Shown: in pieces, positions 1 through 64,000 of the stretch | How positions within the stretch are numbered: position 1 is the stretch's first letter | Layout of the letters: every line of letters begins with the position of its first letter | Origin: a virus | DNA length: 64,000 nt | IMG/VR virus record: IMGVR_UViG_3300030329_006034 | Coordinates: 1-64,000 of that record | Direction: 5' to 3' (one strand) | The notes under the pieces: model-generated | Database searches by the model: none | What the model was told of the DNA's origin: nothing | What the model saw: only the letters and a program-made list of their open reading frames with translations | Program-made: the position numbers and the translations under genes

Positions 1-646
1 TAACATACCCAGTTGTAAAACCGGTTCCAATTGGTCTTGAATACATTCCTAAGATAGAAGCACTACACACACAATCCTCTACAATAAAAATCCCCCCAGG
101 TTTAAGTTTATGTAATGAATGTTCTGCAAAGTGAATATTTGCCTCTAATGTATGTAGACCGTCTTCAATAATTAAATCAAATTCTATATTTTTTAATTCC
201 TCAGTACCCCATAAAGAATTAATACTTTTTGGGCATGTTTGATCGCATTGAAACGTTTTAATGTTAGGGTGATCAATTTTAATAGTCCCATCTATATCCG
301 CCCCAAATATATTACCGTGCTTATATGTCTTTTCTTTAATTGTTGGATTTAGGAAATCATTTACAGCAATTAAACTACCACCAGCGGCTCCATTAGGGCT
401 ACCTCCTATAAATTCTTCATTTTTTGAACCTAGCCCTAATTCAAAATAATTTATTACTCGCTTTTCAGCTATAAACCTTCTTAATATTTCAAAATAAAAA
501 TTGGAATAATTGTGATTACTACCTCGAGGTCCGCCAAATTTTTTATCACTGGCATACTTCTTGAATAGAGAGCATAAAGGCGTGTCTGCTATTGCCTCTA
601 TACTACCATCTAACCAACCGGTGCATATGTCCTCCATTTTAATCAT
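1..646 (-). CDS. Class I SAM-dependent methyltransferase (partial, runs off window start)
   Basis: Not in the ORF track; translated by hand from ATG at 646 (ATGA overlap with upstream stop): MIKMEDICTGW...YFELGLGS...IFGADID...FDLIIEDGLH...KLKPGGIFIVED; frame stays open to the window edge. Confidence 0.8.
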   Translation of the reverse strand, partial: MIKMEDICTGWLDGSIEAIADTPLCSLFKKYASDKKFGGPRGSNHNYSNFYFEILRRFIAEKRVINYFELGLGSKNEEFIGGSPNGAAGGSLIAVNDFLNPTIKEKTYKHGNIFGADIDGTIKIDHPNIKTFQCDQTCPKSINSLWGTEELKNIEFDLIIEDGLHTLEANIHFAEHSLHKLKPGGIFIVEDCVCSASILGMYSRPIGTGFTTGYV

Positions 647-1335
647 TTTTGGAGCCGCTCCTTTACTATATCTAAAATTTTATATTTATCATCTTTAGTT
701 CGTGTCCAGTTACCATGATGAATGTAAATGTTCTTCGGAATTGGAAATTTATCGTCTGTATTAACCCAATGACCCTTTAATCCACCTTTACCGTCAGGTT
801 GTCCAGCAATGTGACCAAAGGTAAAATATTCGTTAGGTAACATACTCCATTTAACTTGTATTGCGGGAAAGTTTTGCAGATTTCTTAACAAATAATTGGT
901 GGTTCTTTGTTCTTCTTCAAACTTTTCCAAGTTACCACGTACAGTATTAAAAAAGGCACGTGTCTTTTTATTGTTTTTTACAGCAAAAAAGCCTGTATTA
1001 ACACCACCTGGTCCGTCATTTTGAAAGACCATATCGTTTATTTCCATACGTTTAACAATATCATCATAGAAATCCTTATAAATTACAATATCTGGATCAA
1101 TAAACATAAAAATTTCATCATCACCACACTCTTTTAGCTTCTCGTAAAAGCAATTTGCCTTATAATACATAGTACCGTGCCATCCTTCAGTACCAAACTC
1201 TGCAGTTTCACATAGTTGTGGTCTATGAAGTATAGTAAGCTCTATATTTTCGTTGTATTTAAATGAATCTAGTAAGTATTCATAAAGAAACTTCTTATGT
1301 GACGGGGTAAAGAGTGTATAGGCTTTAATTTTCAT
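643..1335 (-). CDS. Nucleotide-diphospho-sugar transferase (GT-A fold, GT77-like)
   Basis: FIDPDIV DxD motif, NTGFF, EQ, C-terminal HHGNW...K. Confidence 0.75.
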   Translation of the reverse strand: MKIKAYTLFTPSHKKFLYEYLLDSFKYNENIELTILHRPQLCETAEFGTEGWHGTMYYKANCFYEKLKECGDDEIFMFIDPDIVIYKDFYDDIVKRMEINDMVFQNDGPGGVNTGFFAVKNNKKTRAFFNTVRGNLEKFEEEQRTTNYLLRNLQNFPAIQVKWSMLPNEYFTFGHIAGQPDGKGGLKGHWVNTDDKFPIPKNIYIHHGNWTRTKDDKYKILDIVKERLQK

Positions 1336-2095
1336 GTCGGAATAATTGGTTTTCTATTTCAATTTCGTTAGCTAGCGGTGTCCACCACAGTACTTCCCCT
1401 GCAGATGGTCGCTTAAGAAGGACATTTTGTACAAAATGCCACCATTTACCCATTTCTGGTGTAGTACTGGCAATTTTTTCATTATGTGTCTTATATCTAT
1501 CGTTACCTTCCATAGACTCGGAGCTATGTTCTGGGTGAAAAATAACAGGGGGTTGCTTGTTTAGTATTTTAAAATTACTGTTTAAAACACTTTTGATAAA
1601 ATATACTGTATCCCAGTAAGGTTTACCTAGATACATATCTGGAAATAGGTGGTTATTGGTAAGCCACCATGATTTTTTAAAGGCAAACAGGTCAAATCCA
1701 TGTACACTATATGATTGAAGCTTGAGATCTTCATTTAAACTATCTAAACTATGTAAATGTACTCTAGAAGTTGGATATGACTCAACGTCTTTTTCTATTT
1801 GCTTAAAAAAAGAAGCGTTTAATATAATATCGTTGTTTAAAAATACGATAAGTTCATTGTCTGTTTTAGCTAACTCATCAATTATTTTATTTACATATGG
1901 ATATCTACCATCTTGCTGTAACTTTAAAGTCTTAAATCCATCAAAAGCGATATCATCTTGATCGTGTATAACATTATATAAAGTAACGTCAGGATTTTTA
2001 TCTCGACACCTACGTAATGACTCTAAACATAAAGTTTCTCTTTTTTCTAAGTCAGCTTCCTGCTTAAAACTATTGATACCAATTGCAATTTTCAT
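1325..2095 (-). CDS. Putative glycosyltransferase (GT-A-like)
   Basis: N-terminal beta strand, FLNNDII, GFDLFAF, LGKPYWD, FHPEH; lies within a GT operon. Confidence 0.6.
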   Translation of the reverse strand: MKIAIGINSFKQEADLEKRETLCLESLRRCRDKNPDVTLYNVIHDQDDIAFDGFKTLKLQQDGRYPYVNKIIDELAKTDNELIVFLNNDIILNASFFKQIEKDVESYPTSRVHLHSLDSLNEDLKLQSYSVHGFDLFAFKKSWWLTNNHLFPDMYLGKPYWDTVYFIKSVLNSNFKILNKQPPVIFHPEHSSESMEGNDRYKTHNEKIASTTPEMGKWWHFVQNVLLKRPSAGEVLWWTPLANEIEIENQLFRHEN

Positions 2096-2841
2096 TTAAT
2101 CTTTTCTATAACTTGCTGTTTGGTTAAATTAGGTATACCTTGTACAGGTGTTCCGTGTTTATTAATAAACATCTCATACTCTTTACCTAATTTTTTATCT
2201 CTTTCACCTCCCGCGTTAATTCTAGACTCTGTTTCTGGGTGATTCATAATCAATTTATCAGAATCCTTTACATCAGGAAACCACCAAAAGCCTGGAATAT
2301 GACCTGCTTGAGCTATTCTGTGAACATTCTCAACATCGAAAATATATCTAAACTTATTATCATATAACCCAGTGTCTTCAATACACTTTTTTGTTTTAAA
2401 TGTAAATTCATTACACATATGTGGGTATAAATTAACAGTAACGTCTTTTGAGTACTGTAATTCTAGTTTAGGTGTCCTGTTACCCGGTTCTCCTGATTCC
2501 CATGACGTGCTTACAAAGCAAAAATAACCAAACTTACTGAGTTCAGCTGCTTCAATGTATTTATCAAAGATATTTGGATCCTTAATTACCATATCATCCT
2601 CTAATGTGATATAATAATCCATATCCCTCTCCATTAAAAACCTTAAACAATCATTTCTACAAACAGACGGGTAGTAATTTTTACTATGCTGTATCCAATG
2701 TGCATCTTTATACTCGTTTTTATATTCTTTACCTCCATTAACAACAACTAGTTCATCTATACGATCCAACGGCAATGAATCATAGAGATCTTTAAAATAA
2801 TGTTCAGCATTATACGTTGTAATTCCTACACCTATCTTCAT
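2092..2841 (-). CDS. Glycosyltransferase family 2
   Basis: GITTYN, VVVNGG, RN, LEDDM, GLYD. Confidence 0.85.
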   Translation of the reverse strand: MKIGVGITTYNAEHYFKDLYDSLPLDRIDELVVVNGGKEYKNEYKDAHWIQHSKNYYPSVCRNDCLRFLMERDMDYYITLEDDMVIKDPNIFDKYIEAAELSKFGYFCFVSTSWESGEPGNRTPKLELQYSKDVTVNLYPHMCNEFTFKTKKCIEDTGLYDNKFRYIFDVENVHRIAQAGHIPGFWWFPDVKDSDKLIMNHPETESRINAGGERDKKLGKEYEMFINKHGTPVQGIPNLTKQQVIEKIK

Positions 2842-3602
2842 AGCGATTTAAAATAACTAATAACCTTATCAATATCATCGTATTCCTGATAAGGGTTTGT
2901 CACATCTATTTTATACTTACTTTTAAATCTTTCTACTCCTTTCCGAAAATTTTCCATCCAATTACCAGTGCGAATTTTTGACTTATCATGATTATAATCC
3001 TGGTCTTCAATATAATCATTACTATTTTCTAAATCAATAAACCATCTAAACGGCGGATGGTAGTTTTTTGTTATTGCATGCATCGTATGATCAACATGTT
3101 CCATTGCGTTAATATACTTTTCATCAAATAACCCAATATCTTCTAATACTGATCTATGGTAATAGGAGCATGCTCCGTATATATTAAAATATAACGATAC
3201 CTTTGTACCTTTAATATCAATAATTTTACGAGGATTTGGTTTATTGTTTATTTTATTATCTTGACCGTGTAAGCAATAATTAAAATGTTTAACTTTTGTT
3301 TTTTTACTAGTATCTATATATGCTTGAAATGCATTTTCTTTAAAAATAACATCATCCTCTACTAAAAAAATATGCTCACATTCGTCATCGAGTAAATGTT
3401 TTAGTGCTCTATTTTTTGCACGACCTACACCCTCTTTACCCGTTGTCTGTATAATAGGTGACCGGGCATCAAAAAGAGGTCCCTTCCCGTCGTTAATAAC
3501 AACCATTCGATCATACCACTCCTCCCTAATAGACTCTCTACACTTTTTAAAAAAGTCAGGTCTATTACATGTAATAATTCCTATACCAACACTTTCTATC
3601 AT
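2838..3602 (-). CDS. Glycosyltransferase family 2
   Basis: GIITCNR, VINDG, GVGRAKN, VEDDV, IGLFDE, EHVD; paralogue of the adjacent GT2. Confidence 0.85.
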   Translation of the reverse strand: MIESVGIGIITCNRPDFFKKCRESIREEWYDRMVVINDGKGPLFDARSPIIQTTGKEGVGRAKNRALKHLLDDECEHIFLVEDDVIFKENAFQAYIDTSKKTKVKHFNYCLHGQDNKINNKPNPRKIIDIKGTKVSLYFNIYGACSYYHRSVLEDIGLFDEKYINAMEHVDHTMHAITKNYHPPFRWFIDLENSNDYIEDQDYNHDKSKIRTGNWMENFRKGVERFKSKYKIDVTNPYQEYDDIDKVISYFKSL

Positions 3603-3605
3603 ACA

Positions 3606-4328
3606 CTATAAACCAAACTTACGAAATAGTTCTTTCTCTTTTTCCTCTTGATCTAAAGCCTCTTTTTGCTGGCGAACAAGTCTTTCAAGTTCATCAACAT
3701 CGTTAAAAATAGAAACATCCTCACCATACATTTCCCCTTCTGGAGTAACATATTCACTAATAAGATCAATTCGCTGTTGCCCGTCATGTGGCAACTCTAT
3801 AATGCAAGGAGAATCGCCCTTTGGGAAAAATATATCTGCTTCCGGATTTTCCGTATACTGTCTATACAGAGAATAAAAAATATTATCAACTTCTTTAATG
3901 AAATCAACGTCCGTATCTCTAACTCCATCGTCTTCCACACTTTGCTTTTCATCAAATCTACAAAGGAAAATTATATCTAAGAATCTTAACGACTCTCTCA
4001 TTAAGGATATTTGTGATGTTACAAAATCTTTGTCAAAGTCTTTAATGCCTTTTTCATGACACCATAGAGTGTAAGCAATATTATCTAATGGACAGCGATC
4101 ATATACAACTTTAGCTCCTTTATCGTGTTCTTGAACTTGATCGATAAAAAAGCTTAAGATTTTTTTTTGCGTTGGTGTAGTTGTATTTGAAGAATGAGAT
4201 AAATCTTCTTCAATTAAGATATCTCTATAAGTTTTTTCTGGTGTAATATAATTATCCCACGTGTAGAGAAAACTCTTTACTAAAGTTGATTTACCACTAT
4301 TACCTGTCCCTGAAAACGCAATTCTCAT
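3606..4328 (-). CDS. P-loop nucleotide kinase (AAA_28/NadR/dNMP-kinase-like)
   Basis: GTGNSGKST Walker A, YDRCPLD, EDDGVR. Confidence 0.75.
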   Translation of the reverse strand: MRIAFSGTGNSGKSTLVKSFLYTWDNYITPEKTYRDILIEEDLSHSSNTTTPTQKKILSFFIDQVQEHDKGAKVVYDRCPLDNIAYTLWCHEKGIKDFDKDFVTSQISLMRESLRFLDIIFLCRFDEKQSVEDDGVRDTDVDFIKEVDNIFYSLYRQYTENPEADIFFPKGDSPCIIELPHDGQQRIDLISEYVTPEGEMYGEDVSIFNDVDELERLVRQQKEALDQEEKEKELFRKFGL

Positions 4329-4343
4329 ACTATATATATTGCG

Positions 4344-5099
4344 TTACACCTTTAATGCCATATCCCATAAAAGCAAATGAAGTCTTGGTGAAAAATTAAC
4401 ATTCATACCTTTAGCATATTCTGCAACTGCTGCTGCTTTTTCTACATGTTCCTTTCGACTACCGCAACAAGGCATAAACCATATTCGATTTTTTGGAACT
4501 TGAACTGTATTATCGTCAACATATTTACGCCAAATTTCATCAATGTCTTTATCAGATGAAATTACAAATTTAAATCCAGAGCCAACTTCTTTATGCCATT
4601 TTAAAACTTTAGGCTTATAAGATCTTTCCTCCGGATCTCCATTTGAAGTCAGTTTAGGTGATGTTGTAAAGGTAGCATGAAATTTATCAACCCAATCTTC
4701 ATCTGGCTTAATTGTAGCGTTGGTTTCGAAATCAATTACTGGGTGAAAGTCGTACTTATAAATAAACGCCTTTATAAATTTAAGTAATTGTTTCTGTTGA
4801 ACCATAGGTTCACCTCCTGTAAGCTTAAAAATTGCCCCTTCGCGTAATTTATCTACTAGTTTGTGCTTTTCAAAATATTCGAATATTTCGTTAAACGTCA
4901 TTTTATTTTTAACCGACCATGAAATATAAGAATCACAACCATGTGGTGAGTCCTCTGAAGCAAACCCTTTGCAAGTTAGATTACACATTGACAATCTAAA
5001 AAATACAGAAGGCATACCGACGTATTCCCCTTCCCCTTCAAGTGTATAAAATGCTTTATCGTCCGATACTAGTAAAGTTTCTTTAGTACAATCAATCAT
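4344..5099 (-). CDS. queE: 7-carboxy-7-deazaguanine synthase (radical SAM)
   Basis: FYTLEGEG, FFRLSMCNLTC-x11-CDS, LTGGEP, ETN, SPKL, SPRLH. Confidence 0.9.
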   Translation of the reverse strand: MIDCTKETLLVSDDKAFYTLEGEGEYVGMPSVFFRLSMCNLTCKGFASEDSPHGCDSYISWSVKNKMTFNEIFEYFEKHKLVDKLREGAIFKLTGGEPMVQQKQLLKFIKAFIYKYDFHPVIDFETNATIKPDEDWVDKFHATFTTSPKLTSNGDPEERSYKPKVLKWHKEVGSGFKFVISSDKDIDEIWRKYVDDNTVQVPKNRIWFMPCCGSRKEHVEKAAAVAEYAKGMNVNFSPRLHLLLWDMALKV

Positions 5100-5106
5100 C
5101 CTTTAA

Positions 5107-5141
5107 ATTATATGAGTTGCGACGAGGTTTTCAACTAAATA
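5107..5141. promoter_or_regulatory. Divergent promoters: sigma70-like for queE (-) and late TAAATA for phoH (+)
   Basis: Minus: TTGAAA(5134-5129)-N16-TATAAT(5112-5107)-N7-ATG; plus: TAAATA(5136-5141)-N9-ATG. Confidence 0.65.
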
Positions 5142-5150
5142 ATAATACAT

Positions 5151-5873
5151 ATGAGTGTAAAAACCGCGCGATTACGTCGGGCAAGTACTGAACTTGCGGA
5201 AGCATTTAACAAAAACTACATATTTGATTTTAAAATCAAAAGACCGTTTTATTTAAATCCAAAACATAAAGAATTTTATAATTGTATAAAAAACTCTAAG
5301 ACAAAAATAGGATTTGTCGACGGACCGGCTGGGAGTATGAAAACATACATTGCTGTATATGCCGGTTTGGAACTTTTAAGAGAAGAGGCATTTACAAAAT
5401 TAGTATATATTAGATCAATTGCTGAATCAGCTGAAAAGAGTTTAGGTTCCTTACCAGGTGAAATTGATGATAAATTTTCCCCTTATGCCATACCTTTAGA
5501 TGAGAAGGTAGCTGAAATAGCCGGGGCTGGTGTATGTAGTATGTTAAAGCAAAAAGGATTAATTGAAGCTATACCGGTTAATTTTGTTAGAGGTCTTACT
5601 TTTAACAAGACTTTGGTAATTGTAGATGAAGCCCAAAACTTATCTCGTAAAGAATTAACTACAATACTTACAAGATTTGGTAGACATTCAAAATATATTG
5701 TTATAGGTGATTGTAACCAAGCTGATGTTAATAAATCCGGTTATAAGGAGATATTTAACATGTTTAACACACATCAAAGTACCGAAAATGATATATTTTC
5801 TTTTAAATTTGGTACTGCTGAAATATCTAGAAGTAAGATATTAAAATATATTTGTTCTGTATTAGGTACTTAG
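5151..5873 (+). CDS. phoH: PhoH-family ATPase
   Basis: GPAGSMKT, LGSLPG, RGLTF, DEAQN, TRFG, GDCNQ. Confidence 0.9.
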   Translation: MSVKTARLRRASTELAEAFNKNYIFDFKIKRPFYLNPKHKEFYNCIKNSKTKIGFVDGPAGSMKTYIAVYAGLELLREEAFTKLVYIRSIAESAEKSLGSLPGEIDDKFSPYAIPLDEKVAEIAGAGVCSMLKQKGLIEAIPVNFVRGLTFNKTLVIVDEAQNLSRKELTTILTRFGRHSKYIVIGDCNQADVNKSGYKEIFNMFNTHQSTENDIFSFKFGTAEISRSKILKYICSVLGT

Positions 5874-6499
5874 TTACCCCAGCTAGTACCTTCAAACCAA
5901 TTACCTTTACCTTGTGTAACTCGATTACCAACTTGAGCTGCACGTGGGTTATGATCTTGTGGAGCTGGGTCTGGCTCCGGCTTTGGCTCCGGCTTTGGTT
6001 CTTCAGCTGTTTCTTCTTTACCAGCTGTAGTTTCTCCTACCTTTTCATTTGCCTTAATTGTTGATCGATTATACGAAGCAAAATTATCATCATGTTCATA
6101 TACTGTTACACTTTCAACCCATACACGACCGTTTGTAGCTTCATCAACAAAACTATCTGCAGTTTTAAAACACCATTCAGCAAAACGCTCAATACCAACA
6201 CCACCGGTCATAATTCTAAGTTGAGCCAAACCTCTTGCATTTAGTTCTTTAAGTAATTCAATTTCCGGATCGTCGTTAGAAATTACTAAAGTATGATCAA
6301 ACTGCGTTTTATATATATGTTTAAGATCCTTAAGACCGCCAAAATCAAATACCCAGTTGTTATCGTCTAGTTCATTACAAGCAAATGTAACTTCTGCTTT
6401 AAGTTGATAACCATGAATATATCTACAGTGTGATTCTGCTCTTGGTTGACGAAATGCTGTTGAACCGAGCTCAATTAATTTTGATGACGTATGACTCAT
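5870..6499 (-). CDS. queD: 6-carboxy-5,6,7,8-tetrahydropterin synthase with C-terminal extension
   Basis: HCRYIHGY, WVFDFGGLK, FDHT, E; Pro/Glu-rich tail. Confidence 0.9.
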   Translation of the reverse strand: MSHTSSKLIELGSTAFRQPRAESHCRYIHGYQLKAEVTFACNELDDNNWVFDFGGLKDLKHIYKTQFDHTLVISNDDPEIELLKELNARGLAQLRIMTGGVGIERFAEWCFKTADSFVDEATNGRVWVESVTVYEHDDNFASYNRSTIKANEKVGETTAGKEETAEEPKPEPKPEPDPAPQDHNPRAAQVGNRVTQGKGNWFEGTSWGN

Positions 6500-6505
6500 G
6501 TATAT

Positions 6506-6533
6506 ATTTTATAGGAAACCAGAAAAAAATCAA
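6506..6533 (-). promoter_or_regulatory. sigma70-like promoter of queD
   Basis: TTGATT-N16-TAAAAT-N6-ATG. Confidence 0.6.
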
Positions 6534-6585
6534 CTAAGCCGCAAGTGTTTATAGGGGTCTCCCTCGTCCAGTCTCGGTTAATTAA

Positions 6586-7176
6586 TTAGTTGGAAAGCAA
6601 AGTCAACTGTCTCAGCAAATTTTTTTGCGAATAACTACTTAATTGTATTTCGGGATCGACTAAGAAATCATTATACTGTGGCTCTGTTGCTGTAGGTCGA
6701 TCCGACCCACGTCCGCGTCGTCGTTTACCATTCCACACGGTTTGATACTCACTATTTTGTGCGCCAATTATTTCCCATTTTTCTTCTTTATCGTCAGTAG
6801 GGCTAAGAATAAAAAATCCTTGCATAGGTATCATAACACCGTTTCGATCATCAAAAACTTCACCTTTAAAAGATACTTCTGCATGATTACTAGCTAATCT
6901 TCTTTCCCGGCCTAATTTTATTTTATTAAAACGTCGACGACCACGAGCTGAATCTAGATAGTTCCTTAATACCATTTTAGGATTTGTACCTGCTATTTTA
7001 TTATATGTAGTGCCGACTGCTGAACCTACGGCTCCTACAGCTTTAGCTGTGTTAGGCATTAACGCCTTACCTACTTGTCCGACACCCTGCGCTCCCACTT
7101 GCACGGCTTTTTTTGCCATATCGAGCATAGTCGAAATTCCTTCTTCGATAAGCTCTTTTTGACTTAATTTACCCAT
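6586..7176 (-). CDS. Hypothetical late protein
   Basis: 196-aa ORF; TAAATA 5 nt upstream; N-terminus MGKLSQKELIEE. Confidence 0.65.
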   Translation of the reverse strand: MGKLSQKELIEEGISTMLDMAKKAVQVGAQGVGQVGKALMPNTAKAVGAVGSAVGTTYNKIAGTNPKMVLRNYLDSARGRRRFNKIKLGRERRLASNHAEVSFKGEVFDDRNGVMIPMQGFFILSPTDDKEEKWEIIGAQNSEYQTVWNGKRRRGRGSDRPTATEPQYNDFLVDPEIQLSSYSQKNLLRQLTLLSN

Positions 7177-7225
7177 GCTAATATTTAGTCTTGATAATTA
7201 AATTTATAGTATATAATTATCACAT

Positions 7226-7873
7226 ATGGATCGTACTATAATTACAAAATTACCAACGGCAAATGGTAACATGCCTTTAACAGAAGAAGAAAAATTACAA
7301 GTAATTGAAGATGCAGCTGCAGCTTATGAGAAATATCTAGATGCATTGCGAATCGATTGGCGAAATGATCCTAATAGTAGTAATACCCCAAAGCGTGTAG
7401 CTAAAGCTTTTGTGAATGACTTAGCTGCTGGTTGTTATAATGATTTACCTAATGTAACTGCCTTCCCGTCTGATGGTTATGACGGAATGGTCTTTCAAGG
7501 CGGTATACCTGTTAAGTCTTTTTGTTCACACCATCACCTTCCCTTTACTGGTAGAGCTCATGTAGCTTATATTCCATCTAAAGAGGGTAAAGTTATTGGA
7601 TTAAGTAAACTTAACCGTATTGTTGAGCATTATGGTAGAAGGCCACAAATTCAAGAAGGTCTTACAATGCAAATTCATAAAGCTATTGACGAAATCTGCG
7701 AAGGTAACAAAGGAGTTGCTGTTATGATCTCTGCTACTCACACTTGCGCTTGTCTTAGAGGTATTAAACATGATGGTTGTGAAATGAAAACAAGTAGATT
7801 GAGTGAAGACTTCTTAGGTGATGTTGCTACAAGAGGTGAATTTTATCAATTCGTAAATGATTGGCAAAAATAG
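7226..7873 (+). CDS. folE: GTP cyclohydrolase I
   Basis: TPKRVAK, CSHHHLPF, GLSKLNR, RPQIQE, HTCACLRG. Confidence 0.95.
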   Translation: MDRTIITKLPTANGNMPLTEEEKLQVIEDAAAAYEKYLDALRIDWRNDPNSSNTPKRVAKAFVNDLAAGCYNDLPNVTAFPSDGYDGMVFQGGIPVKSFCSHHHLPFTGRAHVAYIPSKEGKVIGLSKLNRIVEHYGRRPQIQEGLTMQIHKAIDEICEGNKGVAVMISATHTCACLRGIKHDGCEMKTSRLSEDFLGDVATRGEFYQFVNDWQK

Positions 7874-7883
7874 AGGAACAGTA

Positions 7884-8324
7884 TTAGTAATCTACCTCGT
7901 CTTCGCGACTAGCGATGTTTTCTTGACTAACATCGATAAGAGCATCAAGCTCATTTTCAATAAAATCTTTACTTACTAAGATTTTATATAGGTTAGAAGT
8001 TCTATTACCAATAGAAAATGGTATATCTCTAAACTCCTTGTTACCAATTTTAAGATCAAAATTAACAACTGGTCTTTCCTCTGTATTACCAGCACCTACA
8101 TTAATAATAATGTCGTCTACTTTATCTTTCATTAGACGTTTATTGTTTACTGTCTTAAAATGAACCTTGTTACCTTGTACTTGTATATCTTCACCGTGAA
8201 TAACATTAAATGCACCGTTACCGGAGTCCAGCTTTGATGGAATTTTACCAACACCATCTACATCAAAGAACTCTATGAGCCCTAAGACTTGTTTTTCGAT
8301 AAAAAATTGTTTAAACTTCTTCAT
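7884..8324 (-). CDS. Retropepsin-like protease (RimK-associated 'ATP-dependent Zn protease' family)
   Basis: KLDSGNG catalytic-type motif, ERPVV, NR...ILV; N-terminus MKKFKQFFIE. Confidence 0.7.
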   Translation of the reverse strand: MKKFKQFFIEKQVLGLIEFFDVDGVGKIPSKLDSGNGAFNVIHGEDIQVQGNKVHFKTVNNKRLMKDKVDDIIINVGAGNTEERPVVNFDLKIGNKEFRDIPFSIGNRTSNLYKILVSKDFIENELDALIDVSQENIASREDEVDY

Positions 8325-8348
8325 AGCAACTGCTACTTACGAGTGCGG

Positions 8349-8768
8349 TCATGTGTTTCCTACTTCTTCGTACCCTACGTTAAATTGATCTACGGGTACT
8401 TCTATTTCTTGTATATCAATTACAATGTCTTCCTTTTCATTCGTTTCGTAATCCAAATAATGGAACACAGAAGAGAGATAATCAGCTGCTTTTGTAATTT
8501 TAGAAGCAACCCAACCATCTAACCCTGGGAGTGTTGGTACTATTTCACTTAATTTAGCAGCATAGTCCTGTGCTTTAAGCAACTCCCTACTAGCCATATC
8601 AATTTCTGACTTATCATACTCACCGCAGCTTTCTTCATCAGAAGGAATAGCAATTATAGGTCCTTGAGCTCCAATTGACGCAGTTTGTCCAGCTGGCCCT
8701 ATGTTTTCATTTACTTTTTGGTAAGCTTCTTCCATTAAGGCTCGTTCTCTACGCTTCTGATCTCTCAT
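8349..8768 (-). CDS. Hypothetical late protein
   Basis: 139-aa ORF with LDGWVASKITKAADYL helix; TAAATA 5 nt upstream. Confidence 0.65.
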   Translation of the reverse strand: MRDQKRRERALMEEAYQKVNENIGPAGQTASIGAQGPIIAIPSDEESCGEYDKSEIDMASRELLKAQDYAAKLSEIVPTLPGLDGWVASKITKAADYLSSVFHYLDYETNEKEDIVIDIQEIEVPVDQFNVGYEEVGNT

Positions 8769-8772
8769 ACTA

Positions 8773-9393
8773 TTATTTAGTCAAAATATGACTTAAGCCC
8801 TCTGCATCTACATGATCTAAATTAGGTACATACCTCTTAAGCAATTCTATATCTCTAGGATTTTTTCTTATATCTCCTGCGTTTAGCGCCTGATCACCCG
8901 TTGTAGTAACATTAACAGCAGTTTCCTCGGGATCTAATACTTTGACATCTATATTATTTTTTTCCACCCACGCTGGAGCAGATTTAAATTTCGCCCAATC
9001 TGGAACCCCCTTATCATCTGGTTTTTTGCTAGCACCTAACACTGCAACAGTTCCCGGTTCTAAATCTCTTAAAGCCTCAAAAGCTACTCCAACAGGAGAT
9101 GCCTCCGGTGATATATCAATTTCAACATTGTGTAAATGACTTGTATAATACTCAAAAATCTCTTTAGCTACTTGTGGTGTTATTTCCTTACCGTCTGCTG
9201 TATAGCGGATTTTTGCTGGCCCAGGTTTAGAAATTAATACCTTAATCTTACCCTGAGGGTATTGTTTACTATATTTTTCTACCATTTCATAATGACCTCT
9301 ATGTGGAGGTTTAAAGCTACCCGGTACGAATACTACTACATCTTGTGAACCAGCAGTCTCTTCATCTTGAAAATATTCTTTAAATGTTCTCAT
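8773..9393 (-). CDS. HxGH (cytidylyltransferase-like) nucleotidyltransferase
   Basis: PGSFKPPHRGH motif, C-terminal NAGDIR (SxTxxR-like). Confidence 0.8.
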   Translation of the reverse strand: MRTFKEYFQDEETAGSQDVVVFVPGSFKPPHRGHYEMVEKYSKQYPQGKIKVLISKPGPAKIRYTADGKEITPQVAKEIFEYYTSHLHNVEIDISPEASPVGVAFEALRDLEPGTVAVLGASKKPDDKGVPDWAKFKSAPAWVEKNNIDVKVLDPEETAVNVTTTGDQALNAGDIRKNPRDIELLKRYVPNLDHVDAEGLSHILTK

Positions 9394-10748
9394 GATCCAG
9401 GTTTTCCTGTTGCAAAGTTAGCTGCACTAAAATCTAACCGGTTTACAAGCTTAATAGGACCTGCATCACCGGCATTACTAACAGCGACGTATCCTTCAGG
9501 GTTTGTTACCTTCAGTACTCCATCTCCCTCATCGAGAAAATGCTTAGTGTTATAAACAGCATTGTCATATTTGTTAATAAAGATCTGTTTTGCCTGCGCT
9601 AAAAGGCTGCTTACTTTAAACAGATTAATAAAATTATCTCTTTGAGATTCAAATTCATTTATTTTAAGCTGTAAATTATCTTCCTTCTGTTGTTGTGCAT
9701 TTGCTTGTGCAGCAGTTTTAATTTCTTCTGGACTTTTCCATTTTTTCTGCTCTCTTTCCTTATACCAATCAATAAAGTCTCTATATGATTTTTCCGGATC
9801 CCTTATAAACTCTGGCGTCGGAACACCGTCTTTCTGACGCCTAAGCTCCGTGTTTAGATAAATTTTAATAAATTCCAACGGGAGGTCATTATAATTCACC
9901 TGTAATGTATCAGCAGTTTTAATTATATCCTTAATTTGTTTTGCTTCATCTTCAGTTAAGGATACCTGCCCTGTTAGTTCCTTAAAATAGGCATCATCAA
10001 CCCATAGACCTGGAACGTCTTTAAACTTTTTAACTATCCCCGTGGCCATCGGTCCCCATTTGTTAGAGTGCTGCTCTTTTTTTCCTAAAACTTTAGGAAA
10101 TTCTTCTGGTTTTCCGTGGAACTGGGTGTGAAACACAATACCAACCCCGTCATCTCTTATTTTGTCAGTTATTTGCCCACCAAGCTCTGAGTTAACCGGG
10201 ACAGCATATTTGATCGTATTCGGTTTAAACGTGTAGTGAGGCTCTCCGTCTATATCCTCAGGCTCCCCAACTAACTCTCGCCAAAACATATAATCACCCC
10301 ACAATACGTTATTACCCATCCCTAATTTTGGAAGTAATCTTAAAGCTTGTTTAAGCTTATCTGGTAGATCCGGCATTTTTTCACCCTCTTCATCGACACC
10401 ATCTTCTTCTTCCCGGGCCGGATGATTATAATCAATATCAGCTTCAGTATAGTTAATTTTAGGTTCCTTATTAAAGATAGACTTTGTTGCAACAAAGAAT
10501 TTACCGTTTACTGGATGTTTACCAGCAAAAATAGCAGGGGCCCCGTCCCATTTTACCGAAGTATTTATTTTTCTCTTACTTTTTCCCTGTAGATGACTGA
10601 GTAAGTTAGCTAAAGCCGTTCTAGCTTGGTCATAACCCTCTTGGCCTCTAAGAAGAACCAATTCTTCGAGGTGATCAATGTGACCAGGCTTACTCGCAGC
10701 CTCGGCAAGTAAGACATAATTTTCGAAATATAGTTTAAAGCTTTTCAT
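9390..10748 (-). CDS. Ligase-like nucleotidyltransferase-fold protein (DUF6267-like)
   Basis: HIDHLEE, VKWDGAPA (KxDG), FFVATKS, WGDYM, PEGYV, IKLVNR. Confidence 0.6.
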   Translation of the reverse strand: MKSFKLYFENYVLLAEAASKPGHIDHLEELVLLRGQEGYDQARTALANLLSHLQGKSKRKINTSVKWDGAPAIFAGKHPVNGKFFVATKSIFNKEPKINYTEADIDYNHPAREEEDGVDEEGEKMPDLPDKLKQALRLLPKLGMGNNVLWGDYMFWRELVGEPEDIDGEPHYTFKPNTIKYAVPVNSELGGQITDKIRDDGVGIVFHTQFHGKPEEFPKVLGKKEQHSNKWGPMATGIVKKFKDVPGLWVDDAYFKELTGQVSLTEDEAKQIKDIIKTADTLQVNYNDLPLEFIKIYLNTELRRQKDGVPTPEFIRDPEKSYRDFIDWYKEREQKKWKSPEEIKTAAQANAQQQKEDNLQLKINEFESQRDNFINLFKVSSLLAQAKQIFINKYDNAVYNTKHFLDEGDGVLKVTNPEGYVAVSNAGDAGPIKLVNRLDFSAANFATGKPGS

Positions 10749-10749
10749 T

Positions 10750-12267
10750 TTAGTAATATTCTATTTCCTCTTCTTCTATTTCGTCTATTTCTTCAGTCTC
10801 TTGTACGGGTTGTTGCACGTTAACTGATGTTGGCGTCATCCCAGCATAGCTACTCCCAAAGCCAATTCTAGGCCTAAGGTTAGATCTCCCAACCTTTTCA
10901 AATTTAACGCCTTGACCTGGGTTGTTAGCTGATGCTAGTAATCCCAGAGCCATCTGAAGAGGATTACCACTAACAAAAACATATCTACCGGTATTATCAC
11001 CCTTGGTACCAAAATCATGCGCCATAAAGTGCCCAAATCCTTCATCTTCAGCATATTCAATAAAATTAAGCAAGCCTATTCCATTTTGTATAGATGCTGG
11101 ATTACTTAAATCAAAAAGTCCTTTAGATTTTAATCGTTGGTAGTATGTATCAGTAGCTGTAAGCTCACCACTCTCTTTTAAGAAGGTTTTAAATATATCT
11201 TCAAACTTTTTTTGCTTTCTTGGGTCCGGACCAATCATCTCGTATGCTTTAGCTATAGCTATGGGCAAATTATTTAGACCGTCAACCCAGTCTTCTTCCG
11301 TTGGTCCAACTTGATACCCGTCTCCTGACTCACGAAACTCAACGTCGGCAACCTCTCCCATTTTGGCTAAACTTGCCGCTGTATGGCCTTTATGTTTATT
11401 ACTAATCTTATCCGGTCTCTCCCCCAAAGTAGCTCCCTCGCCTTTAATCTCAAACTCCACTCCATCTATTTCCAGATCACCCTTAACCTTTTCTTTCTTT
11501 GCGTTAGATAGGGCTACATGTGCTGCATCGAGATCGGTATATTCTGGCTCAGCTCCTGCCTCTTCAGCAGTCTTATTTGCTAATTTTATTCTCTCCTTAA
11601 TACCTCCTATAGTTAATTTATCTTTATGTCCTCTTGGTAGACTTGCGTTTAACTTCTTTTGTTCCTCTTTAGCATCGTTATATGCCTTTTGAGCCGCCGC
11701 CACTCTACCCTTTCTCTGCTGACCTCCTGCACTTACGTCTCCAAATATTAACGCTAGTGCGAGCTCACCCATTCCAACACCACGTCCACCTTCGTCTTGA
11801 CCAGTATGCTTCATAATAGCAGCAACCAAATCACGGTCTAACCCACCTCCTATTACGTCAAATATATTCATTTCCTCAATCTGTGTAGTTGGGAAGTTTA
11901 TTTGTGCTTCTGGTCTATTTAAATATTCTATAAATTGATCCCGTTGTTCTTTAGGTATGTTTACTAGTAACTGTTGGACGTCATTACTAAATTTCTTAAA
12001 TATTAACGGACTATATCCTTTACCGCTTAACGACTTTTTAATATTTTTATATGTAGGGAAATTATAAATCTGGTTGAGTAAATATTGTGCTTCCTTTATA
12101 TCTTCTAGCTTTAATCCGTCAATCGCTTGTTGAATCTCTGCCTTTAAGGCATCTATATCCGGTTCTGCTTGCTCTTCTACATCCTCTCCTAACACGCGAA
12201 GATGTCTACGCGGTGGAACATTACCACGTACCTGCTGACTATAAATTTTTTCTAATGACCACTGCAT
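10750..12267 (-). CDS. Putative PD-(D/E)xK nuclease-domain protein
   Basis: GMGELAL...KGDLEIDGVEFEIKG pattern. Confidence 0.45.
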   Translation of the reverse strand: MQWSLEKIYSQQVRGNVPPRRHLRVLGEDVEEQAEPDIDALKAEIQQAIDGLKLEDIKEAQYLLNQIYNFPTYKNIKKSLSGKGYSPLIFKKFSNDVQQLLVNIPKEQRDQFIEYLNRPEAQINFPTTQIEEMNIFDVIGGGLDRDLVAAIMKHTGQDEGGRGVGMGELALALIFGDVSAGGQQRKGRVAAAQKAYNDAKEEQKKLNASLPRGHKDKLTIGGIKERIKLANKTAEEAGAEPEYTDLDAAHVALSNAKKEKVKGDLEIDGVEFEIKGEGATLGERPDKISNKHKGHTAASLAKMGEVADVEFRESGDGYQVGPTEEDWVDGLNNLPIAIAKAYEMIGPDPRKQKKFEDIFKTFLKESGELTATDTYYQRLKSKGLFDLSNPASIQNGIGLLNFIEYAEDEGFGHFMAHDFGTKGDNTGRYVFVSGNPLQMALGLLASANNPGQGVKFEKVGRSNLRPRIGFGSSYAGMTPTSVNVQQPVQETEEIDEIEEEEIEYY

Positions 12268-12271
12268 AGTA

Positions 12272-12865
12272 TTATTCGGTATCTATTTTTATATCTTGAA
12301 GTTCATCGGCAATACCTTCATCTGAAAATTGTAGCAATCTTTGTACTGTTTCAATTACCTTCATTGGATTTGTTTTAGAATAGTCTTTACTCACAGCATT
12401 AGCAGTTGCTGAGCCTTCAGGTTTCGGCCTATATCTAAATGCATTAGCTAGGACTTGTGCAAAGTATATTTCATCTTCCGGGGTAAGCCCTGCCTTACCT
12501 TTAATACCAGGTCCTCTTGCATATACAGTTCTTAATTGAATAGGTAACCTTGAAATAACGTTTTTAATTACAGATCTAGGGTTAATATCTGGCGTAGCTG
12601 GTGGTTCATTATGTGTACCGACTAATAATAGTTCTATTTCTTCGATTGCATCTTTATCCTTATCTGTCGGGGGGTAAACAAATGCAGCTGCTATTAATTC
12701 AGCCATAGATTGTAACGCCGGGCTCGGTGGTTCCTCTTCCACCTCCACATCAACATTAACATCTGTCTCCTGAACCTTGTCAACTTCACCGATCTCACCC
12801 ATTTCGTCGACATCTTGTTCGACAAACATGTTCATATACTGTTCTATTAATTTTAAAGTCTTCAT
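12272..12865 (-). CDS. Hypothetical acidic late protein
   Basis: 197-aa ORF, MKTLKLIEQ N-terminus, internal duplication (AAAFVYPP / ANAFRYRP). Confidence 0.65.
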   Translation of the reverse strand: MKTLKLIEQYMNMFVEQDVDEMGEIGEVDKVQETDVNVDVEVEEEPPSPALQSMAELIAAAFVYPPTDKDKDAIEEIELLLVGTHNEPPATPDINPRSVIKNVISRLPIQLRTVYARGPGIKGKAGLTPEDEIYFAQVLANAFRYRPKPEGSATANAVSKDYSKTNPMKVIETVQRLLQFSDEGIADELQDIKIDTE

Positions 12866-13197
12866 TACATTTTTGCAGCCATTTGTTTTAACATCGCTGT
12901 ATCATTAGCATATGTTTGAAAAATTTCGCCCTCTGTTTCCATTCTATCCTTTACAAGTTCTGCTGCCTCGGGGTTTGTCTGCGCCATAGCTTCAACCGGT
13001 CCCTGGTTATCTTCTACTGGGTGAAATACATCACCTATAGCAGCCCATAAATCCCCAGCAGCGCTGTGACCATCAATCTCTCTTACAAGGGTCTCATTAA
13101 CATCCCCGGTTTCATTCCTCATAGTTAGAGTAAATGTATATCTAGCAGCTGCAGCATCTGGGTTATTGTCTTCTATAAGTCTAAGAAACTTGCGCAT
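12865..13197 (-). CDS. Hypothetical late protein
   Basis: 110-aa ORF, MRKFLRLIE; ATAAATA 5 nt upstream. Confidence 0.65.
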   Translation of the reverse strand: MRKFLRLIEDNNPDAAAARYTFTLTMRNETGDVNETLVREIDGHSAAGDLWAAIGDVFHPVEDNQGPVEAMAQTNPEAAELVKDRMETEGEIFQTYANDTAMLKQMAAKM

Positions 13198-13205
13198 GTA
13201 TATAT

Positions 13206-13700
13206 TTATGGAAGTAGCGAGAGTTTTATATTCATATTTGATAGAAACTCCTCTTCTATTTGCTGTAATTCGTATCTTCGAAGAAAAAGCCTAAACTTAT
13301 AAAAAGAAACCGTAGAGGTATCCTTTTTATTAAAGGACATATAGTCTCTTTCTTCTAAAAACGTATTAAAACTCTCTTTACTATATGTAATATTAGTAGG
13401 GAGCGCATTAAACAATCTCTTAACTAGTGTATGTTCTATAGAACTACCGTCAGTCTTGTAGTAAAACCACTTTTTGGTTTTGTTTTTAGAGCAAACCTTA
13501 ATAAGCTCCTTAACTATGAAGTGAATACCGAGCTTGTTTTTGTCTTTTCTAGTTAATTTAAGCTCGTTTTCAGTTATATACAACAGATATTCATTAAAAG
13601 ACCTTGCTAGACACTTGTTAAGATCAATAAACACAAAACCACGTACTGGATCACTTACGCCTTCCAATTCTGACGTTAATAATTCCGTTGTAGTAGTCAT
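13206..13700 (-). CDS. Hypothetical protein
   Basis: 164-aa ORF in a contiguous minus-strand run. Confidence 0.6.
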   Translation of the reverse strand: MTTTTELLTSELEGVSDPVRGFVFIDLNKCLARSFNEYLLYITENELKLTRKDKNKLGIHFIVKELIKVCSKNKTKKWFYYKTDGSSIEHTLVKRLFNALPTNITYSKESFNTFLEERDYMSFNKKDTSTVSFYKFRLFLRRYELQQIEEEFLSNMNIKLSLLP

Positions 13701-14049
13701 CTCTTAACAATACTTCCTCTTCAAATTGTAGTTTAGTTTCATGATAACTCAACTCCCACTTTGAATCACACCATCTGAGGATTTCAAACTTAAAATTACC
13801 CTTTCCGAGTATTCTTATATGCTCATTAAGCTGGTTTGATGAAGATGTATACGTTTTCCAATCAGTTTCTATTTCTACGCGTCGTTTATTCTTTTTTCCC
13901 TTTAAAGGCGGACGCTTTCTAATAGACTTACACTGTTTCTTACCAATATACTTCTTGTCATTAGTAAGATTAGTTATCTTATAAATGAAACCGTAAGGTA
14001 GGTCTACGCCTTCTTCGAGTATCCCCTCCCAATGTCCTAAATCACTCAC
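13651..14049 (-). CDS. Small GIY-YIG endonuclease
   Basis: YGFIYKITN...KYIGKK, conserved E, YYN. Confidence 0.8.
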   Translation of the reverse strand: MSDLGHWEGILEEGVDLPYGFIYKITNLTNDKKYIGKKQCKSIRKRPPLKGKKNKRRVEIETDWKTYTSSSNQLNEHIRILGKGNFKFEILRWCDSKWELSYHETKLQFEEEVLLRDDYYNGIINVRIGRRK

Positions 14050-14058
14050 TCTTCTTTT

Positions 14059-14394
14059 CTACTTCCTCTGAGGAACCTCTTCTCCCTCTTCACCAGTTAA
14101 AAACACCCCATCTAAACCATCAGTTTTCTTCTTTTTCTTGTTTTTCTTGCCGCCGGTAGTCTTACCACCTGTAGTCCCTTTACGTGTTTGAACTTTTCCT
14201 AGAGGTTTATAGATCTTAGCATCACCCTGTGCATATGTATCACCAGAGTTAATATTTTGAGCAGCAGCATTAGGACCATAAACTGTATGCATAGTCGGTC
14301 CATCTCCAAACGCGCTACCGGTCCCAGCACCTGAGGTCATACTCTCTCTTAGTGCTTTAAAAAATAACTTCTCAAATCTACCGGTTGATTCCAT
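14059..14394 (-). CDS. Hypothetical Gly/Lys-rich late protein
   Basis: 111-aa ORF; TATAAATA 8 nt upstream. Confidence 0.6.
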   Translation of the reverse strand: MESTGRFEKLFFKALRESMTSGAGTGSAFGDGPTMHTVYGPNAAAQNINSGDTYAQGDAKIYKPLGKVQTRKGTTGGKTTGGKKNKKKKKTDGLDGVFLTGEEGEEVPQRK

Positions 14395-14412
14395 GCTACT
14401 TATATTTATAAT
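14385..14412. promoter_or_regulatory. Overlapping divergent promoters: T4 late TATAAATA (-) and sigma70-like (+, uvsY)
   Basis: Minus TATAAATA at 14410-14403; plus TTGATT(14385)-N16-TATAAT(14407)-N6-ATG, around a 24-bp intergenic gap. Confidence 0.7.
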
Positions 14413-14418
14413 ATATAG

Positions 14419-14814
14419 ATGGAATTGCTAAAAAAGTATATTGAAGAGATTACTAAAGATCTTCAATTGGACGACTTTAACATTAAAGAAGCACAAATGA
14501 GACTACCCGCTCGTAAGCATTTCTGGGTAGCGCGATTAATAGAATCAAAAATTAAACGCAATTCGTTGTTTAGAGATAAAAAGCAGCTTAAAAAAGAAGT
14601 AGTAAAGAAGGTTATATCCGATTCTCCGGTAAGAATCAGTCAATCAGCAGCAGAATCAGCAGCAGAACGTCATGAGTCTATTAGCAAGTTGAATGTATCT
14701 ATTTCAGAACAAGACGCTATTATCGAATATCTTGAAAAAGTGGAAAAGATAATGGGTCAAATGCACTGGGAAATAAAAAACATTATCGATATTAATAAAA
14801 TGGAGCAACTTTAA
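14419..14814 (+). CDS. uvsY: Recombination mediator UvsY-like
   Basis: 131-aa helical protein ending IKNIID, directly upstream of uvsW. Confidence 0.7.
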   Translation: MELLKKYIEEITKDLQLDDFNIKEAQMRLPARKHFWVARLIESKIKRNSLFRDKKQLKKEVVKKVISDSPVRISQSAAESAAERHESISKLNVSISEQDAIIEYLEKVEKIMGQMHWEIKNIIDINKMEQL

Positions 14815-16250
14815 TGCTTACTTTCGATTATAGCCCCGGAAAGAGAAAGATTCAGTTAAAAACTGACGATACAGACCTATTTGATCGATTAAGGGAGCAT
14901 TTTAGTGTTGAAAATGAAGGTGCTAGGTTTGCTCGATATAGGGGGAGATTTGCGGCTCGTCGTAAATATGCAATAACAGGTACTGGAGCATGTGAAGTAG
15001 GGCTATATTGGGAAATTCGACAGTATCTTATAAGCAATCAGATTAAAATTGATGTCGAAGTTACTGATAAACTACAAAAAGTACTCAAAGTCGGTAGAGA
15101 CATTAATCTTTTTAAAGACTTTACCTTAACTTTACGAGAATACCAAGAGGATGTTATTAAGAGAGCACTAAAACTTGGTAGAGGTACGTGTGTTTTAGGT
15201 ACCGGCGCTGGTAAAACACTTACAACTGCCGCTCTTATTGAGAATTACTTTAGATCCTGCCCAGATAAAGACACTTTTAAGTGTGTCGTGCTGGTTCCTG
15301 ACTTAGGACTAGTAACACAAACGTATGATGAGTTCATGAACAGTGGTACTACCTTTAAACTTACTAAGTGGACAGGCAAGACAAAGCCAGATCTAACAGC
15401 TAACGTTATTATATGTAATATTGGCATAGTTCAAAGTCAGTTTGATGCGAATGATTGGTTAAAGTATGTAGATTTACTTATAGTTGATGAATGTCACAAG
15501 ATAAAAGCGTCAAACAAGATTAGCAAAATAGTATCTAAGATTACAACACACAACAAATATGGGTTTACAGGCACACTTCCGGAGAATAACTTAGATAAAT
15601 GGTCGATTATAGGTAAATTAGGGCCTGTAATATATGAAAAAACGAGTTATGAGTTAAGATTAGAGGATTATTTGGCGAATGTTAATGTAAAGGTGCTAAA
15701 TCTTGAGTATAGCACACCTCCAAGATACCTTTCTGACAATGCATATAGGGAAGAGTTAGATTTTATTTATGAAAGTGATTTTCGTAACACGTTTCTAACT
15801 AAATTATGCGGTAAATTAGAGAATAATACACTTATACTCGTTAATCATATTGCTCATGGGCACCATCTTCAAGATTACCTTACTGATTGTAAAAATAAAC
15901 AAGTATACTTTATTAAAGGTGAGGTTGAAGTAGAAGAGCGTGAAAAAATAAAGAAAATAATGGAAAAAGATGCTAATGTTGTGTGTATCGCTATAAGTGC
16001 TATATTTTCGACAGGTGTTAACATTAAAAATCTTCATAACATTATTTTTGCATCGGGAGGTAAGTCTTTTATACGGACAGTCCAGTCGATTGGTAGAGGT
16101 CTCCGAAAACACGCCTCAAAAAACAAGCTTATTATATTCGATATATGTGATCGATTAAGATACGGCATAAGACACTGCGAGAAACGTAAAGAAATTTACG
16201 AAAGAGAGAAAATAAAGTACACCGACACTAATATCGTTGAAAAATCTTAA
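14814..16250 (+). CDS. uvsW: SF2 DNA helicase UvsW
   Basis: LREYQ, GTGAGKT, DECH, GFTGT, STGVNI, QSIGRGLR. Confidence 0.9.
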   Translation: MLTFDYSPGKRKIQLKTDDTDLFDRLREHFSVENEGARFARYRGRFAARRKYAITGTGACEVGLYWEIRQYLISNQIKIDVEVTDKLQKVLKVGRDINLFKDFTLTLREYQEDVIKRALKLGRGTCVLGTGAGKTLTTAALIENYFRSCPDKDTFKCVVLVPDLGLVTQTYDEFMNSGTTFKLTKWTGKTKPDLTANVIICNIGIVQSQFDANDWLKYVDLLIVDECHKIKASNKISKIVSKITTHNKYGFTGTLPENNLDKWSIIGKLGPVIYEKTSYELRLEDYLANVNVKVLNLEYSTPPRYLSDNAYREELDFIYESDFRNTFLTKLCGKLENNTLILVNHIAHGHHLQDYLTDCKNKQVYFIKGEVEVEEREKIKKIMEKDANVVCIAISAIFSTGVNIKNLHNIIFASGGKSFIRTVQSIGRGLRKHASKNKLIIFDICDRLRYGIRHCEKRKEIYEREKIKYTDTNIVEKS

Positions 16251-16264
16251 ACTTATACTATAAT
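16237..16264 (+). promoter_or_regulatory. sigma70-like promoter of gp55 operon
   Basis: TTGAAA-N16-TATAAT-N7-ATG. Confidence 0.65.
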
Positions 16265-16271
16265 TTTACAA

Positions 16272-16712
16272 ATGGCCGAAAAAAAAGAAAAGAAACCATA
16301 TTATATAGAACCCAAAGTCTTTAAAGCGTCGTTACAAAAGTACTATGACACAGATATTCTTACTGACGACTTAGCAGAAAACATTAAAAAAATTGCTTAT
16401 GGGTTAAGTTACAATGCATCATTTATCAATTATACCTATAAAGACGATATGATTGGTGATGCTCTTATTAAAATGTATTCAGCTTTAAAACATAAGAAGT
16501 TTAACTTCGAAAAAGCAACTAATCCATTTTCATACTTTACAACAATTGCTTATCATGCCTTTATTAATCGTATTAAGAAGGAAAAAAAGCATCATGAAGC
16601 TGTTACAAAGTATAAAGAGCGAGTATACGAAGATTTTATGTCTAACCCTGAAAATACACACGGACACGTGTACGTAAAACCACCTGACGAGGAAAATTCT
16701 TTTGAAGATTAG
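16272..16712 (+). CDS. gp55: Late-transcription sigma factor gp55
   Basis: FINYTYKDDMIGDA, NPFSYFTTIAYHAFINRIKKEKK. Confidence 0.9.
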   Translation: MAEKKEKKPYYIEPKVFKASLQKYYDTDILTDDLAENIKKIAYGLSYNASFINYTYKDDMIGDALIKMYSALKHKKFNFEKATNPFSYFTTIAYHAFINRIKKEKKHHEAVTKYKERVYEDFMSNPENTHGHVYVKPPDEENSFED

Positions 16713-17751
16713 TAAGCCTAGAGTTGCTATTTTTTCAGATCTTCATTTAGGCGTCCATTCGAACAGTTCTGACTGGCATAATTATGCAGTAGAGTGGGCT
16801 CATTGGTTTAAAGAAGAGTGTAAGCGAAAAAATATCAAAGATTTAATCTTCTGTGGTGATTGGCACCATAATAGAAGTGAGATATCTGTTAATACGCTGC
16901 AAATATCTGCAGATATTTTAGATATATTGTCTGAATTTAATATTATCGCCATTACTGGTAATCATGATATATATTACAAGCATAGAACAGACGTTAATTC
17001 CTTATCTGTTTTTAAAAAGCGTAAAAATGTCACTATATTAGACACGTTTGATACGATTGAAGCGTTTGATCGTACTATTACCTTTTGTCCATGGAACACA
17101 AACATAAAAGAAATACCTGAAAGCGATATTCTCTTTGGTCATTTTGAGATAGAAACTTTTAAGATGAATTCTTACAAGGTTTGCGAAGAAGGACTTAAGG
17201 TTAAAGATTTACTTAAAAAGAGTCCCCTAGTAATCTCCGGACATTTCCATACAAGACATGAAAAGAAGTTTGGTAAAGGTACTATTCTATATGTTGGCAA
17301 CCCGTTTCAGATGGATTTTGGTGACACTGGTAACCAAAAAGGGTATTATATATTAGATTTAGACACTCTAGAGTATGACTTTACGCCAAATAACATATCT
17401 CCAAACTATAAAAAGATTTCCCTTAGTGAATTAGTTAGAGAAGGTGAAATAACCAAACAGGTTGTAAATTTATTTGCTGGTAATATTGCCCGCTTAAAGG
17501 TTGATATGAATATATCACAAGCTGATATGGATATATTGCTTAAAAAATTAACCTTACTTAAACCTGAGGTATTGACCGTTGATTATGATATAAATTTCAA
17601 CCGCTTACTTGATGATACAGAAAATAAAGAAGACCTATCCGGGATTGACATACCTCAAGCTATAGAAGAGTTTGTAAATCTCCTTGAAATTAAGAATAAA
17701 AAAGAGATAATAAAATACACTCTTGGTTTATATGAAAAAAGTAAACTTTAA
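16702..17751 (+). CDS. gp47: Recombination nuclease subunit gp47 (Mre11/SbcD)
   Basis: SDLHLG, GDWHH, GNHD, GHFE, SGHFH. Confidence 0.92.
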   Translation: MKISKPRVAIFSDLHLGVHSNSSDWHNYAVEWAHWFKEECKRKNIKDLIFCGDWHHNRSEISVNTLQISADILDILSEFNIIAITGNHDIYYKHRTDVNSLSVFKKRKNVTILDTFDTIEAFDRTITFCPWNTNIKEIPESDILFGHFEIETFKMNSYKVCEEGLKVKDLLKKSPLVISGHFHTRHEKKFGKGTILYVGNPFQMDFGDTGNQKGYYILDLDTLEYDFTPNNISPNYKKISLSELVREGEITKQVVNLFAGNIARLKVDMNISQADMDILLKKLTLLKPEVLTVDYDINFNRLLDDTENKEDLSGIDIPQAIEEFVNLLEIKNKKEIIKYTLGLYEKSKL

Positions 17752-19537
17752 GAAGCTTAGTATAGTAAATTTTCTGTCTGTAGGAGAAGAACCCGTTACA
17801 ATAGAATTTAGTAAAGGTCTTCATGTCATTACAGGTAAAAATAAAGATAAGCCTGATAGAAGGAACGCTATTGGTAAAAGTACAATAGCGGACGCTTTAT
17901 ATTTTGCTATATTTGGCGAAACACTACGTGAACTTAAAAAGGATCTCATACCTAATAATCTTACTAACGGTAAGACACATGTGGAATTAGATTTCGAACT
18001 TGATTCGCCCCGTGGGAAGAACAATTATAAGATAATACGTACTTTATCACCTTCGAAGGTTTTTATCTTTAAGGATGGTGTAGATCGGACAAGAGATAGT
18101 ATTAAAAACACTACAGCATACATTAGTCGGGTGTTAAGCGCTTCACCCTCCATCTTTCAAAACTGTGTTATTATGACAGTTAACAATGCTGTACCTTTCA
18201 TGGCTAAAAATAAAATTGAAAAACGAAAGTTTATTGAAGATATTTTTGGCATGGAAATTTTCAGTACCATGTTAACTGCTTTAAGGAATGAGTATAATGA
18301 TATATCGCGTGAGCATGACACACAGTTGACCAAATTAGAAGAGATTCAAAAAGCGTATAACAACTATGAAGACCAAAAACAGCGAATTCTTCAAACTAGA
18401 AAAAATAAAAAAGAAAAATATCTCGGTCGTCAAAAAGATAATACCGAAGAGAAGGAAAAGCTTAAAAAGGAAGTTTATAAAATTGAAGAAGTAGATATTA
18501 GTAAAATTCAAAAGCAAATATCCTCTCTTGAAGAAGCTGTCTCTGATCATGATATTAAAATTGAGACTAACTTAGAAGCTGTTGCTCGTAATAAAGCTTT
18601 AGCTGCCACCAGGAAGGAGAGATACCAAAAGATGGGTACAGATGAAGAAAAGTGCCCAGTATGTCTTCGTAATATGGAGGAGCATGATGCTAAGTTAATA
18701 GCTAAAGAAAAGAAAAAACTTAAAGAAGCGATTCATGAAGCTGTAGAAGACATTAAAAACTATTCTGACGGGTTAAAGGAACTAAAAGTAAGAAAGGATC
18801 GTTTTATAAAGGCCATAAGTCAGTGCCAGAACAAAATATCTGAAGCAAGATTACAAGAGCAAAATAAAAAGAACATTGAACAGCGAATTGAGCAGCTAGA
18901 TAAGTGGCAGGAGGAATTAGAGGGTGATTTAGAGGCTATTGAATCTACTGATACGGATTTTGACACGTTAATTGTTGAAACGAAAAGACGTGTAGATAAA
19001 CTTGAGAAGAAAGTTAAAAAGTTTAGAGGTGAGTTAGCTAAGTTAGATATTGTAAAGTACGTTGTTTCAGAAGAAGGTGTTAAGTCTTACATTGTAAATA
19101 AGCTATTGGAACTTTTAAACAGTAAATTACTTCTCTATCTTAAGCGATTAGACTCTAATTCAATTTGTATTTTTAACGAATATTTTGAAGAAGAAATATT
19201 AAACGAAAAAAATAAAGTATGTTCCTATTTTAACTTTTCTGGAGCAGAGCGCAAGTCAATTGACCTAGCATGCTTGTTTACATTTTCTGATATAAGAAGA
19301 TTACAGGGCGGTGTACAATACAATATTGCAATTTATGATGAGCTTTTTGATTCTTCGTTTGATGAAAAAGGAATCGAACTTATTACACGAATCTTACAAG
19401 ATAGGGTTGAAGAGTTAGACGAGTGTTCTATTGTAATATCACATCGTAAAGAATCGATTAAAGCGGTTACAGGTGATGTAATTTATCTCGAGAAAGAAAA
19501 CGGTATAACTACGAGGGTAGATTATACAGAACGATAA
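17732..19537 (+). CDS. gp46: Recombination ATPase gp46 (Rad50/SbcC)
   Basis: NFLSVG, GKST, CPVC zinc hook, FSGAE, YDELFD, ISH; start moved to ATG 17732. Confidence 0.92.
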   Translation: MKKVNFKKLSIVNFLSVGEEPVTIEFSKGLHVITGKNKDKPDRRNAIGKSTIADALYFAIFGETLRELKKDLIPNNLTNGKTHVELDFELDSPRGKNNYKIIRTLSPSKVFIFKDGVDRTRDSIKNTTAYISRVLSASPSIFQNCVIMTVNNAVPFMAKNKIEKRKFIEDIFGMEIFSTMLTALRNEYNDISREHDTQLTKLEEIQKAYNNYEDQKQRILQTRKNKKEKYLGRQKDNTEEKEKLKKEVYKIEEVDISKIQKQISSLEEAVSDHDIKIETNLEAVARNKALAATRKERYQKMGTDEEKCPVCLRNMEEHDAKLIAKEKKKLKEAIHEAVEDIKNYSDGLKELKVRKDRFIKAISQCQNKISEARLQEQNKKNIEQRIEQLDKWQEELEGDLEAIESTDTDFDTLIVETKRRVDKLEKKVKKFRGELAKLDIVKYVVSEEGVKSYIVNKLLELLNSKLLLYLKRLDSNSICIFNEYFEEEILNEKNKVCSYFNFSGAERKSIDLACLFTFSDIRRLQGGVQYNIAIYDELFDSSFDEKGIELITRILQDRVEELDECSIVISHRKESIKAVTGDVIYLEKENGITTRVDYTER

Positions 19538-19547
19538 ACTATATATA

Positions 19548-20777
19548 ATGATGCTAGGCGCTAATCCTTTTCCACAACCGTTTACTGCACCGGTAGTAGG
19601 GCTCCCCGGAGTACCTAAACAACTACCACAGGCACCACCAACTGATGATGTTAAACCTAAAGAAGCATCATTACCGAGATATGTAAATTACTTAGCAGAT
19701 TATTCTGGGTGTGGTCATTGGCGTATTTTGTGGCCTGAATCAGTTATTAATGCTAGAGGTGATGGAATGTCGCAATCAACTACAGCAATGGTAGTTGATC
19801 CAAGATGGTATACAGGTGTTAAAACAGTAAAGGTACAGCGCCAAGCCTCGTCACAGCAAAAAGAATTTATTAAGTTCCTTAAACAAGTACAACAAGATCA
19901 CGGGTTTAAAATTATTTACGAAGTCGATGATGTGGTGTTTAAGGAAGTAATACCTGATTATAATAAATTTAAATTTGCCTTCGATACAGAAGAAGTTCGT
20001 CAAAACTGCGTTGATATTATTAATATGGTTGATGAAGTCACAGTAACCTGTGAATTCATGAAAAGATTATACACCGAAAAAACAGGTCAAAAAAATATTA
20101 CGGTGATTCCTAATTTTGTTCCTAATTTCTGGCTCGGTCATTTATACGATCCGCGTAAAGTAGAACGGGCATTTAAAAAACATAAACAGCGACCTAGAAT
20201 TTTATACACTGGCTCCGGAGCTCATTACGATGTTGATAATAAGGTTAGTGGCCAGGATGATATGTCTCATGTAAGAGACTTTATTAGAAAAACCGTTAAA
20301 AAATATCAGTGGATATTTGTTGGGGCGTTTCCACCTCAATTAGTAGACTTGGTACAGCAAAGAGAAATTGAATTTTACCCATGGGAAACTTTAATTAGAT
20401 ACCCATACCTTATTGCAAGCCTAGATGCACAGCTTATGGTAGCGCCTCTTCAAGTAAACGATTTTAATAAATCAAAATCTGATATTAAATTTATTGAAGC
20501 GTGTACCTTAGGCATACCGTGTTTATGTCAAGATATGGAGACATATAATTCAGCTCCAAGCACCTTAAAGTTTACAACAGTAGAAGAGTTTGAACACAAA
20601 ATTAATAGTATACTGGCATTTAAAAATAAAGGTAGCTATTATAGTAATATCCGCAAACTAAGAGGAATTGCAGAGAAGCGAATATTAGAAAAAGACGAAA
20701 ATGTACGCGCTTATTTAGAAAGTCTCAACACACCGTGGGGCAGCGATGAAAGAGTGCATTTAAAGAGATGGAATTAG
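19548..20777 (+). CDS. Glycosyltransferase (GT-B-like)
   Basis: SGCGHWRI, YEVDD, VTVT, VIPNF, APL...FNKSKSDIKFIEA...GIP. Confidence 0.75.
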   Translation: MMLGANPFPQPFTAPVVGLPGVPKQLPQAPPTDDVKPKEASLPRYVNYLADYSGCGHWRILWPESVINARGDGMSQSTTAMVVDPRWYTGVKTVKVQRQASSQQKEFIKFLKQVQQDHGFKIIYEVDDVVFKEVIPDYNKFKFAFDTEEVRQNCVDIINMVDEVTVTCEFMKRLYTEKTGQKNITVIPNFVPNFWLGHLYDPRKVERAFKKHKQRPRILYTGSGAHYDVDNKVSGQDDMSHVRDFIRKTVKKYQWIFVGAFPPQLVDLVQQREIEFYPWETLIRYPYLIASLDAQLMVAPLQVNDFNKSKSDIKFIEACTLGIPCLCQDMETYNSAPSTLKFTTVEEFEHKINSILAFKNKGSYYSNIRKLRGIAEKRILEKDENVRAYLESLNTPWGSDERVHLKRWN

Positions 20778-20804
20778 GAACTACTATATACTATAATATA
20801 GTAG

Positions 20805-23378
20805 ATGTCATATAGGAATGTTGTTTATAACGGTAGAAACCGTTGCGTTAATTTGTTTACCTGGGATAAAGACGGTAAACGTGTAATGCATGAATGTTCC
20901 TTTGAACCGTATCTCTATCTTGAAAGTGGAGCAGGGGATAAGACATCGATTTACGGTACTAAGGTTAAAAAACGTAAATTTAATACAAGCTACGACCGGT
21001 CGAGATTTGTAAGGGAGTCAAATGTTAAGCGTGTGTTTGAAAATATGCCGCCGGCGCAGCAGTTTTTACTCGACTTATATTGGGAGCAAAATGAAGAGCC
21101 CGAATTTAGTACGCAACCACTTAAAACGTGCCTGTTAGATATTGAGACATATTCTCCGGACTCTTTTCCAAATCCAGAAGACCCGACACACGTGGTTAAC
21201 GTTATAACATGTTATGATAACTTTACAAAAAAGTTTCATACCTTTGGCATTAAACCTTATACAGGTCACGGTCGGTCAGATTTAAATTATGTTCATTGCA
21301 AAGATGAACGGGAAATGTTTATTAGATTTATCGAGTATCTAGAACGCGATTATCCGGATATTTTAAGCGGTTGGAACTCAGAATTTTTTGATATACCTTA
21401 TATTATTAACAGAATCGAACGAATACTCGGTCAAGATTATGTTGATAGGCTGTCACCGCTTGGACGTGTACATTTTAGAGCGGTTAAGGGTAAGTTTGGA
21501 CGTGACTTAAAAAGATATTATATAGATGGTATTGCGTGTTTAGATTATCTAGATGTTTATAAGCGCTTTTGTTTAAAACTCCGAGAGTCATATAAACTAG
21601 ATGCTATTGGCGAAGTTGAGCTTGGACAACGAAAGATTGATTACGGTGATACAAACCTTGCGACCTTATCAGATGAAGATTGGAACACCTTTATTGATTA
21701 TAACATCCAAGACGTTAATTTGTTAGTTAGGCTAGAACAAAAACTTCAATATGTTCCTTTGTTGCGTAAGTTATCTTATGTTGGTTTAACAACTTTAGAA
21801 GGCGCTATGGGCACCATTCAAGTTATTAATGGTGCTCTTTGTATTAGAGCTAGAAAAAGAGGCGAGGTTATTGCAACATTTTTACGGAATGCCGATACAG
21901 GTAAAAATCCTGGTGCTTATGTAGCTGAACCAAAAAACGGATTTAAAAATCATATTGTTTCTTTTGACGCGAACTCACTATATCCTAATGTGATGATATC
22001 TCTCAATACATCACCGGAAACAAAAGTAGGTAAAGTAGAAAGAACGACTGATCAAAAGGTAACTATACAACATGTCAGTGGAAGAGTCTTTGAACTCGAT
22101 AAACCGGCGTTTGCAAAGTTTATTAAAGAGGAAGAGTGTGCTTTGTCGAAAGCCGGTTTCTTGTTTACGCAAAAGAAGAAGGGCATTATACCTGAATTTT
22201 TAGAATATTACTATAACCAACGAGTAAAGATTAAAAAAGAGCTCTTTAAGGCTAAAACTAAGCTCAAAAAACTTAAAAAGAACTCTCCGGAATTTATTGA
22301 TGCAAAGTACGAAGTTGAACGACTTAACACTTCGCAGATGGTAATAAAAATTCTTATTAACTCATGTTATGGGTATATGGGCAATAAGAACGCTCCAATT
22401 GGGGATGATGATATTGCATCTTCAGTCACGCTAACCGGGCAAGCGGTTATTAAATATTCAAATGAACTTATCAAGGAATTTATCAAAAAAGAGATACCCG
22501 ATATCTCTGATAAAGAACTTGAAGAATGTATTGTTTACAATGATACGGATTCGTCATATGTTTCTATTACTCCTCTTGTTAGCAAGGGCTTAAACTTTTT
22601 AGACGGGGATGATGTGCATCAAGATACGCATGATAAAATTCAAGAGATTGAAGACTATTTAAACAAAGGGGTATATGAATGGGCAAAAAAATCTCTCTTA
22701 TCGAAAGATAGTCGATTTGTATTTAAACGTGAGTGTATAGCTGATGTAGGTGTCTTCTTGCAGAAGAAAAGATACGTAATGCATATATTGGATGATGAGG
22801 GCATTAAGGAAAATAAGTTTAAGTACACGGGGGTTGAGGTAGTACGTACAACTATGCCTAATGCTATCAAACCGTATGCAAAGAAGATTATTGAGACAAT
22901 GTTAAGTACGCAGTCTTTAACAGAGACAAATAAAGTACTTAATAAAACATATGACATCTTTAAGGAACTTAAGCCTGAAGAACTTGCATTTGTAATGGGT
23001 GTTAAAGGCTATGAAAAGTACGCGGACGCCTGTAATGAATTTACAACGGTTAAAAGTATGCCTATTCATGTTAAGTCAGCATATTTTTATAATTTGATTT
23101 TAGATAAATTGGGCACAGGTAACAAATATGAGTCGCTTGGATCGGGAGATAAGGTACGGTACATGTACGTGGAGCGACCCAATAAGTATGGACTAGATAG
23201 TATCGGTTTTAAGTATGATTACCCCAAAGAGTTTAAAGATACATTTAAGATTGATTATGACAAAATGTTTGAAAAGATTTTGTTTCAAGGTATTGAAAGA
23301 TTTTACGATTGTGTAGGTTGGAATATTCGTAAACCTGCTGAAAATGTACAAGTTGAATTATTCGACCTGTTTACATAA
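20805..23378 (+). CDS. gp43: Family B DNA polymerase gp43
   Basis: DIET, WNSEFFD, YNIQD exonuclease motifs; DANSLYP, KILINSCYG, YNDTDS, KKRY. Confidence 0.97.
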   Translation: MSYRNVVYNGRNRCVNLFTWDKDGKRVMHECSFEPYLYLESGAGDKTSIYGTKVKKRKFNTSYDRSRFVRESNVKRVFENMPPAQQFLLDLYWEQNEEPEFSTQPLKTCLLDIETYSPDSFPNPEDPTHVVNVITCYDNFTKKFHTFGIKPYTGHGRSDLNYVHCKDEREMFIRFIEYLERDYPDILSGWNSEFFDIPYIINRIERILGQDYVDRLSPLGRVHFRAVKGKFGRDLKRYYIDGIACLDYLDVYKRFCLKLRESYKLDAIGEVELGQRKIDYGDTNLATLSDEDWNTFIDYNIQDVNLLVRLEQKLQYVPLLRKLSYVGLTTLEGAMGTIQVINGALCIRARKRGEVIATFLRNADTGKNPGAYVAEPKNGFKNHIVSFDANSLYPNVMISLNTSPETKVGKVERTTDQKVTIQHVSGRVFELDKPAFAKFIKEEECALSKAGFLFTQKKKGIIPEFLEYYYNQRVKIKKELFKAKTKLKKLKKNSPEFIDAKYEVERLNTSQMVIKILINSCYGYMGNKNAPIGDDDIASSVTLTGQAVIKYSNELIKEFIKKEIPDISDKELEECIVYNDTDSSYVSITPLVSKGLNFLDGDDVHQDTHDKIQEIEDYLNKGVYEWAKKSLLSKDSRFVFKRECIADVGVFLQKKRYVMHILDDEGIKENKFKYTGVEVVRTTMPNAIKPYAKKIIETMLSTQSLTETNKVLNKTYDIFKELKPEELAFVMGVKGYEKYADACNEFTTVKSMPIHVKSAYFYNLILDKLGTGNKYESLGSGDKVRYMYVERPNKYGLDSIGFKYDYPKEFKDTFKIDYDKMFEKILFQGIERFYDCVGWNIRKPAENVQVELFDLFT

Positions 23379-23386
23379 ATAGACTC

Positions 23387-23698
23387 ATGGCATTACAACC
23401 CGGCGGATACACAGACAGACCTGAAGACGATAACACCAAGCAGGCCCATCCTGCTTTTAATAGAGGTAAAGCTCGGGGTATTTTGGAGACCCTAGCTATT
23501 CTTAAAAAGGTAATTACAGGAGAAGATAATGGCACTGGAACTATTAATTCTCCGGAAATTGAAAAGATTCGAAGATCAATTTTTGTTATGAGAGAAGCTT
23601 TAGATCATGCTTCAGACAAATCTACTTATCTTTCTAAACCAGCTAAAGAGGCTCTCAACGAAGCTTATGAAATAGCAAATTCTTTAAGATTTCAGTAG
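23387..23698 (+). CDS. Hypothetical protein
   Basis: 103-aa ORF; ATAAATA 5 nt upstream. Confidence 0.6.
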   Translation: MALQPGGYTDRPEDDNTKQAHPAFNRGKARGILETLAILKKVITGEDNGTGTINSPEIEKIRRSIFVMREALDHASDKSTYLSKPAKEALNEAYEIANSLRFQ

Positions 23699-23731
23699 TT
23701 GCAATTTAAAATTTTTAACTAAAATAATAAT

Positions 23732-24124
23732 ATGGCAGACAAAAAAATTAAGACTATCGTCGATCACATTGGCCGAACTGTTGTAGGTAAGGTGACAGCA
23801 GAGACTAAAAACTCTCTCACACTTTTTAACCCTGTAATTATTCATGTTCAACCTGATCAACAGACCGGGCAACTTCAGGTACAATCTTTTCCGTATATCT
23901 TTATGGAGTTCCTAAAAGACAAGGACAAAAATAATTGGATTTTCGATAAGAGCTCAATTAGTGTTTCGGATGTAGAGCTTGATGAGCGTATTATTTCCCA
24001 ATATAATAATATTAACAACCCCAACCCACCAATTCAGGAACCCCAGCAAGGGACTGGTGAAGAGCCCGAAGTAATTAAGCTCTTTGATGATGAGGAGGAG
24101 CCAGAGTTGGCGACCAGCAAGTAA
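23732..24124 (+). CDS. Hypothetical protein (small beta-rich domain with acidic tail)
   Basis: 130-aa ORF; TTGCAA-N15-TAAAAT-N6-ATG. Confidence 0.65.
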   Translation: MADKKIKTIVDHIGRTVVGKVTAETKNSLTLFNPVIIHVQPDQQTGQLQVQSFPYIFMEFLKDKDKNNWIFDKSSISVSDVELDERIISQYNNINNPNPPIQEPQQGTGEEPEVIKLFDDEEEPELATSK

Positions 24125-24128
24125 CAAT

Positions 24129-24311
24129 ATGTTTTTCTTCCGTAAAAAGGACGTGGTTAAGTACGTAAAAAATACTAACCCAAAATTTAAGACAGAGAGC
24201 GCAGAGTATCTCTTAGTAAAAGGATATAAGCAAGATCCTCTACTCTTTACTCTTTCCGAAGTTGACAGAGCGAAGAAAAGGGCTGCGAAAAATCCTGAGG
24301 ATACTCAGTAG
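24129..24311 (+). CDS. Hypothetical small protein
   Basis: Likely start MFFFRKK at 24129, just after the upstream stop. Confidence 0.55.
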   Translation: MFFFRKKDVVKYVKNTNPKFKTESAEYLLVKGYKQDPLLFTLSEVDRAKKRAAKNPEDTQ

Positions 24312-24343
24312 ATTCTATAATCAGTGTTATAAATAATTTTACT

Positions 24344-24754
24344 ATGAAACTAACTAAATACACACACAACCCAATCGCAGAAATCGAAAGAGCCTTTGAT
24401 GGTTTTTTCAATCTGACGCCAGTCTTCCACCAGTTGGAAGAAGTATATAAAACAGGAGATCAAGTTCGATTTTCATCGGATGAAAACGCACTAGGCGTAC
24501 AAATTGATCTACCTGGAGTCACGAAAGATAATTTAGATCTTTCCACAGACACCGATCAACGCGAAGTCTATATCAAGGCAAAGCGTAAAATTATAGCCCA
24601 CGACGGGCAAAAGGAACAAACCTACAATAGGTCGTTCTCAGTTGGAAGGGAGTTTGATCTTAACAAAATTAAATTTCTATATGTCAATGGAGTCCTTGAG
24701 GTAGAGGTACCTCGTAGGAAAAAAGAAGAATATATTAAAACATATAAAGTCTAA
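24344..24754 (+). CDS. hsp20: Small heat-shock protein (Hsp20/alpha-crystallin)
   Basis: DLPGV, YNRSF, YVNGVLEVEVP; TATAAATA 8 nt upstream. Confidence 0.88.
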   Translation: MKLTKYTHNPIAEIERAFDGFFNLTPVFHQLEEVYKTGDQVRFSSDENALGVQIDLPGVTKDNLDLSTDTDQREVYIKAKRKIIAHDGQKEQTYNRSFSVGREFDLNKIKFLYVNGVLEVEVPRRKKEEYIKTYKV

Positions 24755-24784
24755 CAATTTAAATGGGCCTAGCTAGCCCAACCC

Positions 24785-24952
24785 GGGTGTGCCTGAATAA
24801 ACATTTTAAGCAAGAGTGTTAAAGGGACTGCTGACGTGCATGGAGGGTCAACTGACTATTAAGTGTATAATGCGGGGCACAAGTAGGTTTAAAAGATGAA
24901 ACTGCATCTTGCCTAACTGAAAGTTGGAGGTAACCAGAAAATCCTCTCACCC
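24785..24952 (+). ncRNA. Structured ncRNA candidate (possibly manA-motif-like)
   Basis: ORF-free, GC-richer spacer with nested stems GGGTG/CACCC, GTGCC/GGCAC, AACATTTT/AGAGTGTT, TAGG/CCTA enclosing AAGATG/CATCTT, GAGG/CCTC; followed by a terminator. Confidence 0.6.
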
Positions 24953-24960
24953 ACCCTTTT

Positions 24961-24986
24961 AAAAAGCCCCGAAAGGGGCTTTTTTT
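24961..24986 (+). terminator. Rho-independent terminator (possibly bidirectional)
   Basis: AAAAAGCCCC-GAAA-GGGGCTTTTTTT. Confidence 0.9.
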
Positions 24987-25000
24987 ATGTAAATAATTAT

Positions 25001-25318
25001 GTGAACCTAATTGTTATAGCTGATTTAACCACAAACGAAGGGCTATACTTTAGGTATTTAACAATGATGGCAGAATCTAATGTTGTTGTTGAAACTACAA
25101 AGCCATTAATTGATTATCATTACAAAAATCTTAAGAGGCAAGGGTTATATGACTATGTAGATGATATGGTTACACCAGAGTGTGATGTGCAGGGTATAAG
25201 AATTGATACAGAACTCAACTACCCCATGACTATACAAACAGATACTATTCGCGGAACCAACGTTTTACACCTTTTGGAACAAATTAGGCAGTTGAAAAAC
25301 ATATATACTAAAATATAA
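25001..25318 (+). CDS. Hypothetical protein
   Basis: 105-aa ORF, GTG start; TAAATA 5 nt upstream. Confidence 0.6.
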   Translation: MNLIVIADLTTNEGLYFRYLTMMAESNVVVETTKPLIDYHYKNLKRQGLYDYVDDMVTPECDVQGIRIDTELNYPMTIQTDTIRGTNVLHLLEQIRQLKNIYTKI

Positions 25319-25319
25319 T
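25292..25319 (+). promoter_or_regulatory. sigma70-like promoter of uvsX-queC
   Basis: TTGAAA-N16-TATAAT-N7-ATG. Confidence 0.65.
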
Positions 25320-25326
25320 CTTATAT

Positions 25327-26454
25327 ATGGATAAAGATATTACTAGCGCGTTAGATGCTATTGATAAAGTAAACCCTTTTGCAACTTACCTCGATAACAA
25401 CACACTTAGCCATGTTGGTGAGTGGATTGATACTGGTTCATATGTGCTTAACGCTATTATTTCCGGTTCTATTCATGGTGGTATTCCAAAAGGAAGAGTA
25501 ACAATGTTGGCTGGTGAATCAATGACCGGTAAGTCATTGTTTGTGCAGAAGATTTTAGCTAAAGCTCAAGATGAAGGACTTACTCCTGTTATTTTTGATA
25601 CAGAGAATGCTATTGACCCTGAAGGAGCTGAAAGACTTGGTTTAGATATTAGTAAAGTTAAATACGTTCCTTGTACTAGCATTGAACAAGCACGTAACTC
25701 TTTGTATAAGTTCCTCATGGCTGTAAGAGAAAAGGGTCTTGAGGGTAAGTTCATTGTAGCTATTGACTCATTAGCTAACCTTCAATCTGAATTGGAACTT
25801 TCACGTATGAGTAAAGATAGTACTTCGTCAGATATGGGTACAAAAGCACGTGCGATGAAAACATTAATGCAAACTTGTACTAATTTAGGGTCAGTAACTC
25901 AAACTACTATTCTTTGTACTAACCATGTTTATGATGACCCCACTGCTTTGTTTCCTTCTATCGAGAAGAACATGCCAGGTGGTAAGTCGTGCGTTTATCT
26001 CCCATCAGTAACAGTTCAGTTAGCGCGTAAACCAATGAAATCAGATGGTGGTAAGACTGTTGATGGAGAACTTGCTGTAGGTCAGAAAAAATATTCTGGA
26101 ATTATTATTCGAGCTCTAACTCGAAAGAATCGATTCATTAAACAATACCTTGAAGGGGAAATCTACTTGTCTTTCTCTTCTGGTCTTGATCGTTACTATG
26201 GTTTAGTTGATTTGGCCGTGGGTGTTGGTGCTGTTGTACAAACTGGTGCGACTTATCAGCTTGAAGATGGTACTAAGCTAGGTTATTATAAGAATTGGAG
26301 AAAGGATGAAAAGCTTTGGGAAGAGACTATTCTTCCAAAACTTGAAGAACGAATTAAAGATGAGTGGTCATACAGCAATAAAGAAGAAGAGGCTCCGGAT
26401 GAAATTAATTCGTTAGATGATTTAATTAATGAAAAAGTTAGTACTAACGCTTAG
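25327..26454 (+). CDS. uvsX: RecA-like recombinase UvsX
   Basis: DTGS, GESMTGKS, FDTENA, IDSL, DMG, NHVY, GG, KNR. Confidence 0.92.
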   Translation: MDKDITSALDAIDKVNPFATYLDNNTLSHVGEWIDTGSYVLNAIISGSIHGGIPKGRVTMLAGESMTGKSLFVQKILAKAQDEGLTPVIFDTENAIDPEGAERLGLDISKVKYVPCTSIEQARNSLYKFLMAVREKGLEGKFIVAIDSLANLQSELELSRMSKDSTSSDMGTKARAMKTLMQTCTNLGSVTQTTILCTNHVYDDPTALFPSIEKNMPGGKSCVYLPSVTVQLARKPMKSDGGKTVDGELAVGQKKYSGIIIRALTRKNRFIKQYLEGEIYLSFSSGLDRYYGLVDLAVGVGAVVQTGATYQLEDGTKLGYYKNWRKDEKLWEETILPKLEERIKDEWSYSNKEEEAPDEINSLDDLINEKVSTNA

Positions 26455-27184
26455 TGGTGGCATGGACTCATCTGTGCTATTGTATATGGCACAAGATCAA
26501 GGCTATGAAGAAATACATACAGTAACCTTTGACTATGGACAGAGGCATAAACGAGAACTAGCGTGTGTTAAAAAACAAATTGATAATTTTAACAAGCTGT
26601 TTAGTGGTTGGTTTAATTTAACTGTAACTAATAAAATCTTAGATGTTAAATACATTAAGGATATTGCTCCGACGTCGTCTCTAACTAATACAGATATCGA
26701 TAATCCTAATATTAGCGAAATGGCCGGTGATGCACAACCCGTATCATATGTACCGTTTCGAAACTTAATGTTTTTATCTATTTGTTCTTCGTATGCTGAG
26801 AGTGTTGGTGCTGATACTGTTTGGTATGGCGCCGCACAAGTAGATTCTTTAGCTGGCTATTGGGACGGCAGTGAAGAGTTTGTAGATGTAGTTAATAACG
26901 TTACTGATCTTAATAGAGAGAATAGAATCTTTATTGAAGCTCCGTTACTTGAAATGTCTAAAGCTGAAATTATTAAAGAGGGTGCTAGGCTAGGGGTCCA
27001 GTTTAAAGATACTTGGACTTGTTATTCAGATAGAAAAGATAAACTAGCAGATGCTACTACACCGTCGAGTAGTATGAGAGTCAAGGGGTTTGTAGATGCT
27101 GGTTTAAAAGACCCTATCACTTATATCCAACAAGACAAGTTGGATAAGCTATACGAAGAAAATAATTGCAAAGAGTGCGCTTAA
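26429..27184 (+). CDS. queC: 7-cyano-7-deazaguanine synthase-like (atypical Zn site)
   Basis: LSGGMDS, FDYGQRH, YVPFRN, GYWD, APLL..SK, TWTCY. Confidence 0.9.
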   Translation: MKKLVLTLSGGMDSSVLLYMAQDQGYEEIHTVTFDYGQRHKRELACVKKQIDNFNKLFSGWFNLTVTNKILDVKYIKDIAPTSSLTNTDIDNPNISEMAGDAQPVSYVPFRNLMFLSICSSYAESVGADTVWYGAAQVDSLAGYWDGSEEFVDVVNNVTDLNRENRIFIEAPLLEMSKAEIIKEGARLGVQFKDTWTCYSDRKDKLADATTPSSSMRVKGFVDAGLKDPITYIQQDKLDKLYEENNCKECA

Positions 27185-29139
27185 AGACCGTAACGTCTAA
27201 GCTCTTGTAACTGCCAGTGTGTCTTAGGCTTGTATTTTTCCTTAAAGGATTGAGGTTTAACCTCTGTCTTCTTATTACGTTTGTCTAAAGCAGCTTGCTC
27301 AGTGAGATAACCTGCAGTACTTGTCTTATAAGAGTCGAGCATTGGGCTATAACTAAACTCTTCTTCATTCTCAAAACCAGTTTCAAATGGACCTTCTGTT
27401 TTATCTTCCATATATTCTGTATATATGTCAAGTAAATTATTCCAATGTGAAGGATCTATTTTATTACTAATCATTGATTCTTTAAAAGTCATACCATTAT
27501 AAATATCTTGTTCTATTTTATCAACATATTTATAAAATACATCAGTAATACGTTCTTCCTCATCTATTTCCCACTCTGGAACATACGGAGGATTATCTAC
27601 ATCACTAAAAATACCTTCTTCTCCAGTTATTTCAAATTCATCTAAACCGGCATGCCGAGCTCTTTGTTTTAAATAACCTATAACTTGCGCTTTTACATCA
27701 TCATCTAATACTTTAGCAGCAACAATTTCATCTACAATATCTTTAAGATCGTGTAAGGATGCATCTGTTCCATCCGGGTTATTCATGTCAATAAGATAAT
27801 CCTCAAAATCTGTAATAGCTTGATTCAGTCCCGGGTGTAAATTATTAAAGTCTAAGTCCCACTTCTCGCCCCAGCGATCTCCGGAGATATCGTCTATCTC
27901 TTCCCGGGCTTGCTCATGTTCGTAGCCTTCAAGTTCTTCTGGTGTTCGTTTGATATAATCGTGCAAATCATCTTCTTCTTCTTCTGCTTTTCTTTCCCTT
28001 CCCATTTTCTTAAATGTTCTAGCTAAAGCTTTTCGTCTTGGCGTGCAAGTTTTCTTAGACATAGGCGTACAATATCCCTCATGATCCGGATCAACTGCTT
28101 TTTGAATCCAGTCCTCATTGTCTTCAGGTGTAGTTAGACCACCACCCTCTTCGCCCTGCGCGTAAGAACTAGGAGCACCACCCGGGTTATTAGCCATTGA
28201 TGGTCCTTCATATTCTTCGTCATCTATTTGCTCGTAATCTTCTTCAGCTCCAGGAAGATCTTTAAAACGTAAATAAGTCTCAGCTTGATCTATTACTTTT
28301 TGCGGAAGATGTAAAATAACTATGTTGTCAGTAACTCTACTAATATCGCCTTGCAACTCACTCTCAATTTTTTGCTCCAGTCCCTTTAAAGCTAGATTTT
28401 TTGCTGCTATAGCGAGCGGCATATCCGGGTCAATACTAAATTGAACACCATCGTTAGTAATCTCAACACCGTCTTCATTAGCATATCGCGAAACCATTTT
28501 ACTAACATCTTCAGCTCGATCCATGTCTTGAATTTTAATTTCAATAAATGTTGTCGGGTCGGCAGATACTATTTTGTCTATTTCTTTTTTAAAGTCACCG
28601 CTAATTGTATCAGCAGCATTTTCTATATCATCAACTGCATCCCCAACCGCGTCATCTAAATCCTCAGGGTCTACATCTTTTATAAATTCTCTATTTTTTG
28701 GTGTAAAGTTTTTTATAATATACTGTACTAATCTTGGTCGGTTTTCCGGATTGTTGACATACTCTGCTACTTCAACGCTTTTAGGATTTTCATCATTAAA
28801 GAGTTCCTCAAACACTTCAGGTGCTAGCTGAAGCAACACTTTTGGAAGATTCGTAGTAGATGTCGATGCTCTGGCCAATGCGTTGGCTACTTCACCACTA
28901 ATCATATCTAAATGTGCTTCACCTAATGCAGTTATATATAGCAGATTTGCTAACCTAGATAGCCCACCCGGAGGTGCCATCTTACCTGTCTTTGGATCTT
29001 CAGCTTTATATTTCGCAAACTCAGGTCGGAGTTTAGCAGACCCTACCATTGTTTTCCAGTCTTTTTCTTGTAAAATCTCTATCCGGTTGAATAAATCATT
29101 AAAGCCGCAAAAATTGTCGGTATAATCGAAGGAACTCAT
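27181..29139 (-). CDS. Large acidic late protein (putative virion/internal)
   Basis: 652 aa, very D/E-rich; TATAAATA 6 nt upstream. Confidence 0.6.
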   Translation of the reverse strand: MSSFDYTDNFCGFNDLFNRIEILQEKDWKTMVGSAKLRPEFAKYKAEDPKTGKMAPPGGLSRLANLLYITALGEAHLDMISGEVANALARASTSTTNLPKVLLQLAPEVFEELFNDENPKSVEVAEYVNNPENRPRLVQYIIKNFTPKNREFIKDVDPEDLDDAVGDAVDDIENAADTISGDFKKEIDKIVSADPTTFIEIKIQDMDRAEDVSKMVSRYANEDGVEITNDGVQFSIDPDMPLAIAAKNLALKGLEQKIESELQGDISRVTDNIVILHLPQKVIDQAETYLRFKDLPGAEEDYEQIDDEEYEGPSMANNPGGAPSSYAQGEEGGGLTTPEDNEDWIQKAVDPDHEGYCTPMSKKTCTPRRKALARTFKKMGRERKAEEEEDDLHDYIKRTPEELEGYEHEQAREEIDDISGDRWGEKWDLDFNNLHPGLNQAITDFEDYLIDMNNPDGTDASLHDLKDIVDEIVAAKVLDDDVKAQVIGYLKQRARHAGLDEFEITGEEGIFSDVDNPPYVPEWEIDEEERITDVFYKYVDKIEQDIYNGMTFKESMISNKIDPSHWNNLLDIYTEYMEDKTEGPFETGFENEEEFSYSPMLDSYKTSTAGYLTEQAALDKRNKKTEVKPQSFKEKYKPKTHWQLQELRRYGL

Positions 29140-29156
29140 ATAATATATTTATACCT

Positions 29157-29609
29157 ATGAAGCTAAATTATAAGGATTTTAACAAATTGACAGAGAAAGA
29201 GCTGTGTAAACTGCCTGGTGTAGGGAGGACAACAGCTAAACGTGTTTTAGGGTTTAGGCCTTTTAGAAATAATGAAGATCTATTTAAAGTAAAAGGACTA
29301 GGTAAAAAGACGCTTAAAAATTTAGGAATCGAAAAACCAAAAAAGAAAAAGAAAAAGTGGTTTACTATTGATGGTGTTGATTACCCAGATTATAGCTTAG
29401 CTAAAGACAGTAAGTTTGGTAATATTGATTTGTTTTGGAGGATTCCAGAAGAGCGTAGAAAGTCTGTAGCTGAACCTAGCCCGCATATACTAAGAATGCG
29501 AAAAATCTGTGAACGTATTAGAGAAGAAGGACCGGATGGTCCCTCGAGTCGGTATGTTGATAACTCATATATGTGGGAACCCGGCTTTAAGTTTGATTGG
29601 GAAGATTGA
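29157..29609 (+). CDS. Helix-hairpin-helix DNA-binding protein (ComEA-like)
   Basis: LPGVGRTTA...VKGLGKKT tandem HhH motifs. Confidence 0.75.
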   Translation: MKLNYKDFNKLTEKELCKLPGVGRTTAKRVLGFRPFRNNEDLFKVKGLGKKTLKNLGIEKPKKKKKKWFTIDGVDYPDYSLAKDSKFGNIDLFWRIPEERRKSVAEPSPHILRMRKICERIREEGPDGPSSRYVDNSYMWEPGFKFDWED

Positions 29610-29638
29610 ATAATAGCTATCATATACTAATATAATAT

Positions 29639-30316
29639 ATGTGCGCTATTTTTGGATCTTTTGATACTTCTATGTTTGAAGTATTGTACGAAGCAAACAA
29701 ACAGAGGGGTAATTTTGCTAGTAGCATTGTAAGTCTATCAGATGACGATCAATTTATACGTAAAAAGAAAGGTGATATAAACTTCGACAAATATACATAC
29801 GAACCAGATGCTAGCTATTTCTTAGGACATGTTCAAGCTCCAACTTCAGCCAAAAGAACATGGGAGTATGATACTTCACATCCTTTTGAATCTCTTTCAT
29901 GGATGGTTTCCCATAACGGTGTTTTAACTAACCATAAAAAACTTAAAAAAGAATACTGCAGTTTTATACAAAATAATGTAGACACGGCAGTAATTGTTAA
30001 TATACTAGAACACTTTACACAAAAAGAACACAGCAAGGGGCTTGTGGCGGTGAATCCTGTTCCTATTATTAAAAAGACGTTGCAATTATTATCCGGGACC
30101 TATGCTTTAAGTATTGTGTTTTGCGATACAAATGAAGTTTTCCTTGCAAGATCCGGATCTATTCTCCACTGTAATACAAAAGGTGACTATTCAACCATGC
30201 TAGGTACAGGGTTTAAAGAAATTCCAGAAGGTGTTATAGTAAAATTGAATAACAAAACACGTAGATGGAACAAGGTAGGTAAATTTAAACACGATTCACC
30301 GTTCTCGTTTATATAA
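29639..30316 (+). CDS. Class II (Ntn) glutamine amidotransferase
   Basis: N-terminal MCAIFG nucleophile, RG, GHVQAPT, HPF, HNG, VDT. Confidence 0.85.
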   Translation: MCAIFGSFDTSMFEVLYEANKQRGNFASSIVSLSDDDQFIRKKKGDINFDKYTYEPDASYFLGHVQAPTSAKRTWEYDTSHPFESLSWMVSHNGVLTNHKKLKKEYCSFIQNNVDTAVIVNILEHFTQKEHSKGLVAVNPVPIIKKTLQLLSGTYALSIVFCDTNEVFLARSGSILHCNTKGDYSTMLGTGFKEIPEGVIVKLNNKTRRWNKVGKFKHDSPFSFI

Positions 30317-30966
30317 TGGATACAATGATATTCTCAGCAACAGCAGGTAAAGAAAAAGATACCTTATTATGGAAAACAACAGAAAAAGATACTGTCGTTT
30401 TTAAAGAAAATAATAAAGACTCCTTGCAAAAGGTGTACAATAAAGCTATTGATTTTGCAATTCAAGAAAATGTACAAAAGTTGGTATTAGTACATGATGA
30501 TGTTATTTTGGAAAACTACTCTGATAGTAAATTAGATAGTCTATTCGAAAGGTTTGATGTTATAGGGTGCGCCGGAACTACAGAGGTTAAACTAAAGCCA
30601 CCAGCGTTATGGCATCTAATGGGTGGTGGTTTTGGATCCGGTAATTTATATGGTGCAGTTGCTCACGGTGATAAAAATAATAAACATATGACAGCTTTTG
30701 GTAAATATCCAAAGCGAGTTGTGTTACTAGATGGCGTCTTTTTAGCAATCCACCGTCGTGTGTTTGAAAAGGTTCGTTTTGATGAAAATTGTCCATCTAA
30801 ATGGCATTTTTATGATTTAGATTATTCTATGCAATGCCATAAAGAGGGATTTAAATTAGGCGTAGGTGATATTTTAATAACACATAACTCTCCTGGTCTT
30901 ACTTCCTTTACTAAGGAATTTAACGAAGGCCAGCAGTGGTTTTTAGACAAGTGGAAAACGAAATAA
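30316..30966 (+). CDS. Glycosyltransferase-like (GT-A)
   Basis: YN, LVHDDV, LDGVFL, FDE, WHFYDLD, HNS. Confidence 0.75.
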   Translation: MDTMIFSATAGKEKDTLLWKTTEKDTVVFKENNKDSLQKVYNKAIDFAIQENVQKLVLVHDDVILENYSDSKLDSLFERFDVIGCAGTTEVKLKPPALWHLMGGGFGSGNLYGAVAHGDKNNKHMTAFGKYPKRVVLLDGVFLAIHRRVFEKVRFDENCPSKWHFYDLDYSMQCHKEGFKLGVGDILITHNSPGLTSFTKEFNEGQQWFLDKWKTK

Positions 30967-30985
30967 CCTATAATACTATTATATT

Positions 30986-32293
30986 GTGAGTAAACTGGAC
31001 TTAGATTATTTTGAAAATGTCCTTATGTATAAGTCTCTTACTGATGGGACTTATCTTGCTTCTATTGCTGACTTCGTTCAACCAGATTACTTTAAGAACA
31101 AAGCAATTGCGAGTATTTTTAGTATTATTAAAGACTTTTCCGAAAATCGAAACAAGCTTCCTACTGTTACCGAAATTAAATCATATTTAGTATCTGATGA
31201 ACAAAAGAGTTCGTTTAAAGAACTAGTACAATCGTTTAATGATATCGATAAGAACTTAGATCGTGATGAATTATATGATAATACGGAACAGTTCCTAAAA
31301 GAAAAAGCTGTCTATCATACAATGCTTAACGTAGCAGAAGATGTATCTAGTGGTAAGGTAGATACATCTGATGTTTTAGATAAATTTGAAAAATCATGTA
31401 ACATTAGTCTTGTAACCGACTTGGGATTAGACCTATACTCTAATATCGATACTTTAATAGATGATATTAACTCCGTTGAACGACATATTCCAAGTAAGTG
31501 GGAATGGTTAGATAATAACCTCGGGGGTGGATTTTTAGAAGCTGGGAAATCGTTGTATGTTTTTGCTGGTGAAACAAATATCGGTAAATCTATCTTTTTA
31601 GGCAACATTGCACACAACATTGCACAAGAAGGTAAGAATGTGTTGCTTGTAACGCTAGAGATGTCAGAGCTTCTTTACGCTAGACGTATTTGTACTAATG
31701 TAACAAAGGTACCTATGAAGGAGTTAGTTGGTAATACTCCAGCTATTAAACAAGCCATAAGCGAAGAAAAAGGTAAAATTTTTATTAAGGAGTTTCCACC
31801 ATCAACCATTACTCCAAATCAGTTAAAAGGCTTTATTAAGAAGTTTCAAGAACAGGGTATTGAGCTAGATGCAATTGTACTTGACTATCTTAACCTTATG
31901 CACTCTACAATGGGTAATAACTCATATGAGCGAATTAAGCACGTCACCGAACAAGTGCGTGCTATGAGTTATTTGTTTAATTGTCCTATTATCTCTGCAA
32001 CGCAGTTAAATCGAGCAGGATTTGATACTGATAATCCTGATCTAGCTACTATTTCTGAATCTATTGGTCTTGCAGCAACTGCAGACGTAATATGCTCTAT
32101 CTTTCAAAATGAAGAAGATAGAGAATTAGGAATTATTAGGTTGGGGATGATGAAAAATCGCTATGGTCCAAGAGGTACATCACAAGCTATGCGTATTAAC
32201 TATTCAACTCTTTCTATTGAGGAAGCTGATGACGTAGAATTTGAGGACGAAAGCATGGAAACTCTTAATGCGTTAGCGGGACTTGCATCGTAA
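30986..32293 (+). CDS. gp41: Replicative DnaB-like helicase gp41
   Basis: GETNIGKS, TLEMS, IKEFP, LDYL, ATQLNR, SES, KNRYG. Confidence 0.93.
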   Translation: MSKLDLDYFENVLMYKSLTDGTYLASIADFVQPDYFKNKAIASIFSIIKDFSENRNKLPTVTEIKSYLVSDEQKSSFKELVQSFNDIDKNLDRDELYDNTEQFLKEKAVYHTMLNVAEDVSSGKVDTSDVLDKFEKSCNISLVTDLGLDLYSNIDTLIDDINSVERHIPSKWEWLDNNLGGGFLEAGKSLYVFAGETNIGKSIFLGNIAHNIAQEGKNVLLVTLEMSELLYARRICTNVTKVPMKELVGNTPAIKQAISEEKGKIFIKEFPPSTITPNQLKGFIKKFQEQGIELDAIVLDYLNLMHSTMGNNSYERIKHVTEQVRAMSYLFNCPIISATQLNRAGFDTDNPDLATISESIGLAATADVICSIFQNEEDRELGIIRLGMMKNRYGPRGTSQAMRINYSTLSIEEADDVEFEDESMETLNALAGLAS

Positions 32294-32316
32294 GGAACTC
32301 TTTGTAAATAGTAATA

Positions 32317-33189
32317 GTGAATATCCAAGTATGGACAGATACTGACTTACACGGAGCTGGGTCTGCTCTCGTTTTAAAGTGGTTATATAAAGATGCTAAA
32401 ACATTTAGTGTCAATGACGTCTCTGAGTATACTTTTACTGGTAGATTCAAAGGCGCAGAGCAAACATTAGATCATTATGATAGGGTCTATATTGTTGAGT
32501 TAAATTTAACTCCGGAACAAATTAAGTTAGCTGATCGTCATAATGTTGTTGTTATTGACACGCATAAAAATCACATTAACAATAAATCACTTTATAAAAA
32601 AGCAAAAGTTATTTTAGAAGACAGCCCATCAACACCTGATTTAATTTATAATAAGTTTGGTGACCATTTGCTCCATCTAACTGATAAACAGTTATTAATG
32701 ATTGAGTATATTAGTACATATGATTGGTATAATACAAGGTATAAAGAATCTCTTAAATTAAATGCAATATATTATAATTTAAATTCTCCAAAAACAGAAA
32801 ACTTTATTTCAGCATTTTGTGACGGGTTTAGAGATTTTACAGTTCATGAAAAAAATGCTATTAAGCTCTACTTTAAAAAATTTAAGGACCAAATCGAAAA
32901 CAACGGCGTTTTTAAAGGCAAAATTAAAGAATACAATATTGTCGCGACATTTGGAAATTATGCAGTCGGTGAGCTAGCTCATTTTTTAATTAAAAAATAC
33001 AACGCGGATATAGGTATAGTAGTTAACTCACAAGCTAAAGCAGTCTCGTTTAGAAGATCAAAATTAAGCGATGTGGATGTTAGTATCCTAGCTAAGAACT
33101 TGTGTCAAGGCGGTGGTCATGCTTCAGCAGCTGGAGGTAAGTTAACAGAACAGTTTGCAACTTTAACCAAAAAATTTACCCCATGTTAA
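32317..33189 (+). CDS. DHH/DHHA1 phosphoesterase-family protein (degenerate motifs)
   Basis: DTDLHG, IDTH, YD, SFR, GGGHASAAGG. Confidence 0.7.
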   Translation: MNIQVWTDTDLHGAGSALVLKWLYKDAKTFSVNDVSEYTFTGRFKGAEQTLDHYDRVYIVELNLTPEQIKLADRHNVVVIDTHKNHINNKSLYKKAKVILEDSPSTPDLIYNKFGDHLLHLTDKQLLMIEYISTYDWYNTRYKESLKLNAIYYNLNSPKTENFISAFCDGFRDFTVHEKNAIKLYFKKFKDQIENNGVFKGKIKEYNIVATFGNYAVGELAHFLIKKYNADIGIVVNSQAKAVSFRRSKLSDVDVSILAKNLCQGGGHASAAGGKLTEQFATLTKKFTPC

Positions 33190-33479
33190 TTACTAATGCC
33201 CCGAAATCACCGTCCTCAACTTTGATCAAAGATGAAACTGATCACCTGTTAATGTGTTTTTGTACATTTTGTTCCTTATTAAAGGGTAAAAAGTTATCGT
33301 TGCAGAACGTGTTTATACTAGTATTACAAGAAGAAAGACTCCGAAATATTCTTAAAGACCTTTTAACCATTGAAACTAACTTTGATGTAGTTAAACTATT
33401 TATAGACTTTGAACCTTCGATTACAAAATCGAAATATATTACAAAGTTCCTTAATGCTAATTCAAACATCAAGTTATGA
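33183..33479 (+). CDS. Hypothetical protein
   Basis: 98-aa ORF, translationally coupled to neighbours. Confidence 0.55.
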   Translation: MLITNAPKSPSSTLIKDETDHLLMCFCTFCSLLKGKKLSLQNVFILVLQEERLRNILKDLLTIETNFDVVKLFIDFEPSITKSKYITKFLNANSNIKL

Positions 33480-34162
33480 TTAATGAAAAGGAAAAATCTA
33501 TATATAACAGTTTTTTATACGCGTCTCGAAAAGCAAAGAACAAACCAGTTCGGTTAAGGCAAAATTTTGACAATATAGCTAGTAAAGATGAAGTAGCTCT
33601 TAAAAAGCTTAATAACCTTTTATCAAAATACTCGCATATTAATTATAGTGATTTTTTTATAGCGCCATATGAAGTATATGGCCCGGATGAGTACTTTGAT
33701 TTGTCGTTCTTTAATACGAGAAGAGCTATAAAGTGCTATTCGTTATATTGTAAAGATAAAGAAACACGAGACCCGGATAGTGAAGATACTATTAGCACAT
33801 TAAAGGAATGTTTAAAGTTTATCTATAAATACTGTTCCGAAGAAAAAATAACACTCCAGGAATATAAAACATATATACCGGGAGTAGCTTCGGATCTTTT
33901 ACCGGGTAGTGCAATACCAGAAGTATTTTATCATTTAAAAAACCACCATATCAATTTCTATACACTACACGCGCTTTATATGGATACAGCAGTAAAAGAT
34001 ATAGATACAGAAATATTCAATTGGTTTATACCTGATTTTATAGATTTATATTCCAAGACACGTATTAAATTTTTAAGTTCCAAATCACTTAAGGAAAAGG
34101 CAAAAAAGGGTCTGAAAATAATAGAACAAAAACTGTTGAAGTTCAGCGCGCAGTCGTTATAA
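33476..34162 (+). CDS. Hypothetical protein (position of T4 gp59 helicase loader)
   Basis: 228-aa basic helical ORF directly upstream of gp32; homology not established. Confidence 0.55.
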   Translation: MINEKEKSIYNSFLYASRKAKNKPVRLRQNFDNIASKDEVALKKLNNLLSKYSHINYSDFFIAPYEVYGPDEYFDLSFFNTRRAIKCYSLYCKDKETRDPDSEDTISTLKECLKFIYKYCSEEKITLQEYKTYIPGVASDLLPGSAIPEVFYHLKNHHINFYTLHALYMDTAVKDIDTEIFNWFIPDFIDLYSKTRIKFLSSKSLKEKAKKGLKIIEQKLLKFSAQSL

Positions 34163-34163
34163 T
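34136..34163 (+). promoter_or_regulatory. sigma70-like promoter of gp32 operon
   Basis: TTGAAG-N16-TATAAT-N6-ATG. Confidence 0.65.
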
Positions 34164-34169
34164 TATGGC

Positions 34170-35000
34170 ATGAGTACTTTTAATACTTCAATGTTTCAAT
34201 CAATTAAAGACGCGTTAGCAAGCTCTGATAGTAAGGGCTCTGCTACATTCAACGAAATTATGCAGACTAAGGTCGGTAATACGTTTACGGTTAGACTTTT
34301 GCCTTTTGCAAAAGATCCTAGTAAGACATTTTTTCATTATTACAATCACGGGTGGAATTCCTTTGCTACTGGACAGTATGTGCAGACGTTAAGTCCGCAG
34401 ACGTTTGGTGAGCGTGATCCTATCGCTGAAGAACGTTTCAAGGTTCTTCGTACTGGTAGTGAAGAAGATAAAGAAAAGATGAGTGCTGTTCGTCGTTTGG
34501 AAAAATGGCTTGTAAATGTTTATGTTATTGACGACCCTGTCAATCCAGACAACAACGGTAAGGTAAAAATTCTGCGGTATGGTAAGCAGCTTCAAAAAAT
34601 TATTACTGAAGCTATTGAAGGCGAAGATGCTGAAGAGTTTGGTCCACGTATTTTCGATCTTGGTTCTGAAGGTGTAAACTTTAAGATCAAGGTTGAGCAG
34701 CAAGGTGATTTTCCGACATACGTTTCTTCGAGATTTACCGCTGCTGGTAAAGTTGATCTTTCGGAAGACCAGCAAAAGGATATTTATGATGGTGTGTTTG
34801 ATCTCACCGAGGTGTTTACTCTTAAGTCTTATGATGATCTTAAGGAAATGTTCAACGAGCATTACTACTGCAAGACTGAAGATACTACCCCGGAGACAAC
34901 AGCGCCAGTTCCGGAAGCAACTCCAGCAGAGCCAGAGCCGGTAGCTGTTGCTAATGACACGGTAGAAGAAGATATTGACGACTTGTTAAAGGATCTTTAA
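34170..35000 (+). CDS. gp32: Single-stranded DNA-binding protein gp32
   Basis: VRLLP, HGW, NVYVIDDP.NPDNNGKV..YGK, FD...G.NFKIK, acidic tail DIDDLLKDL. Confidence 0.88.
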   Translation: MSTFNTSMFQSIKDALASSDSKGSATFNEIMQTKVGNTFTVRLLPFAKDPSKTFFHYYNHGWNSFATGQYVQTLSPQTFGERDPIAEERFKVLRTGSEEDKEKMSAVRRLEKWLVNVYVIDDPVNPDNNGKVKILRYGKQLQKIITEAIEGEDAEEFGPRIFDLGSEGVNFKIKVEQQGDFPTYVSSRFTAAGKVDLSEDQQKDIYDGVFDLTEVFTLKSYDDLKEMFNEHYYCKTEDTTPETTAPVPEATPAEPEPVAVANDTVEEDIDDLLKDL

Positions 35001-35001
35001 T

Positions 35002-35487
35002 ATGCAAGAACCACCAATGACGCCAGAGGCTAAAGCAGCCCTAATGCAATTTGTTGGCCAGACATATGGTCAAATGAATAAGCAAGATCAAATGATTGTA
35101 GGTCAATCGGGTAATTTACAGCCCAAGTCTGATCAATTAAGACAAACATTTGAATCGGTAGCAAAAATGCCTACAGCGCAAAGACCTCAGCAAGCACCAC
35201 CGCCTCAGCAAGCACCACCAGCGGAAGAGCCACCTCAGCAAGTTGCTCCTGTTACACCGGAGCAAGCGGCGAAGGAGTTACAGCAACAAGCTACGCCACC
35301 ATCACCTGTAGGGCCTCAAGGACAACCAGGTATACCAGGACAACTAGATTTAGATTTTAGCGAACCAAGTAAAGCAGATAAGCTTATTAGTATTCTGGAG
35401 AAGCAAAATTTGATTCTTAAAGAAATAAGCTTAAAATTAGATAATGGAAAACCTCTTAAAGCTAACAAACAAAAGCGAATTTCTTAA
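35002..35487 (+). CDS. Hypothetical Pro/Gln-rich protein
   Basis: 161 aa, PQQAPP repeats. Confidence 0.6.
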   Translation: MQEPPMTPEAKAALMQFVGQTYGQMNKQDQMIVGQSGNLQPKSDQLRQTFESVAKMPTAQRPQQAPPPQQAPPAEEPPQQVAPVTPEQAAKELQQQATPPSPVGPQGQPGIPGQLDLDFSEPSKADKLISILEKQNLILKEISLKLDNGKPLKANKQKRIS

Positions 35488-36166
35488 GTTTCTAGACGCT
35501 ATATCTAAAATTAACGATCAAGGTGTAATTTTAGATATTAAAGATCAAAAAGTATCAGCTCTTGTTTCGAGTCTAGATAACACGTTGATACTTCATACCG
35601 AGCTAACAGGTACTGATGGGGCAGACAATACTTTAAATATACCAGATGTTAAAAAGTTTAAGCATGTTCTGGATACTATAGAAGGTGAGAGTGTAGATCT
35701 TATCATTAATCAAAATAATATTGAATACAAGGGCAACGATATCAAATTTAAATATCATCTCTACGAAGAAGGTTTTATAACTCGCCCTAGTATTAATTTA
35801 GATAAAATTAATAAATTTACGTACGATGTAGAGTTTAAATTAGATAAAAACACCCTACAGCGTATTTTTAAAGGCTGTGGATTTGCTCATGAAACTAATA
35901 AAATCTATTTTTATACAGATAATAATAGATTGATGGCTGAGCTTACAGATAGAGCCCGACATAATACTGATAACTTTACATTATCTGTCTGTGATGCGGA
36001 CTTTACGTTAGATCCCATACCGGTAAATTTAGATAATATAAGACTTTTATCTGTTATTGATGATGGGTTTAATGTGAGAGTTAATACTGAATACGGTGTC
36101 GTTGTATTTGATATTCAGAGCAATGATATTAAATTAAAGTATATAATCTCAGCCTTAACTCAATGA
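35444..36166 (+). CDS. gp45: Probable sliding clamp gp45
   Basis: 240 aa alternating alpha/beta, N-terminal FLDAISKIN, C-terminal LKYII; replication context. Confidence 0.6.
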   Translation: MENLLKLTNKSEFLKFLDAISKINDQGVILDIKDQKVSALVSSLDNTLILHTELTGTDGADNTLNIPDVKKFKHVLDTIEGESVDLIINQNNIEYKGNDIKFKYHLYEEGFITRPSINLDKINKFTYDVEFKLDKNTLQRIFKGCGFAHETNKIYFYTDNNRLMAELTDRARHNTDNFTLSVCDADFTLDPIPVNLDNIRLLSVIDDGFNVRVNTEYGVVVFDIQSNDIKLKYIISALTQ

Positions 36167-36501
36167 TCGTGAACCAAAAGAAAAATAAACTAAAGACGCC
36201 GGGCTACTTTATTAAACGTCTTAAAGATAACGATTTTGTTACTTTACGAATTTTTACTAAATACAGTGAATCTGATCCACGTAAATGGACAGTTTTAGTT
36301 GACCCGGGAGGAGCGTCCGTTTTTATTACTTGTTTTGAAAACACCCCGTTTAGAGGAGAGTATCTGTTTTCCTTTAATGATGGTAATCAAAACTTTAATA
36401 ATAATTTTAGCCTAAAGACCGATTCTATTGAAGTCGTTGTTCAAAAGCTCTTAAAGAGTGGTGTTCGCCAGAAGGATGAAAGTGATTTTTTAAATAAATA
36501 A
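36163..36501 (+). CDS. Hypothetical protein
   Basis: 112-aa coupled ORF. Confidence 0.6.
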   Translation: MIVNQKKNKLKTPGYFIKRLKDNDFVTLRIFTKYSESDPRKWTVLVDPGGASVFITCFENTPFRGEYLFSFNDGNQNFNNNFSLKTDSIEVVVQKLLKSGVRQKDESDFLNK

Positions 36502-36505
36502 TAAT

Positions 36506-36832
36506 ATGGGTGATAGAGATCAAGATCAAAGCTTCGATAATGATGAAGAGCTAAGAGAAATGGTTGAACGAGCTCTCAAGGAAAGTATTAAAGAGAAAAA
36601 AACGTTTAAACGCCGTAAAGATTTAGCGTATAGAATATCCTCTATAATTAGCGAATATTTAGATTGCTATATCTTATTGGGGTATGACTTCAATGGCAGG
36701 CACTTAGACATAAAAGCGGCAAATACCCCGCAACAAGCAGAAGCTCTTAATTCCTTTTTACTCAAATATTTTGCATCTGAAGCGCATTCAATAAAAGGTT
36801 TAAATCCCCCAGGGCCTGATGAGCTATTGTAA
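36506..36832 (+). CDS. Hypothetical protein
   Basis: 108-aa ORF; ATAAATA 5 nt upstream. Confidence 0.6.
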   Translation: MGDRDQDQSFDNDEELREMVERALKESIKEKKTFKRRKDLAYRISSIISEYLDCYILLGYDFNGRHLDIKAANTPQQAEALNSFLLKYFASEAHSIKGLNPPGPDELL

Positions 36833-37160
36833 GAGAGACATATATGCGGTTGAGACAGGTGACTACATAGGGCAAATGTTCGCTATAGTCGATCTTAAAG
36901 AAGATACTATCGGGTGCCTTATTCTCCCGTCCATGGAAAATATTAATGTTCCACGAAAATCGTTTGATAACGGAAGGAACAATGATATAATTAAATTTGT
37001 AGAAAAGCTTCCTAAAGACGTTTATTCAGTTGTTGAGGCGCAATATAGAAAAAATGAAAACCCTGATAATAGACGGAAACAACTTAATACACCGAACGTT
37101 TTATACAGCAAAGACACAGTCGAAGAAGACAAACAACCACTCGGATTACCAGGTAAGTAA
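36819..37160 (+). CDS. Hypothetical protein
   Basis: 113-aa ORF; 3' end overlaps rnh. Confidence 0.5.
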   Translation: MSYCKRDIYAVETGDYIGQMFAIVDLKEDTIGCLILPSMENINVPRKSFDNGRNNDIIKFVEKLPKDVYSVVEAQYRKNENPDNRRKQLNTPNVLYSKDTVEEDKQPLGLPGK

Positions 37161-37938
37161 CTTCCACATATACTTTACGCTTAATGCTGTTAGCTCCTAC
37201 GTCAAGCAGTTTGTTCCCGATAATACAATATTTGTATGGGATGAAAAGAAAGAGTATAAACCCAATATACGCAAGAGTATCCTTAAAGAATATAAAGGTA
37301 ATAGATCAAAAGATTTAACGCCGCATCAAAATAATGAGGTAATTAAATCTATTCTCTATTCTATGGGAATTAACTCTATTTTTCCCCGTGAGTTGGAAGC
37401 CGATGATATTGTCGCGTATATTTGCAGAGAACACGAAGGTACGAAGGTTATAGTTTCTGTAGATAGAGATTTTCTGCAACTGGTCAGTGCAGAGTGCACT
37501 TTATATGATCCCATCCGGAAAAAGTTCTTTGAAGAAGGAAATTTTGAAGAAGAGACAGGATATAGTGATGTATCGCAATGGTTTACAGCAAAATGTTTAA
37601 CAGGTGATAAGTCGGATAATGTACCAGGTATACCTCGTTTTGGTAAAGCATCAGTTAAAAGGTATTTTGAGGATCCTAGCTATATGCTAGACGAAAAACA
37701 GCGAGAAATATTCAAACGAAATTTAGATATATTTTGTTTAGATAAGTATGAGTCGCTTCCAGATGAAAAGCAGTACTATAAGGAACAATTAGAAGTTAAA
37801 ATAGACCCCTGTTATAAGACGTTCCTTGAGCATTGTGAAGAACACTCGTTTAAGCGTATTCTTGATAAAAAAGAAGACTGGCATAATTTGTTTTTTATGA
37901 AAAGTCTGTATAATAAGTTAAATGATATCGCTTCCTGA
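37054..37938 (+). CDS. rnh: 5'-3' exonuclease / T4 RNase H (FEN family)
   Basis: IIDGNN, YKGNR, EADD, SVDRD, GDKSDNVPGI; start set at MKTLIID. Confidence 0.9.
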   Translation: MKTLIIDGNNLIHRTFYTAKTQSKKTNNHSDYQVSNFHIYFTLNAVSSYVKQFVPDNTIFVWDEKKEYKPNIRKSILKEYKGNRSKDLTPHQNNEVIKSILYSMGINSIFPRELEADDIVAYICREHEGTKVIVSVDRDFLQLVSAECTLYDPIRKKFFEEGNFEEETGYSDVSQWFTAKCLTGDKSDNVPGIPRFGKASVKRYFEDPSYMLDEKQREIFKRNLDIFCLDKYESLPDEKQYYKEQLEVKIDPCYKTFLEHCEEHSFKRILDKKEDWHNLFFMKSLYNKLNDIAS

Positions 37939-38983
37939 AGACTTTGTTATACTTAAGTTTTTTGAACTAGGCTTTTATCCAAAGTATAATAAATTTAATA
38001 ACGTTTATCAATGCAGCTGTCCTATCTGCAGAGAAGGTAAATCGTTAGGCAAGAAAAGACGGTGTTATTATATTCCGAAAAACGAAAATATATTTTGTCA
38101 TAACTGCGGCTGGTCTGGCAAGCCATTAAGATGGATAAAGGAAGTTTCAGGTACTACAGATAAAGACATAATTAAAGAATTAAAAGACCATGTTCCAGAT
38201 GCTAAAGATATTATCGATAGAGATCAAGATACTAAACCAGACTTTAAAGTCACTACCTTACCTAAGGACTGTATTAATTTGTCTGACGAGCTTCAGCTTG
38301 ACTTTTATAGTAACAGCAACGTTGTTACGGCTGTTCGGCATTTAATTAAGGAAAGGCGGTTAGATACTGCCGTAAATAAACCTTCAGCGTTATATGTATC
38401 ATTAACTGACATGGTTCATAAGAATAGACTCGTTATACCGTTTTTTAATGAGAGTGATGAGATTGAGTTTTATCAAACTAGGACAGTCCTAAACAAAGAC
38501 AAAAAAGTTAAACCAAAATACCTAGGAAAGGTAAACGCGGAAAAAACTTTGTTTAATATTGATCGAGTAAGCAGTGATCATGATTGTGTTTATATATTTG
38601 AGGGACCTATTAACGCATTCTTTACAAAAAATTCTGTTGCTGTGGCAGGAATTACTGAACGAGGTAAATCATTTACTCAACGACAGGAAGAGCAGTTAAA
38701 TACAACGCTTAAATGGTATGATAAGACGTGGATACTTGATTCACAATGGGTTGATCAAGCATCCTTAGTAAAGTCTGAAGTATTACTAAAACAAGGGGAG
38801 AGAGTGTTTATTTGGCCAGAAAAATTTGGGAGGAAATTTAAAGACTTTAACGATATTGCAATTGCTTGTAAGATAGATGAGATTAAGTGGAAATTTATAG
38901 AAAAAAATACCTTCGACGGAATCGAAGGTATTGTAAGGTTATCCGAAATTAAAAAATATCGAAATCAGACGTATTTAAACTGA
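37922..38983 (+). CDS. gp61: DNA primase gp61
   Basis: CPIC...CHNC zinc ribbon, RLVIPF, PKY, FEGP, KDFND. Confidence 0.88.
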   Translation: MISLPEDFVILKFFELGFYPKYNKFNNVYQCSCPICREGKSLGKKRRCYYIPKNENIFCHNCGWSGKPLRWIKEVSGTTDKDIIKELKDHVPDAKDIIDRDQDTKPDFKVTTLPKDCINLSDELQLDFYSNSNVVTAVRHLIKERRLDTAVNKPSALYVSLTDMVHKNRLVIPFFNESDEIEFYQTRTVLNKDKKVKPKYLGKVNAEKTLFNIDRVSSDHDCVYIFEGPINAFFTKNSVAVAGITERGKSFTQRQEEQLNTTLKWYDKTWILDSQWVDQASLVKSEVLLKQGERVFIWPEKFGRKFKDFNDIAIACKIDEIKWKFIEKNTFDGIEGIVRLSEIKKYRNQTYLN

Positions 38984-39402
38984 GCGTTACCAGTTTGTGC
39001 AAGGTAACCTTTAAACGACTCGTTTAGTGCTGCGAGCTCTGTAGCAACTCTAGCAATTTTACGCTGTTCAGAGGCTTTCATTCGATCAAAGATGGTATCA
39101 GGCTCTGCATTAGCTAAAAGAGTTTGAATAGAGTTGGGTGACGACCCATTTAAGTACTCTAAGAAGGTTTCAATTTCACCAACCCATCCTTCGAGGGTAG
39201 CTCTCATAGCTGCATTACGCTCGCTTACAGCTTGCGCAGCTTTTACATTAGGATCTTCTTCTACGGCAGTCTCATCAACATCAATATTAACATCAAAGTC
39301 TTCTGCACTTGTACCATCCTCTAATTCTGCCTCAAAAGCTTCTCGCTCTTCTACTGCTTGTTCAGTGAGAGATTTAAAAAAACGTCTTTCGAATTTAGTC
39401 AT
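38965..39402 (-). CDS. Hypothetical acidic late protein
   Basis: 145 aa, MTKFERRFFKSLTE; TAAATA 5 nt upstream. Confidence 0.65.
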   Translation of the reverse strand: MTKFERRFFKSLTEQAVEEREAFEAELEDGTSAEDFDVNIDVDETAVEEDPNVKAAQAVSERNAAMRATLEGWVGEIETFLEYLNGSSPNSIQTLLANAEPDTIFDRMKASEQRKIARVATELAALNESFKGYLAQTGNAQFKYV

Positions 39403-39434
39403 AAAATTATTTAGTCTCTAGCATAAATAATTAC

Positions 39435-39806
39435 ATGGATGGAGCGGAATTTCCTTATAGTGTAGGCCCAGAAGATAAGCCTATTAATTTTCATATGAAT
39501 GTACAGGATCAAATATCTATGTACAAAGATAATGAAAAAGATCAAAAGGCGCCGCCTATTTTACCGTTTGATCTTGAACCCATGAATCAAGAGCTGTGTG
39601 AAGTTTTCTCTAGACTAGCAAATATACGTAATATGTTAGCTCGCGCAGTTAATCAACCAGTACAGGGTGATCCTACAGAACTACCATATGATCAAGCAGC
39701 TGGAAAAATTAATAAGGGTGCGGTACAAAACATAACCAATAAAATTGATCAGATTAATGACTTGATACTTGATATTCCGGGTGACTTGGCTAAAATAGCT
39801 ATATGA
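39435..39806 (+). CDS. Hypothetical protein
   Basis: 123 aa; ATAAATA 5 nt upstream. Confidence 0.6.
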   Translation: MDGAEFPYSVGPEDKPINFHMNVQDQISMYKDNEKDQKAPPILPFDLEPMNQELCEVFSRLANIRNMLARAVNQPVQGDPTELPYDQAAGKINKGAVQNITNKIDQINDLILDIPGDLAKIAI

Positions 39807-40261
39807 CTATTTTAAGGTCGCTTCTTATTACCATATTAGTATCAGCTGCTATTGGTTTTGGATTGCGTAATGTATTTGGATTCTGGGAAACAGCAGTTCT
39901 CGCTTTTGTTGTACAATTTTTAGCAGCGTTTATTGTCTCCTCTTTAAAAATAAACAGAGTAGATAATTTAACTGCGGAATTTGAAAACGAACTACAGCAA
40001 CTACTTGACTTAAGTGAAGTATCTATATCTTGCCCTTGCGGGAATTACTCCTTTACTGAGAATGTATTCATGAATATGGAAAGCGCATACACTTGTGAAA
40101 AATGTAATAATGAATTTAGACTCGAAATTAATGTAACACCAACTCTTCTTACTCAGCCTATTAGTATTAACCAAACCTTTGCTGATCTTACAAAAGAAGA
40201 ACTTCCAGAAGATGACGAAATTAAAATCACCTCTGAGTACAAGCAAGGAACGGAACTATAA
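39803..40261 (+). CDS. Membrane protein with zinc ribbon
   Basis: Two N-terminal hydrophobic helices, CPCG...CEKC; TTGATA-N16-TAAAAT-N6-ATG. Confidence 0.65.
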   Translation: MTILRSLLITILVSAAIGFGLRNVFGFWETAVLAFVVQFLAAFIVSSLKINRVDNLTAEFENELQQLLDLSEVSISCPCGNYSFTENVFMNMESAYTCEKCNNEFRLEINVTPTLLTQPISINQTFADLTKEELPEDDEIKITSEYKQGTEL

Positions 40262-40282
40262 TATAGTTGTATAGAATATGAA
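40248..40282 (+). repeat. 35-bp direct repeat, copy 1
   Basis: GAACGGAACTATAATATAGTTGTATAGAATATGAA; 33/35 identical to 40847-40881. Confidence 0.9.
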
Positions 40283-40844
40283 CATTGATAGGTTTATCTT
40301 AAAAGATAGTAGTCCCAATACAATGGAATTACAATTTAACTCTCAAATACAACAAGATAAGTGGATTTGTCAAGTGCTTGAAAATCTAAAAAACGGAACA
40401 TGGGTCGATATAGGTTGTGGAGCTCCAATATATATCAATAATACTTACGTACTAGAAAATCAGCTAGGATGGAAAGGAATATCATTAGATCTCGATAAGA
40501 GTTCAACTGATCAATGGAGAGAAGTAGGTAGAGATACTAAAATGGTCTTTAATCAAGATGCTTTAACTACTGATTATAAAAAATTATTTGAAGAATGTAA
40601 TATGCCTAAAGTTATAGATTATCTTTCTCTAGATCTTGAACCTCCGCAGTTAACATTACAGGCGTTATATAAAATACCTTTTGATGATTATAAGTTTAAG
40701 TGTGTAACTTATGAAACTGATGTTTATCGAACTCTAGAAACAGTTGAGCCTTCAAGAAAGCTTTTTGCAGAAAAAGGCTACATTTTAGTTCAAGAGATGG
40801 GTAGTCAAGATGACTTTTATATACATCCTGATTGCGTTAATTAG
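40278..40844 (+). CDS. FkbM-family methyltransferase
   Basis: SQIQQD, VDIGCG, NNTY.LE...W.G, IDYLSLDLE, DDFY. Confidence 0.85.
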   Translation: MNIDRFILKDSSPNTMELQFNSQIQQDKWICQVLENLKNGTWVDIGCGAPIYINNTYVLENQLGWKGISLDLDKSSTDQWREVGRDTKMVFNQDALTTDYKKLFEECNMPKVIDYLSLDLEPPQLTLQALYKIPFDDYKFKCVTYETDVYRTLETVEPSRKLFAEKGYILVQEMGSQDDFYIHPDCVN

Positions 40845-40846
40845 TA

Positions 40847-40881
40847 GAACGGAACTATAATATAATTATATAGAATATGAA
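40847..40881 (+). repeat. 35-bp direct repeat, copy 2
   Basis: GAACGGAACTATAATATAATTATATAGAATATGAA. Confidence 0.9.
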
Positions 40882-41110
40882 AAATTTTAAATTTAATTTA
40901 AAAGATGGTAGTACCAAAACAATGGAATTTGATGAACTAGTTCGTTGGGCGTGTTTAATTGAAGCTCTTGAAGTAGTTGGCGGTCAAGAAGACGTAGATG
41001 TAGATAGTGATAAATGGATTAAACCCTTAGCTTTCCAAAAGTATATCGACGAAAGATATCACTCTATGAGACATGACCTTAAGGTTGAGGCTTCTTTAGG
41101 TAATTTGTAA
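40877..41110 (+). CDS. Hypothetical protein
   Basis: 77-aa ORF. Confidence 0.6.
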   Translation: MKNFKFNLKDGSTKTMEFDELVRWACLIEALEVVGGQEDVDVDSDKWIKPLAFQKYIDERYHSMRHDLKVEASLGNL

Positions 41111-41111
41111 G

Positions 41112-43421
41112 CTAAGACTGTATAATTGTTATTTCGTTTCCGTTTTCGAGGTTAAAAGTCTCTCGTAGTGGGAGTTGTGAAATTAGTTCTATAAAGTCCG
41201 GTTTATATCTTTTCATATTTTTTTCCCAACGAATTGCCCAACATGAAATAATTGTGTTGTTAATTTCTGCGAAAAGTGGGTATAATCTACACGGAGCCGG
41301 TTCCCAGTCCGGAGCATCGTTTATTTCCGCACTAATGTAATATTTTTCCCAATTAAAATTTTTATTTAACTTAATATTTAATGTCCCTGGGTAAGGTAAT
41401 TCTTCAGTGTATGTAGCTATATCTATTATTCGCGAATTATCATTTCTAACAAACGCTTTAGACGCGCCGCCTGCACCGCTTCTAACTGTCCCGGTATAAA
41501 TTACCTTGGGCTGCTCTAATATAAAATATTCTGATTTTTCTTTTAAAACAGAATATCTTTTTAAGAGATTTTTCCACTTCGGGACATTTTTATGATGTCT
41601 AGTAGGTTGATCATAGCACTTTAAAGCGTTCATTTTCTGTTCATAAACTTCATCTGTTAATTTAAACTCTGTACCGGAGCCATAACCAAAAAATAACTTT
41701 GGCACGTTTGGGATATTTGCTACGACCCACTTATGAATAAATTTATGATGTTTATGACCATATTCACCTGCTTCAGAATGCGTTACAATTAAGTCGTATT
41801 TTGATATCATATCAATTAACATATCTGGCATCTCCAAGGTAGTAGATTTTTTAACTTCGACGAATGGCAGTGACATTGCATTTGTAATACCTAAGGTGTT
41901 TGCAGCTCTAATATAACAAACAGACCGGACTTTATCTTCAATATCAGCAGGAACAGAGCAAGTTAAGCTATCCCACGTTTTATCTGGGTTCGACGCAATT
42001 AAACCACCGGCCCAACATGTTTCATCATCTGGATGAGCTCCTATAACTAGTATTCGCTCCGCAGCATTAATAATATTATTAATTTTTGGTTTTTGAATTT
42101 TGGTGTATACGGTTAACGATTCATAATCATGAGATCTTTTAAACAGCCCTGAGTCGTCTACCAGTTGATGTGCAATTTTACCTTTATTTGATTTTTTAAA
42201 CATTATCATTTTACCGTCATCTTTTAGCATTGTATATAATGTTTCAATTAATTTAATATCTGTCGTTTGCCCGTAGTCCTCAATATCTTTACCTCTTTTA
42301 CTACAATATTTTTTGCTATATTCACAAAGGTGAAAATTCGTAATAATATCAAAATTATTTAAAAAAGGTGCTGTATTTAAGGTATACATGTCCCCATAAA
42401 ATGCTTTATACTTGAGACATAATTCCGGATCTGTCTGTAACATATTCATATATTCCTGATATTCTTTAATCGACGCAGTAATACCTAATATATTGTGATT
42501 TCTAAGATTATCGCCTACCATATGGTGACCACCGGTGCCGATATGAAATATAGATAGATCGCTAGTGTTTAAGGACGCCACGTAATCAATAAAATGCTTA
42601 TCACATGGGCATCTTTTATAATCAAATTTACACGATTTATTATATGTGTTAAATTTTTTAATAGGAGGCGGTATCTCTACATTTTTTTTATTTTTTACCG
42701 TATTTAATACATGAAGCACATCCTTTGTGTGCTTGTCATCAAAAGTCCAATTTTCTTTAATGAATCTTTTGTCTCTTAATTCGTGTTGTTTAGGGTTACC
42801 ATGAAAGTAGACATATCGAGCTGCTGGTGGAATTCCTGCGTCGAAGTCACCTTCGTTACAGTGCTTTTTATAGCTTACTAGTTGACCCGGTGTTACGTCA
42901 TCCCATAGAGCATCTGGTTTTACGTAATCATTAAGCCAGAACATTTCTGAAAACTGACCCTTTAAAAAATATTTTCTGTTATGAATGTCGTCGTTTTTGT
43001 TCTTTAACCACGTATTCCAGACGTAGTCAGCTTTATCTGAATTTAAAGAGACGAAACCATTGCAAAGCTTACATAAACGCCCGGGATTACGAGGGACAAT
43101 GTAAGATTCTTGCCGGTGTTCTATGTCTTCTGGTGACTTAATAAATAACCCATCGAGATCCATTATTATAGCACGTTCTTTAACGATTTCAGGTCTATAC
43201 ATTTCTAACTTGCAACACCAACCTCTTTCTGAGTTTATAAAAGGATATGTTTGAATTTCCGGAAGAAAGCCACTTTCAAAATCAGTAACTACACTTAAGG
43301 TGGAGTCTGGAGACCATTTTTTAATGTTTGAGTAGAGAGAATTTACCCACTGCGGGTTATATCCCGCTCCGAAATCTCGAAACTTAGAGGGTCTTTTAAA
43401 TAATGTGGTTACGTAATTCAT
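41112..43421 (-). CDS. Four-domain fusion: GT-A glycosyltransferase + SAM methyltransferase-like + PIG-L/LmbE deacetylase + CTP-dependent riboflavin-kinase-like
   Basis: GWCCKL/MDLDG/FHGNPK; FHIGTGG/GD/FDII; AHPDDE/GEYGHKHH; GTVRSGAG/PYPGTLNI/IELIS..PLR..L..G. Confidence 0.75.
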   Translation of the reverse strand: MNYVTTLFKRPSKFRDFGAGYNPQWVNSLYSNIKKWSPDSTLSVVTDFESGFLPEIQTYPFINSERGWCCKLEMYRPEIVKERAIIMDLDGLFIKSPEDIEHRQESYIVPRNPGRLCKLCNGFVSLNSDKADYVWNTWLKNKNDDIHNRKYFLKGQFSEMFWLNDYVKPDALWDDVTPGQLVSYKKHCNEGDFDAGIPPAARYVYFHGNPKQHELRDKRFIKENWTFDDKHTKDVLHVLNTVKNKKNVEIPPPIKKFNTYNKSCKFDYKRCPCDKHFIDYVASLNTSDLSIFHIGTGGHHMVGDNLRNHNILGITASIKEYQEYMNMLQTDPELCLKYKAFYGDMYTLNTAPFLNNFDIITNFHLCEYSKKYCSKRGKDIEDYGQTTDIKLIETLYTMLKDDGKMIMFKKSNKGKIAHQLVDDSGLFKRSHDYESLTVYTKIQKPKINNIINAAERILVIGAHPDDETCWAGGLIASNPDKTWDSLTCSVPADIEDKVRSVCYIRAANTLGITNAMSLPFVEVKKSTTLEMPDMLIDMISKYDLIVTHSEAGEYGHKHHKFIHKWVVANIPNVPKLFFGYGSGTEFKLTDEVYEQKMNALKCYDQPTRHHKNVPKWKNLLKRYSVLKEKSEYFILEQPKVIYTGTVRSGAGGASKAFVRNDNSRIIDIATYTEELPYPGTLNIKLNKNFNWEKYYISAEINDAPDWEPAPCRLYPLFAEINNTIISCWAIRWEKNMKRYKPDFIELISQLPLRETFNLENGNEITIIQS

Positions 43422-43987
43422 TCGTATTTTACAATTGTTATTTTATTTCTTATTGATTGTAGCCAAGTTTGTTCGAGCTCCGGTCTATGGAACCGGCTAT
43501 TTTTTTTGCCTCCAGGTCTGCAGGGCCAGGTTCTCGACTTAAGTCCATCAAATCCAAATACTGTAGATGATGCTGGGTGAAAAATAGTCATAAGCGCATG
43601 CACCGTTGTAGCCCCTGTTGTAGGTTCCTTATAAATTAGATTTTTACACTCTTTTACTGCCTTAACCGGTAAGTGATATTCTACGTGTTTTGAACGACGC
43701 GTCGACATTATAAGTGACTTATAATGTCGCCGTTGTATGCTGTTCCAAAGCCACTGCATTTTATATGTTTTTCTTAGTAATGACATCGCACAAATCATAA
43801 TATCTGTGCGGTTTCCGAGACTCTCTGATAGCTCTGGTATAGGAAATTGAAAATTAAATCTAATAACAACGTCGTGTTCATCAATCCACGATCCATCCTT
43901 TTTTTCTATAATTTTTTCACAATTTCCAACAACAGCAACACTTTTCCCATCAATTAAATGAGATGCATATGTTAAATCCTTACTCAT
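43418..43987 (-). CDS. GT29 sialyltransferase-like protein
   Basis: VAVVGN...IDEHDVVIRFN...LGNRTD (sialylmotif L), PTTG...FGFD (S), H-x4-E (VS). Confidence 0.75.
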   Translation of the reverse strand: MSKDLTYASHLIDGKSVAVVGNCEKIIEKKDGSWIDEHDVVIRFNFQFPIPELSESLGNRTDIMICAMSLLRKTYKMQWLWNSIQRRHYKSLIMSTRRSKHVEYHLPVKAVKECKNLIYKEPTTGATTVHALMTIFHPASSTVFGFDGLKSRTWPCRPGGKKNSRFHRPELEQTWLQSIRNKITIVKYE

Positions 43988-44667
43988 TAATACGGGGCTA
44001 ATGAATCTATAGGCTCTTTTCTAGCTATGTTAATTTCTGATTCAACAGGAGAAAAGTTAACCAGGTCAATATTGAGTTTTTCGCAGCTTTCTAAAGCTAA
44101 TTTAAATTTGTCCTTTAAGCGTGTAGCTCCAAGACGGAGAGGATCCGGGGTACTGTACGAACCGTAGAAAGAATCTGCTTCTAAATTTTTGAAGAAGTTC
44201 TCACCCCACTCTTGTATACTTGACTCTGTTTTATTGCAAAATTGATTCTGTAAATTGGGTCTCTTTGCTTGGTTCCACTTTTCAACCTTAGCTGGGTTGT
44301 AGTCGTGATCAAATCCTAAGAGACAAATCTTTTCTGGACGTAGCGACATCATTATCCAGTATAACCCCATAAAAAATATAGTGTACCCGCAATGATGCTG
44401 CGGTGACTTAATATCCCAATTAAAATAATTTTTTGCGTCTTCAGCTGTTTTAGCGTATTCGTGAAATCCTACTTCTGTTCCAAATTTAAATTCACCTGGC
44501 TTAGGCTTTTGTTCTGATGGAAAATCTCCAGAACGTATCCAAGCATCGACTGGGTGATTTCTAAATAACCTCCATGCATTATTTACACAACATACTGCAT
44601 AATCATCAAGACTTACCGCGTCAACGAGTTTGGCTGAATTACCGCTTCCTACATATAATACTTTCAT
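43987..44667 (-). CDS. Sialyltransferase/MptE-like fold protein
   Basis: YVGSGNS, CVNNAW, LLGFDHDY, LVNFS. Confidence 0.5.
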   Translation of the reverse strand: MKVLYVGSGNSAKLVDAVSLDDYAVCCVNNAWRLFRNHPVDAWIRSGDFPSEQKPKPGEFKFGTEVGFHEYAKTAEDAKNYFNWDIKSPQHHCGYTIFFMGLYWIMMSLRPEKICLLGFDHDYNPAKVEKWNQAKRPNLQNQFCNKTESSIQEWGENFFKNLEADSFYGSYSTPDPLRLGATRLKDKFKLALESCEKLNIDLVNFSPVESEINIARKEPIDSLAPY

Positions 44668-45494
44668 AACTTTAACTCTCTTTTAACTTCTTTAATAAAA
44701 TCTTCCGGTATTACATCTTTAAACTGCTCAATAACAAGATTAGTATCTAATCCCACTTCTTGATGACCGATCATATAGTTTCTGAATCGATCTTTAAGAT
44801 CGTTTCGATATGGCACCCCGTCAGGTCTATCAAATCTATGGTTCCATCTTAAGAAAGGCAAGCACATTACTTTCTTACCATGTTTTCTGTATTTTTCATG
44901 AATATACCCCTCTTCACCACCAAACCCTCTAAAGTTAGAATTAAAGCCTAGCCAACTATCTTTACGACATGTAAACAATCCTAATCCTTGCGCTTCTATT
45001 TCAAATGGGTCACTATTAGCATATTCACCTCTTGTATCCACGCCCCATTCACCCCACATATGTGCACCCCACTTACTTAAATTGAAGTGTGTACTATAAC
45101 TTTTTAAGTCATCGTAGAGCAAAGGACCATGTAGTAAATTTCCATCATCTTTCCCACTATCGTAATAATCTAAAAGTTTCTTTAACGCGCCGTTTTCAAT
45201 TAACACGTGACAATCCATTACTAACACGTATTCTGTGTTTGCTAAATCAAATATCTTTGATCGCAATGCTGTGGATTGAAAGTTATCGTATTCAATATAT
45301 GTTGTGGGCTCTTTAATCCAGTTTTTAAAATTATAAAGCGCTTTACCCTGATTAGAGTTAGGGTTGTTATTAATAATAACGAACTCTAGCCTGTCTAGTA
45401 TATCCCTGTTATGTAATCTTGCTGATTGTAAGGTAAAATATGCCCCGTCGTAGTCATCGTATACACATATACCAATAGTAAGTTTGCCTGTCAT
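44664..45494 (-). CDS. Glycosyltransferase family 2
   Basis: GICVYDD, IINN, VMDCHV, GLGLF, FRGFGGEE. Confidence 0.8.
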   Translation of the reverse strand: MTGKLTIGICVYDDYDGAYFTLQSARLHNRDILDRLEFVIINNNPNSNQGKALYNFKNWIKEPTTYIEYDNFQSTALRSKIFDLANTEYVLVMDCHVLIENGALKKLLDYYDSGKDDGNLLHGPLLYDDLKSYSTHFNLSKWGAHMWGEWGVDTRGEYANSDPFEIEAQGLGLFTCRKDSWLGFNSNFRGFGGEEGYIHEKYRKHGKKVMCLPFLRWNHRFDRPDGVPYRNDLKDRFRNYMIGHQEVGLDTNLVIEQFKDVIPEDFIKEVKRELKL

Positions 45495-45507
45495 ACGACA
45501 TTACTTA

Positions 45508-48500
45508 CTAAAACTTTAGAACATTGCAACGAGGTCCTCCTCTAGATTCCGGTGGACATATTGTTGTCGGGGGCGGTGGTGTAGTTACCGTTGTCGTTGT
45601 CACCGTCGGTGTTGTAGTCGGGGTTGTAGTCCGCCGGCGACGACGCGTCGTTGAAGGAATCGGTGGAAAGACCGGATCTCCACCACCGACAACAATTATT
45701 GGGGGCCTTGTAACTGGTGGGTTTGGCGGCCCAATGGGTTGTCCTCCAGGGGTGTCATCCGTTGGTGGGCATGGGCAACATTCGCACATTTCCCAACCTA
45801 AACCTTTATCTTTTGGCTCGAGATCTTTGGTACGAAGCTTTGCTGGCTTCTTTTTATTTTGCGGATTCATTGCAGGATCATTAACATGCATTAAAACGTC
45901 AATTGCTGGATTAAGCATAGGATTAGCATTAACAAAATCTGCATTAATAATTTTAAAACAAATCGGTCGGCATGCTTCTCTACAATCTTCATCAAAATTT
46001 TTCGCAACGTCTTCCAGGCCTCCCTCCCAGTTTTCTTCTTCCTCTTCAGAAATTACACCGTCGTTGTTTGCGTCCTTCTTTCTGTTTGGATCAAATACAA
46101 CTTCACCGTCTTCATTTTTAAACTGCTTTAACCGGTCGCCATCCTTTATATCGCCTATAGTAAGCTCGTTGCCTGGTTTAACAGCATTCCAATTTTCATC
46201 GTTTTCTATTAAACGCTCTCTAGCCAATGCGTCGTTTATATCTTGGCGCGCTCTTTCTGGATCTGCTAATAGGTTATCAAACCTATTTAACGCCCAATCT
46301 GGTCGCTCGAGATCTTCAGGCGGCACGCCACCGTGAATTTCTTGCAACCTTCTCTCTTGCGATAATAAGGTTCGCAATTGATCTTCTTGTTGAGGAGCTA
46401 ACCAGTCCTCGTTTTCAACAATTTGTTGTATAAGACCACCCACATTACCTTTAGCAATATTGTAATCTATTCGTGCCTGATTTAATCTCCCTTGTGCTTC
46501 ATCTAGTTTTTCCTGTGCTGCTTCTGCCCCTGCAGACCCGGCTGGTTCTTCAGCAAGCGCCTCTTCTGCTTTTTTTACCGCTGCCAAGGCATCTCTTCCT
46601 TCTTGTAGTGCGTCTTCAATAACGTCATCAACAAATCCCTCAGCACCAAACGGTGGATCAGTGCAGCAGTATTTTATTACAGTACCTTCTTCCACCTCAA
46701 CCGGAAACTTGTCATTATCAGGAATGCCATCTTCATCTTTATCCTCCAGATCACGTACTATCTTTATACGCTGTATAGTCCACCTACCCGGCTCTACCTT
46801 TATAATTCTTATACCTCTAATCTTCCTATCAGGGTTATTCGGATCAGTAACCTTTACGCTTTCGAGTTGTCTTCTTATTTCTGCTCTTCGAGCTACTGCA
46901 GCGTCAGAATCACCACGTGGAACACTAATATTTTCAGGATCCGACCATTCCCCTTTGAAAGCCGGTTCAAATTTAACAAAGCCGAGATCAACAAAGACGT
47001 TATTGTTTCTTGCTTTCCAATACCAGCATAGATTACAGTTTGTTGGCGGGCAACACGGGCAACATTCACACTCTCTCCATCCGAGTCCTCTATCAACTTC
47101 TCCATCGCCGTCTGTATCGTCATCTGGTAATTCGCCATTTTCTCTAATATCTTCTGACGGTCTAGTATCCTTATTTTGATTTACCCACTCTGCATCATGA
47201 ATTTTAAAACACCTTCTCTTGTCCTCATCAAGGTATTCCGCTTTCCATTGTTCGAGACGTGCCCATAGGTCATTTGCTTGTTCTGGTGTTATATAACCTT
47301 GATTAACAGTGAACTGAACCATCGATCGCGCTTTAAACAGATCATTTTCTAACAACGCACCAGCGACGTCAAACTCACTACGATCCGGATCTTCATCCAT
47401 TCCTTCATGACGAAGTTGGTTTGGAAAAACCCCAGGTGCGAGTCCTTCCGCGTAAGTTTTTGCTTCAAATTCGGGCCCTTCCCAAAACACTAGTCCGTTT
47501 TCTGCTGTCCCGTCAAACGGTCTTAAGTAGTTGTCCCGAGCATTATCCCAAAACCACATTGCTAGTCTTTCTGCTGGAGGCGCGCATTCCGGAACACAGC
47601 ACGGTGTTGTGGTACTTGTAGAAGTTGATGTTGATGTACTCGTACTAGTAGATGTAGATGTACTAGTTGAAGTAGAAGTTGAAGTAGAAGTTGATGTTGT
47701 AGTAGTTACATCATCCTTATCTGGGCAACATTCGCAATATTCCCATCCCCCAGCTGCATGACCGGCTTCGACAGGATTTTCTAGACCATTATATCCAATT
47801 GGTATTTCATTATCCCAGTGTCCTTTACCAAAGCGATCTTCTACTGATTGCTCGTTATCAAATTGATAAGCTGCAGCAACTAGCTCTGCTGGTGATCTAT
47901 CTAAATTTTGTCGTACAAGATCTTCATTAACAATCTTGTAACACTGCCCGTCACTATCATCTAAACACTTTTCCCATTCTATGCCAGCGCTATTATTATC
48001 CTTTACTACAAGTACAGCTGTTGGAGTAGCAGCCCACTCCCCGTTAAAGTCATCCTCTGTTGCCTGCTTTTTATCCGCCCCCGTAGCAGCGAGCTCAATA
48101 TATATATTTTTATAATTGCCTTGTTTTACCTCTTCTTTGGTAGCTGTTTCTTTTTCAAAGTACCATTCACCTTTCGGCGGGCAACACTTAGGACACGGTG
48201 TAGTAGTTGACGTGGTCGTAGGTGGACTCGTAGTAGATGTACTAGTTGATGTTGTGGTTGTAATGTCTGGTTTTCCCGGTGGTTTTTTCTTGCAGCAACG
48301 ACATTCTTTCCACACTGCAGAACTTAAACTCGGATCAATACACGCTGGGTCTTCCTGTTTAGGGTTATAAGATTCAGCAGAACCATCACTATTAGATTGA
48401 CTACTTTCTCGGGAATTATACAGAGCTTCCCAATTAATTAGCCGATAGCACTTTCCATTATGTTTTATAACTATTCCCTTCTTAGCAGCTTTTTCAAGCT

Positions 48501-51500
48501 CTTCCTTATTAATAGTACCATCTTCATTCATGACACCGGGAAAAGCATCCAGAAAATTTCCTTCTGTTGGTGGGTCGCCTTCACCGTCCCATCCTTCATT
48601 TTCGTCCCGGATCTGCCGAACTTCTCCATCAACTTCTGGTCCTGTTCCCACCGGTGCACCTACGTTAACCGGTTCAGTTCTCTCAACTTCACCTGGCTCG
48701 TTAGGATCCGGATCAGCCGGCGCCTCAGGATCCGGATCATCTGGCTCAATAGGCTTGCTCTTCTGCCTTTCGTCATTAATACCGGGTACTGGATCTTGTC
48801 CCGGCACAACGACATCATCTCCCTCGCCCGGCTGGCTCGCCGGTTCGAACCACCTCTCAATCGCCCCGAGTGCGATTCCTATTCGCGCACCATCTTCTGG
48901 AACGTCACGGAATAAACCGCCACTCTCCCAACCATCATTAGGTCTATGAAAAACAAGATAAGGGTCACGATCATCGGCGAATAAACGAGCGTCTAATGAT
49001 GCATTCTTGGCATTTGAAAGTTCTACAGTGATACCCAAGTTATTATCAAAGACAACATCTATAATATTGCCTTTATTGTCCCGAGTAATAGTCATAGGAA
49101 TTCCACGTTCATCGGGCCCGGGAAGGAGAGCCCCTCCAAGAGCGTCAAAACTTCGATGTCTCCATTGGCTCACCCCGAGACCGGGTAACCCTTCTCGGTT
49201 AATCCTCTCAACCTCGGCACCACTTCTTCCAACCAAATGTTGTTGTTCTGGATGTCTAAATAAAACTCTTTCTTGTCGCGATTGTCCTTGGTTACGCACA
49301 TTGCGTTTAGCTTTAGGATTTTGTAACGCACCTGGTCCTCTAACACTAACGGTTACAGGACTTCTTTGTTGTGTGCCAGTTGGTTGCTGTCGTGAAGTTG
49401 CAACTAGTGTATAAGTGTTATCGGCATTTAGTTGAGCGTGTAATTCCTGCGTAACAACTACATTTTGCCCACCTCCACCTTCAAACAGGCCTTGAAAGTT
49501 AGATGCGTTTTGTTGCTGTACCTTATTATAGGCGGTGTAGTTATTAGGTGGTGACGTTCCATAAGTATTAGGCGGAAAAGTCGTACCTGCCTCCTCCGGT
49601 GGCATCGTCGTACTATCCTCATCCGGTGGCATCGTCGTACTATCTGTGCTATAATTTGGTGCAGTATTTGTATTGAGATCTTCTAAAGGATCTCCTGTTG
49701 GTGGGTTATGTGTCCACCCTAACTGCTCGAGCTCTAAATGCTGCTTAAAAGTAGTAGTATATATTCCGTACCCCTCAGCATCATACATGTAATGCGGTGT
49801 AAAGGTCACTTGTGTGTAGACAGGATCATTTGCTGAACTTTGTGACTTTGATGGAGCAGGAGTTGATGGTGCCGGAGCCCGAGGAAACGGCGTTGCCTCT
49901 ACATTTGGATTTGGTGTAGTTGTCCGCGTTGTGGGTCGCGGTGGCATTGTTGGCATAGGCCCGGGCTCAAATGGATCCGGTGTTGTAGGTGCAATCGGTC
50001 TTCTTGTTGTAGTTGTAGTAGTAATAGGCTCCGGAGCTGAAGTAGTAGTAGTAACATCATCGGGCTCGGTCACCGTAGGTGAAACACTTGGCTTACCTGT
50101 TGAGATATCAACTGTGCGCAGTTTATGCACCTTACTATCTGTCTGTACGCTAAGGCTCTCCATAGCCTCATTGATCTTACTCTGTGTTTCAGAATTACCG
50201 TAAAATGGACCCTCTAAATTTGTGGTATGTGTTTCAATTAAAATGGGCGTGTCTTCAGTATATATAAATGCTGGTCCACTACTATCACCCTTTCCTAACC
50301 CTTCCCTTAGATTACCGTCGTACTCATCAGCGTATTCATCTGGAAGAGAGGTATATAAGACCACTTTTTCTCCTGCTTTTCCCAGCCTATTCGCGGCTTG
50401 AAAGCTTACTACTTTTGGAAGTGTTTTTCTCTCTTGATCGATTACAACAACATATGCGCCTGTTAACTCTTTATTGTATCCACCTACCGGCCGTGGTTCT
50501 GGTACAGGGTAGATTTCAGTATTTTCGACCGGTGCATTAAGAATACCGACGCTAATATCTGCACCTTGTAGCGGCTCGACCGCTACGATAGTACGTGTAA
50601 CTCGCTCGCCGCTATTGTTAATAAAGTTAACAGTGTTACCAGGCATACGTAAATCCCAGTGCTTCGACATTACAAAGTGAGTAGGTGAAACTAAAGTTAC
50701 AGCTTTTTTGTACCCGGGCGTTGGATATGAGGGAGCTTTTTCACTAACTCCAGAGAGATTTACCTTGCTATTAAGATCTGGTAAGATTGATAGGAGTAAT
50801 GTGTTTATTTCTTTTGATACTGTATCGTCGGCTGTTGGTTTTTGAAGCCGGGGATCCACCGTGGTTTTATCGGTATCAAAACTATCAACATCTGAAGTGG
50901 TATTGTACGTAGTCGATCCGGATCCGGATCCAGTATAAATACTAGTATCGACAGTAGAATTGCGTACTATTAACTCCTCAAAGGTTATAGACCAGTCTTC
51001 TGATGTATCTACTATAAAGCTATCTATACTATCCGGGTAATAATATGTCGTCCCAGCTGCAGTATCAACCCTAACTCTATTTGGATTCTTCGAGTCGTAG
51101 CTTTCGTAATCTACATCATATGATTCACCTTCATAACCTTTAAAAAAAGCCGACCCTAGCATCGCGAAGTATTTTTTTAAATTCGGGCCTTTATTTAGTG
51201 TTGTGTCTTTGCCAGACTTAGGATTATTCCAGTACCAGGGACCTGTAGGCCAACAGCATGTTGTTGTACTAGTTGAAGTTGAAGTTGACGTTGATGTACT
51301 TGTACTTGTACTAGTTGATGTAGATGTACTAGTTGAAGTTGAGGTTGTAGTAGTTACATCATCACATTCACAGCAAATCTCTATACAGCATCCGCAGCTT
51401 TCTATTAGTAAATATAAGTCTGATCCTGGATCGCTAGGATTTATTCGGGCTGGAATCGCATCATTAATTCCTTGCCTGTCCTTTAGGATGACTGAAAGGA

Positions 51501-51684
51501 AAGGTGTAGTTGCGTTTTTTTTGTATATCTTATATAACGGCCCGCCTCCGGATACTGATGTTATTTTGATCGTTCCCTCTTTACAATTACACTCGTATTT
51601 TACCGTTACTGTGTCATTAGAACATTGTCCGGGATTGCTGTTACAATCACTACTCGAGTTACTAGCTGAACTATCATTAGCCAT
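45508..51684 (-). CDS. Giant Cys-rich, mucin-like (Thr/Ser/Pro) protein with trypsin-like serine protease domain; probable virion protein
   Basis: 2058 aa; (TS)n tracts; four CC..W[YF][WF]...C[YF][KR]...W..C.CC modules; TLVSPTH...H, DISVG, GDSSGP. Confidence 0.75.
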   Translation of the reverse strand: MANDSSASNSSSDCNSNPGQCSNDTVTVKYECNCKEGTIKITSVSGGGPLYKIYKKNATTPFLSVILKDRQGINDAIPARINPSDPGSDLYLLIESCGCCIEICCECDDVTTTTSTSTSTSTSTSTSTSTSTSTSTSTSTTTCCWPTGPWYWNNPKSGKDTTLNKGPNLKKYFAMLGSAFFKGYEGESYDVDYESYDSKNPNRVRVDTAAGTTYYYPDSIDSFIVDTSEDWSITFEELIVRNSTVDTSIYTGSGSGSTTYNTTSDVDSFDTDKTTVDPRLQKPTADDTVSKEINTLLLSILPDLNSKVNLSGVSEKAPSYPTPGYKKAVTLVSPTHFVMSKHWDLRMPGNTVNFINNSGERVTRTIVAVEPLQGADISVGILNAPVENTEIYPVPEPRPVGGYNKELTGAYVVVIDQERKTLPKVVSFQAANRLGKAGEKVVLYTSLPDEYADEYDGNLREGLGKGDSSGPAFIYTEDTPILIETHTTNLEGPFYGNSETQSKINEAMESLSVQTDSKVHKLRTVDISTGKPSVSPTVTEPDDVTTTTSAPEPITTTTTTRRPIAPTTPDPFEPGPMPTMPPRPTTRTTTPNPNVEATPFPRAPAPSTPAPSKSQSSANDPVYTQVTFTPHYMYDAEGYGIYTTTFKQHLELEQLGWTHNPPTGDPLEDLNTNTAPNYSTDSTTMPPDEDSTTMPPEEAGTTFPPNTYGTSPPNNYTAYNKVQQQNASNFQGLFEGGGGQNVVVTQELHAQLNADNTYTLVATSRQQPTGTQQRSPVTVSVRGPGALQNPKAKRNVRNQGQSRQERVLFRHPEQQHLVGRSGAEVERINREGLPGLGVSQWRHRSFDALGGALLPGPDERGIPMTITRDNKGNIIDVVFDNNLGITVELSNAKNASLDARLFADDRDPYLVFHRPNDGWESGGLFRDVPEDGARIGIALGAIERWFEPASQPGEGDDVVVPGQDPVPGINDERQKSKPIEPDDPDPEAPADPDPNEPGEVERTEPVNVGAPVGTGPEVDGEVRQIRDENEGWDGEGDPPTEGNFLDAFPGVMNEDGTINKEELEKAAKKGIVIKHNGKCYRLINWEALYNSRESSQSNSDGSAESYNPKQEDPACIDPSLSSAVWKECRCCKKKPPGKPDITTTTSTSTSTTSPPTTTSTTTPCPKCCPPKGEWYFEKETATKEEVKQGNYKNIYIELAATGADKKQATEDDFNGEWAATPTAVLVVKDNNSAGIEWEKCLDDSDGQCYKIVNEDLVRQNLDRSPAELVAAAYQFDNEQSVEDRFGKGHWDNEIPIGYNGLENPVEAGHAAGGWEYCECCPDKDDVTTTTSTSTSTSTSTSTSTSTSTSTSTSTSTSTTTPCCVPECAPPAERLAMWFWDNARDNYLRPFDGTAENGLVFWEGPEFEAKTYAEGLAPGVFPNQLRHEGMDEDPDRSEFDVAGALLENDLFKARSMVQFTVNQGYITPEQANDLWARLEQWKAEYLDEDKRRCFKIHDAEWVNQNKDTRPSEDIRENGELPDDDTDGDGEVDRGLGWRECECCPCCPPTNCNLCWYWKARNNNVFVDLGFVKFEPAFKGEWSDPENISVPRGDSDAAVARRAEIRRQLESVKVTDPNNPDRKIRGIRIIKVEPGRWTIQRIKIVRDLEDKDEDGIPDNDKFPVEVEEGTVIKYCCTDPPFGAEGFVDDVIEDALQEGRDALAAVKKAEEALAEEPAGSAGAEAAQEKLDEAQGRLNQARIDYNIAKGNVGGLIQQIVENEDWLAPQQEDQLRTLLSQERRLQEIHGGVPPEDLERPDWALNRFDNLLADPERARQDINDALARERLIENDENWNAVKPGNELTIGDIKDGDRLKQFKNEDGEVVFDPNRKKDANNDGVISEEEEENWEGGLEDVAKNFDEDCREACRPICFKIINADFVNANPMLNPAIDVLMHVNDPAMNPQNKKKPAKLRTKDLEPKDKGLGWEMCECCPCPPTDDTPGGQPIGPPNPPVTRPPIIVVGGGDPVFPPIPSTTRRRRRTTTPTTTPTVTTTTVTTPPPPTTICPPESRGGPRCNVLKF
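47605..47706 (-). repeat. Coding (Thr-Ser)n low-complexity tract
   Basis: TTTTSTST...TTT with varied synonymous codons. Confidence 0.9.
49595..49644 (-). repeat. 23-bp coding direct repeat (DSTTMPP x2)
   Basis: TCCGGTGGCATCGTCGTACTATC at 49595 and 49622. Confidence 0.85.
51259..51355 (-). repeat. Coding (Thr-Ser)n low-complexity tract
   Basis: TTTTSTST...TTT with varied synonymous codons. Confidence 0.9.
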
Positions 51685-51686
51685 AA

Positions 51687-52580
51687 TTATACAGATCTAG
51701 CTGTTATATCACTAACAGTAGAAATAACAGTATTTTCATTAACTGGTATTTCTGCACTAGTAATTGTTTCGGTTAATACAGAATAACCTACATATCCCTC
51801 TGTATGAAAGTTCTTTAAAAAGAATTCTTTGGCACTTAGGTTAACAGCAGTAGCAGATACAGGCGTTGTAAATGAAAACCCGCAATATATATCATCTAGA
51901 TTACTATAGTTTTCTAATCTAAACCCTAAATCAACGGTCGTTAATGGAGAGTAGGTTGTAGTGTCTGAGTCGTGGTAGTCTATAAATAATTTTTGTCCTA
52001 AGTTTACATATCTAAATCTTAGCGTTCTAAATGTATCCGTTGAAAGAGTACTAAACGATGTAGATATAGCAGAAAGGTGCTCGTTAAGAATAACGTTATG
52101 GTTATAATCTCTCAAGATAAGAGATTCCTTTTTCTTATAATCATACCCGACGCCCGGTCGACTATCACGGCCATCTACGGCGTATAGTCCCGTTGTATCA
52201 AATGCTATTTTTAATAAAACACCGCTTAATGCGTTTTCTTCAACTTCTATAAATTCACCGGCTTCTGTAAGTAAAGAAGCACCTGCTTCTGTAGTGAGCT
52301 TGCCTCCAGATAAAATCCACGCAGGGTCTGAGTCTCCTATATATTGACCCGGTAATGCTGAAATTGGAGAAGATAGAGTAGTTAGAAATGTAGCAAATGC
52401 TAGTTGGTAGTCTTCAGGATCTTCGATGTTAAGTACTTCGCTATTTGTAATAGTAGTTTGTGGTAATTTATACTGAAAAGACCATACTATATCATAATTA
52501 GAATTATATTTTCTTTTTGTTTCTATAAAAGAATAATATCTTGCGTCAGTTGGCAAAGTAATGTCACTAGGGAAAGCCAT
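51687..52580 (-). CDS. Putative L-type (legume/ConA-like) lectin-fold virion protein
   Basis: Beta-rich; AFATF, IAFDTTG, YCGFSFT; LTTEAG/LLTEAG insert; late promoter. Confidence 0.5.
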   Translation of the reverse strand: MAFPSDITLPTDARYYSFIETKRKYNSNYDIVWSFQYKLPQTTITNSEVLNIEDPEDYQLAFATFLTTLSSPISALPGQYIGDSDPAWILSGGKLTTEAGASLLTEAGEFIEVEENALSGVLLKIAFDTTGLYAVDGRDSRPGVGYDYKKKESLILRDYNHNVILNEHLSAISTSFSTLSTDTFRTLRFRYVNLGQKLFIDYHDSDTTTYSPLTTVDLGFRLENYSNLDDIYCGFSFTTPVSATAVNLSAKEFFLKNFHTEGYVGYSVLTETITSAEIPVNENTVISTVSDITARSV

Positions 52581-52598
52581 GTACTTATATTTAATTAC

Positions 52599-52811
52599 TC
52601 AACCTTTTATAAAAGTACAGGTCAAAGAATTAGTTGCGCGTAATCTAGTTTTAAAAACTAAAGCATATCCAAGTTTACCCAATTCTCTAAATACTGTACC
52701 AAAGTAATCTTCATGAACGTTAACTAGTATACTATCAAATATTTCATCATATAAGACAAAATCAGAGAACTCTTCACAGAGCGCGCTGCCTCTCTGATAA
52801 CTTGCCTTCAT
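52599..52811 (-). CDS. Hypothetical small protein
   Basis: 70 aa; ATAAATA 5 nt upstream. Confidence 0.55.
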   Translation of the reverse strand: MKASYQRGSALCEEFSDFVLYDEIFDSILVNVHEDYFGTVFRELGKLGYALVFKTRLRATNSLTCTFIKG

Positions 52812-52819
52812 ACTAGTAT

Positions 52820-52987
52820 TTATTCATTAAATACCTGTATTATTTCTTCAATCTTATCTAAAAGAATATTTGTTTTTTCGATTTCAGCAGTTTCATCTAT
52901 AGAAAAAGATGTATGAGATTTTAGAATATTCTTAAGAACTACAAAATCTTGATAATCTAATCCTTCTACTATTACTTCATCAGCCAT
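52820..52987 (-). CDS. Hypothetical small protein
   Basis: Likely start MADEV at 52987 (TAAATT 5 nt upstream). Confidence 0.5.
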   Translation of the reverse strand: MADEVIVEGLDYQDFVVLKNILKSHTSFSIDETAEIEKTNILLDKIEEIIQVFNE

Positions 52988-53020
52988 ATACAAATTTATG
53001 TATATCCGGGTGTTTATCAA

Positions 53021-54640
53021 CTAGGACCATTCAAACTTAACCATCCCAGGTCCAACGCAATATACTGGCGGGCCGCATCCGTTTTGCCCTCCTCCTCCAG
53101 CACCTGGCGCCGGCGCTGATCCCCAGTAAGAGGAAGCACCAGCACTATGGAGACATTCCCCAACACTAAGAATTCCACCATAACCACCTGTTAATACGTG
53201 GCCTGTAGCTACATATTCGTTACCGGTATTAATAGTGCCTTCTCCATGAAGTGGTATACTTCCGGTCGACGTGCGTCCACCATTAGAAATAGCAAGGTTA
53301 CCGCCGCCTTTACTTATTAGACTTTGGTTACCGTTAGTATTAATTCCTGTGGGATTAGTTCCCACTGTCACACTAAAAGTAGTTCCTGCTGGAGCTGATA
53401 TATAACCAGTCACAGTAGATGCAGCACCACCTGGTTTATTACCACCTGTAGCACCGGATCCTGTAACATAAAATTTAACAAACTCGATACCAGCCGGCAT
53501 TTGGAAACCATTGGCAAACGTACCAGGTGTTGTAAGTACACAAGTACCTGGTGTAGGTCGTTCAATCTTTACACTACCGCTTAGAGGGTTAAATGCTACT
53601 CCGGTTATATCGTCAGCATTTATACGCGCAGATAAGTTTTTACTAATAGTAAATGTTGGACTAGTTACACCACCAACCGCTTTAATTATAAACATTGTAC
53701 CGGTAGCGGATAATGTTGAAGCAGTTGTGGTACTGTTGACCTGGAACAATGTACTGTTAAACGGGTCATCAGACCCATATAGTGCTTTACTGGTAAAGTC
53801 AGGCACTTTAAAGCTAGAAGGCGTCCCGCCGTATTGTGTTGTTATAATTGCTGAGAGATCTGGGTAATCTGCGTTTAATACTTCCCTACCATCGCAAGGC
53901 AACCAACCATTCGGGAAATGAGGATTACCAGCAGTAGATACATATGGTACTATGGTACCTGCAGGAATCAAAGCTGCGGTAGTTGGTGCTACCCCTGTTG
54001 TTATAATATTAGGATTACCCCACCCTAGTGCGCCAGAAGCATCGGCTCGTAAATATTGATCCTTTTCAGGCGCGCCTAAAGGGAATGTATAATCGATTGC
54101 ATTAATTTTTAGCTTAGATGGTAAAGTAAAATAATCATCAGCATTAGTAGACGCTTGATTAATCCGATCGGTTACTATAGTACTGCTAAGAGTTACACGC
54201 CCTGAACTATCTAGAGTTTGACCTTCACCGAGAGCATCTGCAGAGAAATTATTTGCTGATAAAGTACCTACTGTAATTTCTTCAGCTGCATTTATTGTTA
54301 TAGTTTGATTTCCAGCTGTATTATTAGTAGCTACTTTATACCAATTTTCAGCTAAGCTTCCAACACCGGATACACAAACAAAAAATGAATTGTTGTCGGT
54401 GTCGTATGCATAATCGCCAATATCAACAGGTGCCAGTGTCGTTAAATTTGCAGCTCTACCCTTATACTTGTTGCCTACTAAATTACCGCCTACTGTTGTA
54501 CCATCACCTATCCACAGTCTTTTTGTATCTGTCGTATACCCCAACTCTCCGCTATCTAAAGTAATTTGCTGCCGATCATAATCAGTCCCTCTCCTTACTA
54601 GGAGCTTTAATAACGTGTTTTCTAAAATTTCAATACCCAT
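53021..54640 (-). CDS. Tail fibre protein with tail-collar domain
   Basis: VRRGT...GELGYTTDTKRLWIGDG N-domain; AGTIVPY/GWLPCDG/YPDL/FKVPD collar; Gly-rich C-terminus. Confidence 0.8.
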   Translation of the reverse strand: MGIEILENTLLKLLVRRGTDYDRQQITLDSGELGYTTDTKRLWIGDGTTVGGNLVGNKYKGRAANLTTLAPVDIGDYAYDTDNNSFFVCVSGVGSLAENWYKVATNNTAGNQTITINAAEEITVGTLSANNFSADALGEGQTLDSSGRVTLSSTIVTDRINQASTNADDYFTLPSKLKINAIDYTFPLGAPEKDQYLRADASGALGWGNPNIITTGVAPTTAALIPAGTIVPYVSTAGNPHFPNGWLPCDGREVLNADYPDLSAIITTQYGGTPSSFKVPDFTSKALYGSDDPFNSTLFQVNSTTTASTLSATGTMFIIKAVGGVTSPTFTISKNLSARINADDITGVAFNPLSGSVKIERPTPGTCVLTTPGTFANGFQMPAGIEFVKFYVTGSGATGGNKPGGAASTVTGYISAPAGTTFSVTVGTNPTGINTNGNQSLISKGGGNLAISNGGRTSTGSIPLHGEGTINTGNEYVATGHVLTGGYGGILSVGECLHSAGASSYWGSAPAPGAGGGGQNGCGPPVYCVGPGMVKFEWS

Positions 54641-54656
54641 TGTCTTATATATTTAT

Positions 54657-56168
54657 TTACCAGTTAAATACAGGAATTGCAAATCTATCAAAAGGTTCTG
54701 TACATCCAGGTCTTCTACCACTGCCAGATAATGCGAATCTTATAAATCCTGCTGAGCTTAGTCTCGTGGTAACCCCTTGACAATCTAAAGCCTCATATAC
54801 TTTTTGATTATACATACCTTGATATCCTCTAGACACCTGGTTCGGAGCTCCGTTAAATAATTCATTGTTACCATCTGCCGCAGAGTATCTAATAATAAAG
54901 TTAAATCCTTGCGCGCTTAGGGTTCCTGCGTCATTAAAACCACCGCCTGGGTCAGTGGCACCACTTATATAGTAAGTTGTTGAATCTGGTGCACCAGCAT
55001 CAGAACCATATAGTAAAACATCACCACCGGTTAGAGCAGGTACTCTAAAGAAATTACCTGGAGGGGATGGTAACCCGTTTGTGTTGTCATATCTATTTCC
55101 GATAACGTTATACAAATCTCTGTAATTCGAATCAACAGTAGATGAATATATATTACCATCACAAAGTAAGTATCCATCAGGTATTACACTAAAGGCACGT
55201 GCGTGAGGTAATATAGTTCCTATTGGAACATCATCACCTGAAGCGCCACCTGATAACCCAGTAGCTGTTACAACATCATAAATAGAACTTGCCATTCCAT
55301 TTATAATTCCATTAGATATATTAAAAAGAGCAAATTCACTAGCAGAAGTATCAGATGAGTTAGTAGAAAAGCCATTAGCTATACCAATAACACCGTCACT
55401 ACCTCTAGTTAAAGAGCTATCAACACCTGTAAATGTACCTTCTAACTTTTGTGTGCTAGCATTTAACGCTAATCCATTTCCGATAGAGTTTGGATCGAAG
55501 CTAGAGTACTTAGTAGTGTGTGTTCCGAGATTAGCTAAATAGAGGCGGTCATTAACGTCAAATTCGAATTGCGCTGGGTCAACATTAACCCTAATGGTGG
55601 CCCCATTACCACCCGAAATACCAGCACCTAAAGCAGTGGTAGATATTTCTCTTGCACCAATGGAATTTTGCTTAATACTAATCTTCCCGGCAGATATTTC
55701 ATTAAAAACAGTACTATAGGCTACCGCCATCCTGTCGCCTACTTTTACGAGACCATCACCAAAAATATCGTTAGTAAATTCACTAGTATTTACTGAGCTT
55801 TTAGCTACTATTATACTATTATTTGCTCCATAATCTAAGGTTAATCCAGGAACAGGTCCAATATATGCATGCCCGGAGAGAGGGTCGTCACCACCATAAT
55901 CTACACTGGTTAGCATGTACAGCTTACTGTTAGCATATGCGATATCACCAACTTCGGCTCCTTCTATAGTTCCTAAACTAGATTCGAGATTAAATGGTCC
56001 GTAGTTTATATTAGAGACCGCTCGACCACCTACCGAAGCACCATCACCGACATATAACCTTCTAGTATCTAAAGTGTATCCCAATTCACCCTGATCGAGT
56101 ATAATAGACCTTCGTTGCTGGTTAGTACCGCGCCTTACTTTTAATTTTACTATACTTACGTCTGCCAT
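54657..56168 (-). CDS. Tail fibre protein with tail-collar domain
   Basis: VRRGT...GELGYTLDTRRLYVGDG; IGTILP/GYLLCDG/LYNVIG/FRVP; paralogue of 53021-54640. Confidence 0.8.
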   Translation of the reverse strand: MADVSIVKLKVRRGTNQQRRSIILDQGELGYTLDTRRLYVGDGASVGGRAVSNINYGPFNLESSLGTIEGAEVGDIAYANSKLYMLTSVDYGGDDPLSGHAYIGPVPGLTLDYGANNSIIVAKSSVNTSEFTNDIFGDGLVKVGDRMAVAYSTVFNEISAGKISIKQNSIGAREISTTALGAGISGGNGATIRVNVDPAQFEFDVNDRLYLANLGTHTTKYSSFDPNSIGNGLALNASTQKLEGTFTGVDSSLTRGSDGVIGIANGFSTNSSDTSASEFALFNISNGIINGMASSIYDVVTATGLSGGASGDDVPIGTILPHARAFSVIPDGYLLCDGNIYSSTVDSNYRDLYNVIGNRYDNTNGLPSPPGNFFRVPALTGGDVLLYGSDAGAPDSTTYYISGATDPGGGFNDAGTLSAQGFNFIIRYSAADGNNELFNGAPNQVSRGYQGMYNQKVYEALDCQGVTTRLSSAGFIRFALSGSGRRPGCTEPFDRFAIPVFNW

Positions 56169-56176
56169 TTTTTAAA

Positions 56177-56938
56177 TTATTGTGTTCTTTTCCATATATA
56201 AGCCCCATAACTTATAGGCGATATACTAAATGCCGTTGCAGCCCCACCATCGGTGCCACCTGTATCTGAAAGTCTTTGTGCTATTGGCTGTATCCCAGGA
56301 AATGCATAGATTGGCTCTGAAGATTGGTCGCCAGTATTTGGAACCAATTGGTTTATGGGTCCTGCAAATTCATCTTCTGCGGTTCCATCCGGAGGCGAAC
56401 CTGGTGTCGACGGCCAAGACAAAATATTTTTATACCCTCCATCTTGGCCACTAGGAACGTGTGTGTGTTTGGGCATTTGCTCTTTAATTAAAGAAACAAC
56501 AGAAGTTTGACCATCGTGTGACGGTCCCATACCTCCATTGTTATTTCCAGATACATATCCGGTATAATCTGTACTTGGATTTTGACCACCCACTCCAACT
56601 AAAAATCTTCCTTCTGCAACTCGCTCCCATACAGTACCTGGTATTCTTTCACCTGGATCCGCACCGTCTACGGTAGTTATCTGAATTGATCCAACTGGAA
56701 AAAACATATCAACTAAACTAGTAATTTCGTTGTTGCCAGCCTCCTCAGACCGAACATGCTGCTCAGGAAGCTCAACGTTGTTAGCTATTACCTTTGTACC
56801 GCTAAGGGCAATCCCAGTGACGTTGCCGTCGCCGTCATATATATCCCTCTTTGGGGTCTTATTCAAATTTCCACCACTCAAGTGTAATAACGATGAATAG
56901 GTTTCTGATATGAATTCGTTCCGTAGACTTGCTGACAT
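56177..56938 (-). CDS. Baseplate/tail-fibre-associated protein
   Basis: FPVGSI, PG..WER, GRFLVG, MPKHTH, YIWKRT. Confidence 0.7.
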   Translation of the reverse strand: MSASLRNEFISETYSSLLHLSGGNLNKTPKRDIYDGDGNVTGIALSGTKVIANNVELPEQHVRSEEAGNNEITSLVDMFFPVGSIQITTVDGADPGERIPGTVWERVAEGRFLVGVGGQNPSTDYTGYVSGNNNGGMGPSHDGQTSVVSLIKEQMPKHTHVPSGQDGGYKNILSWPSTPGSPPDGTAEDEFAGPINQLVPNTGDQSSEPIYAFPGIQPIAQRLSDTGGTDGGAATAFSISPISYGAYIWKRTQ

Positions 56939-56951
56939 AATATTATTTATT

Positions 56952-58892
56952 CTAGTTATTCAAAATACTATCTAGTACATTCCGTTGAAGGTTATAAAGG
57001 CTATCAAAAACTCGCGATACAACGTTGTAGTTTATTTCTTCATTTTCATGAAATTCAAAATCTCTGAAATCAACGTCAATATTAGGGTATGAAGTATATC
57101 TAGCAAGAACCGGAACACCCTCAATAGTTGTACCGGTAATTACTAAAGCTAAATTTACATAAATTTTTAAAGTGTCCTTTAATATTGATTCAATTTCACT
57201 ATTAAGAGAAATACCTAAACTAGATTCACATCCTAACTCTCTATCATATGTATTTGCTAAATCTAGAGGTAAAACATTATCATAAATTAATTTAGTAGTT
57301 CTTGTCAAATATATACGGCCTGTGTTTTGAAAAAGAGAAAAGATATTTCCATTATTTTCCTCCATTATAAAGTTAATAAAGTTCGGCCGGTTAGACGGTA
57401 GATTGTTACTATTCCATGCTAATCTACTATTCCAAAATTTTTCTAGTGTAGATACCCAGTACGAATTTGGTAAAAATTGTAAGTTACTTGCACTAAAAAA
57501 CCCTGCAGGGTATTGTGGGTTACTTATAAATCTTGTAGTAGCGGTATTTAAATCCCTAAGTATAAACATGTTAGAGTCGTCTTTAGAAAATGTAATTAAA
57601 TTAGTAGACGAAGTATCTATTCTTGTTGTTGCCTGTCTCAGAGCTCGTGATTGATATCTTGTAACTCTATTCGGCTGTTGATTTAACCCGAGTCTATAAT
57701 CTTCAACCAAGTCCGCATCTACATGATATACATTGTAATAAGTATTCATATCACGCGCCGGAACTGGTCCAGGGTCAGTAATCACTAAGATAGAATCATC
57801 AGTATCTCTTATGTCAAAATCTAATATAATTTCGCTAGGGTCTTGAGTGGTAATAGTTCCAAAAAATTTATTTGAATATTTATTTGTAAGCTCAACAGCT
57901 AATTTATTTTCAGCTCCAAAAGACCTTACAACTAGAGCGCCTTTAAGATTATTACCTATTTTAAAGTTCCCGTTTATAACTTCCTTCGGTTGTACGACAC
58001 CTGTTCTTGGATTAATTTCACGGAAAGTAAATATATCCTTAACCTTCCACTCACCACATGTATTATAAAAACTAAAATCGTACCCTATTAACCTATCATA
58101 CACTTTGTTATCATCCGGATTTACCCATTTACCTAAATTAAATAAAGTATCGGTATTGTTATCATACGTTAAAGTAGTATTACCGGCGATAGTATCTGTT
58201 TCGTCACCTCTTAAAGTAAATAAACTATTTCTAAGAAAGCTCCCTGAAAAAGACTTCGTTGCAGTATCAGTGATTATAAAATAGTTAAATGTTTGGTTTT
58301 TGTTAACTATTAAAGTGGTGCTAATTGCATCATCTAAACTTTCTATACCATCTAGAACATCTGGGATATCGTTCACCTCCACCCTAACGCCGTCTGAATT
58401 AACCCTAATGGTATTAAAAGGCAGAGCGTTAAAAGACTCGGCATTAGATTTAGCTAAGCTTACATTTGGATTTTTAGATTCAGCTAAACTGGACAATGCT
58501 AGAACATAAGAAGCTGCATCTTCACTGGTAGACTGGAAGTTAAATATTTCGGGGTTAGACAATATATTAAGATCATACAAGTTTAAATTATTGTCGTTTA
58601 AAATATCTAAATTCTTATTAAGAAACGACTGGTCAATAATATCCTTTGGCGATATATGCGGCTTTGTAAGCACCTTATCTGCTTGTACTAAACTAAATGT
58701 ACGATCAAATTCTTTTTTCGCTAGAAATGAATTAGCTATAAAAGTACCTTTAGTACTTAGCGGTTGTGATAGAGAAGTAAGAGACTTTCCAGTAAAAGCC
58801 CGTCCATCGTCTGTAACGTTAAAAAGACCTTTGTAGTCTGTACCGCTTAAAGTAAACGACTCTCCCGAAGTATATTTAAAATATGATATCAT
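56952..58892 (-). CDS. Putative virion structural protein
   Basis: 646 aa, beta-rich N/S/T composition, in tail cluster. Confidence 0.55.
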   Translation of the reverse strand: MISYFKYTSGESFTLSGTDYKGLFNVTDDGRAFTGKSLTSLSQPLSTKGTFIANSFLAKKEFDRTFSLVQADKVLTKPHISPKDIIDQSFLNKNLDILNDNNLNLYDLNILSNPEIFNFQSTSEDAASYVLALSSLAESKNPNVSLAKSNAESFNALPFNTIRVNSDGVRVEVNDIPDVLDGIESLDDAISTTLIVNKNQTFNYFIITDTATKSFSGSFLRNSLFTLRGDETDTIAGNTTLTYDNNTDTLFNLGKWVNPDDNKVYDRLIGYDFSFYNTCGEWKVKDIFTFREINPRTGVVQPKEVINGNFKIGNNLKGALVVRSFGAENKLAVELTNKYSNKFFGTITTQDPSEIILDFDIRDTDDSILVITDPGPVPARDMNTYYNVYHVDADLVEDYRLGLNQQPNRVTRYQSRALRQATTRIDTSSTNLITFSKDDSNMFILRDLNTATTRFISNPQYPAGFFSASNLQFLPNSYWVSTLEKFWNSRLAWNSNNLPSNRPNFINFIMEENNGNIFSLFQNTGRIYLTRTTKLIYDNVLPLDLANTYDRELGCESSLGISLNSEIESILKDTLKIYVNLALVITGTTIEGVPVLARYTSYPNIDVDFRDFEFHENEEINYNVVSRVFDSLYNLQRNVLDSILNN

Positions 58893-61276
58893 TTATAGTT
58901 TATAAAGTTAACGTCGTTAATAGTTGTGGTTTCAGGTAGTGATGAAGTAATGTTATTTAAAAGCAAGGTTCTCACTTCCTCTGTAATACCACTATCCTGA
59001 ATATTTAAATTCTTTACATTAATATCCACTACATTACTCCTATGCTTTAAATTAGTTCCTATTGAATTAACTGTTGCAATAGTATCTGTTAAATTACGCT
59101 GACCGCAAGGCAGGGATATAGTAATATCCTGTATTTCGTTTAAATTCTGTGTGAATACGCCAGATATTTCTTCTTCTTCACTTAGCGGTGATAATGTGAG
59201 ATATATATCATCAATATATAAATTAGGATCTGGGTTCGGGTTAAGCAATCTTTCTGCAACACCGTCGGAGCCTACTATTTCGATTATGCCAAATAAAATC
59301 ATTTTATTTAACATCTGGTAAGCCTTTACATTAAAAGAAAACACAACCTCAGAATTTACATATAATGTACATTCTCCTCGGATACCATCAAATGATAAAA
59401 ATACTGTATTATTAACAAATTGATTTAACGGTATATTTTTACTAAAGGATACTAGAACCGGTGGTTCGGGTGAATTATCAAAAATATTAAATGAAAAGCT
59501 TAAATCACCGTTACTCTTCTTAATAAGTTGAAATCCTCCGTTAATATCATTTCTTTTCGATCTTATAGTAAATGCGCTTGAATTGCTTTTTATATTAAAC
59601 CCTAAAGCAAATCCGCCATTATCATTTATTACTCTAAAGTAATTGTTGACGCGATCTGTTAATTCAGCGCCTTCACAAAAGTTAACTGGTCTCCTTTTTT
59701 CTAATTCATCCTTATCTAATCGCTCGTACCGATATCGTGTATTTGGCTCAAACACCAAATCGCTTTTCTTATCAAATATGTATTTTTTTTCTACTGAAGT
59801 TTTTAAGGTACTATTATTTTGGATAAGTTCCTCTACCAATAAATCGTACGTAATATTAAATGAACCGTTAGTTGACAGAGCTTCTTCTTTTGATGTTAGG
59901 TCAGGGTAAAAATACCTATCAACCCAAACCCCTCGTTCGCCTAATCCACCGGAGAGCCATGTGCACAGATACGTAGCGTCTAGATCTTTAACCCCGTCTT
60001 CATCGTCCAGGTGATAAACTCTGTCAGATAAAAAGGGTTGCGTAAAGCAAAACGCTCCCGAATCCACAAACTTAGTATCATTAATATTAATTTGTGTAAA
60101 CGGATTTAAGGACGACGGGGTTTGGAAAATTGTACTACCCGGTTTTATTTTTACATTAAAGTTGTTGTAGACGTAATTTAATGCCAATACTTCATTTTTT
60201 TCACTATCTATATCAGAAAAGATACTAGTGTATTTTCTTAAACCTTCAACGTATAACGGGTTAGTGTCACTAGAAGATAATAAATTATTAGACGAAACAT
60301 ACTCATCGTAATTATTGGCAATATTTTTTAAATTAAGTATATCGAATTTTGGCTTTGTTGAATTTGACGAAGAGTGTAATAGGTAGTTGGATGGTAGATT
60401 AAAGTTGCTCTTATCCGTATCTACCTTATTACCGGCTTTGTTATAAGTAACAAAAGAGGTATTATAGGGTGAAGGTATAGTAAGATCAATTTCCCCTCCA
60501 AGTTTAATAGCTTTACCTGGAAGCCAAAGGGCGTCTACTTTTTCGGTCGGAGCGATTCTTTCAGCTATTAACGTCTGCCCGTCGCTTACAAGTATGTATT
60601 TGCCCGATTCTGAATCTTTGTCCTCCGGAAATAGGAACTTTTGTGAAAATAGACATATAAAATCTGATGTAGTATCTACCCCGCTTTTAATAATTGAGTA
60701 TTCTAAATTTGCGGCGGATAATGGAATTTTGTTTTCCCCTGCAAAAATAACTTTTTTCTGCAGATCCACTCGTCGCCCTTGGCCTATATTTTCGTCACTA
60801 ACTATAAGATAGTAGCGAAAGTTATTAACAAGAAATGCAACTCTACATGTAAAAGTATCTATTAGTTGTATCTCTATGTTATCAGCGTCAGCAATATTGG
60901 TTGTAATACCTGGATACCCGTAATAGCCGGCCTCATATGTATTTCCAACCTCTCTAAAATTAGACGCATCAGCTATATTGAAGTTTAGATACCCCGGCGC
61001 ATCTGCTGCAAAGTTTAGTGTAGAAAATATTTTTTCCGGAATTACACGGCCACCTGTAAATGTTGTTACGTTATCAAGCTTATATTCATTTGAGAGATAA
61101 AAATTTGTAAAATTTAAATTTTTAAAGCTTTGCGTCCCGGATAGAGCTGTAATAAAATTAAATCTATATCCACCTGGATATGTCCTATAAAATTGATCTA
61201 AATCCAGATCTACAGGACATATTTCTGCTGTTTCTGATTTTAAAGCGCTTAAGCCAGCTTGTACCAATGCTCCCAT
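58889..61276 (-). CDS. Putative virion structural protein (possible LamG-like segment)
   Basis: 795 aa; TATAAATA 6 nt upstream; LSFDG...LYVN...IDDI pattern. Confidence 0.55.
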   Translation of the reverse strand: MGALVQAGLSALKSETAEICPVDLDLDQFYRTYPGGYRFNFITALSGTQSFKNLNFTNFYLSNEYKLDNVTTFTGGRVIPEKIFSTLNFAADAPGYLNFNIADASNFREVGNTYEAGYYGYPGITTNIADADNIEIQLIDTFTCRVAFLVNNFRYYLIVSDENIGQGRRVDLQKKVIFAGENKIPLSAANLEYSIIKSGVDTTSDFICLFSQKFLFPEDKDSESGKYILVSDGQTLIAERIAPTEKVDALWLPGKAIKLGGEIDLTIPSPYNTSFVTYNKAGNKVDTDKSNFNLPSNYLLHSSSNSTKPKFDILNLKNIANNYDEYVSSNNLLSSSDTNPLYVEGLRKYTSIFSDIDSEKNEVLALNYVYNNFNVKIKPGSTIFQTPSSLNPFTQININDTKFVDSGAFCFTQPFLSDRVYHLDDEDGVKDLDATYLCTWLSGGLGERGVWVDRYFYPDLTSKEEALSTNGSFNITYDLLVEELIQNNSTLKTSVEKKYIFDKKSDLVFEPNTRYRYERLDKDELEKRRPVNFCEGAELTDRVNNYFRVINDNGGFALGFNIKSNSSAFTIRSKRNDINGGFQLIKKSNGDLSFSFNIFDNSPEPPVLVSFSKNIPLNQFVNNTVFLSFDGIRGECTLYVNSEVVFSFNVKAYQMLNKMILFGIIEIVGSDGVAERLLNPNPDPNLYIDDIYLTLSPLSEEEEISGVFTQNLNEIQDITISLPCGQRNLTDTIATVNSIGTNLKHRSNVVDINVKNLNIQDSGITEEVRTLLLNNITSSLPETTTINDVNFINYK

Positions 61277-61296
61277 TGTATATATTTATACTGCAG

Positions 61297-62778
61297 TTAG
61301 CTTAAGCGAACTGTTGATAGTTTATATCCCCATGTATTTCCTACCGCTTCCATTCCTGCACTTATGTCTGCCTGTATATCAGAGTTCCCGAAATTTCTTG
61401 CTTTGCCAACATAACCATTACTTGAACTCCTCTGTAATATACCTAAAAGTAACAATTCTTCAAAATATGTTATAAAAATCGGACCACCGCTGTCGCCGCT
61501 ACTTACCCCGGATAAGCTTAAATTATAAGTCGACAGCGCCGGTGAAACATTAGTTAGTTTAAAATCTGGTAGACCTGGGGGCCCTATATTTAATGTAATA
61601 ATAGAGTTGTAACTATTAATTATTGTGTTATCACTATTCCTAGATAAGGATAATCGATTAATAAAGTCTGTTGAACCATACCCTGCAAAATGATCACTAT
61701 CAAACATTTTACTTCCACCGTTATACACTACAGGGTAGTTGTCAGCCGGTACCTCGTTTGCAAAATGCGGAACCTTGTATAATTTAATATTAGCAGCTGA
61801 TCCTGTAGATGCAGTAGCAGTGACTAAATCACGATTAAAACTGACAACTCTTAAATCATTTCCTATGTTAGCTGCCGCGGAAATAGTAGCAGATACAGAA
61901 TTACCGGTAGTGTGGTCATAAAAATACGCTGTATCACCAGCCTTTGGATCGTCGTTAAAATGGTCTACACTTATTCCGTGTCTAGGTGTAATTAAAGTTA
62001 TATTATTGTTATCTCCAAATCCTGTTGCTTTGTAGCTTGTTCCGGAAAAATCATAAACAGATCTATTAGCATATCCCCAAAAACTAGATTTCCATGTCGC
62101 GGATTCGTCAGTTATACTCTCTATAAACTTAAATTTATCTTCCGCTCCAGCAGGGTCAGCAACAGCAGATAAAAGTGATTGTGTTTCGTTTATACTCTGG
62201 TTGGATGTGTCGCTGTATGAAGACAAGGTATTAATTGAACCTATTGTATCGTATTGTATAGTATCATTGCTGTGATTCTGGATTACAAAATTATCTTGCT
62301 TGGTTAAAAATGTAAAAATAGACTTATTGTCCTTATTGTTTAATAAACTTACATTTAATAATTCAATATCGTTTATATTTTCATAATAACCTTCTGTCCG
62401 AACGTTTAGAGGAATAATAAACTTATACGTTTCACCTGTAATGTAGCCTACGTTTACTCTCATTGTTAGTGCCTTTTTAAGAGCAGTGTCAGAGGGGTAA
62501 AATATATGAGGGTATTGGTTGTTTAAAAATACAGGGGAAGCCCCATCTCTAACTTCAGGGTATATAGAGTCTGTTTTGTAATTTCTATATATTGTAATGT
62601 CTGGTTCTTCGATCCCGCTATCATCACCCCAGTTAATAGCTAAGTAGTTTGGAAATACGCCAGAATAAACTTGTGATAAATCTAAAGATAATTTAGTTAA
62701 ATCGAACAGTTCAACGGTTGGCAGTTCCTGAGTACCAGTTACAGAAGTTGAAGTAAGATATACGGTATAAGTGTTCAT
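61297..62778 (-). CDS. Virion protein with C-terminal trypsin-like serine protease
   Basis: INWGD (PKD-like) N-region; TLITPRH...DH, DLRVV, GDSGGP. Confidence 0.7.
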   Translation of the reverse strand: MNTYTVYLTSTSVTGTQELPTVELFDLTKLSLDLSQVYSGVFPNYLAINWGDDSGIEEPDITIYRNYKTDSIYPEVRDGASPVFLNNQYPHIFYPSDTALKKALTMRVNVGYITGETYKFIIPLNVRTEGYYENINDIELLNVSLLNNKDNKSIFTFLTKQDNFVIQNHSNDTIQYDTIGSINTLSSYSDTSNQSINETQSLLSAVADPAGAEDKFKFIESITDESATWKSSFWGYANRSVYDFSGTSYKATGFGDNNNITLITPRHGISVDHFNDDPKAGDTAYFYDHTTGNSVSATISAAANIGNDLRVVSFNRDLVTATASTGSAANIKLYKVPHFANEVPADNYPVVYNGGSKMFDSDHFAGYGSTDFINRLSLSRNSDNTIINSYNSIITLNIGPPGLPDFKLTNVSPALSTYNLSLSGVSSGDSGGPIFITYFEELLLLGILQRSSSNGYVGKARNFGNSDIQADISAGMEAVGNTWGYKLSTVRLS

Positions 62779-64000
62779 AGTATTATAGAAGCAGCAGATG
62801 GTGGAAAAGAAATGGATAAGGTTGGTATACCAGAACTTAGTGCAAATTCCAAAAAGCTAAGATCCATTTCCGGGGTACCCCACCCAGATGTTTTAATAAA
62901 GTTAAAGGTTTGAGATGTATCGTTAGCGATATAATATTCAGTATTTATAAATTTAACTTTGTTCTTATATTCAAAAATATAAGAATATAATCTCGGGGCT
63001 TTGTTTTGATCTTTAAGTATAAAACTTAAATTAAACAGTTCGTTATCACTACTGTATGTTAATACCGGTTTGCTTGATTCTAATATAACAACATCATTTT
63101 TCATGCTATTAAAATACAGAGCGTCATAAGCTACAGGCGTTTCAGCAGTTGGATAAATTTGTTCTACTTTTTTTGTCGTATAGTTAAATTTATAAATTTC
63201 TGGGTATACGCTAAAATCTTTAAACACTGTGTTTGCATTTATGACCCCTGTATGAACTAGCTTAGCATAATAAACATCCTCACCTACCTTAAATCTATTA
63301 CTAATTTTATCAAAATTATTAGTATTGGTAGATAACACGTTTGAAATTGACCCATAGTTGTCAAATTCATAAGTTTTAATATTATAATCTATGTTTTCAA
63401 CCACTAAGAATGAACTAGTCTCAATAAACAAGGTGTTGTAAAATAAATCAAAATTCTTTACACATGTCGATAGCTCGTGTTTAATGGTCGATGAATACTT
63501 TGTATCTAAGTATGTTAGTGTCTCGGTAAGTTCCTTTACATTAGGCCAATTAGAAGGTTTGTTTATATTTTTAACGTATATTTTACCACAATTAACTTGC
63601 TTGGAAAAGAAGCTTTCTGCTGCAGATACGACATCTGTTACTACTGTTTGTCTTAAAGTTTCATCGACATAATCTGTCGACTCAAAGCCACGTGGTCTGT
63701 AATCAAAAGTAAGATCATCAAAAAATAACCCAGCTTCCATGTTAGTAACATTGTTATCACCTGAAGCCACCACATTATAAGTAAAATCACCGGTTGCTGT
63801 TGGGTGTAGCGTATCGCAAAGAGCTCTCACAATAGTCGACTTATCATCATAATAGGATATACCTGCTTCTAATAAGTCAGAAAAGAAAAACTCTCCGGTC
63901 GAGGTAGAATACGAACTTAAATTAGTACTTACAGCGTCATCAAGTATTTGTTCGTCAGAGAATTTAAAAAAGGCACCTTCCTTTACATTAGCGTCAATAG
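62775..64000 (-). CDS. Putative virion structural protein (partial, starts beyond window end)
   Basis: Frame of ORF 62775-63830 stays open to the window edge (IDANVKEGAFFKFSDE...). Confidence 0.65.
   Translation of the reverse strand, partial: IDANVKEGAFFKFSDEQILDDAVSTNLSSYSTSTGEFFFSDLLEAGISYYDDKSTIVRALCDTLHPTATGDFTYNVVASGDNNVTNMEAGLFFDDLTFDYRPRGFESTDYVDETLRQTVVTDVVSAAESFFSKQVNCGKIYVKNINKPSNWPNVKELTETLTYLDTKYSSTIKHELSTCVKNFDLFYNTLFIETSSFLVVENIDYNIKTYEFDNYGSISNVLSTNTNNFDKISNRFKVGEDVYYAKLVHTGVINANTVFKDFSVYPEIYKFNYTTKKVEQIYPTAETPVAYDALYFNSMKNDVVILESSKPVLTYSSDNELFNLSFILKDQNKAPRLYSYIFEYKNKVKFINTEYYIANDTSQTFNFIKTSGWGTPEMDLSFLEFALSSGIPTLSISFPPSAASIIL

Follow-up and report, generated by a model that had tools for sequence, protein, structure and literature searches.

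We found that a large phage probably sugar-coats its own giant Thr/Ser-rich protein. In the window analyzed (positions 1 to 64,000 of IMG/VR record IMGVR_UViG_3300030329_006034, 64,000 nt), the genes for this 2058-aa protein, for a GT27-like enzyme (GT2), and for sialyltransferase-like and sugar-modifying proteins stand in series, and this arrangement makes glycosylation of the giant by the phage probable. Phage-encoded glycosylation of the giant, with elaboration by the downstream cassette, is the best explanation of the whole and one that we consider fairly likely. The original prediction had proposed that the phage glycosylates its own T/S-rich protein; co-occurrence in phages and in bacteria and the GT27-like fold now support this, whereas virion placement and glycan chemistry stay conditional below.

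Six ORFs were confirmed at 41112-52580, all on the minus strand and tightly coupled (Table 1). Successive genes of the operon overlap by 4, 1, and 4 nt, 13 nt separate the TAG of the giant from the ATG of GT2, and 2 nt lie between the stop of the 297-aa gene and the start of the giant, bearing out the predicted coupled operon directly behind the giant. The predicted position after tail-fibre genes held as well: Collar and Mtd_N domains (Pfam) occur in the genes at 53021-54640 and 54657-56168, which belong to tail-fibre families (PHROG). No minus-strand terminator was found within the block, and no TM segment in any of its proteins. It is reasonably probable that, in a large uncultured T4-like aquatic phage, the block closes the string of late tail-fibre genes at its distal end.

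The nearest canonical promoter-like box upstream of the block is TAAATA, a hexamer placed 5-6 nt ahead of 24 of 100 starts in the phage genome, and the block would most likely be read as one transcript from this box. A TAAGTA late-promoter variant had also been proposed just ahead of the operon; the hexamer is present there, but its four occurrences, against about 1.6 expected, lie at scattered distances from starts, and a promoter role is not supported.

Table 1. Window coordinates of the block, its protein modules, and neighbouring features
Feature	Position	Strand	Basis or remark
Two tail-fibre genes, 539 and 503 aa	53021..56168	-	Upstream of block; Pfam and PHROG; syntenic in relatives
TAAATA late-promoter-like box	52588..52593	-	7 nt before 297-aa gene; sequence
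297-aa gene ("LEC")	51687-52580	-	Possible ConA/legume-lectin-like beta-sandwich
Giant gene, 2058 aa	45508-51684	-	Mosaic protein; Cys clusters on either side of (TS)n and T/P tracts
(TS)n tract 1, aa 111-142	51259..51354	-	Between CxCC...CC clusters
Shuffled conserved module, aa 275-533	50086..50862	-	Contains GDSSGP; resembles proteases in this motif only
Thr/Pro-rich region, aa about 535-700	49585..50082	-	Composition per 100 aa
T/S/P tract 2, aa 1142-1163	48196..48261	-	
(TS)n tract 3, aa 1327-1361	47602..47706	-	
C-terminal family module	45511..45786	-	Homologous module in 34 relatives (alignment)
TAAGTA hexamer	45502..45507	-	In 13-nt gap, 7 nt before GT2 start; not supported as promoter
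GT2 gene, 276 aa	44664-45494	-	ppGalNAc-T-like; proposed initiating polypeptide Ser/Thr O-glycosyltransferase
226-aa gene	43987-44667	-	ORF; CstI/Maf/MptE-like; candidate CMP-ulosonic-acid transferase
GT29-like gene, 189 aa	43418-43987	-	ORF; minimal sialyltransferase homologue
Fusion gene	41112-43421	-	ORF
Fusion domain 1, aa 1-228	42738..43421	-	Glycosyltransferase-like; phrog_1962 2.9e-24 (aa 15-231)
Fusion domain 2, aa 255-442	42096..42659	-	Unnamed family, class-I methyltransferase-like motifs; Methyltransf_23 E 0.057
Fusion domain 3, aa 456-635	41517..42056	-	PIG-L family de-N-acetylase; PF02585 5.7e-9 (aa 458-568)
Fusion domain 4, aa 640-767	41121..41504	-	Divergent CTP-dependent riboflavin-kinase-like; PF01982 2.3e-10

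GT2 matched PF00535 (Pfam, 2.7e-7), and its AlphaFold model (pLDDT 94) is closest in fold to the polypeptide GalNAc-transferases of GT27, the mucin-type initiators. The PDB matches listed by Foldseek, ranks 1-49, were all GT27 ppGalNAc-Ts (E about 1e-13, TMq up to 0.75). A VIA comparison with 48,161 representative chains gave Z 22.5 for mGalNAc-T1 (258 aa, 3.2 A) and 21.5 for TgGalNAc-T3, with K4CP as the next-best fold at 18.9 and ordinary GT2s at 16.6 or less. In animals, GT27 enzymes are the starters of mucin sugar chains. The likeness to ppGalNAc-Ts (mouse GalNAc-T1 8v9q, human GalNAc-T2 2ffu, Toxoplasma GalNAc-T3 8uhv) runs over the whole length of GT2 and includes a D-x-H, a His further on, and a GGE-type motif, and the phage gene adjoins that of a Thr/Ser-rich acceptor-like protein. 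D94-x-H96, GFGGEEG, and H219 are invariant across 51 GT2 homologues; homologues form at least 1984 clusters. Unlike the ppGalNAc-Ts, the phage enzyme has only 276 aa, lacks a ricin-type lectin domain and a membrane anchor, and would act in the cytoplasm; the two share only 12-16% identity, and no sequence profile reaches from GT2 to GT27. We consider it quite likely that GT2 glycosylates the T/S-rich protein.

The giant is a member of a phage protein family whose hallmarks are Thr/Ser/Pro tracts and a conserved C-terminal Cys-Pro-polyThr-Cys module. In the giant itself, CECCPCPP is followed there by a Pro-rich stretch, Thr tracts (its second T/P tract spans aa 2019-2041), and a terminal C-x9-C-N-V-L-K-F. 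It alone among the proteins of the 93.8-kb contig carries T/S/P tracts, and it matched no Pfam or PHROG family. Its aa 275-533 module is 78% identical to that of locus L003 and 38-46% identical to modules at other protein positions in L011, L012, and L018, with no PDB or Pfam match. The predicted variety of synonymous codons in the TS tracts was seen: Ser is written as TCA, TCT, and AGT, mixing TCN with AGY, and Thr as ACT, ACA, ACG, and ACC. Repeats in the tracts are imperfect only (TRF, 65-78% matches).

Co-occurrence was assessed in 52 GT2 clusters at 95% identity, representing dereplicated related lineages, 51 of which had data. The ORF directly upstream of GT2 was T/S/P-rich and/or carried the C-terminal motif in 41/51 lineages, the background for such ORFs being 18/1632. 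In positive lineages it ends about 8-13 nt before GT2; where T/S/P-rich, it encodes 103-2431 aa, and the C-terminal motif shared among lineages is of the Cys-x-Cys-x-Leu-x-Phe type. The terminal motif C-x(2-9)-C-x(1-2)-L-x-[FY] occurred in 73 of 3300 six-frame ORFs, every one of them directly upstream of GT2, singly or in tandem array. Phages that are otherwise nearly identical differ in tract length, in one case with 149 vs 215 aa. As the phage loci are all syntenic relatives, their shared gene order does not count as independent evidence. GT2 lacks an adjoining T/S-rich gene in about 10 of the 51 lineages, and in four such contigs (14-38% complete) no T/S-rich gene was found elsewhere; other GT2 settings are those of L010 and L080 and, in the L001 phage, a fusion with a sulfotransferase-like domain. 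Of the operon, GT2 alone is retained together with the T/S-rich gene; the three other genes represent one lineage-variable cassette among many that can replace each other. The co-occurrence predicted for operon and T/S-rich protein is supported for GT2. No paper describing a pairing of GT2 with a Thr-rich protein was found.

Bacterial homologues support the phage pairing independently of the phage loci. The GT domain shared with phage GT2 (45-52% identity; loci L091-L169) lies there inside multidomain proteins, in fusion with domains for peptide recognition and with further transferase domains; phage GT2, by contrast, stands alone. PqqD-like peptide-recognition domains were present in 2 of 8 bacterial proteins scanned. 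At the thresholds chosen in the analysis, 18 of 75 bacterial loci had, no more than 600 nt from the GT domain gene, a small poly-Thr ORF that begins with a signal-like leader, and the density of poly-Thr ORFs was 0.238 per kb near the domain vs 0.034 per kb further away. The adjoining Thr-rich ORF appears to be the substrate of the multidomain glycosyltransferase, its N-terminal leader (W-x-KPVV...PAHAA) being a bacterial feature. We know of no published description of such loci.

Family assignment by HMM and structure, proposed as a check, gave PF00535 and a GT27-like fold for GT2, PF00777 for the GT29-like protein, and phrog_1962 and PIG-L for the fusion. The 226-aa protein (model pLDDT 94.7) had no Pfam match; CstII was its top Foldseek match, and a structure comparison gave Z 11.2 for CstI and 11.0 for Maf flagellin glycosyltransferase, in agreement with the predicted sialyltransferase/MptE-like gene. 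Its best structural matches are Maf (MptE-like/DUF115; Magnetospirillum 5mu5) and Campylobacter CstI/CstII (GT42). Maf enzymes are described as O-linking nonulosonic acids, even Kdo or Neu5Ac, to flagellin Ser/Thr in the cytoplasm (PMC4065374, PMC11339370, bioRxiv 10.1101/2020.06.03.131540); the phage protein differs in size (226 vs about 630 aa) and lacks flagellin-binding parts. The GT29-like protein, also foreseen, matched PF00777 (1e-9, 38.6 bits vs a 23-bit cut-off), with porcine ST3Gal-I (2wnb) as its best PDB sequence match; L and S sialylmotif residues are invariant in 8 homologues, and a VS-like H-x4-E is kept. It differs from GT29 sialyltransferases in covering only profile positions 58-180 of 272, in lacking the conserved disulfide cysteines and a membrane anchor, and in its rarity (7 homologue clusters found). 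Both proteins look like CMP-ulosonic-acid transferases; no CMP-sugar or nucleotide-sugar synthesis genes were found in the 93.8 kb, a contig 44% complete.

The predicted glycosyltransferase-methyltransferase-deacetylase-kinase fusion was upheld for its glycosyltransferase and PIG-L domains (the latter at 37 bits vs a 28.2-bit cut-off), whereas the methyltransferase is unproven and the kinase became a divergent riboflavin-kinase-like domain (CTP-dep_RFKase at aa 667-766; MJ0056 5e-5; far below the NCBIfam equivalog cut-off). Domain 1 also has stand-alone homologues of about 225 aa; those of domain 2 (about 180-200 aa) had no Pfam family. Other fusions, too, combine PIG-L with methyltransferase and riboflavin-kinase-like domains. 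By description, the fusion resembles the chlorovirus enzymes PBCV-1 A111/114R and A064R, virus-encoded, soluble, multidomain proteins with GT and sugar-modifying domains that build virion-protein glycans independently of host machinery (PMC7826918, PMC9614988); chloroviruses, however, are eukaryotic viruses with an N-glycosylated capsid protein, and the phage domain set is GT, unnamed family, PIG-L, and riboflavin-kinase-like.

We slightly favour the reading that cassette and GT2 work on one and the same glycan. It is unlikely that GT2 glycosylates a phage protein while the three downstream genes serve another target, either host envelope glycans (LPS or capsule, for example to block superinfection) or phage DNA, having merely landed in a permissive operon-end site. 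Such a split would fit the insertion hotspot between GT2 and a conserved 77-aa gene, whose contents are unrelated in each lineage; the L001 phage, whose 128-kb contig has homologues of the GT29-like gene and fusion domains 2-4 but lacks a T/S-rich module; the presence of the 226-aa family in Enterobacterales genomes; and the further GTs and 7-deazaguanine genes of this phage at 643-7873, viral GTs that hypermodify DNA being a precedent cited in PMC12619734. Against it, the downstream genes overlap GT2 and each other by 1-4 nt with no promoter-like box of their own, and the cassettes identified in relatives all build or decorate glycans (GT6, GT31/Fringe, GT2, GT32, methyltransferases, sulfotransferase), as expected for elaboration of one glycan. 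In the sample they occur only with large T/S-rich proteins, a pattern that is not phylogenetically independent.

It is distinctly improbable that the tracts are plain spacers or length-variable stalks, unglycosylated, with GT2 acting on the 297-aa protein, the fibres, or a non-protein acceptor. GT2 does stay beside the 297-aa gene without a T/S-rich gene in eight lineages (L006, L007, L038, L041, L053, L083, L025, and L029), the fibre proteins contain 22-30% S/T/P, and an acceptor is not provable from fold similarity; but PqqD-fused bacterial homologues adjoin poly-Thr precursor-like ORFs, AGY and TCN serine codons are mixed, and the C-terminal poly-Thr block is kept across GT2 divergence down to 56% identity.

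That the giant is part of the virion is rather likely. A glycosylated giant released as a late soluble product, such as a decoy or matrix glycoprotein freed at lysis, is very improbable: the lack of a recognisable fibre, collar, or baseplate attachment domain (Pfam/PHROG) and a size spread unusual for a fixed structural part would suit it, but the gene sits at the fibre-operon end in dozens of lineages, the conserved C-terminal Cys module could be an anchor, and the giant has neither signal peptide nor TM segment.

The analysis shows how the genes are built, which families and folds they belong to, and what they co-occur with; the enzymatic steps, donor sugars, virion location, and biological role are inferred, as follows. 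The giant would be the acceptor, and GT2, a soluble, lectin-less ppGalNAc-T relative, would place the first sugar on tract Ser/Thr in the cytoplasm of the infected cell, using a host UDP-sugar donor. The three following genes would form a cassette, specific to the lineage, that elaborates the glycan: the CstI/Maf-like protein and the GT29-like one may add host CMP-ulosonic acids (Kdo, sialic-, pseudaminic-, or legionaminic-type), the Maf-like protein could attach ulosonic acids directly to Ser/Thr, and the fusion may add another sugar, de-N-acetylate HexNAc, and probably methylate and phosphorylate. The particle would then carry a mucin-like glycoprotein at its tail-fibre end. In mycobacteriophages, phage-encoded GTs modify structural proteins of the phage itself (Freeman et al. 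2023, Cell Host Microbe), with glycans on the C-termini of capsid and tail-tube subunits, as recounted in PMC12619734. Phage-encoded GTs and an own structural protein as target are common to that account and to the system proposed here. The proposed system differs in that the acceptor would be a dedicated family of mucin-like proteins encoded at the fibre end, initiation would fall to a GT27-like enzyme, elaboration cassettes can be swapped, and some of the enzymes resemble sialyltransferases.

The 297-aa protein had been called lectin-like. It had no Pfam match, and its neighbours in an ESM Atlas structure search were legume lectin/ConA-like at TM 0.45-0.52 from a low-confidence model, so that the lectin likeness serves as a lead; the gene and its position ahead of the giant were confirmed, and it is kept ahead of the T/S/P-rich gene in relatives.

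The window makes up the first 64 kb of a virus contig from IMG/VR, which is 93.8 kb long and which CheckV rates as 44% complete. The contig carries T4-type replication genes (a gp43-like polymerase, an SbcC-like protein and helicases), and the polymerase is ~31% identical to those of cyanomyoviruses, its best matches among cultured phages. Taken with the completeness estimate, these features show that the source is a distant, uncultured T4-like phage of ~200 kb. On the minus strand, two fibre genes (Collar, Mtd_N) and two small genes are followed by genes for a 297-aa protein, a 2058-aa T/S/P-rich protein (the giant protein), a 276-aa glycosyltransferase (GT2), a 226-aa protein, a 189-aa GT29-like protein and a four-domain fusion protein. 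The 297-aa stop codon lies 2 nt before the giant start, the giant TAG lies 13 nt before the GT2 ATG, and overlaps of 4, 1 and 4 nt join the four enzyme genes. Rechecking of coordinates, strand and order found all these reading frames just as the original prediction had described them. G+C content is 33–39% over most of the window and reaches 43–47% within the giant gene. No protein of the block has a membrane-type hydrophobic segment, and Rfam gave no match within the window. Neither DNA nor protein searches of a cultured-phage database matched the block, the giant or GT2; the only cultured-phage match was that of the N-terminal glycosyltransferase domain of the fusion, to Xanthomonas and Stenotrophomonas jumbo phages at 24–27% identity.

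Locations of features in the window, in the encoded proteins and in related loci (L-numbers; positions without a prefix are those of the window)
Feature	Position	Strand	Assignment or match
297-aa protein	51687-52580	-	
Giant protein	45508-51684	-	
T/S/P tracts of giant	aa 111-142, 1142-1163, 1327-1361		
Thr/Pro-rich stretches of giant	aa ~535-700 and 2019-2041		
GDSSGP-motif module of giant	50086-50862 (aa 275-533)		
GT2	44664-45494	-	
226-aa protein	43987-44667	-	
189-aa protein	43418-43987	-	
Fusion protein (769 aa)	41112-43421	-	
Fusion domain 1	aa 1-228		glycosyltransferase; phrog_1962
Fusion domain 2	aa 255-442		unnamed family, methyltransferase-like motifs only
Fusion domain 3	aa 456-635		PIG-L/LmbE de-N-acetylase; PF02585, 37 bits (cut-off 28.2)
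Fusion domain 4	aa 640-767		riboflavin-kinase-like; Pfam, 40.9 bits (cut-off 25)
TAAGTA hexamer before GT2	45507-45502		
Nearest canonical TAAATA box	52588-52593		
ATP-grasp gene	L055:9180-9998		R2K clade
GT2 homologue fusion	L089:883-2358		C-terminal domain with sulfotransferase-like RNPYDR motif (motif only)
Bacterial leader + poly-Thr ORF	L091:4532-4903		
Bacterial leader + poly-Thr ORF	L104:4609-5007		
Bacterial leader + poly-Thr ORF	L163:4564-4905		
Bacterial leader + poly-Thr ORF	L101:4085-4558		
Second cluster, GT-like gene	643-1335		Nucleotid_trans
Second cluster, GT-like gene	2838-3602		GT2
Second cluster, radical-SAM gene	4344-5099		QueE-like
Second cluster, PTPS gene	5870-6499		QueD-like
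Second cluster, cyclohydrolase gene	7226-7873		GTP cyclohydrolase I

Across the whole contig, TAAATA stands 5–6 nt ahead of 24 of 100 start codons, which implies late promoters with almost no leader. TAAGTA occurs near start codons four times, at distances of 1, 2, 7 and 9 nt, against ~1.6 expected. A T4-type late promoter before GT2 would be TATAAATA or TAAATA at the usual spacing; TAAGTA at 7 nt was found instead. This hexamer had been read as a late-promoter variant, but such a role is unsupported, since TAAATA is positioned in this genome whereas TAAGTA is scattered, being neither enriched nor positioned genome-wide. The nearest canonical box is located 7 nt ahead of the 297-aa gene, and no terminator-like sites were found between the block genes on the minus strand. 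In the simplest reading, one late transcript would run from the 297-aa gene, or from further upstream, through the fusion gene, and would thus link enzymes and giant more closely than if the enzymes had a promoter of their own.

GT2 matches Pfam Glycos_transf_2 (PF00535) at 31.1 bits (gathering cut-off 23.3), and 51 of 51 homologues match it as well. Clustering at 90% identity gives the family at least 1984 clusters, almost all with proteins of ~275 aa, from marine and other aquatic metagenomes; the cultured-phage collection holds no member. In a Foldseek search of the PDB with the AlphaFold model (pLDDT 94, pTM 0.92), ranks 1–49 among the matches listed were all polypeptide GalNAc-transferases (ppGalNAc-Ts, family GT27), with E ~1e-13 and TMq up to 0.75; they include human T2, T4, T7, T10 and T12, mouse T1, Drosophila PGANT9 and Toxoplasma T3. 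VIA, which is independent of Foldseek and covered 48,161 representative chains, placed mouse GalNAc-T1 at Z 22.5 (258 residues, 3.2 Å) and Toxoplasma GalNAc-T3 at 21.5, against 18.9 for the chondroitin polymerase K4CP and at most 16.6 for ordinary GT2 enzymes (TarS, SpsA, GlfT2). The closest solved structures of the GT-A catalytic domain are those of GT27.

ppGalNAc-Ts have a Mn2+ site formed by D-x-H and a distal His, together with a Gal/GalNAc-T (WGGEN-like) motif; the candidate counterparts in GT2 are D94-C-H96 (D94-x-H96), H219 and G190-FGGEEG, all invariant across the 51 homologues. At the sequence level, phmmer and a 51-sequence profile run against all PDB sequences retrieved TarP and TarS and no GalNAc-T, and PF02709 (Glyco_transf_7C) matched 7 of the 51 members weakly (best E 0.049). 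The catalytic fold spans GT2 end to end, with no Ricin_B Pfam match and no hydrophobic segment, so that the ricin-type lectin domain and the type II anchor are absent. Given a fold match with neither a sequence bridge nor these two elements, GT2 is described here as an enzyme predicted from its model to work like a ppGalNAc-T, and is not filed in GT27.

The giant protein is the putative acceptor. Its T/S/P tracts are unique among the proteins of the 93.8-kb contig. Tandem Repeats Finder detected only imperfect repeats in the tract DNA, in which serine is encoded by TCA, TCT and AGT and threonine by ACT, ACA, ACG and ACC. TCN and AGY serine codons cannot be interconverted silently, and their mixture therefore indicates that the peptide is what is maintained; the proposal that the tracts are kept at the protein level is sound on this ground. 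Five W-x-x-C-x-C-C-P clusters occur in the giant, and at least three of them, each with a following CC, bracket a T/S/P tract, so the tracts would be loops or stalks pinned at both ends. Searches of Pfam and PHROG, including searches with segments, found no known fold or family. The protein is a mosaic: its last 600 residues are common to four relatives, and its GDSSGP-motif module recurs elsewhere within relatives' proteins. The H...D...GDSSGP spacing of this module resembles that of chymotrypsin-type serine proteases; with no PDB or Pfam match, protease identity stays a motif-level guess.

The genomic context of GT2 was compared across 85 related IMG/VR loci with GT2 at 56–91% identity. The conserved order is fibres, a 297-aa homologue, at least one T/S/P-rich ORF, GT2, and then a 77-aa gene on the opposite strand. 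Dereplication at 95% GT2 identity yielded 52 lineages, 51 of them with upstream sequence. In 41 of these 51, the ORF ending ~8–13 nt before GT2 (a few overlap it) is T/S/P-rich and/or carries a C-terminal motif, against a background of 18 T/S/P-rich ORFs among 1632 others, most of which are tandem paralogues. The proteins upstream of GT2 range from 103 to 2431 aa and have one common C-terminal module, consisting of a CC-Pro-rich segment, a run of 10–17 Thr and a final C-x(2-10)-C-[NK]-x-L-x-[FYW]. Of 3300 six-frame ORFs, 73 carry this terminal motif, and each of the 73 either immediately precedes GT2 or belongs to the tandem array that does. The giant, whose sequence ends in ...TTICPPESRGGPRCNVLKF, belongs to this family. 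Tract length differs between near-identical phages (149 vs 215 aa, for example), indicating that the tracts vary quickly.

About ten lineages lack a T/S-rich gene beside GT2, which in them either directly follows the 297-aa homologue, is inverted or stands in another context. A profile of the C-terminal module found nothing in four such GT2-bearing contigs (14–38% complete), nor in the contigs of L001, L010, L080 and L086, all of which are fragments. The co-occurrence that the original prediction proposed to test is, for GT2, borne out in most lineages and not seen in these. At L055, counted outside the 41, a T/S/P-rich gene adjoins GT2 on the other strand; here GT2 is inverted relative to that gene and directly preceded by an ATP-grasp gene. 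Eight loci (L048, L061, L042, L047, L052, L060, L063 and L073) have two or three tandem T/S/P-rich paralogues ahead of a single GT2, each paralogue ending in the Cys...Leu-x-Phe motif. On the contig shared by L001 and L089 (128.8 kb at 38% completeness, the complete phage being estimated at well over 300 kb), a GT2 homologue fused to a further domain lies among non-structural genes, ~85 kb from homologues of the parts of the window's fusion.

Since the phage loci are all relatives with conserved synteny, adjacency alone could reflect inheritance. Bacterial relatives bear on this point. The GT domain was found at 45–52% identity in 369 bacterial genome hits from Alpha-, Gamma- and Deltaproteobacteria, Acidobacteriota, Bacteroidota, Planctomycetes and Dehalococcoidia, mostly within proteins of ~400–1300 aa (75 loci analysed). 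A small poly-Thr or (TS)n ORF lies no more than 600 nt away at 18 of the 75 loci, usually just upstream on the same strand, and begins with a signal-like leader (RR...W-x-KPVV...PAHAA) that precedes the Thr-rich part. The density of small poly-Thr ORFs is 0.238 per kb within 600 nt, seven times the 0.034 per kb elsewhere in the flanks. Two of eight bacterial proteins scanned contain a PqqD-like domain, which in RiPP enzymes recognises the peptide leader; others carry GT25, Stealth, LicD or cytidylyltransferase domains. This pattern supports a peptide acceptor for the GT2 family and is independent of phage synteny. The bacterial loci look like an undescribed leader-guided peptide O-glycosylation system, which we put forward as a candidate.

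The genes after GT2 form what we call the cassette. Most lineages have nothing between GT2 and the 77-aa gene; in the others the content of this interval differs, and it holds GT6 (3e-22), GT31/Fringe-like (4e-10) or second GT2 genes, GT2+GT32+methyltransferase fusions (767 and 923 aa), or a trio of polysialyltransferase-like, GT2 and sulfotransferase genes. Cassettes are confined in this sample to a marine clade with large acceptors, a pattern that is not phylogenetically independent.

The cassette of the present phage is distinctive. Its 189-aa protein matches PF00777 (GT29) at 38.6 bits (cut-off 23), over profile positions 58–180 of 272 only. The residues of sialylmotifs L and S (VVGN...G..ID..D...RFN and P..G...GF) do not vary across eight homologues, a set of only seven known clusters and one more distant phage homologue (L001), and H-x4-E is present in most but not all. 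Unlike eukaryotic GT29 sialyltransferases, the protein lacks the cysteine pair of the L–S disulfide. The model of the 226-aa protein (pLDDT 94.7) had CstII as its top Foldseek match (E 1e-3), and a fold scan gave Campylobacter CstI at Z 11.2 (172 aa) and a Maf flagellin glycosyltransferase at Z 11.0 (164 aa), above kinase-type MptE, SteA and TPK folds (at most 8.9; MptE-type kinases 8.3) and GT29 enzymes (5.5–6.3). The protein has no Pfam match; an ESM Atlas lead was PF01973 over 35% of one neighbouring cluster. Members of its family also occur at 43–49% identity in Enterobacterales records P0183, P0230, P0236 and P0239 (Enterobacillus, Erwinia, Lelliottia).

Maf enzymes O-link nonulosonic acids, and in experiments also Kdo or Neu5Ac, to Ser/Thr in the cytoplasm (PMC4065374, PMC11339370, bioRxiv 10.1101/2020.06.03.131540). 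By analogy with this direct linkage, the 226-aa protein could itself start chains, as a second initiator, instead of capping them. The donors of both the CstI/Maf-type and the GT29 families are CMP-activated ulosonic acids. The 93.8 kb contain no member of the NeuB, CMP-sugar synthetase, NAD-epimerase or NTP-transferase families, which is uninformative at 44% completeness; with no such synthesis gene in the contig, a host-supplied donor such as CMP-Kdo is the economical guess.

All four parts of the fusion also occur as stand-alone proteins. Domain 4 matches archaeal MJ0056 at 5e-5; as a CTP-dependent riboflavin kinase equivalog it was rejected, scoring 32 bits in NCBIfam ribK_Meth against a cut-off of 168. 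The Pfam and MJ0056 matches place it at the level of the riboflavin-kinase fold family, and do not assign its substrate. Domain 2 matches Methyltransf_23 weakly (E 0.057), hhalign against the cassette methyltransferases gave E 0.043 at a probability of 1%, and five stand-alone homologues had no Pfam match. Among representatives at 50% identity, none spans the four parts together. GT2, PIG-L, methyltransferase and riboflavin-kinase-like domains are joined in other orders in proteins of 863 and 795 aa, and in the L001 phage the same parts form three adjacent genes. Such combination and adjacency suggest that the parts form a functional set.

Taken together, these results confirm the observation behind the original prediction, that a phage operon of candidate glycan-building genes adjoins the gene of a mucin-like protein, and lend partial support to its O-glycosylation idea through the GT2 fold and the phage and bacterial co-occurrence. 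The most likely mechanism is predicted to be O-glycosylation of the T/S-rich protein by enzymes of the phage itself, in which GT2 would place the first sugar and the cassette would elaborate the glycan; we consider it rather probable. A broader reading is more tentative, and we hold it to be possible but somewhat doubtful as a whole. It would have a large and widespread group of aquatic T4-like phages carry a self-contained, cytoplasmic, mucin-type-like O-glycosylation system, composed of mucin-like acceptors dedicated to it and encoded at the end of the tail-fibre genes, an initiator that resembles GT27 and stands alone, and cassettes that can be swapped. The cassette of the present phage would cap the glycan with host-derived ulosonic sugars (sialic-acid-like or Kdo), and deacetylation, methylation and phosphorylation of the glycan would follow; the particle might thus bear a lineage-specific 'glycan code' for adhesion, shielding or host-lectin recognition. 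In the same tentative reading, the family would glycosylate leader-bearing poly-Thr peptides in many bacterial phyla, and would on that account be a prokaryotic counterpart of the mucin initiators of animals, to which it is possibly related.

The virions of phages are commonly regarded as bare protein; to our knowledge, only mycobacteriophages and, among the viruses of eukaryotes, giant algal viruses have been shown to glycosylate themselves. With at least 1984 clusters of the GT27-like enzyme in public data, its conserved pairing with a mucin-like acceptor would imply that self-glycosylation is common among aquatic phages, with bearing on adsorption, on the stickiness and persistence of particles and on how phages evade recognition by hosts or grazers. 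For glyco-engineering, attractive minimal enzymes are offered by the small soluble initiator, the 189-aa GT29 and the 226-aa Maf/CstI-like protein. The bacterial relatives suggest a hitherto undescribed class of peptide O-glycosylation guided by a leader, and may shed light on how mucin-type glycosylation arose. Self-glycosylation in mycobacteriophages is summarised in PMC12619734, and virus-encoded glycan machinery is known from chloroviruses (PMC7826918, PMC9614988). In contrast to these, the Maf and the eukaryotic mucin systems, the system here would combine a family of mucin-like acceptors of its own with an initiator that resembles GT27 and stands alone, with exchangeable cassettes and, in this phage, with two sialyltransferase-like enzymes. 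Literature searches found no paper describing the pairing of acceptor and GT2.

A second group of genes, at 643-7873 of the window, contains at least two further GT-like genes, with QueE-like, QueD-like, GTP cyclohydrolase I and PhoH genes as neighbours. The presence of GT-like genes beside these four suggests putative 7-deazaguanine DNA modification, possibly with glycosylation.

Follow-up and report, generated by a model that had tools for sequence, protein, structure and literature searches.

The window analysed here comprises 64,000 nucleotides (positions 1 to 64,000) of the IMG/VR record IMGVR_UViG_3300030329_006034, a 94-kb metagenome-derived viral contig that is ~44% complete. The record encodes a DNA polymerase sharing 32% identity with its cyanomyovirus counterparts, and its source is an uncultured marine T4-like phage. 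Five genes, the last four of them in tight overlap, form an operon on the minus strand, and the final gene encodes a four-domain fusion protein that we refer to as P0001. The genes and the domains of the fusion are as follows:

45508-51684, minus strand: first gene of the unit, 2058 aa, containing (Ser-Thr)n runs as well as Pro/Thr linkers (composition scan)
44664-45494, minus strand: GT2-family glycosyltransferase, 276 aa (Pfam PF00535, E 2.7e-7)
43987-44667, minus strand: 226-aa protein with no family matches
43418-43987, minus strand: GT29 (sialyltransferase)-like protein, 189 aa (Pfam PF00777, E 1e-9)
41112-43421, minus strand: P0001, a single 769-aa ORF combining GT-A, methyltransferase-fold, PIG-L and DUF120/RibK-like domains
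42672-43421, minus strand: residues 1-250 of P0001, retaining GT-A glycosyltransferase, GT8/GT6-like (PHROG 1962, AlphaFold/Foldseek)
42087-42668, minus strand: residues 252-445, the "MID" family, with a class I SAM-methyltransferase fold (AlphaFold/Foldseek, motifs)
41514-42068, minus strand: residues 452-636, PIG-L/LmbE-type zinc de-N-acetylase (Pfam PF02585, motifs)
41115-41513, minus strand: residues 637-769, DUF120, CTP-dependent riboflavin-kinase fold (Pfam PF01982, MJ0056/taRbkR matches)

Tail-collar and fibre genes lie upstream of the 2058-aa gene, whose product matched nothing in Pfam or PHROG and is a candidate glycan acceptor; the opposite flank of the operon carries replication genes, including a primase. 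The start of P0001 overlaps the stop of the GT29-like gene by 4 nt (43418-43421), and P0001 is therefore probably translationally coupled to that gene as the last member of the operon.

The P0001 reading frame is intact, with an ATG start and no internal stops. An earlier note on this DNA had described one ORF at 41112-43421 with four folds in an unusual architecture and had proposed approximate domain bounds, and this description was borne out: the bounds are consistent with those from the family HMMs that we built for the analysis, which place the GT domain at 42744-43421, the MID domain at 42069-42686, PIG-L at 41514-42068 and the RibK-like domain at 41118-41513, the four folds were recovered by Pfam, PHROG, PDB-sequence, AlphaFold/Foldseek and Atlas-model matches, and every quoted motif could be located (MDLDG 87-91, FHGNPK 206-211, FHIGTGG 292-298, AHPDDE 462-467, (G)HKHH 555-559, GTVRSGAG 644-651, PYPGTLNI 676-683, IELIS 744-748 and PLR 751-753). 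The exact order of these domains in one chain is nearly without parallel, whereas the separate parts are common; the sole near-match is P0002, a protein of 82% identity that has the GT, MID and PIG-L domains without the RibK-like part.

Because PDB sequence searches returned no match for either of the first two domains, their folds were taken from AlphaFold models and Foldseek. The N-terminal domain matches the PHROG 1962 "glycosyltransferase" family (E 2.9e-24), and its model (AF2 pLDDT 91.1) is closest to glycogenin, Skp1 alpha-GalT, alpha3GalT and BoGT6a (prob 1.0, TM at most 0.61). This GT-A fold carries a DxD motif (D88-L-D90), of which D90 is invariant among 28 homologues, as is E159, and the FHGNPK motif at 206-211 is similar to the GT8 motif HxxGxxKPW; residues 1-250 had no Pfam or NCBIfam match at E<=1, so that the domain is not assigned to the curated GT8 or GT6 families by sequence. 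The MID domain was likewise modelled well (pLDDT 92.5, pTM 0.90), and the top matches of its model in both PDB and BFVD are methyltransferases only (prob 1.0, TM 0.5-0.62), those in BFVD being generic viral methyltransferases of at most 17% identity. Its Rossmann-like fold is accompanied by a glycine-rich motif I of the GxGxG type (FHIGTGGHH), a G-D344 pair following strand 3, and FDIITNFHLCEY, and nine positions are invariant in the 54-sequence MID family (D274, H293, G295, G297, H300, E320, Y338, D344 and H364). Fold and motifs together suggest that the domain binds SAM. The end of strand 2 has no obvious acidic residue, and the best match among curated methyltransferase families falls below threshold (Pfam Methyltransf_23, E 0.041, 14 bits vs 27).

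The third and fourth domains are recognizable by sequence. The PIG-L domain scores 37 bits against PF02585 (E 5.7e-9, cut-off 28.2), with AHPDDE (462-467) and GHKHH (555-559) invariant in the alignment of its relatives; we take the zinc-binding and catalytic roles of these residues to be those known from MshB. DUF120 is, to our knowledge, known solely as an archaeal riboflavin kinase or regulator. The C-terminal domain of P0001 passes the PF01982 (CTP-dep_RFKase) threshold with 40.9 bits against 25 (E 2.3e-10; 45 bits in a six-frame search of the record), matches the solved structure of MJ0056 (2p3m) both when its own sequence is the query (E 3.9e-6) and through a profile of its clade (E 3.1e-12), and matches taRbkR with the clade profile (E 8.7e-8), while its Atlas ESM model aligns to DUF120 clusters with TM 0.76-0.81. 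These clusters contain bacterial members, and the earlier statement that CTP-dependent RibK is mainly archaeal needs qualification, as the family is not strictly so. A clade-profile scan of genome contigs found no cellular relative, which is weak evidence of absence because the scan relied on one narrow glycine-loop pattern.

The CTP-site motifs, the Glu that acts as putative catalytic base and the flavin contacts (Y109, Y115, F165, P185 and Y190) have been described for taRbkR (PMC5397151). When 25-31 viral copies are aligned with it, the motifs of the nucleotide site are seen to be retained: the glycine loop (SGAGGASKAF, 648-657) is present, albeit one residue longer than in archaea (SGAGGAS vs SGMGEG), as are PGTLN (678-682), which reads T/S-L-N across the copies, and LR (752-753), with N682 kept in 31 of 31 copies, R753 in 30 of 31, and E745, the equivalent of taRbkR Glu195, in 28 of 31. 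The flavin contacts, by sequence alignment alone, are not conserved as a set. Y109 and Y190 correspond to aromatic residues (F657 and Y739), whereas Y115 is replaced by an Arg (R664) that is invariant in all 25 members of the close viral clade, P185 is replaced by W or F, and F165 falls within an unalignable loop. Scores against the NCBIfam riboflavin kinase equivalogs are also far below their cut-offs (NF040694, 32.3 bits vs 168; PRK14165, 30.4 bits vs 279). The earlier note had proposed that the RibK fold is repurposed, and we consider a non-flavin role probable given the kept CTP site and Glu, the change from Tyr to an invariant Arg, the low equivalog scores and the lack of a riboflavin context; the particular role assigned to it is a more tentative matter, to which we return below.

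In very large protein libraries each of the four domains occurs mostly as a small stand-alone protein, and on 20 contigs, 19 of them viral and one from a metagenome, the parts occur as neighbouring genes or in alternative fusions (PIG-L+MTase+DUF120, MTase+DUF120+GT and MTase+2xDUF120+GT2). Five proteins (P0003-5, P0012 and P0021) combine (GT), PIG-L, methyltransferase and RibK-like domains in one chain. At locus L001 three adjacent genes encode MID, PIG-L and a RibK-like+MTase protein with 51-69% identity, the stand-alone 190-aa PIG-L being 69% identical to that of P0001. At six others (L005, L007, L008, L010, L012 and L013) PIG-L adjoins an MTase-RibK fusion, with a phrog_1962-type GT close by in four of the six; the fusion at L010 has the form MTase-RibK-GT, and that at L015 MTase-2xDUF120-GT2. 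The cluster at L022 holds three RibK-like paralogues, two MT2 methyltransferases, MID, PIG-L, three GT29-like genes, a GT2 and a GDP-mannose 4,6-dehydratase. Every viral DUF120 copy with a readable flank is fused to or adjoins a SAM methyltransferase, usually of the MT2 type, whereas P0001 carries the MID type; a plus-strand gene of 188 aa (40278-40844) was considered as the missing MT2 methyltransferase and ruled out, as it has no similarity. Neighbours at the related loci include GT2, GT6 and GT29-like transferases, a sulfotransferase, GDP-mannose dehydratase and epimerases, and an all-against-all comparison of neighbouring genes revealed no further family common to many loci.

Searches beyond these contigs recovered little: no relative among 50,697 GenBank phage records, no match to P0001 and only L022 for P0002 in a metagenome scan, and two proteins (short) and one protein (long) in word-index searches for RibK-like relatives. 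Literature searches on DUF120/RibK-like or LmbE+riboflavin-kinase modules in phages yielded no pertinent result and no publication on the module. Since these building blocks turn up in other uncultured phages too, either as separate genes or in new combinations, the four activities look like a portable glycan-decorating toolkit, known to date from uncultured phages alone, of which P0001 is one arrangement. The fusion should not be seen as an isolated curiosity: its set of activities is spread in modular form over many such phages.

The same comparison bears on whether P0001 exists as a single protein. One could postulate that the module is real and the four-domain fusion an artefact, in which a sequencing or assembly error in this metagenome-derived contig merged adjacent genes that natively encode at least two proteins; separate genes that abut or overlap encode these parts at L001 and L022, and the junction between PIG-L and the RibK-like domain is in frame in this record alone, P0002 terminating precisely there. 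The other two junctions are independently confirmed by P0002, however, and PIG-L and RibK-like domains share one chain in other proteins as well. The junction itself reads LEQ-PKV-IYTG, with a Pro codon at the point where P0002 stops, and is unlike a one-base slip of the overlapping arrangement at L001. On balance we think it improbable that the fusion is an artefact.

We consider it reasonably probable that P0001 is a genuine multifunctional enzyme that builds and tailors a glycan as part of the portable module. In the scheme that we propose for it, the retaining GT-A domain would place an alpha-linked N-acetyl-hexosamine from a UDP-sugar on a growing glycan or Ser/Thr acceptor, and the PIG-L domain would strip the N-acetyl group, freeing an amine. 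The methyltransferase-fold and DUF120 domains would next decorate the sugar, with DUF120 serving as a nucleotide-dependent (probably CTP-dependent) kinase whose substrate would be no flavin and is probably polar or anionic. The earlier note had likewise pictured an assembly-line sugar enzyme, and the operon, together with the gene neighbourhoods that recur at other loci, makes this the most parsimonious interpretation. The modification could also be directed at the host envelope instead of the virion.

An alternative is that the enzyme modifies phage DNA or its nucleotide precursors, the kinase-like domain phosphorylating a base-linked hydroxyl or sugar. T-even phages glycosylate their DNA, and several features would suit such a role in a T4-like phage: replication genes border the other side of the operon, DNA methylase genes lie near the module at three loci, and the RibK-like ORF at L009 extends into a DNA-methylase-like stretch. 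Against this, the 94-kb record, ~44% complete, contains no thymidylate-synthase-type hydroxymethylase, the related loci are flanked by typical glycan genes, the operon starts with a giant Ser/Thr-repeat protein beside tail genes, and PIG-L enzymes are known from GlcNAc conjugates rather than DNA. We therefore regard DNA as an unlikely target.

A more far-reaching reading of the glycan-building scheme is that viral DUF120 domains are a so far unrecognised class of CTP-dependent glycan or amino-sugar kinases which, together with an obligate SAM methyltransferase partner (and, in this clade, PIG-L), install phosphate or methyl-phosphate on phage-made glycans; stated this precisely, it is a speculative suggestion that may well prove wrong. 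The domain might instead be no kinase at all, and serve to bind cytidine nucleotides, either presenting a CMP- or CDP-linked substrate to the methyltransferase that it is fused to or sensing CTP. Its constant coupling to methyltransferases fits this alternative, as does its co-occurrence with GT29-like transferases, a family that uses CMP-sugars, in the window, at L001 and at L022 (three copies). CTP binding is also regulatory in RbkR (PMC5397151). Nevertheless, the conservation of the putative base E745, the phosphate-binding GTLN and the glycine loop matches that of active kinases, the GT29-like link is confined to those three places and lacking at most other loci, and no CMP-sugar synthetase was found in the 94-kb record (~44% complete), so that a non-kinase role seems to us a poor candidate. 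Least probable of all is genuine CTP-dependent phosphorylation of riboflavin, with the domain joined to sugar enzymes that have nothing to do with it and supplying FMN as an auxiliary function during infection: its Pfam match, its nearest solved relatives, the conserved CTP-site motifs and Glu and the two aromatic flavin contacts are as this would predict, but it falls far short of the equivalog scores, has the substituted Tyr115 and the longer glycine loop, occurs as three paralogues in the single L022 glycan cluster, and has no flavin genes in any readable flank, all of which hold methyltransferases and, in the close clade, also PIG-L and GT.

Comparison with characterized systems places these proposals in context. 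A retaining glycosyltransferase followed by a PIG-L deacetylase is the logic shared by PIG-A/PIG-L, MshA/MshB and BshA/BshB, and P0001 has the two partners in the same chain. Its PIG-L domain carries the AHPDDE and GHxxH zinc-binding and catalytic motifs at a minimal size of ~185 aa. The partner is a GT-A (GT8/GT6-like) enzyme in P0001, in contrast to the GT-B/GT4 enzymes PIG-A, MshA and BshA, and the later steps would involve a methyltransferase and a kinase-like domain rather than the cysteine ligation or mannosylation of those pathways. With archaeal RibK/RbkR (MJ0056, taRbkR; PF01982, EC 2.7.1.161), P0001 shares the cradle-loop-barrel domain, the glycine-rich loop, GTLN, LR and the Glu; it differs in being viral, in its fusion to sugar enzymes, in the invariant Arg and in its low equivalog scores, and the viral DUF120 domains always have a SAM methyltransferase as partner and never riboflavin genes or an HTH domain. 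A viral clade that keeps the nucleotide site, has a changed acceptor pocket and is always tied to methyltransferases within glycan gene clusters would provide a second function for the fold and a new type of glycan-modifying kinase.

Viral precedents for glycan assembly are also available. In chlorovirus PBCV-1, the capsid glycan is reportedly built by A064R, a protein with three domains (GT-GT-methyltransferase), and mycobacteriophages encode virion glycosylation of their own. P0001 resembles A064R as a multi-domain, soluble viral glycan assembly enzyme that joins GT and methyltransferase domains and is encoded near structural genes; both precedents involve other domain families, are not known to include PIG-L or DUF120, and belong to an unrelated host and virus lineage. 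The module thus points to unexplored phage-glycan chemistry, be it virion decoration, host-surface remodelling or evasion of immunity and defence, and the fused P0001 offers a handy single-polypeptide starting point for biochemistry.

Another possible functional analogy is WbdD of E. coli O9a, a bifunctional enzyme that phosphorylates the terminal sugar of the O-antigen and methylates that phosphate, thereby capping the chain (PMC3482155). The architecture of P0001-type proteins is analogous, with a kinase-like domain and a class I SAM methyltransferase in one polypeptide of a probable glycan pathway, and since the viral DUF120 domains seen all have a methyltransferase coupled to them, a kinase and methyltransferase working in tandem is one attractive version of the proposed scheme; DUF120 of P0001 possibly serves a similar phosphate/methyl capping. 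The MT2 profile of the relatives weakly matches the WbdD methyltransferase domain (E 2e-6), as one of 86 generic methyltransferase matches, and the analogy rests mainly on these relatives because P0001 has MID and not MT2. WbdD phosphorylates from ATP by means of a protein-kinase-like domain, whereas the kinase-like part of P0001 is DUF120; P0001 also has a different methyltransferase family and no coiled-coil ruler. Should the glycan-kinase reading prove correct, P0001 and its relatives would parallel WbdD capping without being homologous to it, and the archaeal riboflavin-kinase fold would have its first function unrelated to flavins.

Reading the minus strand of the window, we found one unbroken open reading frame of 769 codons at 41112-43421, which encodes the protein P0001, and every motif quoted for it in an earlier note made from the sequence alone was located where that note had placed it. 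Profile searches assigned three parts of the protein, listed below with the family of its middle domain (hereafter MID) and a convergent neighbour.

Residues 15-231: glycosyltransferase, phrog_1962 (PHROGs, E 2.9e-24)
Residues 458-568: PIG-L (Pfam, E 5.7e-9, above cut-off)
Residues 667-766: CTP-dep_RFKase/DUF120, here called RibK-like (Pfam, E 2.3e-10, above cut-off)
Window 42087-42668, minus strand: MID
Window ~40879-41105, plus strand: ORF of ~75 codons, ending 7 nt from the P0001 stop codon; no terminator-like hairpin was detected in between by a simple scan

Sequence-family searches returned no significant match for the middle part (about residues 252-445), and we therefore gathered homologues and folded the domain; our structure predictions cover this domain and the N-terminal one, both of which lack curated-family sequence support. 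The top PDB structural matches of the middle-domain model (pLDDT 92.5, 54-sequence alignment) were all class I SAM methyltransferases, including NodS, UbiG, TehB and, as top match, the metal-dependent methyltransferase CysG (prob 1.0), and a viral structure library likewise gave methyltransferases as top matches. FHIGTGG is motif I, G-D344 follows strand 3, and FDIITNFHLCEY is motif IV. Across its alignment, the MID family also carries an odd set of invariant or near-invariant Cys, His and Asp positions (C271-P-C-D274, H293, H299/H300, H364, E367) that could constitute a metal or substrate site. The N-terminal model (pLDDT 91.1) matched retaining GT-A enzymes, namely glycogenin (GT8), Skp1 alpha-galactosyltransferase and GT6 alpha-3-GalT/BoGT6a, with D88-x-D90 as its DxD motif. 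As a single sequence, the RibK-like part matched the solved archaeal riboflavin kinase MJ0056 at E 3.9e-6; a seven-sequence clade profile matched MJ0056 at E 3.1e-12 and a second solved kinase, taRbkR, at E 8.7e-8, and an ESM Atlas model superposed with DUF120 clusters (TM 0.76-0.81). The four folds that the earlier note had named are thus borne out by Pfam, PHROGs, predicted structures with their structural matches, and the MJ0056/taRbkR profile matches.

The phage is distantly T4-like: its DNA polymerase shares about 32% identity with cyanomyovirus polymerases. P0001 closes a minus-strand unit of tightly overlapping genes, and genes for the tail collar, fibre and baseplate are situated upstream of that unit. 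The unit reads, in order:

Window 45508-51684, minus strand: 2058-aa protein, no match in Pfam or PHROG
GT2 glycosyltransferase
226-aa protein without assigned family
GT29-like protein
P0001

Within the 2058-aa protein we found stretches of (Ser-Thr)n some 30 residues long (near residues 110-140 and 1327-1350) as well as linkers rich in Pro and Thr (near residues 551-600 and 2001-2050), a type of sequence that is O-glycosylated elsewhere, and this composition makes the protein a plausible candidate for the glycan acceptor; the host envelope is an alternative target of the unit. Local GC over this gene is 0.43-0.47, higher than elsewhere in the window (about 0.35). A less likely reading, conceivable for a T4-like phage, is that the module serves DNA hypermodification, and some DNA methylases do lie near the module in other loci; against it, the neighbouring genes are of the glycan type, and the partial record of 93.8 kb (about 44% complete) contains no hydroxymethylase.

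The P0001 fusion is rare, although its component toolkit is not. With the whole protein as query, a scan of 1.84 billion cluster representatives produced 1230 matches at E<=1e-3, the best 150 of which were nearly all small single-domain proteins covering one quarter of P0001 each (31 GT, 57 middle part, 50 PIG-L and 4 RibK-like alone). An index of 5.8 billion proteins contained only four near-full-length relatives. P0002 (636 aa, 82% identity) has the order GT-MID-PIG-L and ends exactly where the RibK-like part starts, while P0003-P0005 (764-795 aa) use another order and other GT and methyltransferase families: GT2-like, PIG-L, a SAM methyltransferase which we refer to as MT2, and RibK-like. 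That the four-domain fusion is an artefact is a less likely reading: two of the three junctions are confirmed by P0002, and the third (LEQ-PKV-IYTG) is known from this record only.

A profile scan of IMG/VR placed the RibK-like domain in 19 viral loci, and these were searched for five modules using purpose-built HMMs. On one related viral contig, L001, three mutually adjacent genes encode MID behind an unrelated N-terminus (51% identity), PIG-L alone (69%) and RibK-like plus MT2 (59%); a GT6/MptE-like gene and one for a sulfotransferase precede them, and the glycan may accordingly be sulfated as well. PIG-L adjoins a methyltransferase-RibK fusion in six close-clade loci (L005, L007, L008, L010, L012, L013), four of which also have a phrog_1962-type GT; L009 has this GT and PIG-L beside RibK-like, without MT2, and L011 has MT2 and the GT, without PIG-L. 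Particular arrangements were as follows.

L001:6589-9328 (closest related phage contig): 715-aa GT6 + MptE-like protein and 194-aa sulfotransferase, preceding the module
L010:9380-10990: one 537-aa chain of MT2, RibK-like and phrog_1962-type GT
L015:8885-11188: 768-aa fusion of methyltransferase, two DUF120 and GT2
L022:5064-11423 (SDBU01000399.1, phage-like metagenome contig): three RibK-like paralogues, two MT2, MID, PIG-L, three small GT29-like genes, GT2, FkbM methyltransferase and four sugar-nucleotide dehydratases/epimerases, including GDP-mannose 4,6-dehydratase
L022:11428-11829: 133-aa gene immediately following the glycan module; its product matches a Tad2-like (Thoeris anti-defence 2) domain (E 1e-7)

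The paralogues of L022 suggest that the kinase-like proteins have diversified, with differing specificities. DUF120 is again fused with a class I methyltransferase in the distant clade (L014-L021, 24-27% identity), and viral DUF120 is fused to or beside a class I SAM methyltransferase in every locus with a readable flank. Since a neighbouring-gene comparison found almost nothing in common beyond the modules, and the locus backbones differ (portal, Mu-F, SU10 capsid, tape-measure and terminase genes), the module is mobile. The independent fusions in varied orders are Rosetta-stone evidence that these activities act in one pathway, with DUF120 and SAM methyltransferase as the invariant partnership.

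The CTP site of taRbkR comprises three motifs (SGMGEGR, YxGTLN and KYLR), Glu195 is its proposed base, and Tyr109, Tyr115, Phe165, Pro185 and Tyr190 contact the flavin (Rodionova et al., PMC5397151). We mapped these sites through a HMMER alignment and checked them in 31 viral copies, 25 of them close. The glycine loop is kept, one residue longer (SGAGGASKAF), as are T/S-L-N (N682, 31/31), L-R (R753, 30/31) and the base (E745, 28/31); Tyr109 and Tyr190 are kept as F657 and Y739, and Tyr115 is replaced by Arg664, invariant within the close clade. R731 is likewise conserved over the 25 close copies, and within the smaller set of seven sequences W691, W706 and W728 are conserved specifically in this clade. 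A true riboflavin kinase is argued against by the gene context, by the Tyr-to-Arg change and by scores far below both NCBIfam RibK/RbkR equivalog cut-offs. Given the retained CTP-site motifs and Glu, this pattern of residues suggests that the domain is probably an active phosphotransferase that depends on a nucleotide and acts on another acceptor, one that is more polar or anionic; a non-catalytic role in nucleotide binding is disfavoured by the retention of the catalytic Glu.

Across 50,697 GenBank phage records, tblastn found no RibK-like relative and only weak PIG-L matches, in five jumbo phages; jumbo phages of Xanthomonas and Stenotrophomonas encode distant relatives of the N-terminal GT, which carry the annotation hypothetical. 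A profile search of genome contigs found no cellular relative with the clade's glycine-loop pattern, which is weak evidence, and our literature search found no published description of phage DUF120 or of this module. Multi-domain viral glycan enzymes as such are already known (PBCV-1 A064R); the module would use the RibK fold in a previously undescribed way.

Beyond fold and motif conservation, we infer what P0001 may do. Judging by its fold, the retaining GT-A domain would add an alpha-linked HexNAc, which PIG-L, given its family and intact motifs, would de-N-acetylate; decoration of the sugar in the third and fourth steps would fall to the methyltransferase and to the kinase-like DUF120 domain. 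Retaining-GT/PIG-L pairs occur in GPI, mycothiol and bacillithiol synthesis, and the GT-A and PIG-L domains of P0001 resemble them. The obligate coupling of methyltransferase and DUF120 in these viruses is reminiscent of E. coli WbdD, which adds a phosphate to the mannose at the end of the O9a antigen and afterwards methylates that phosphate (PMC3482155). The MT2 profile of the relatives matched the methyltransferase domain of WbdD at E 2e-6, but this is only a hint, being one among 86 generic methyltransferase matches. As an alternative to such capping, the freed amine might be N-methylated in the manner of NodB/NodS, with phosphorylation independent.
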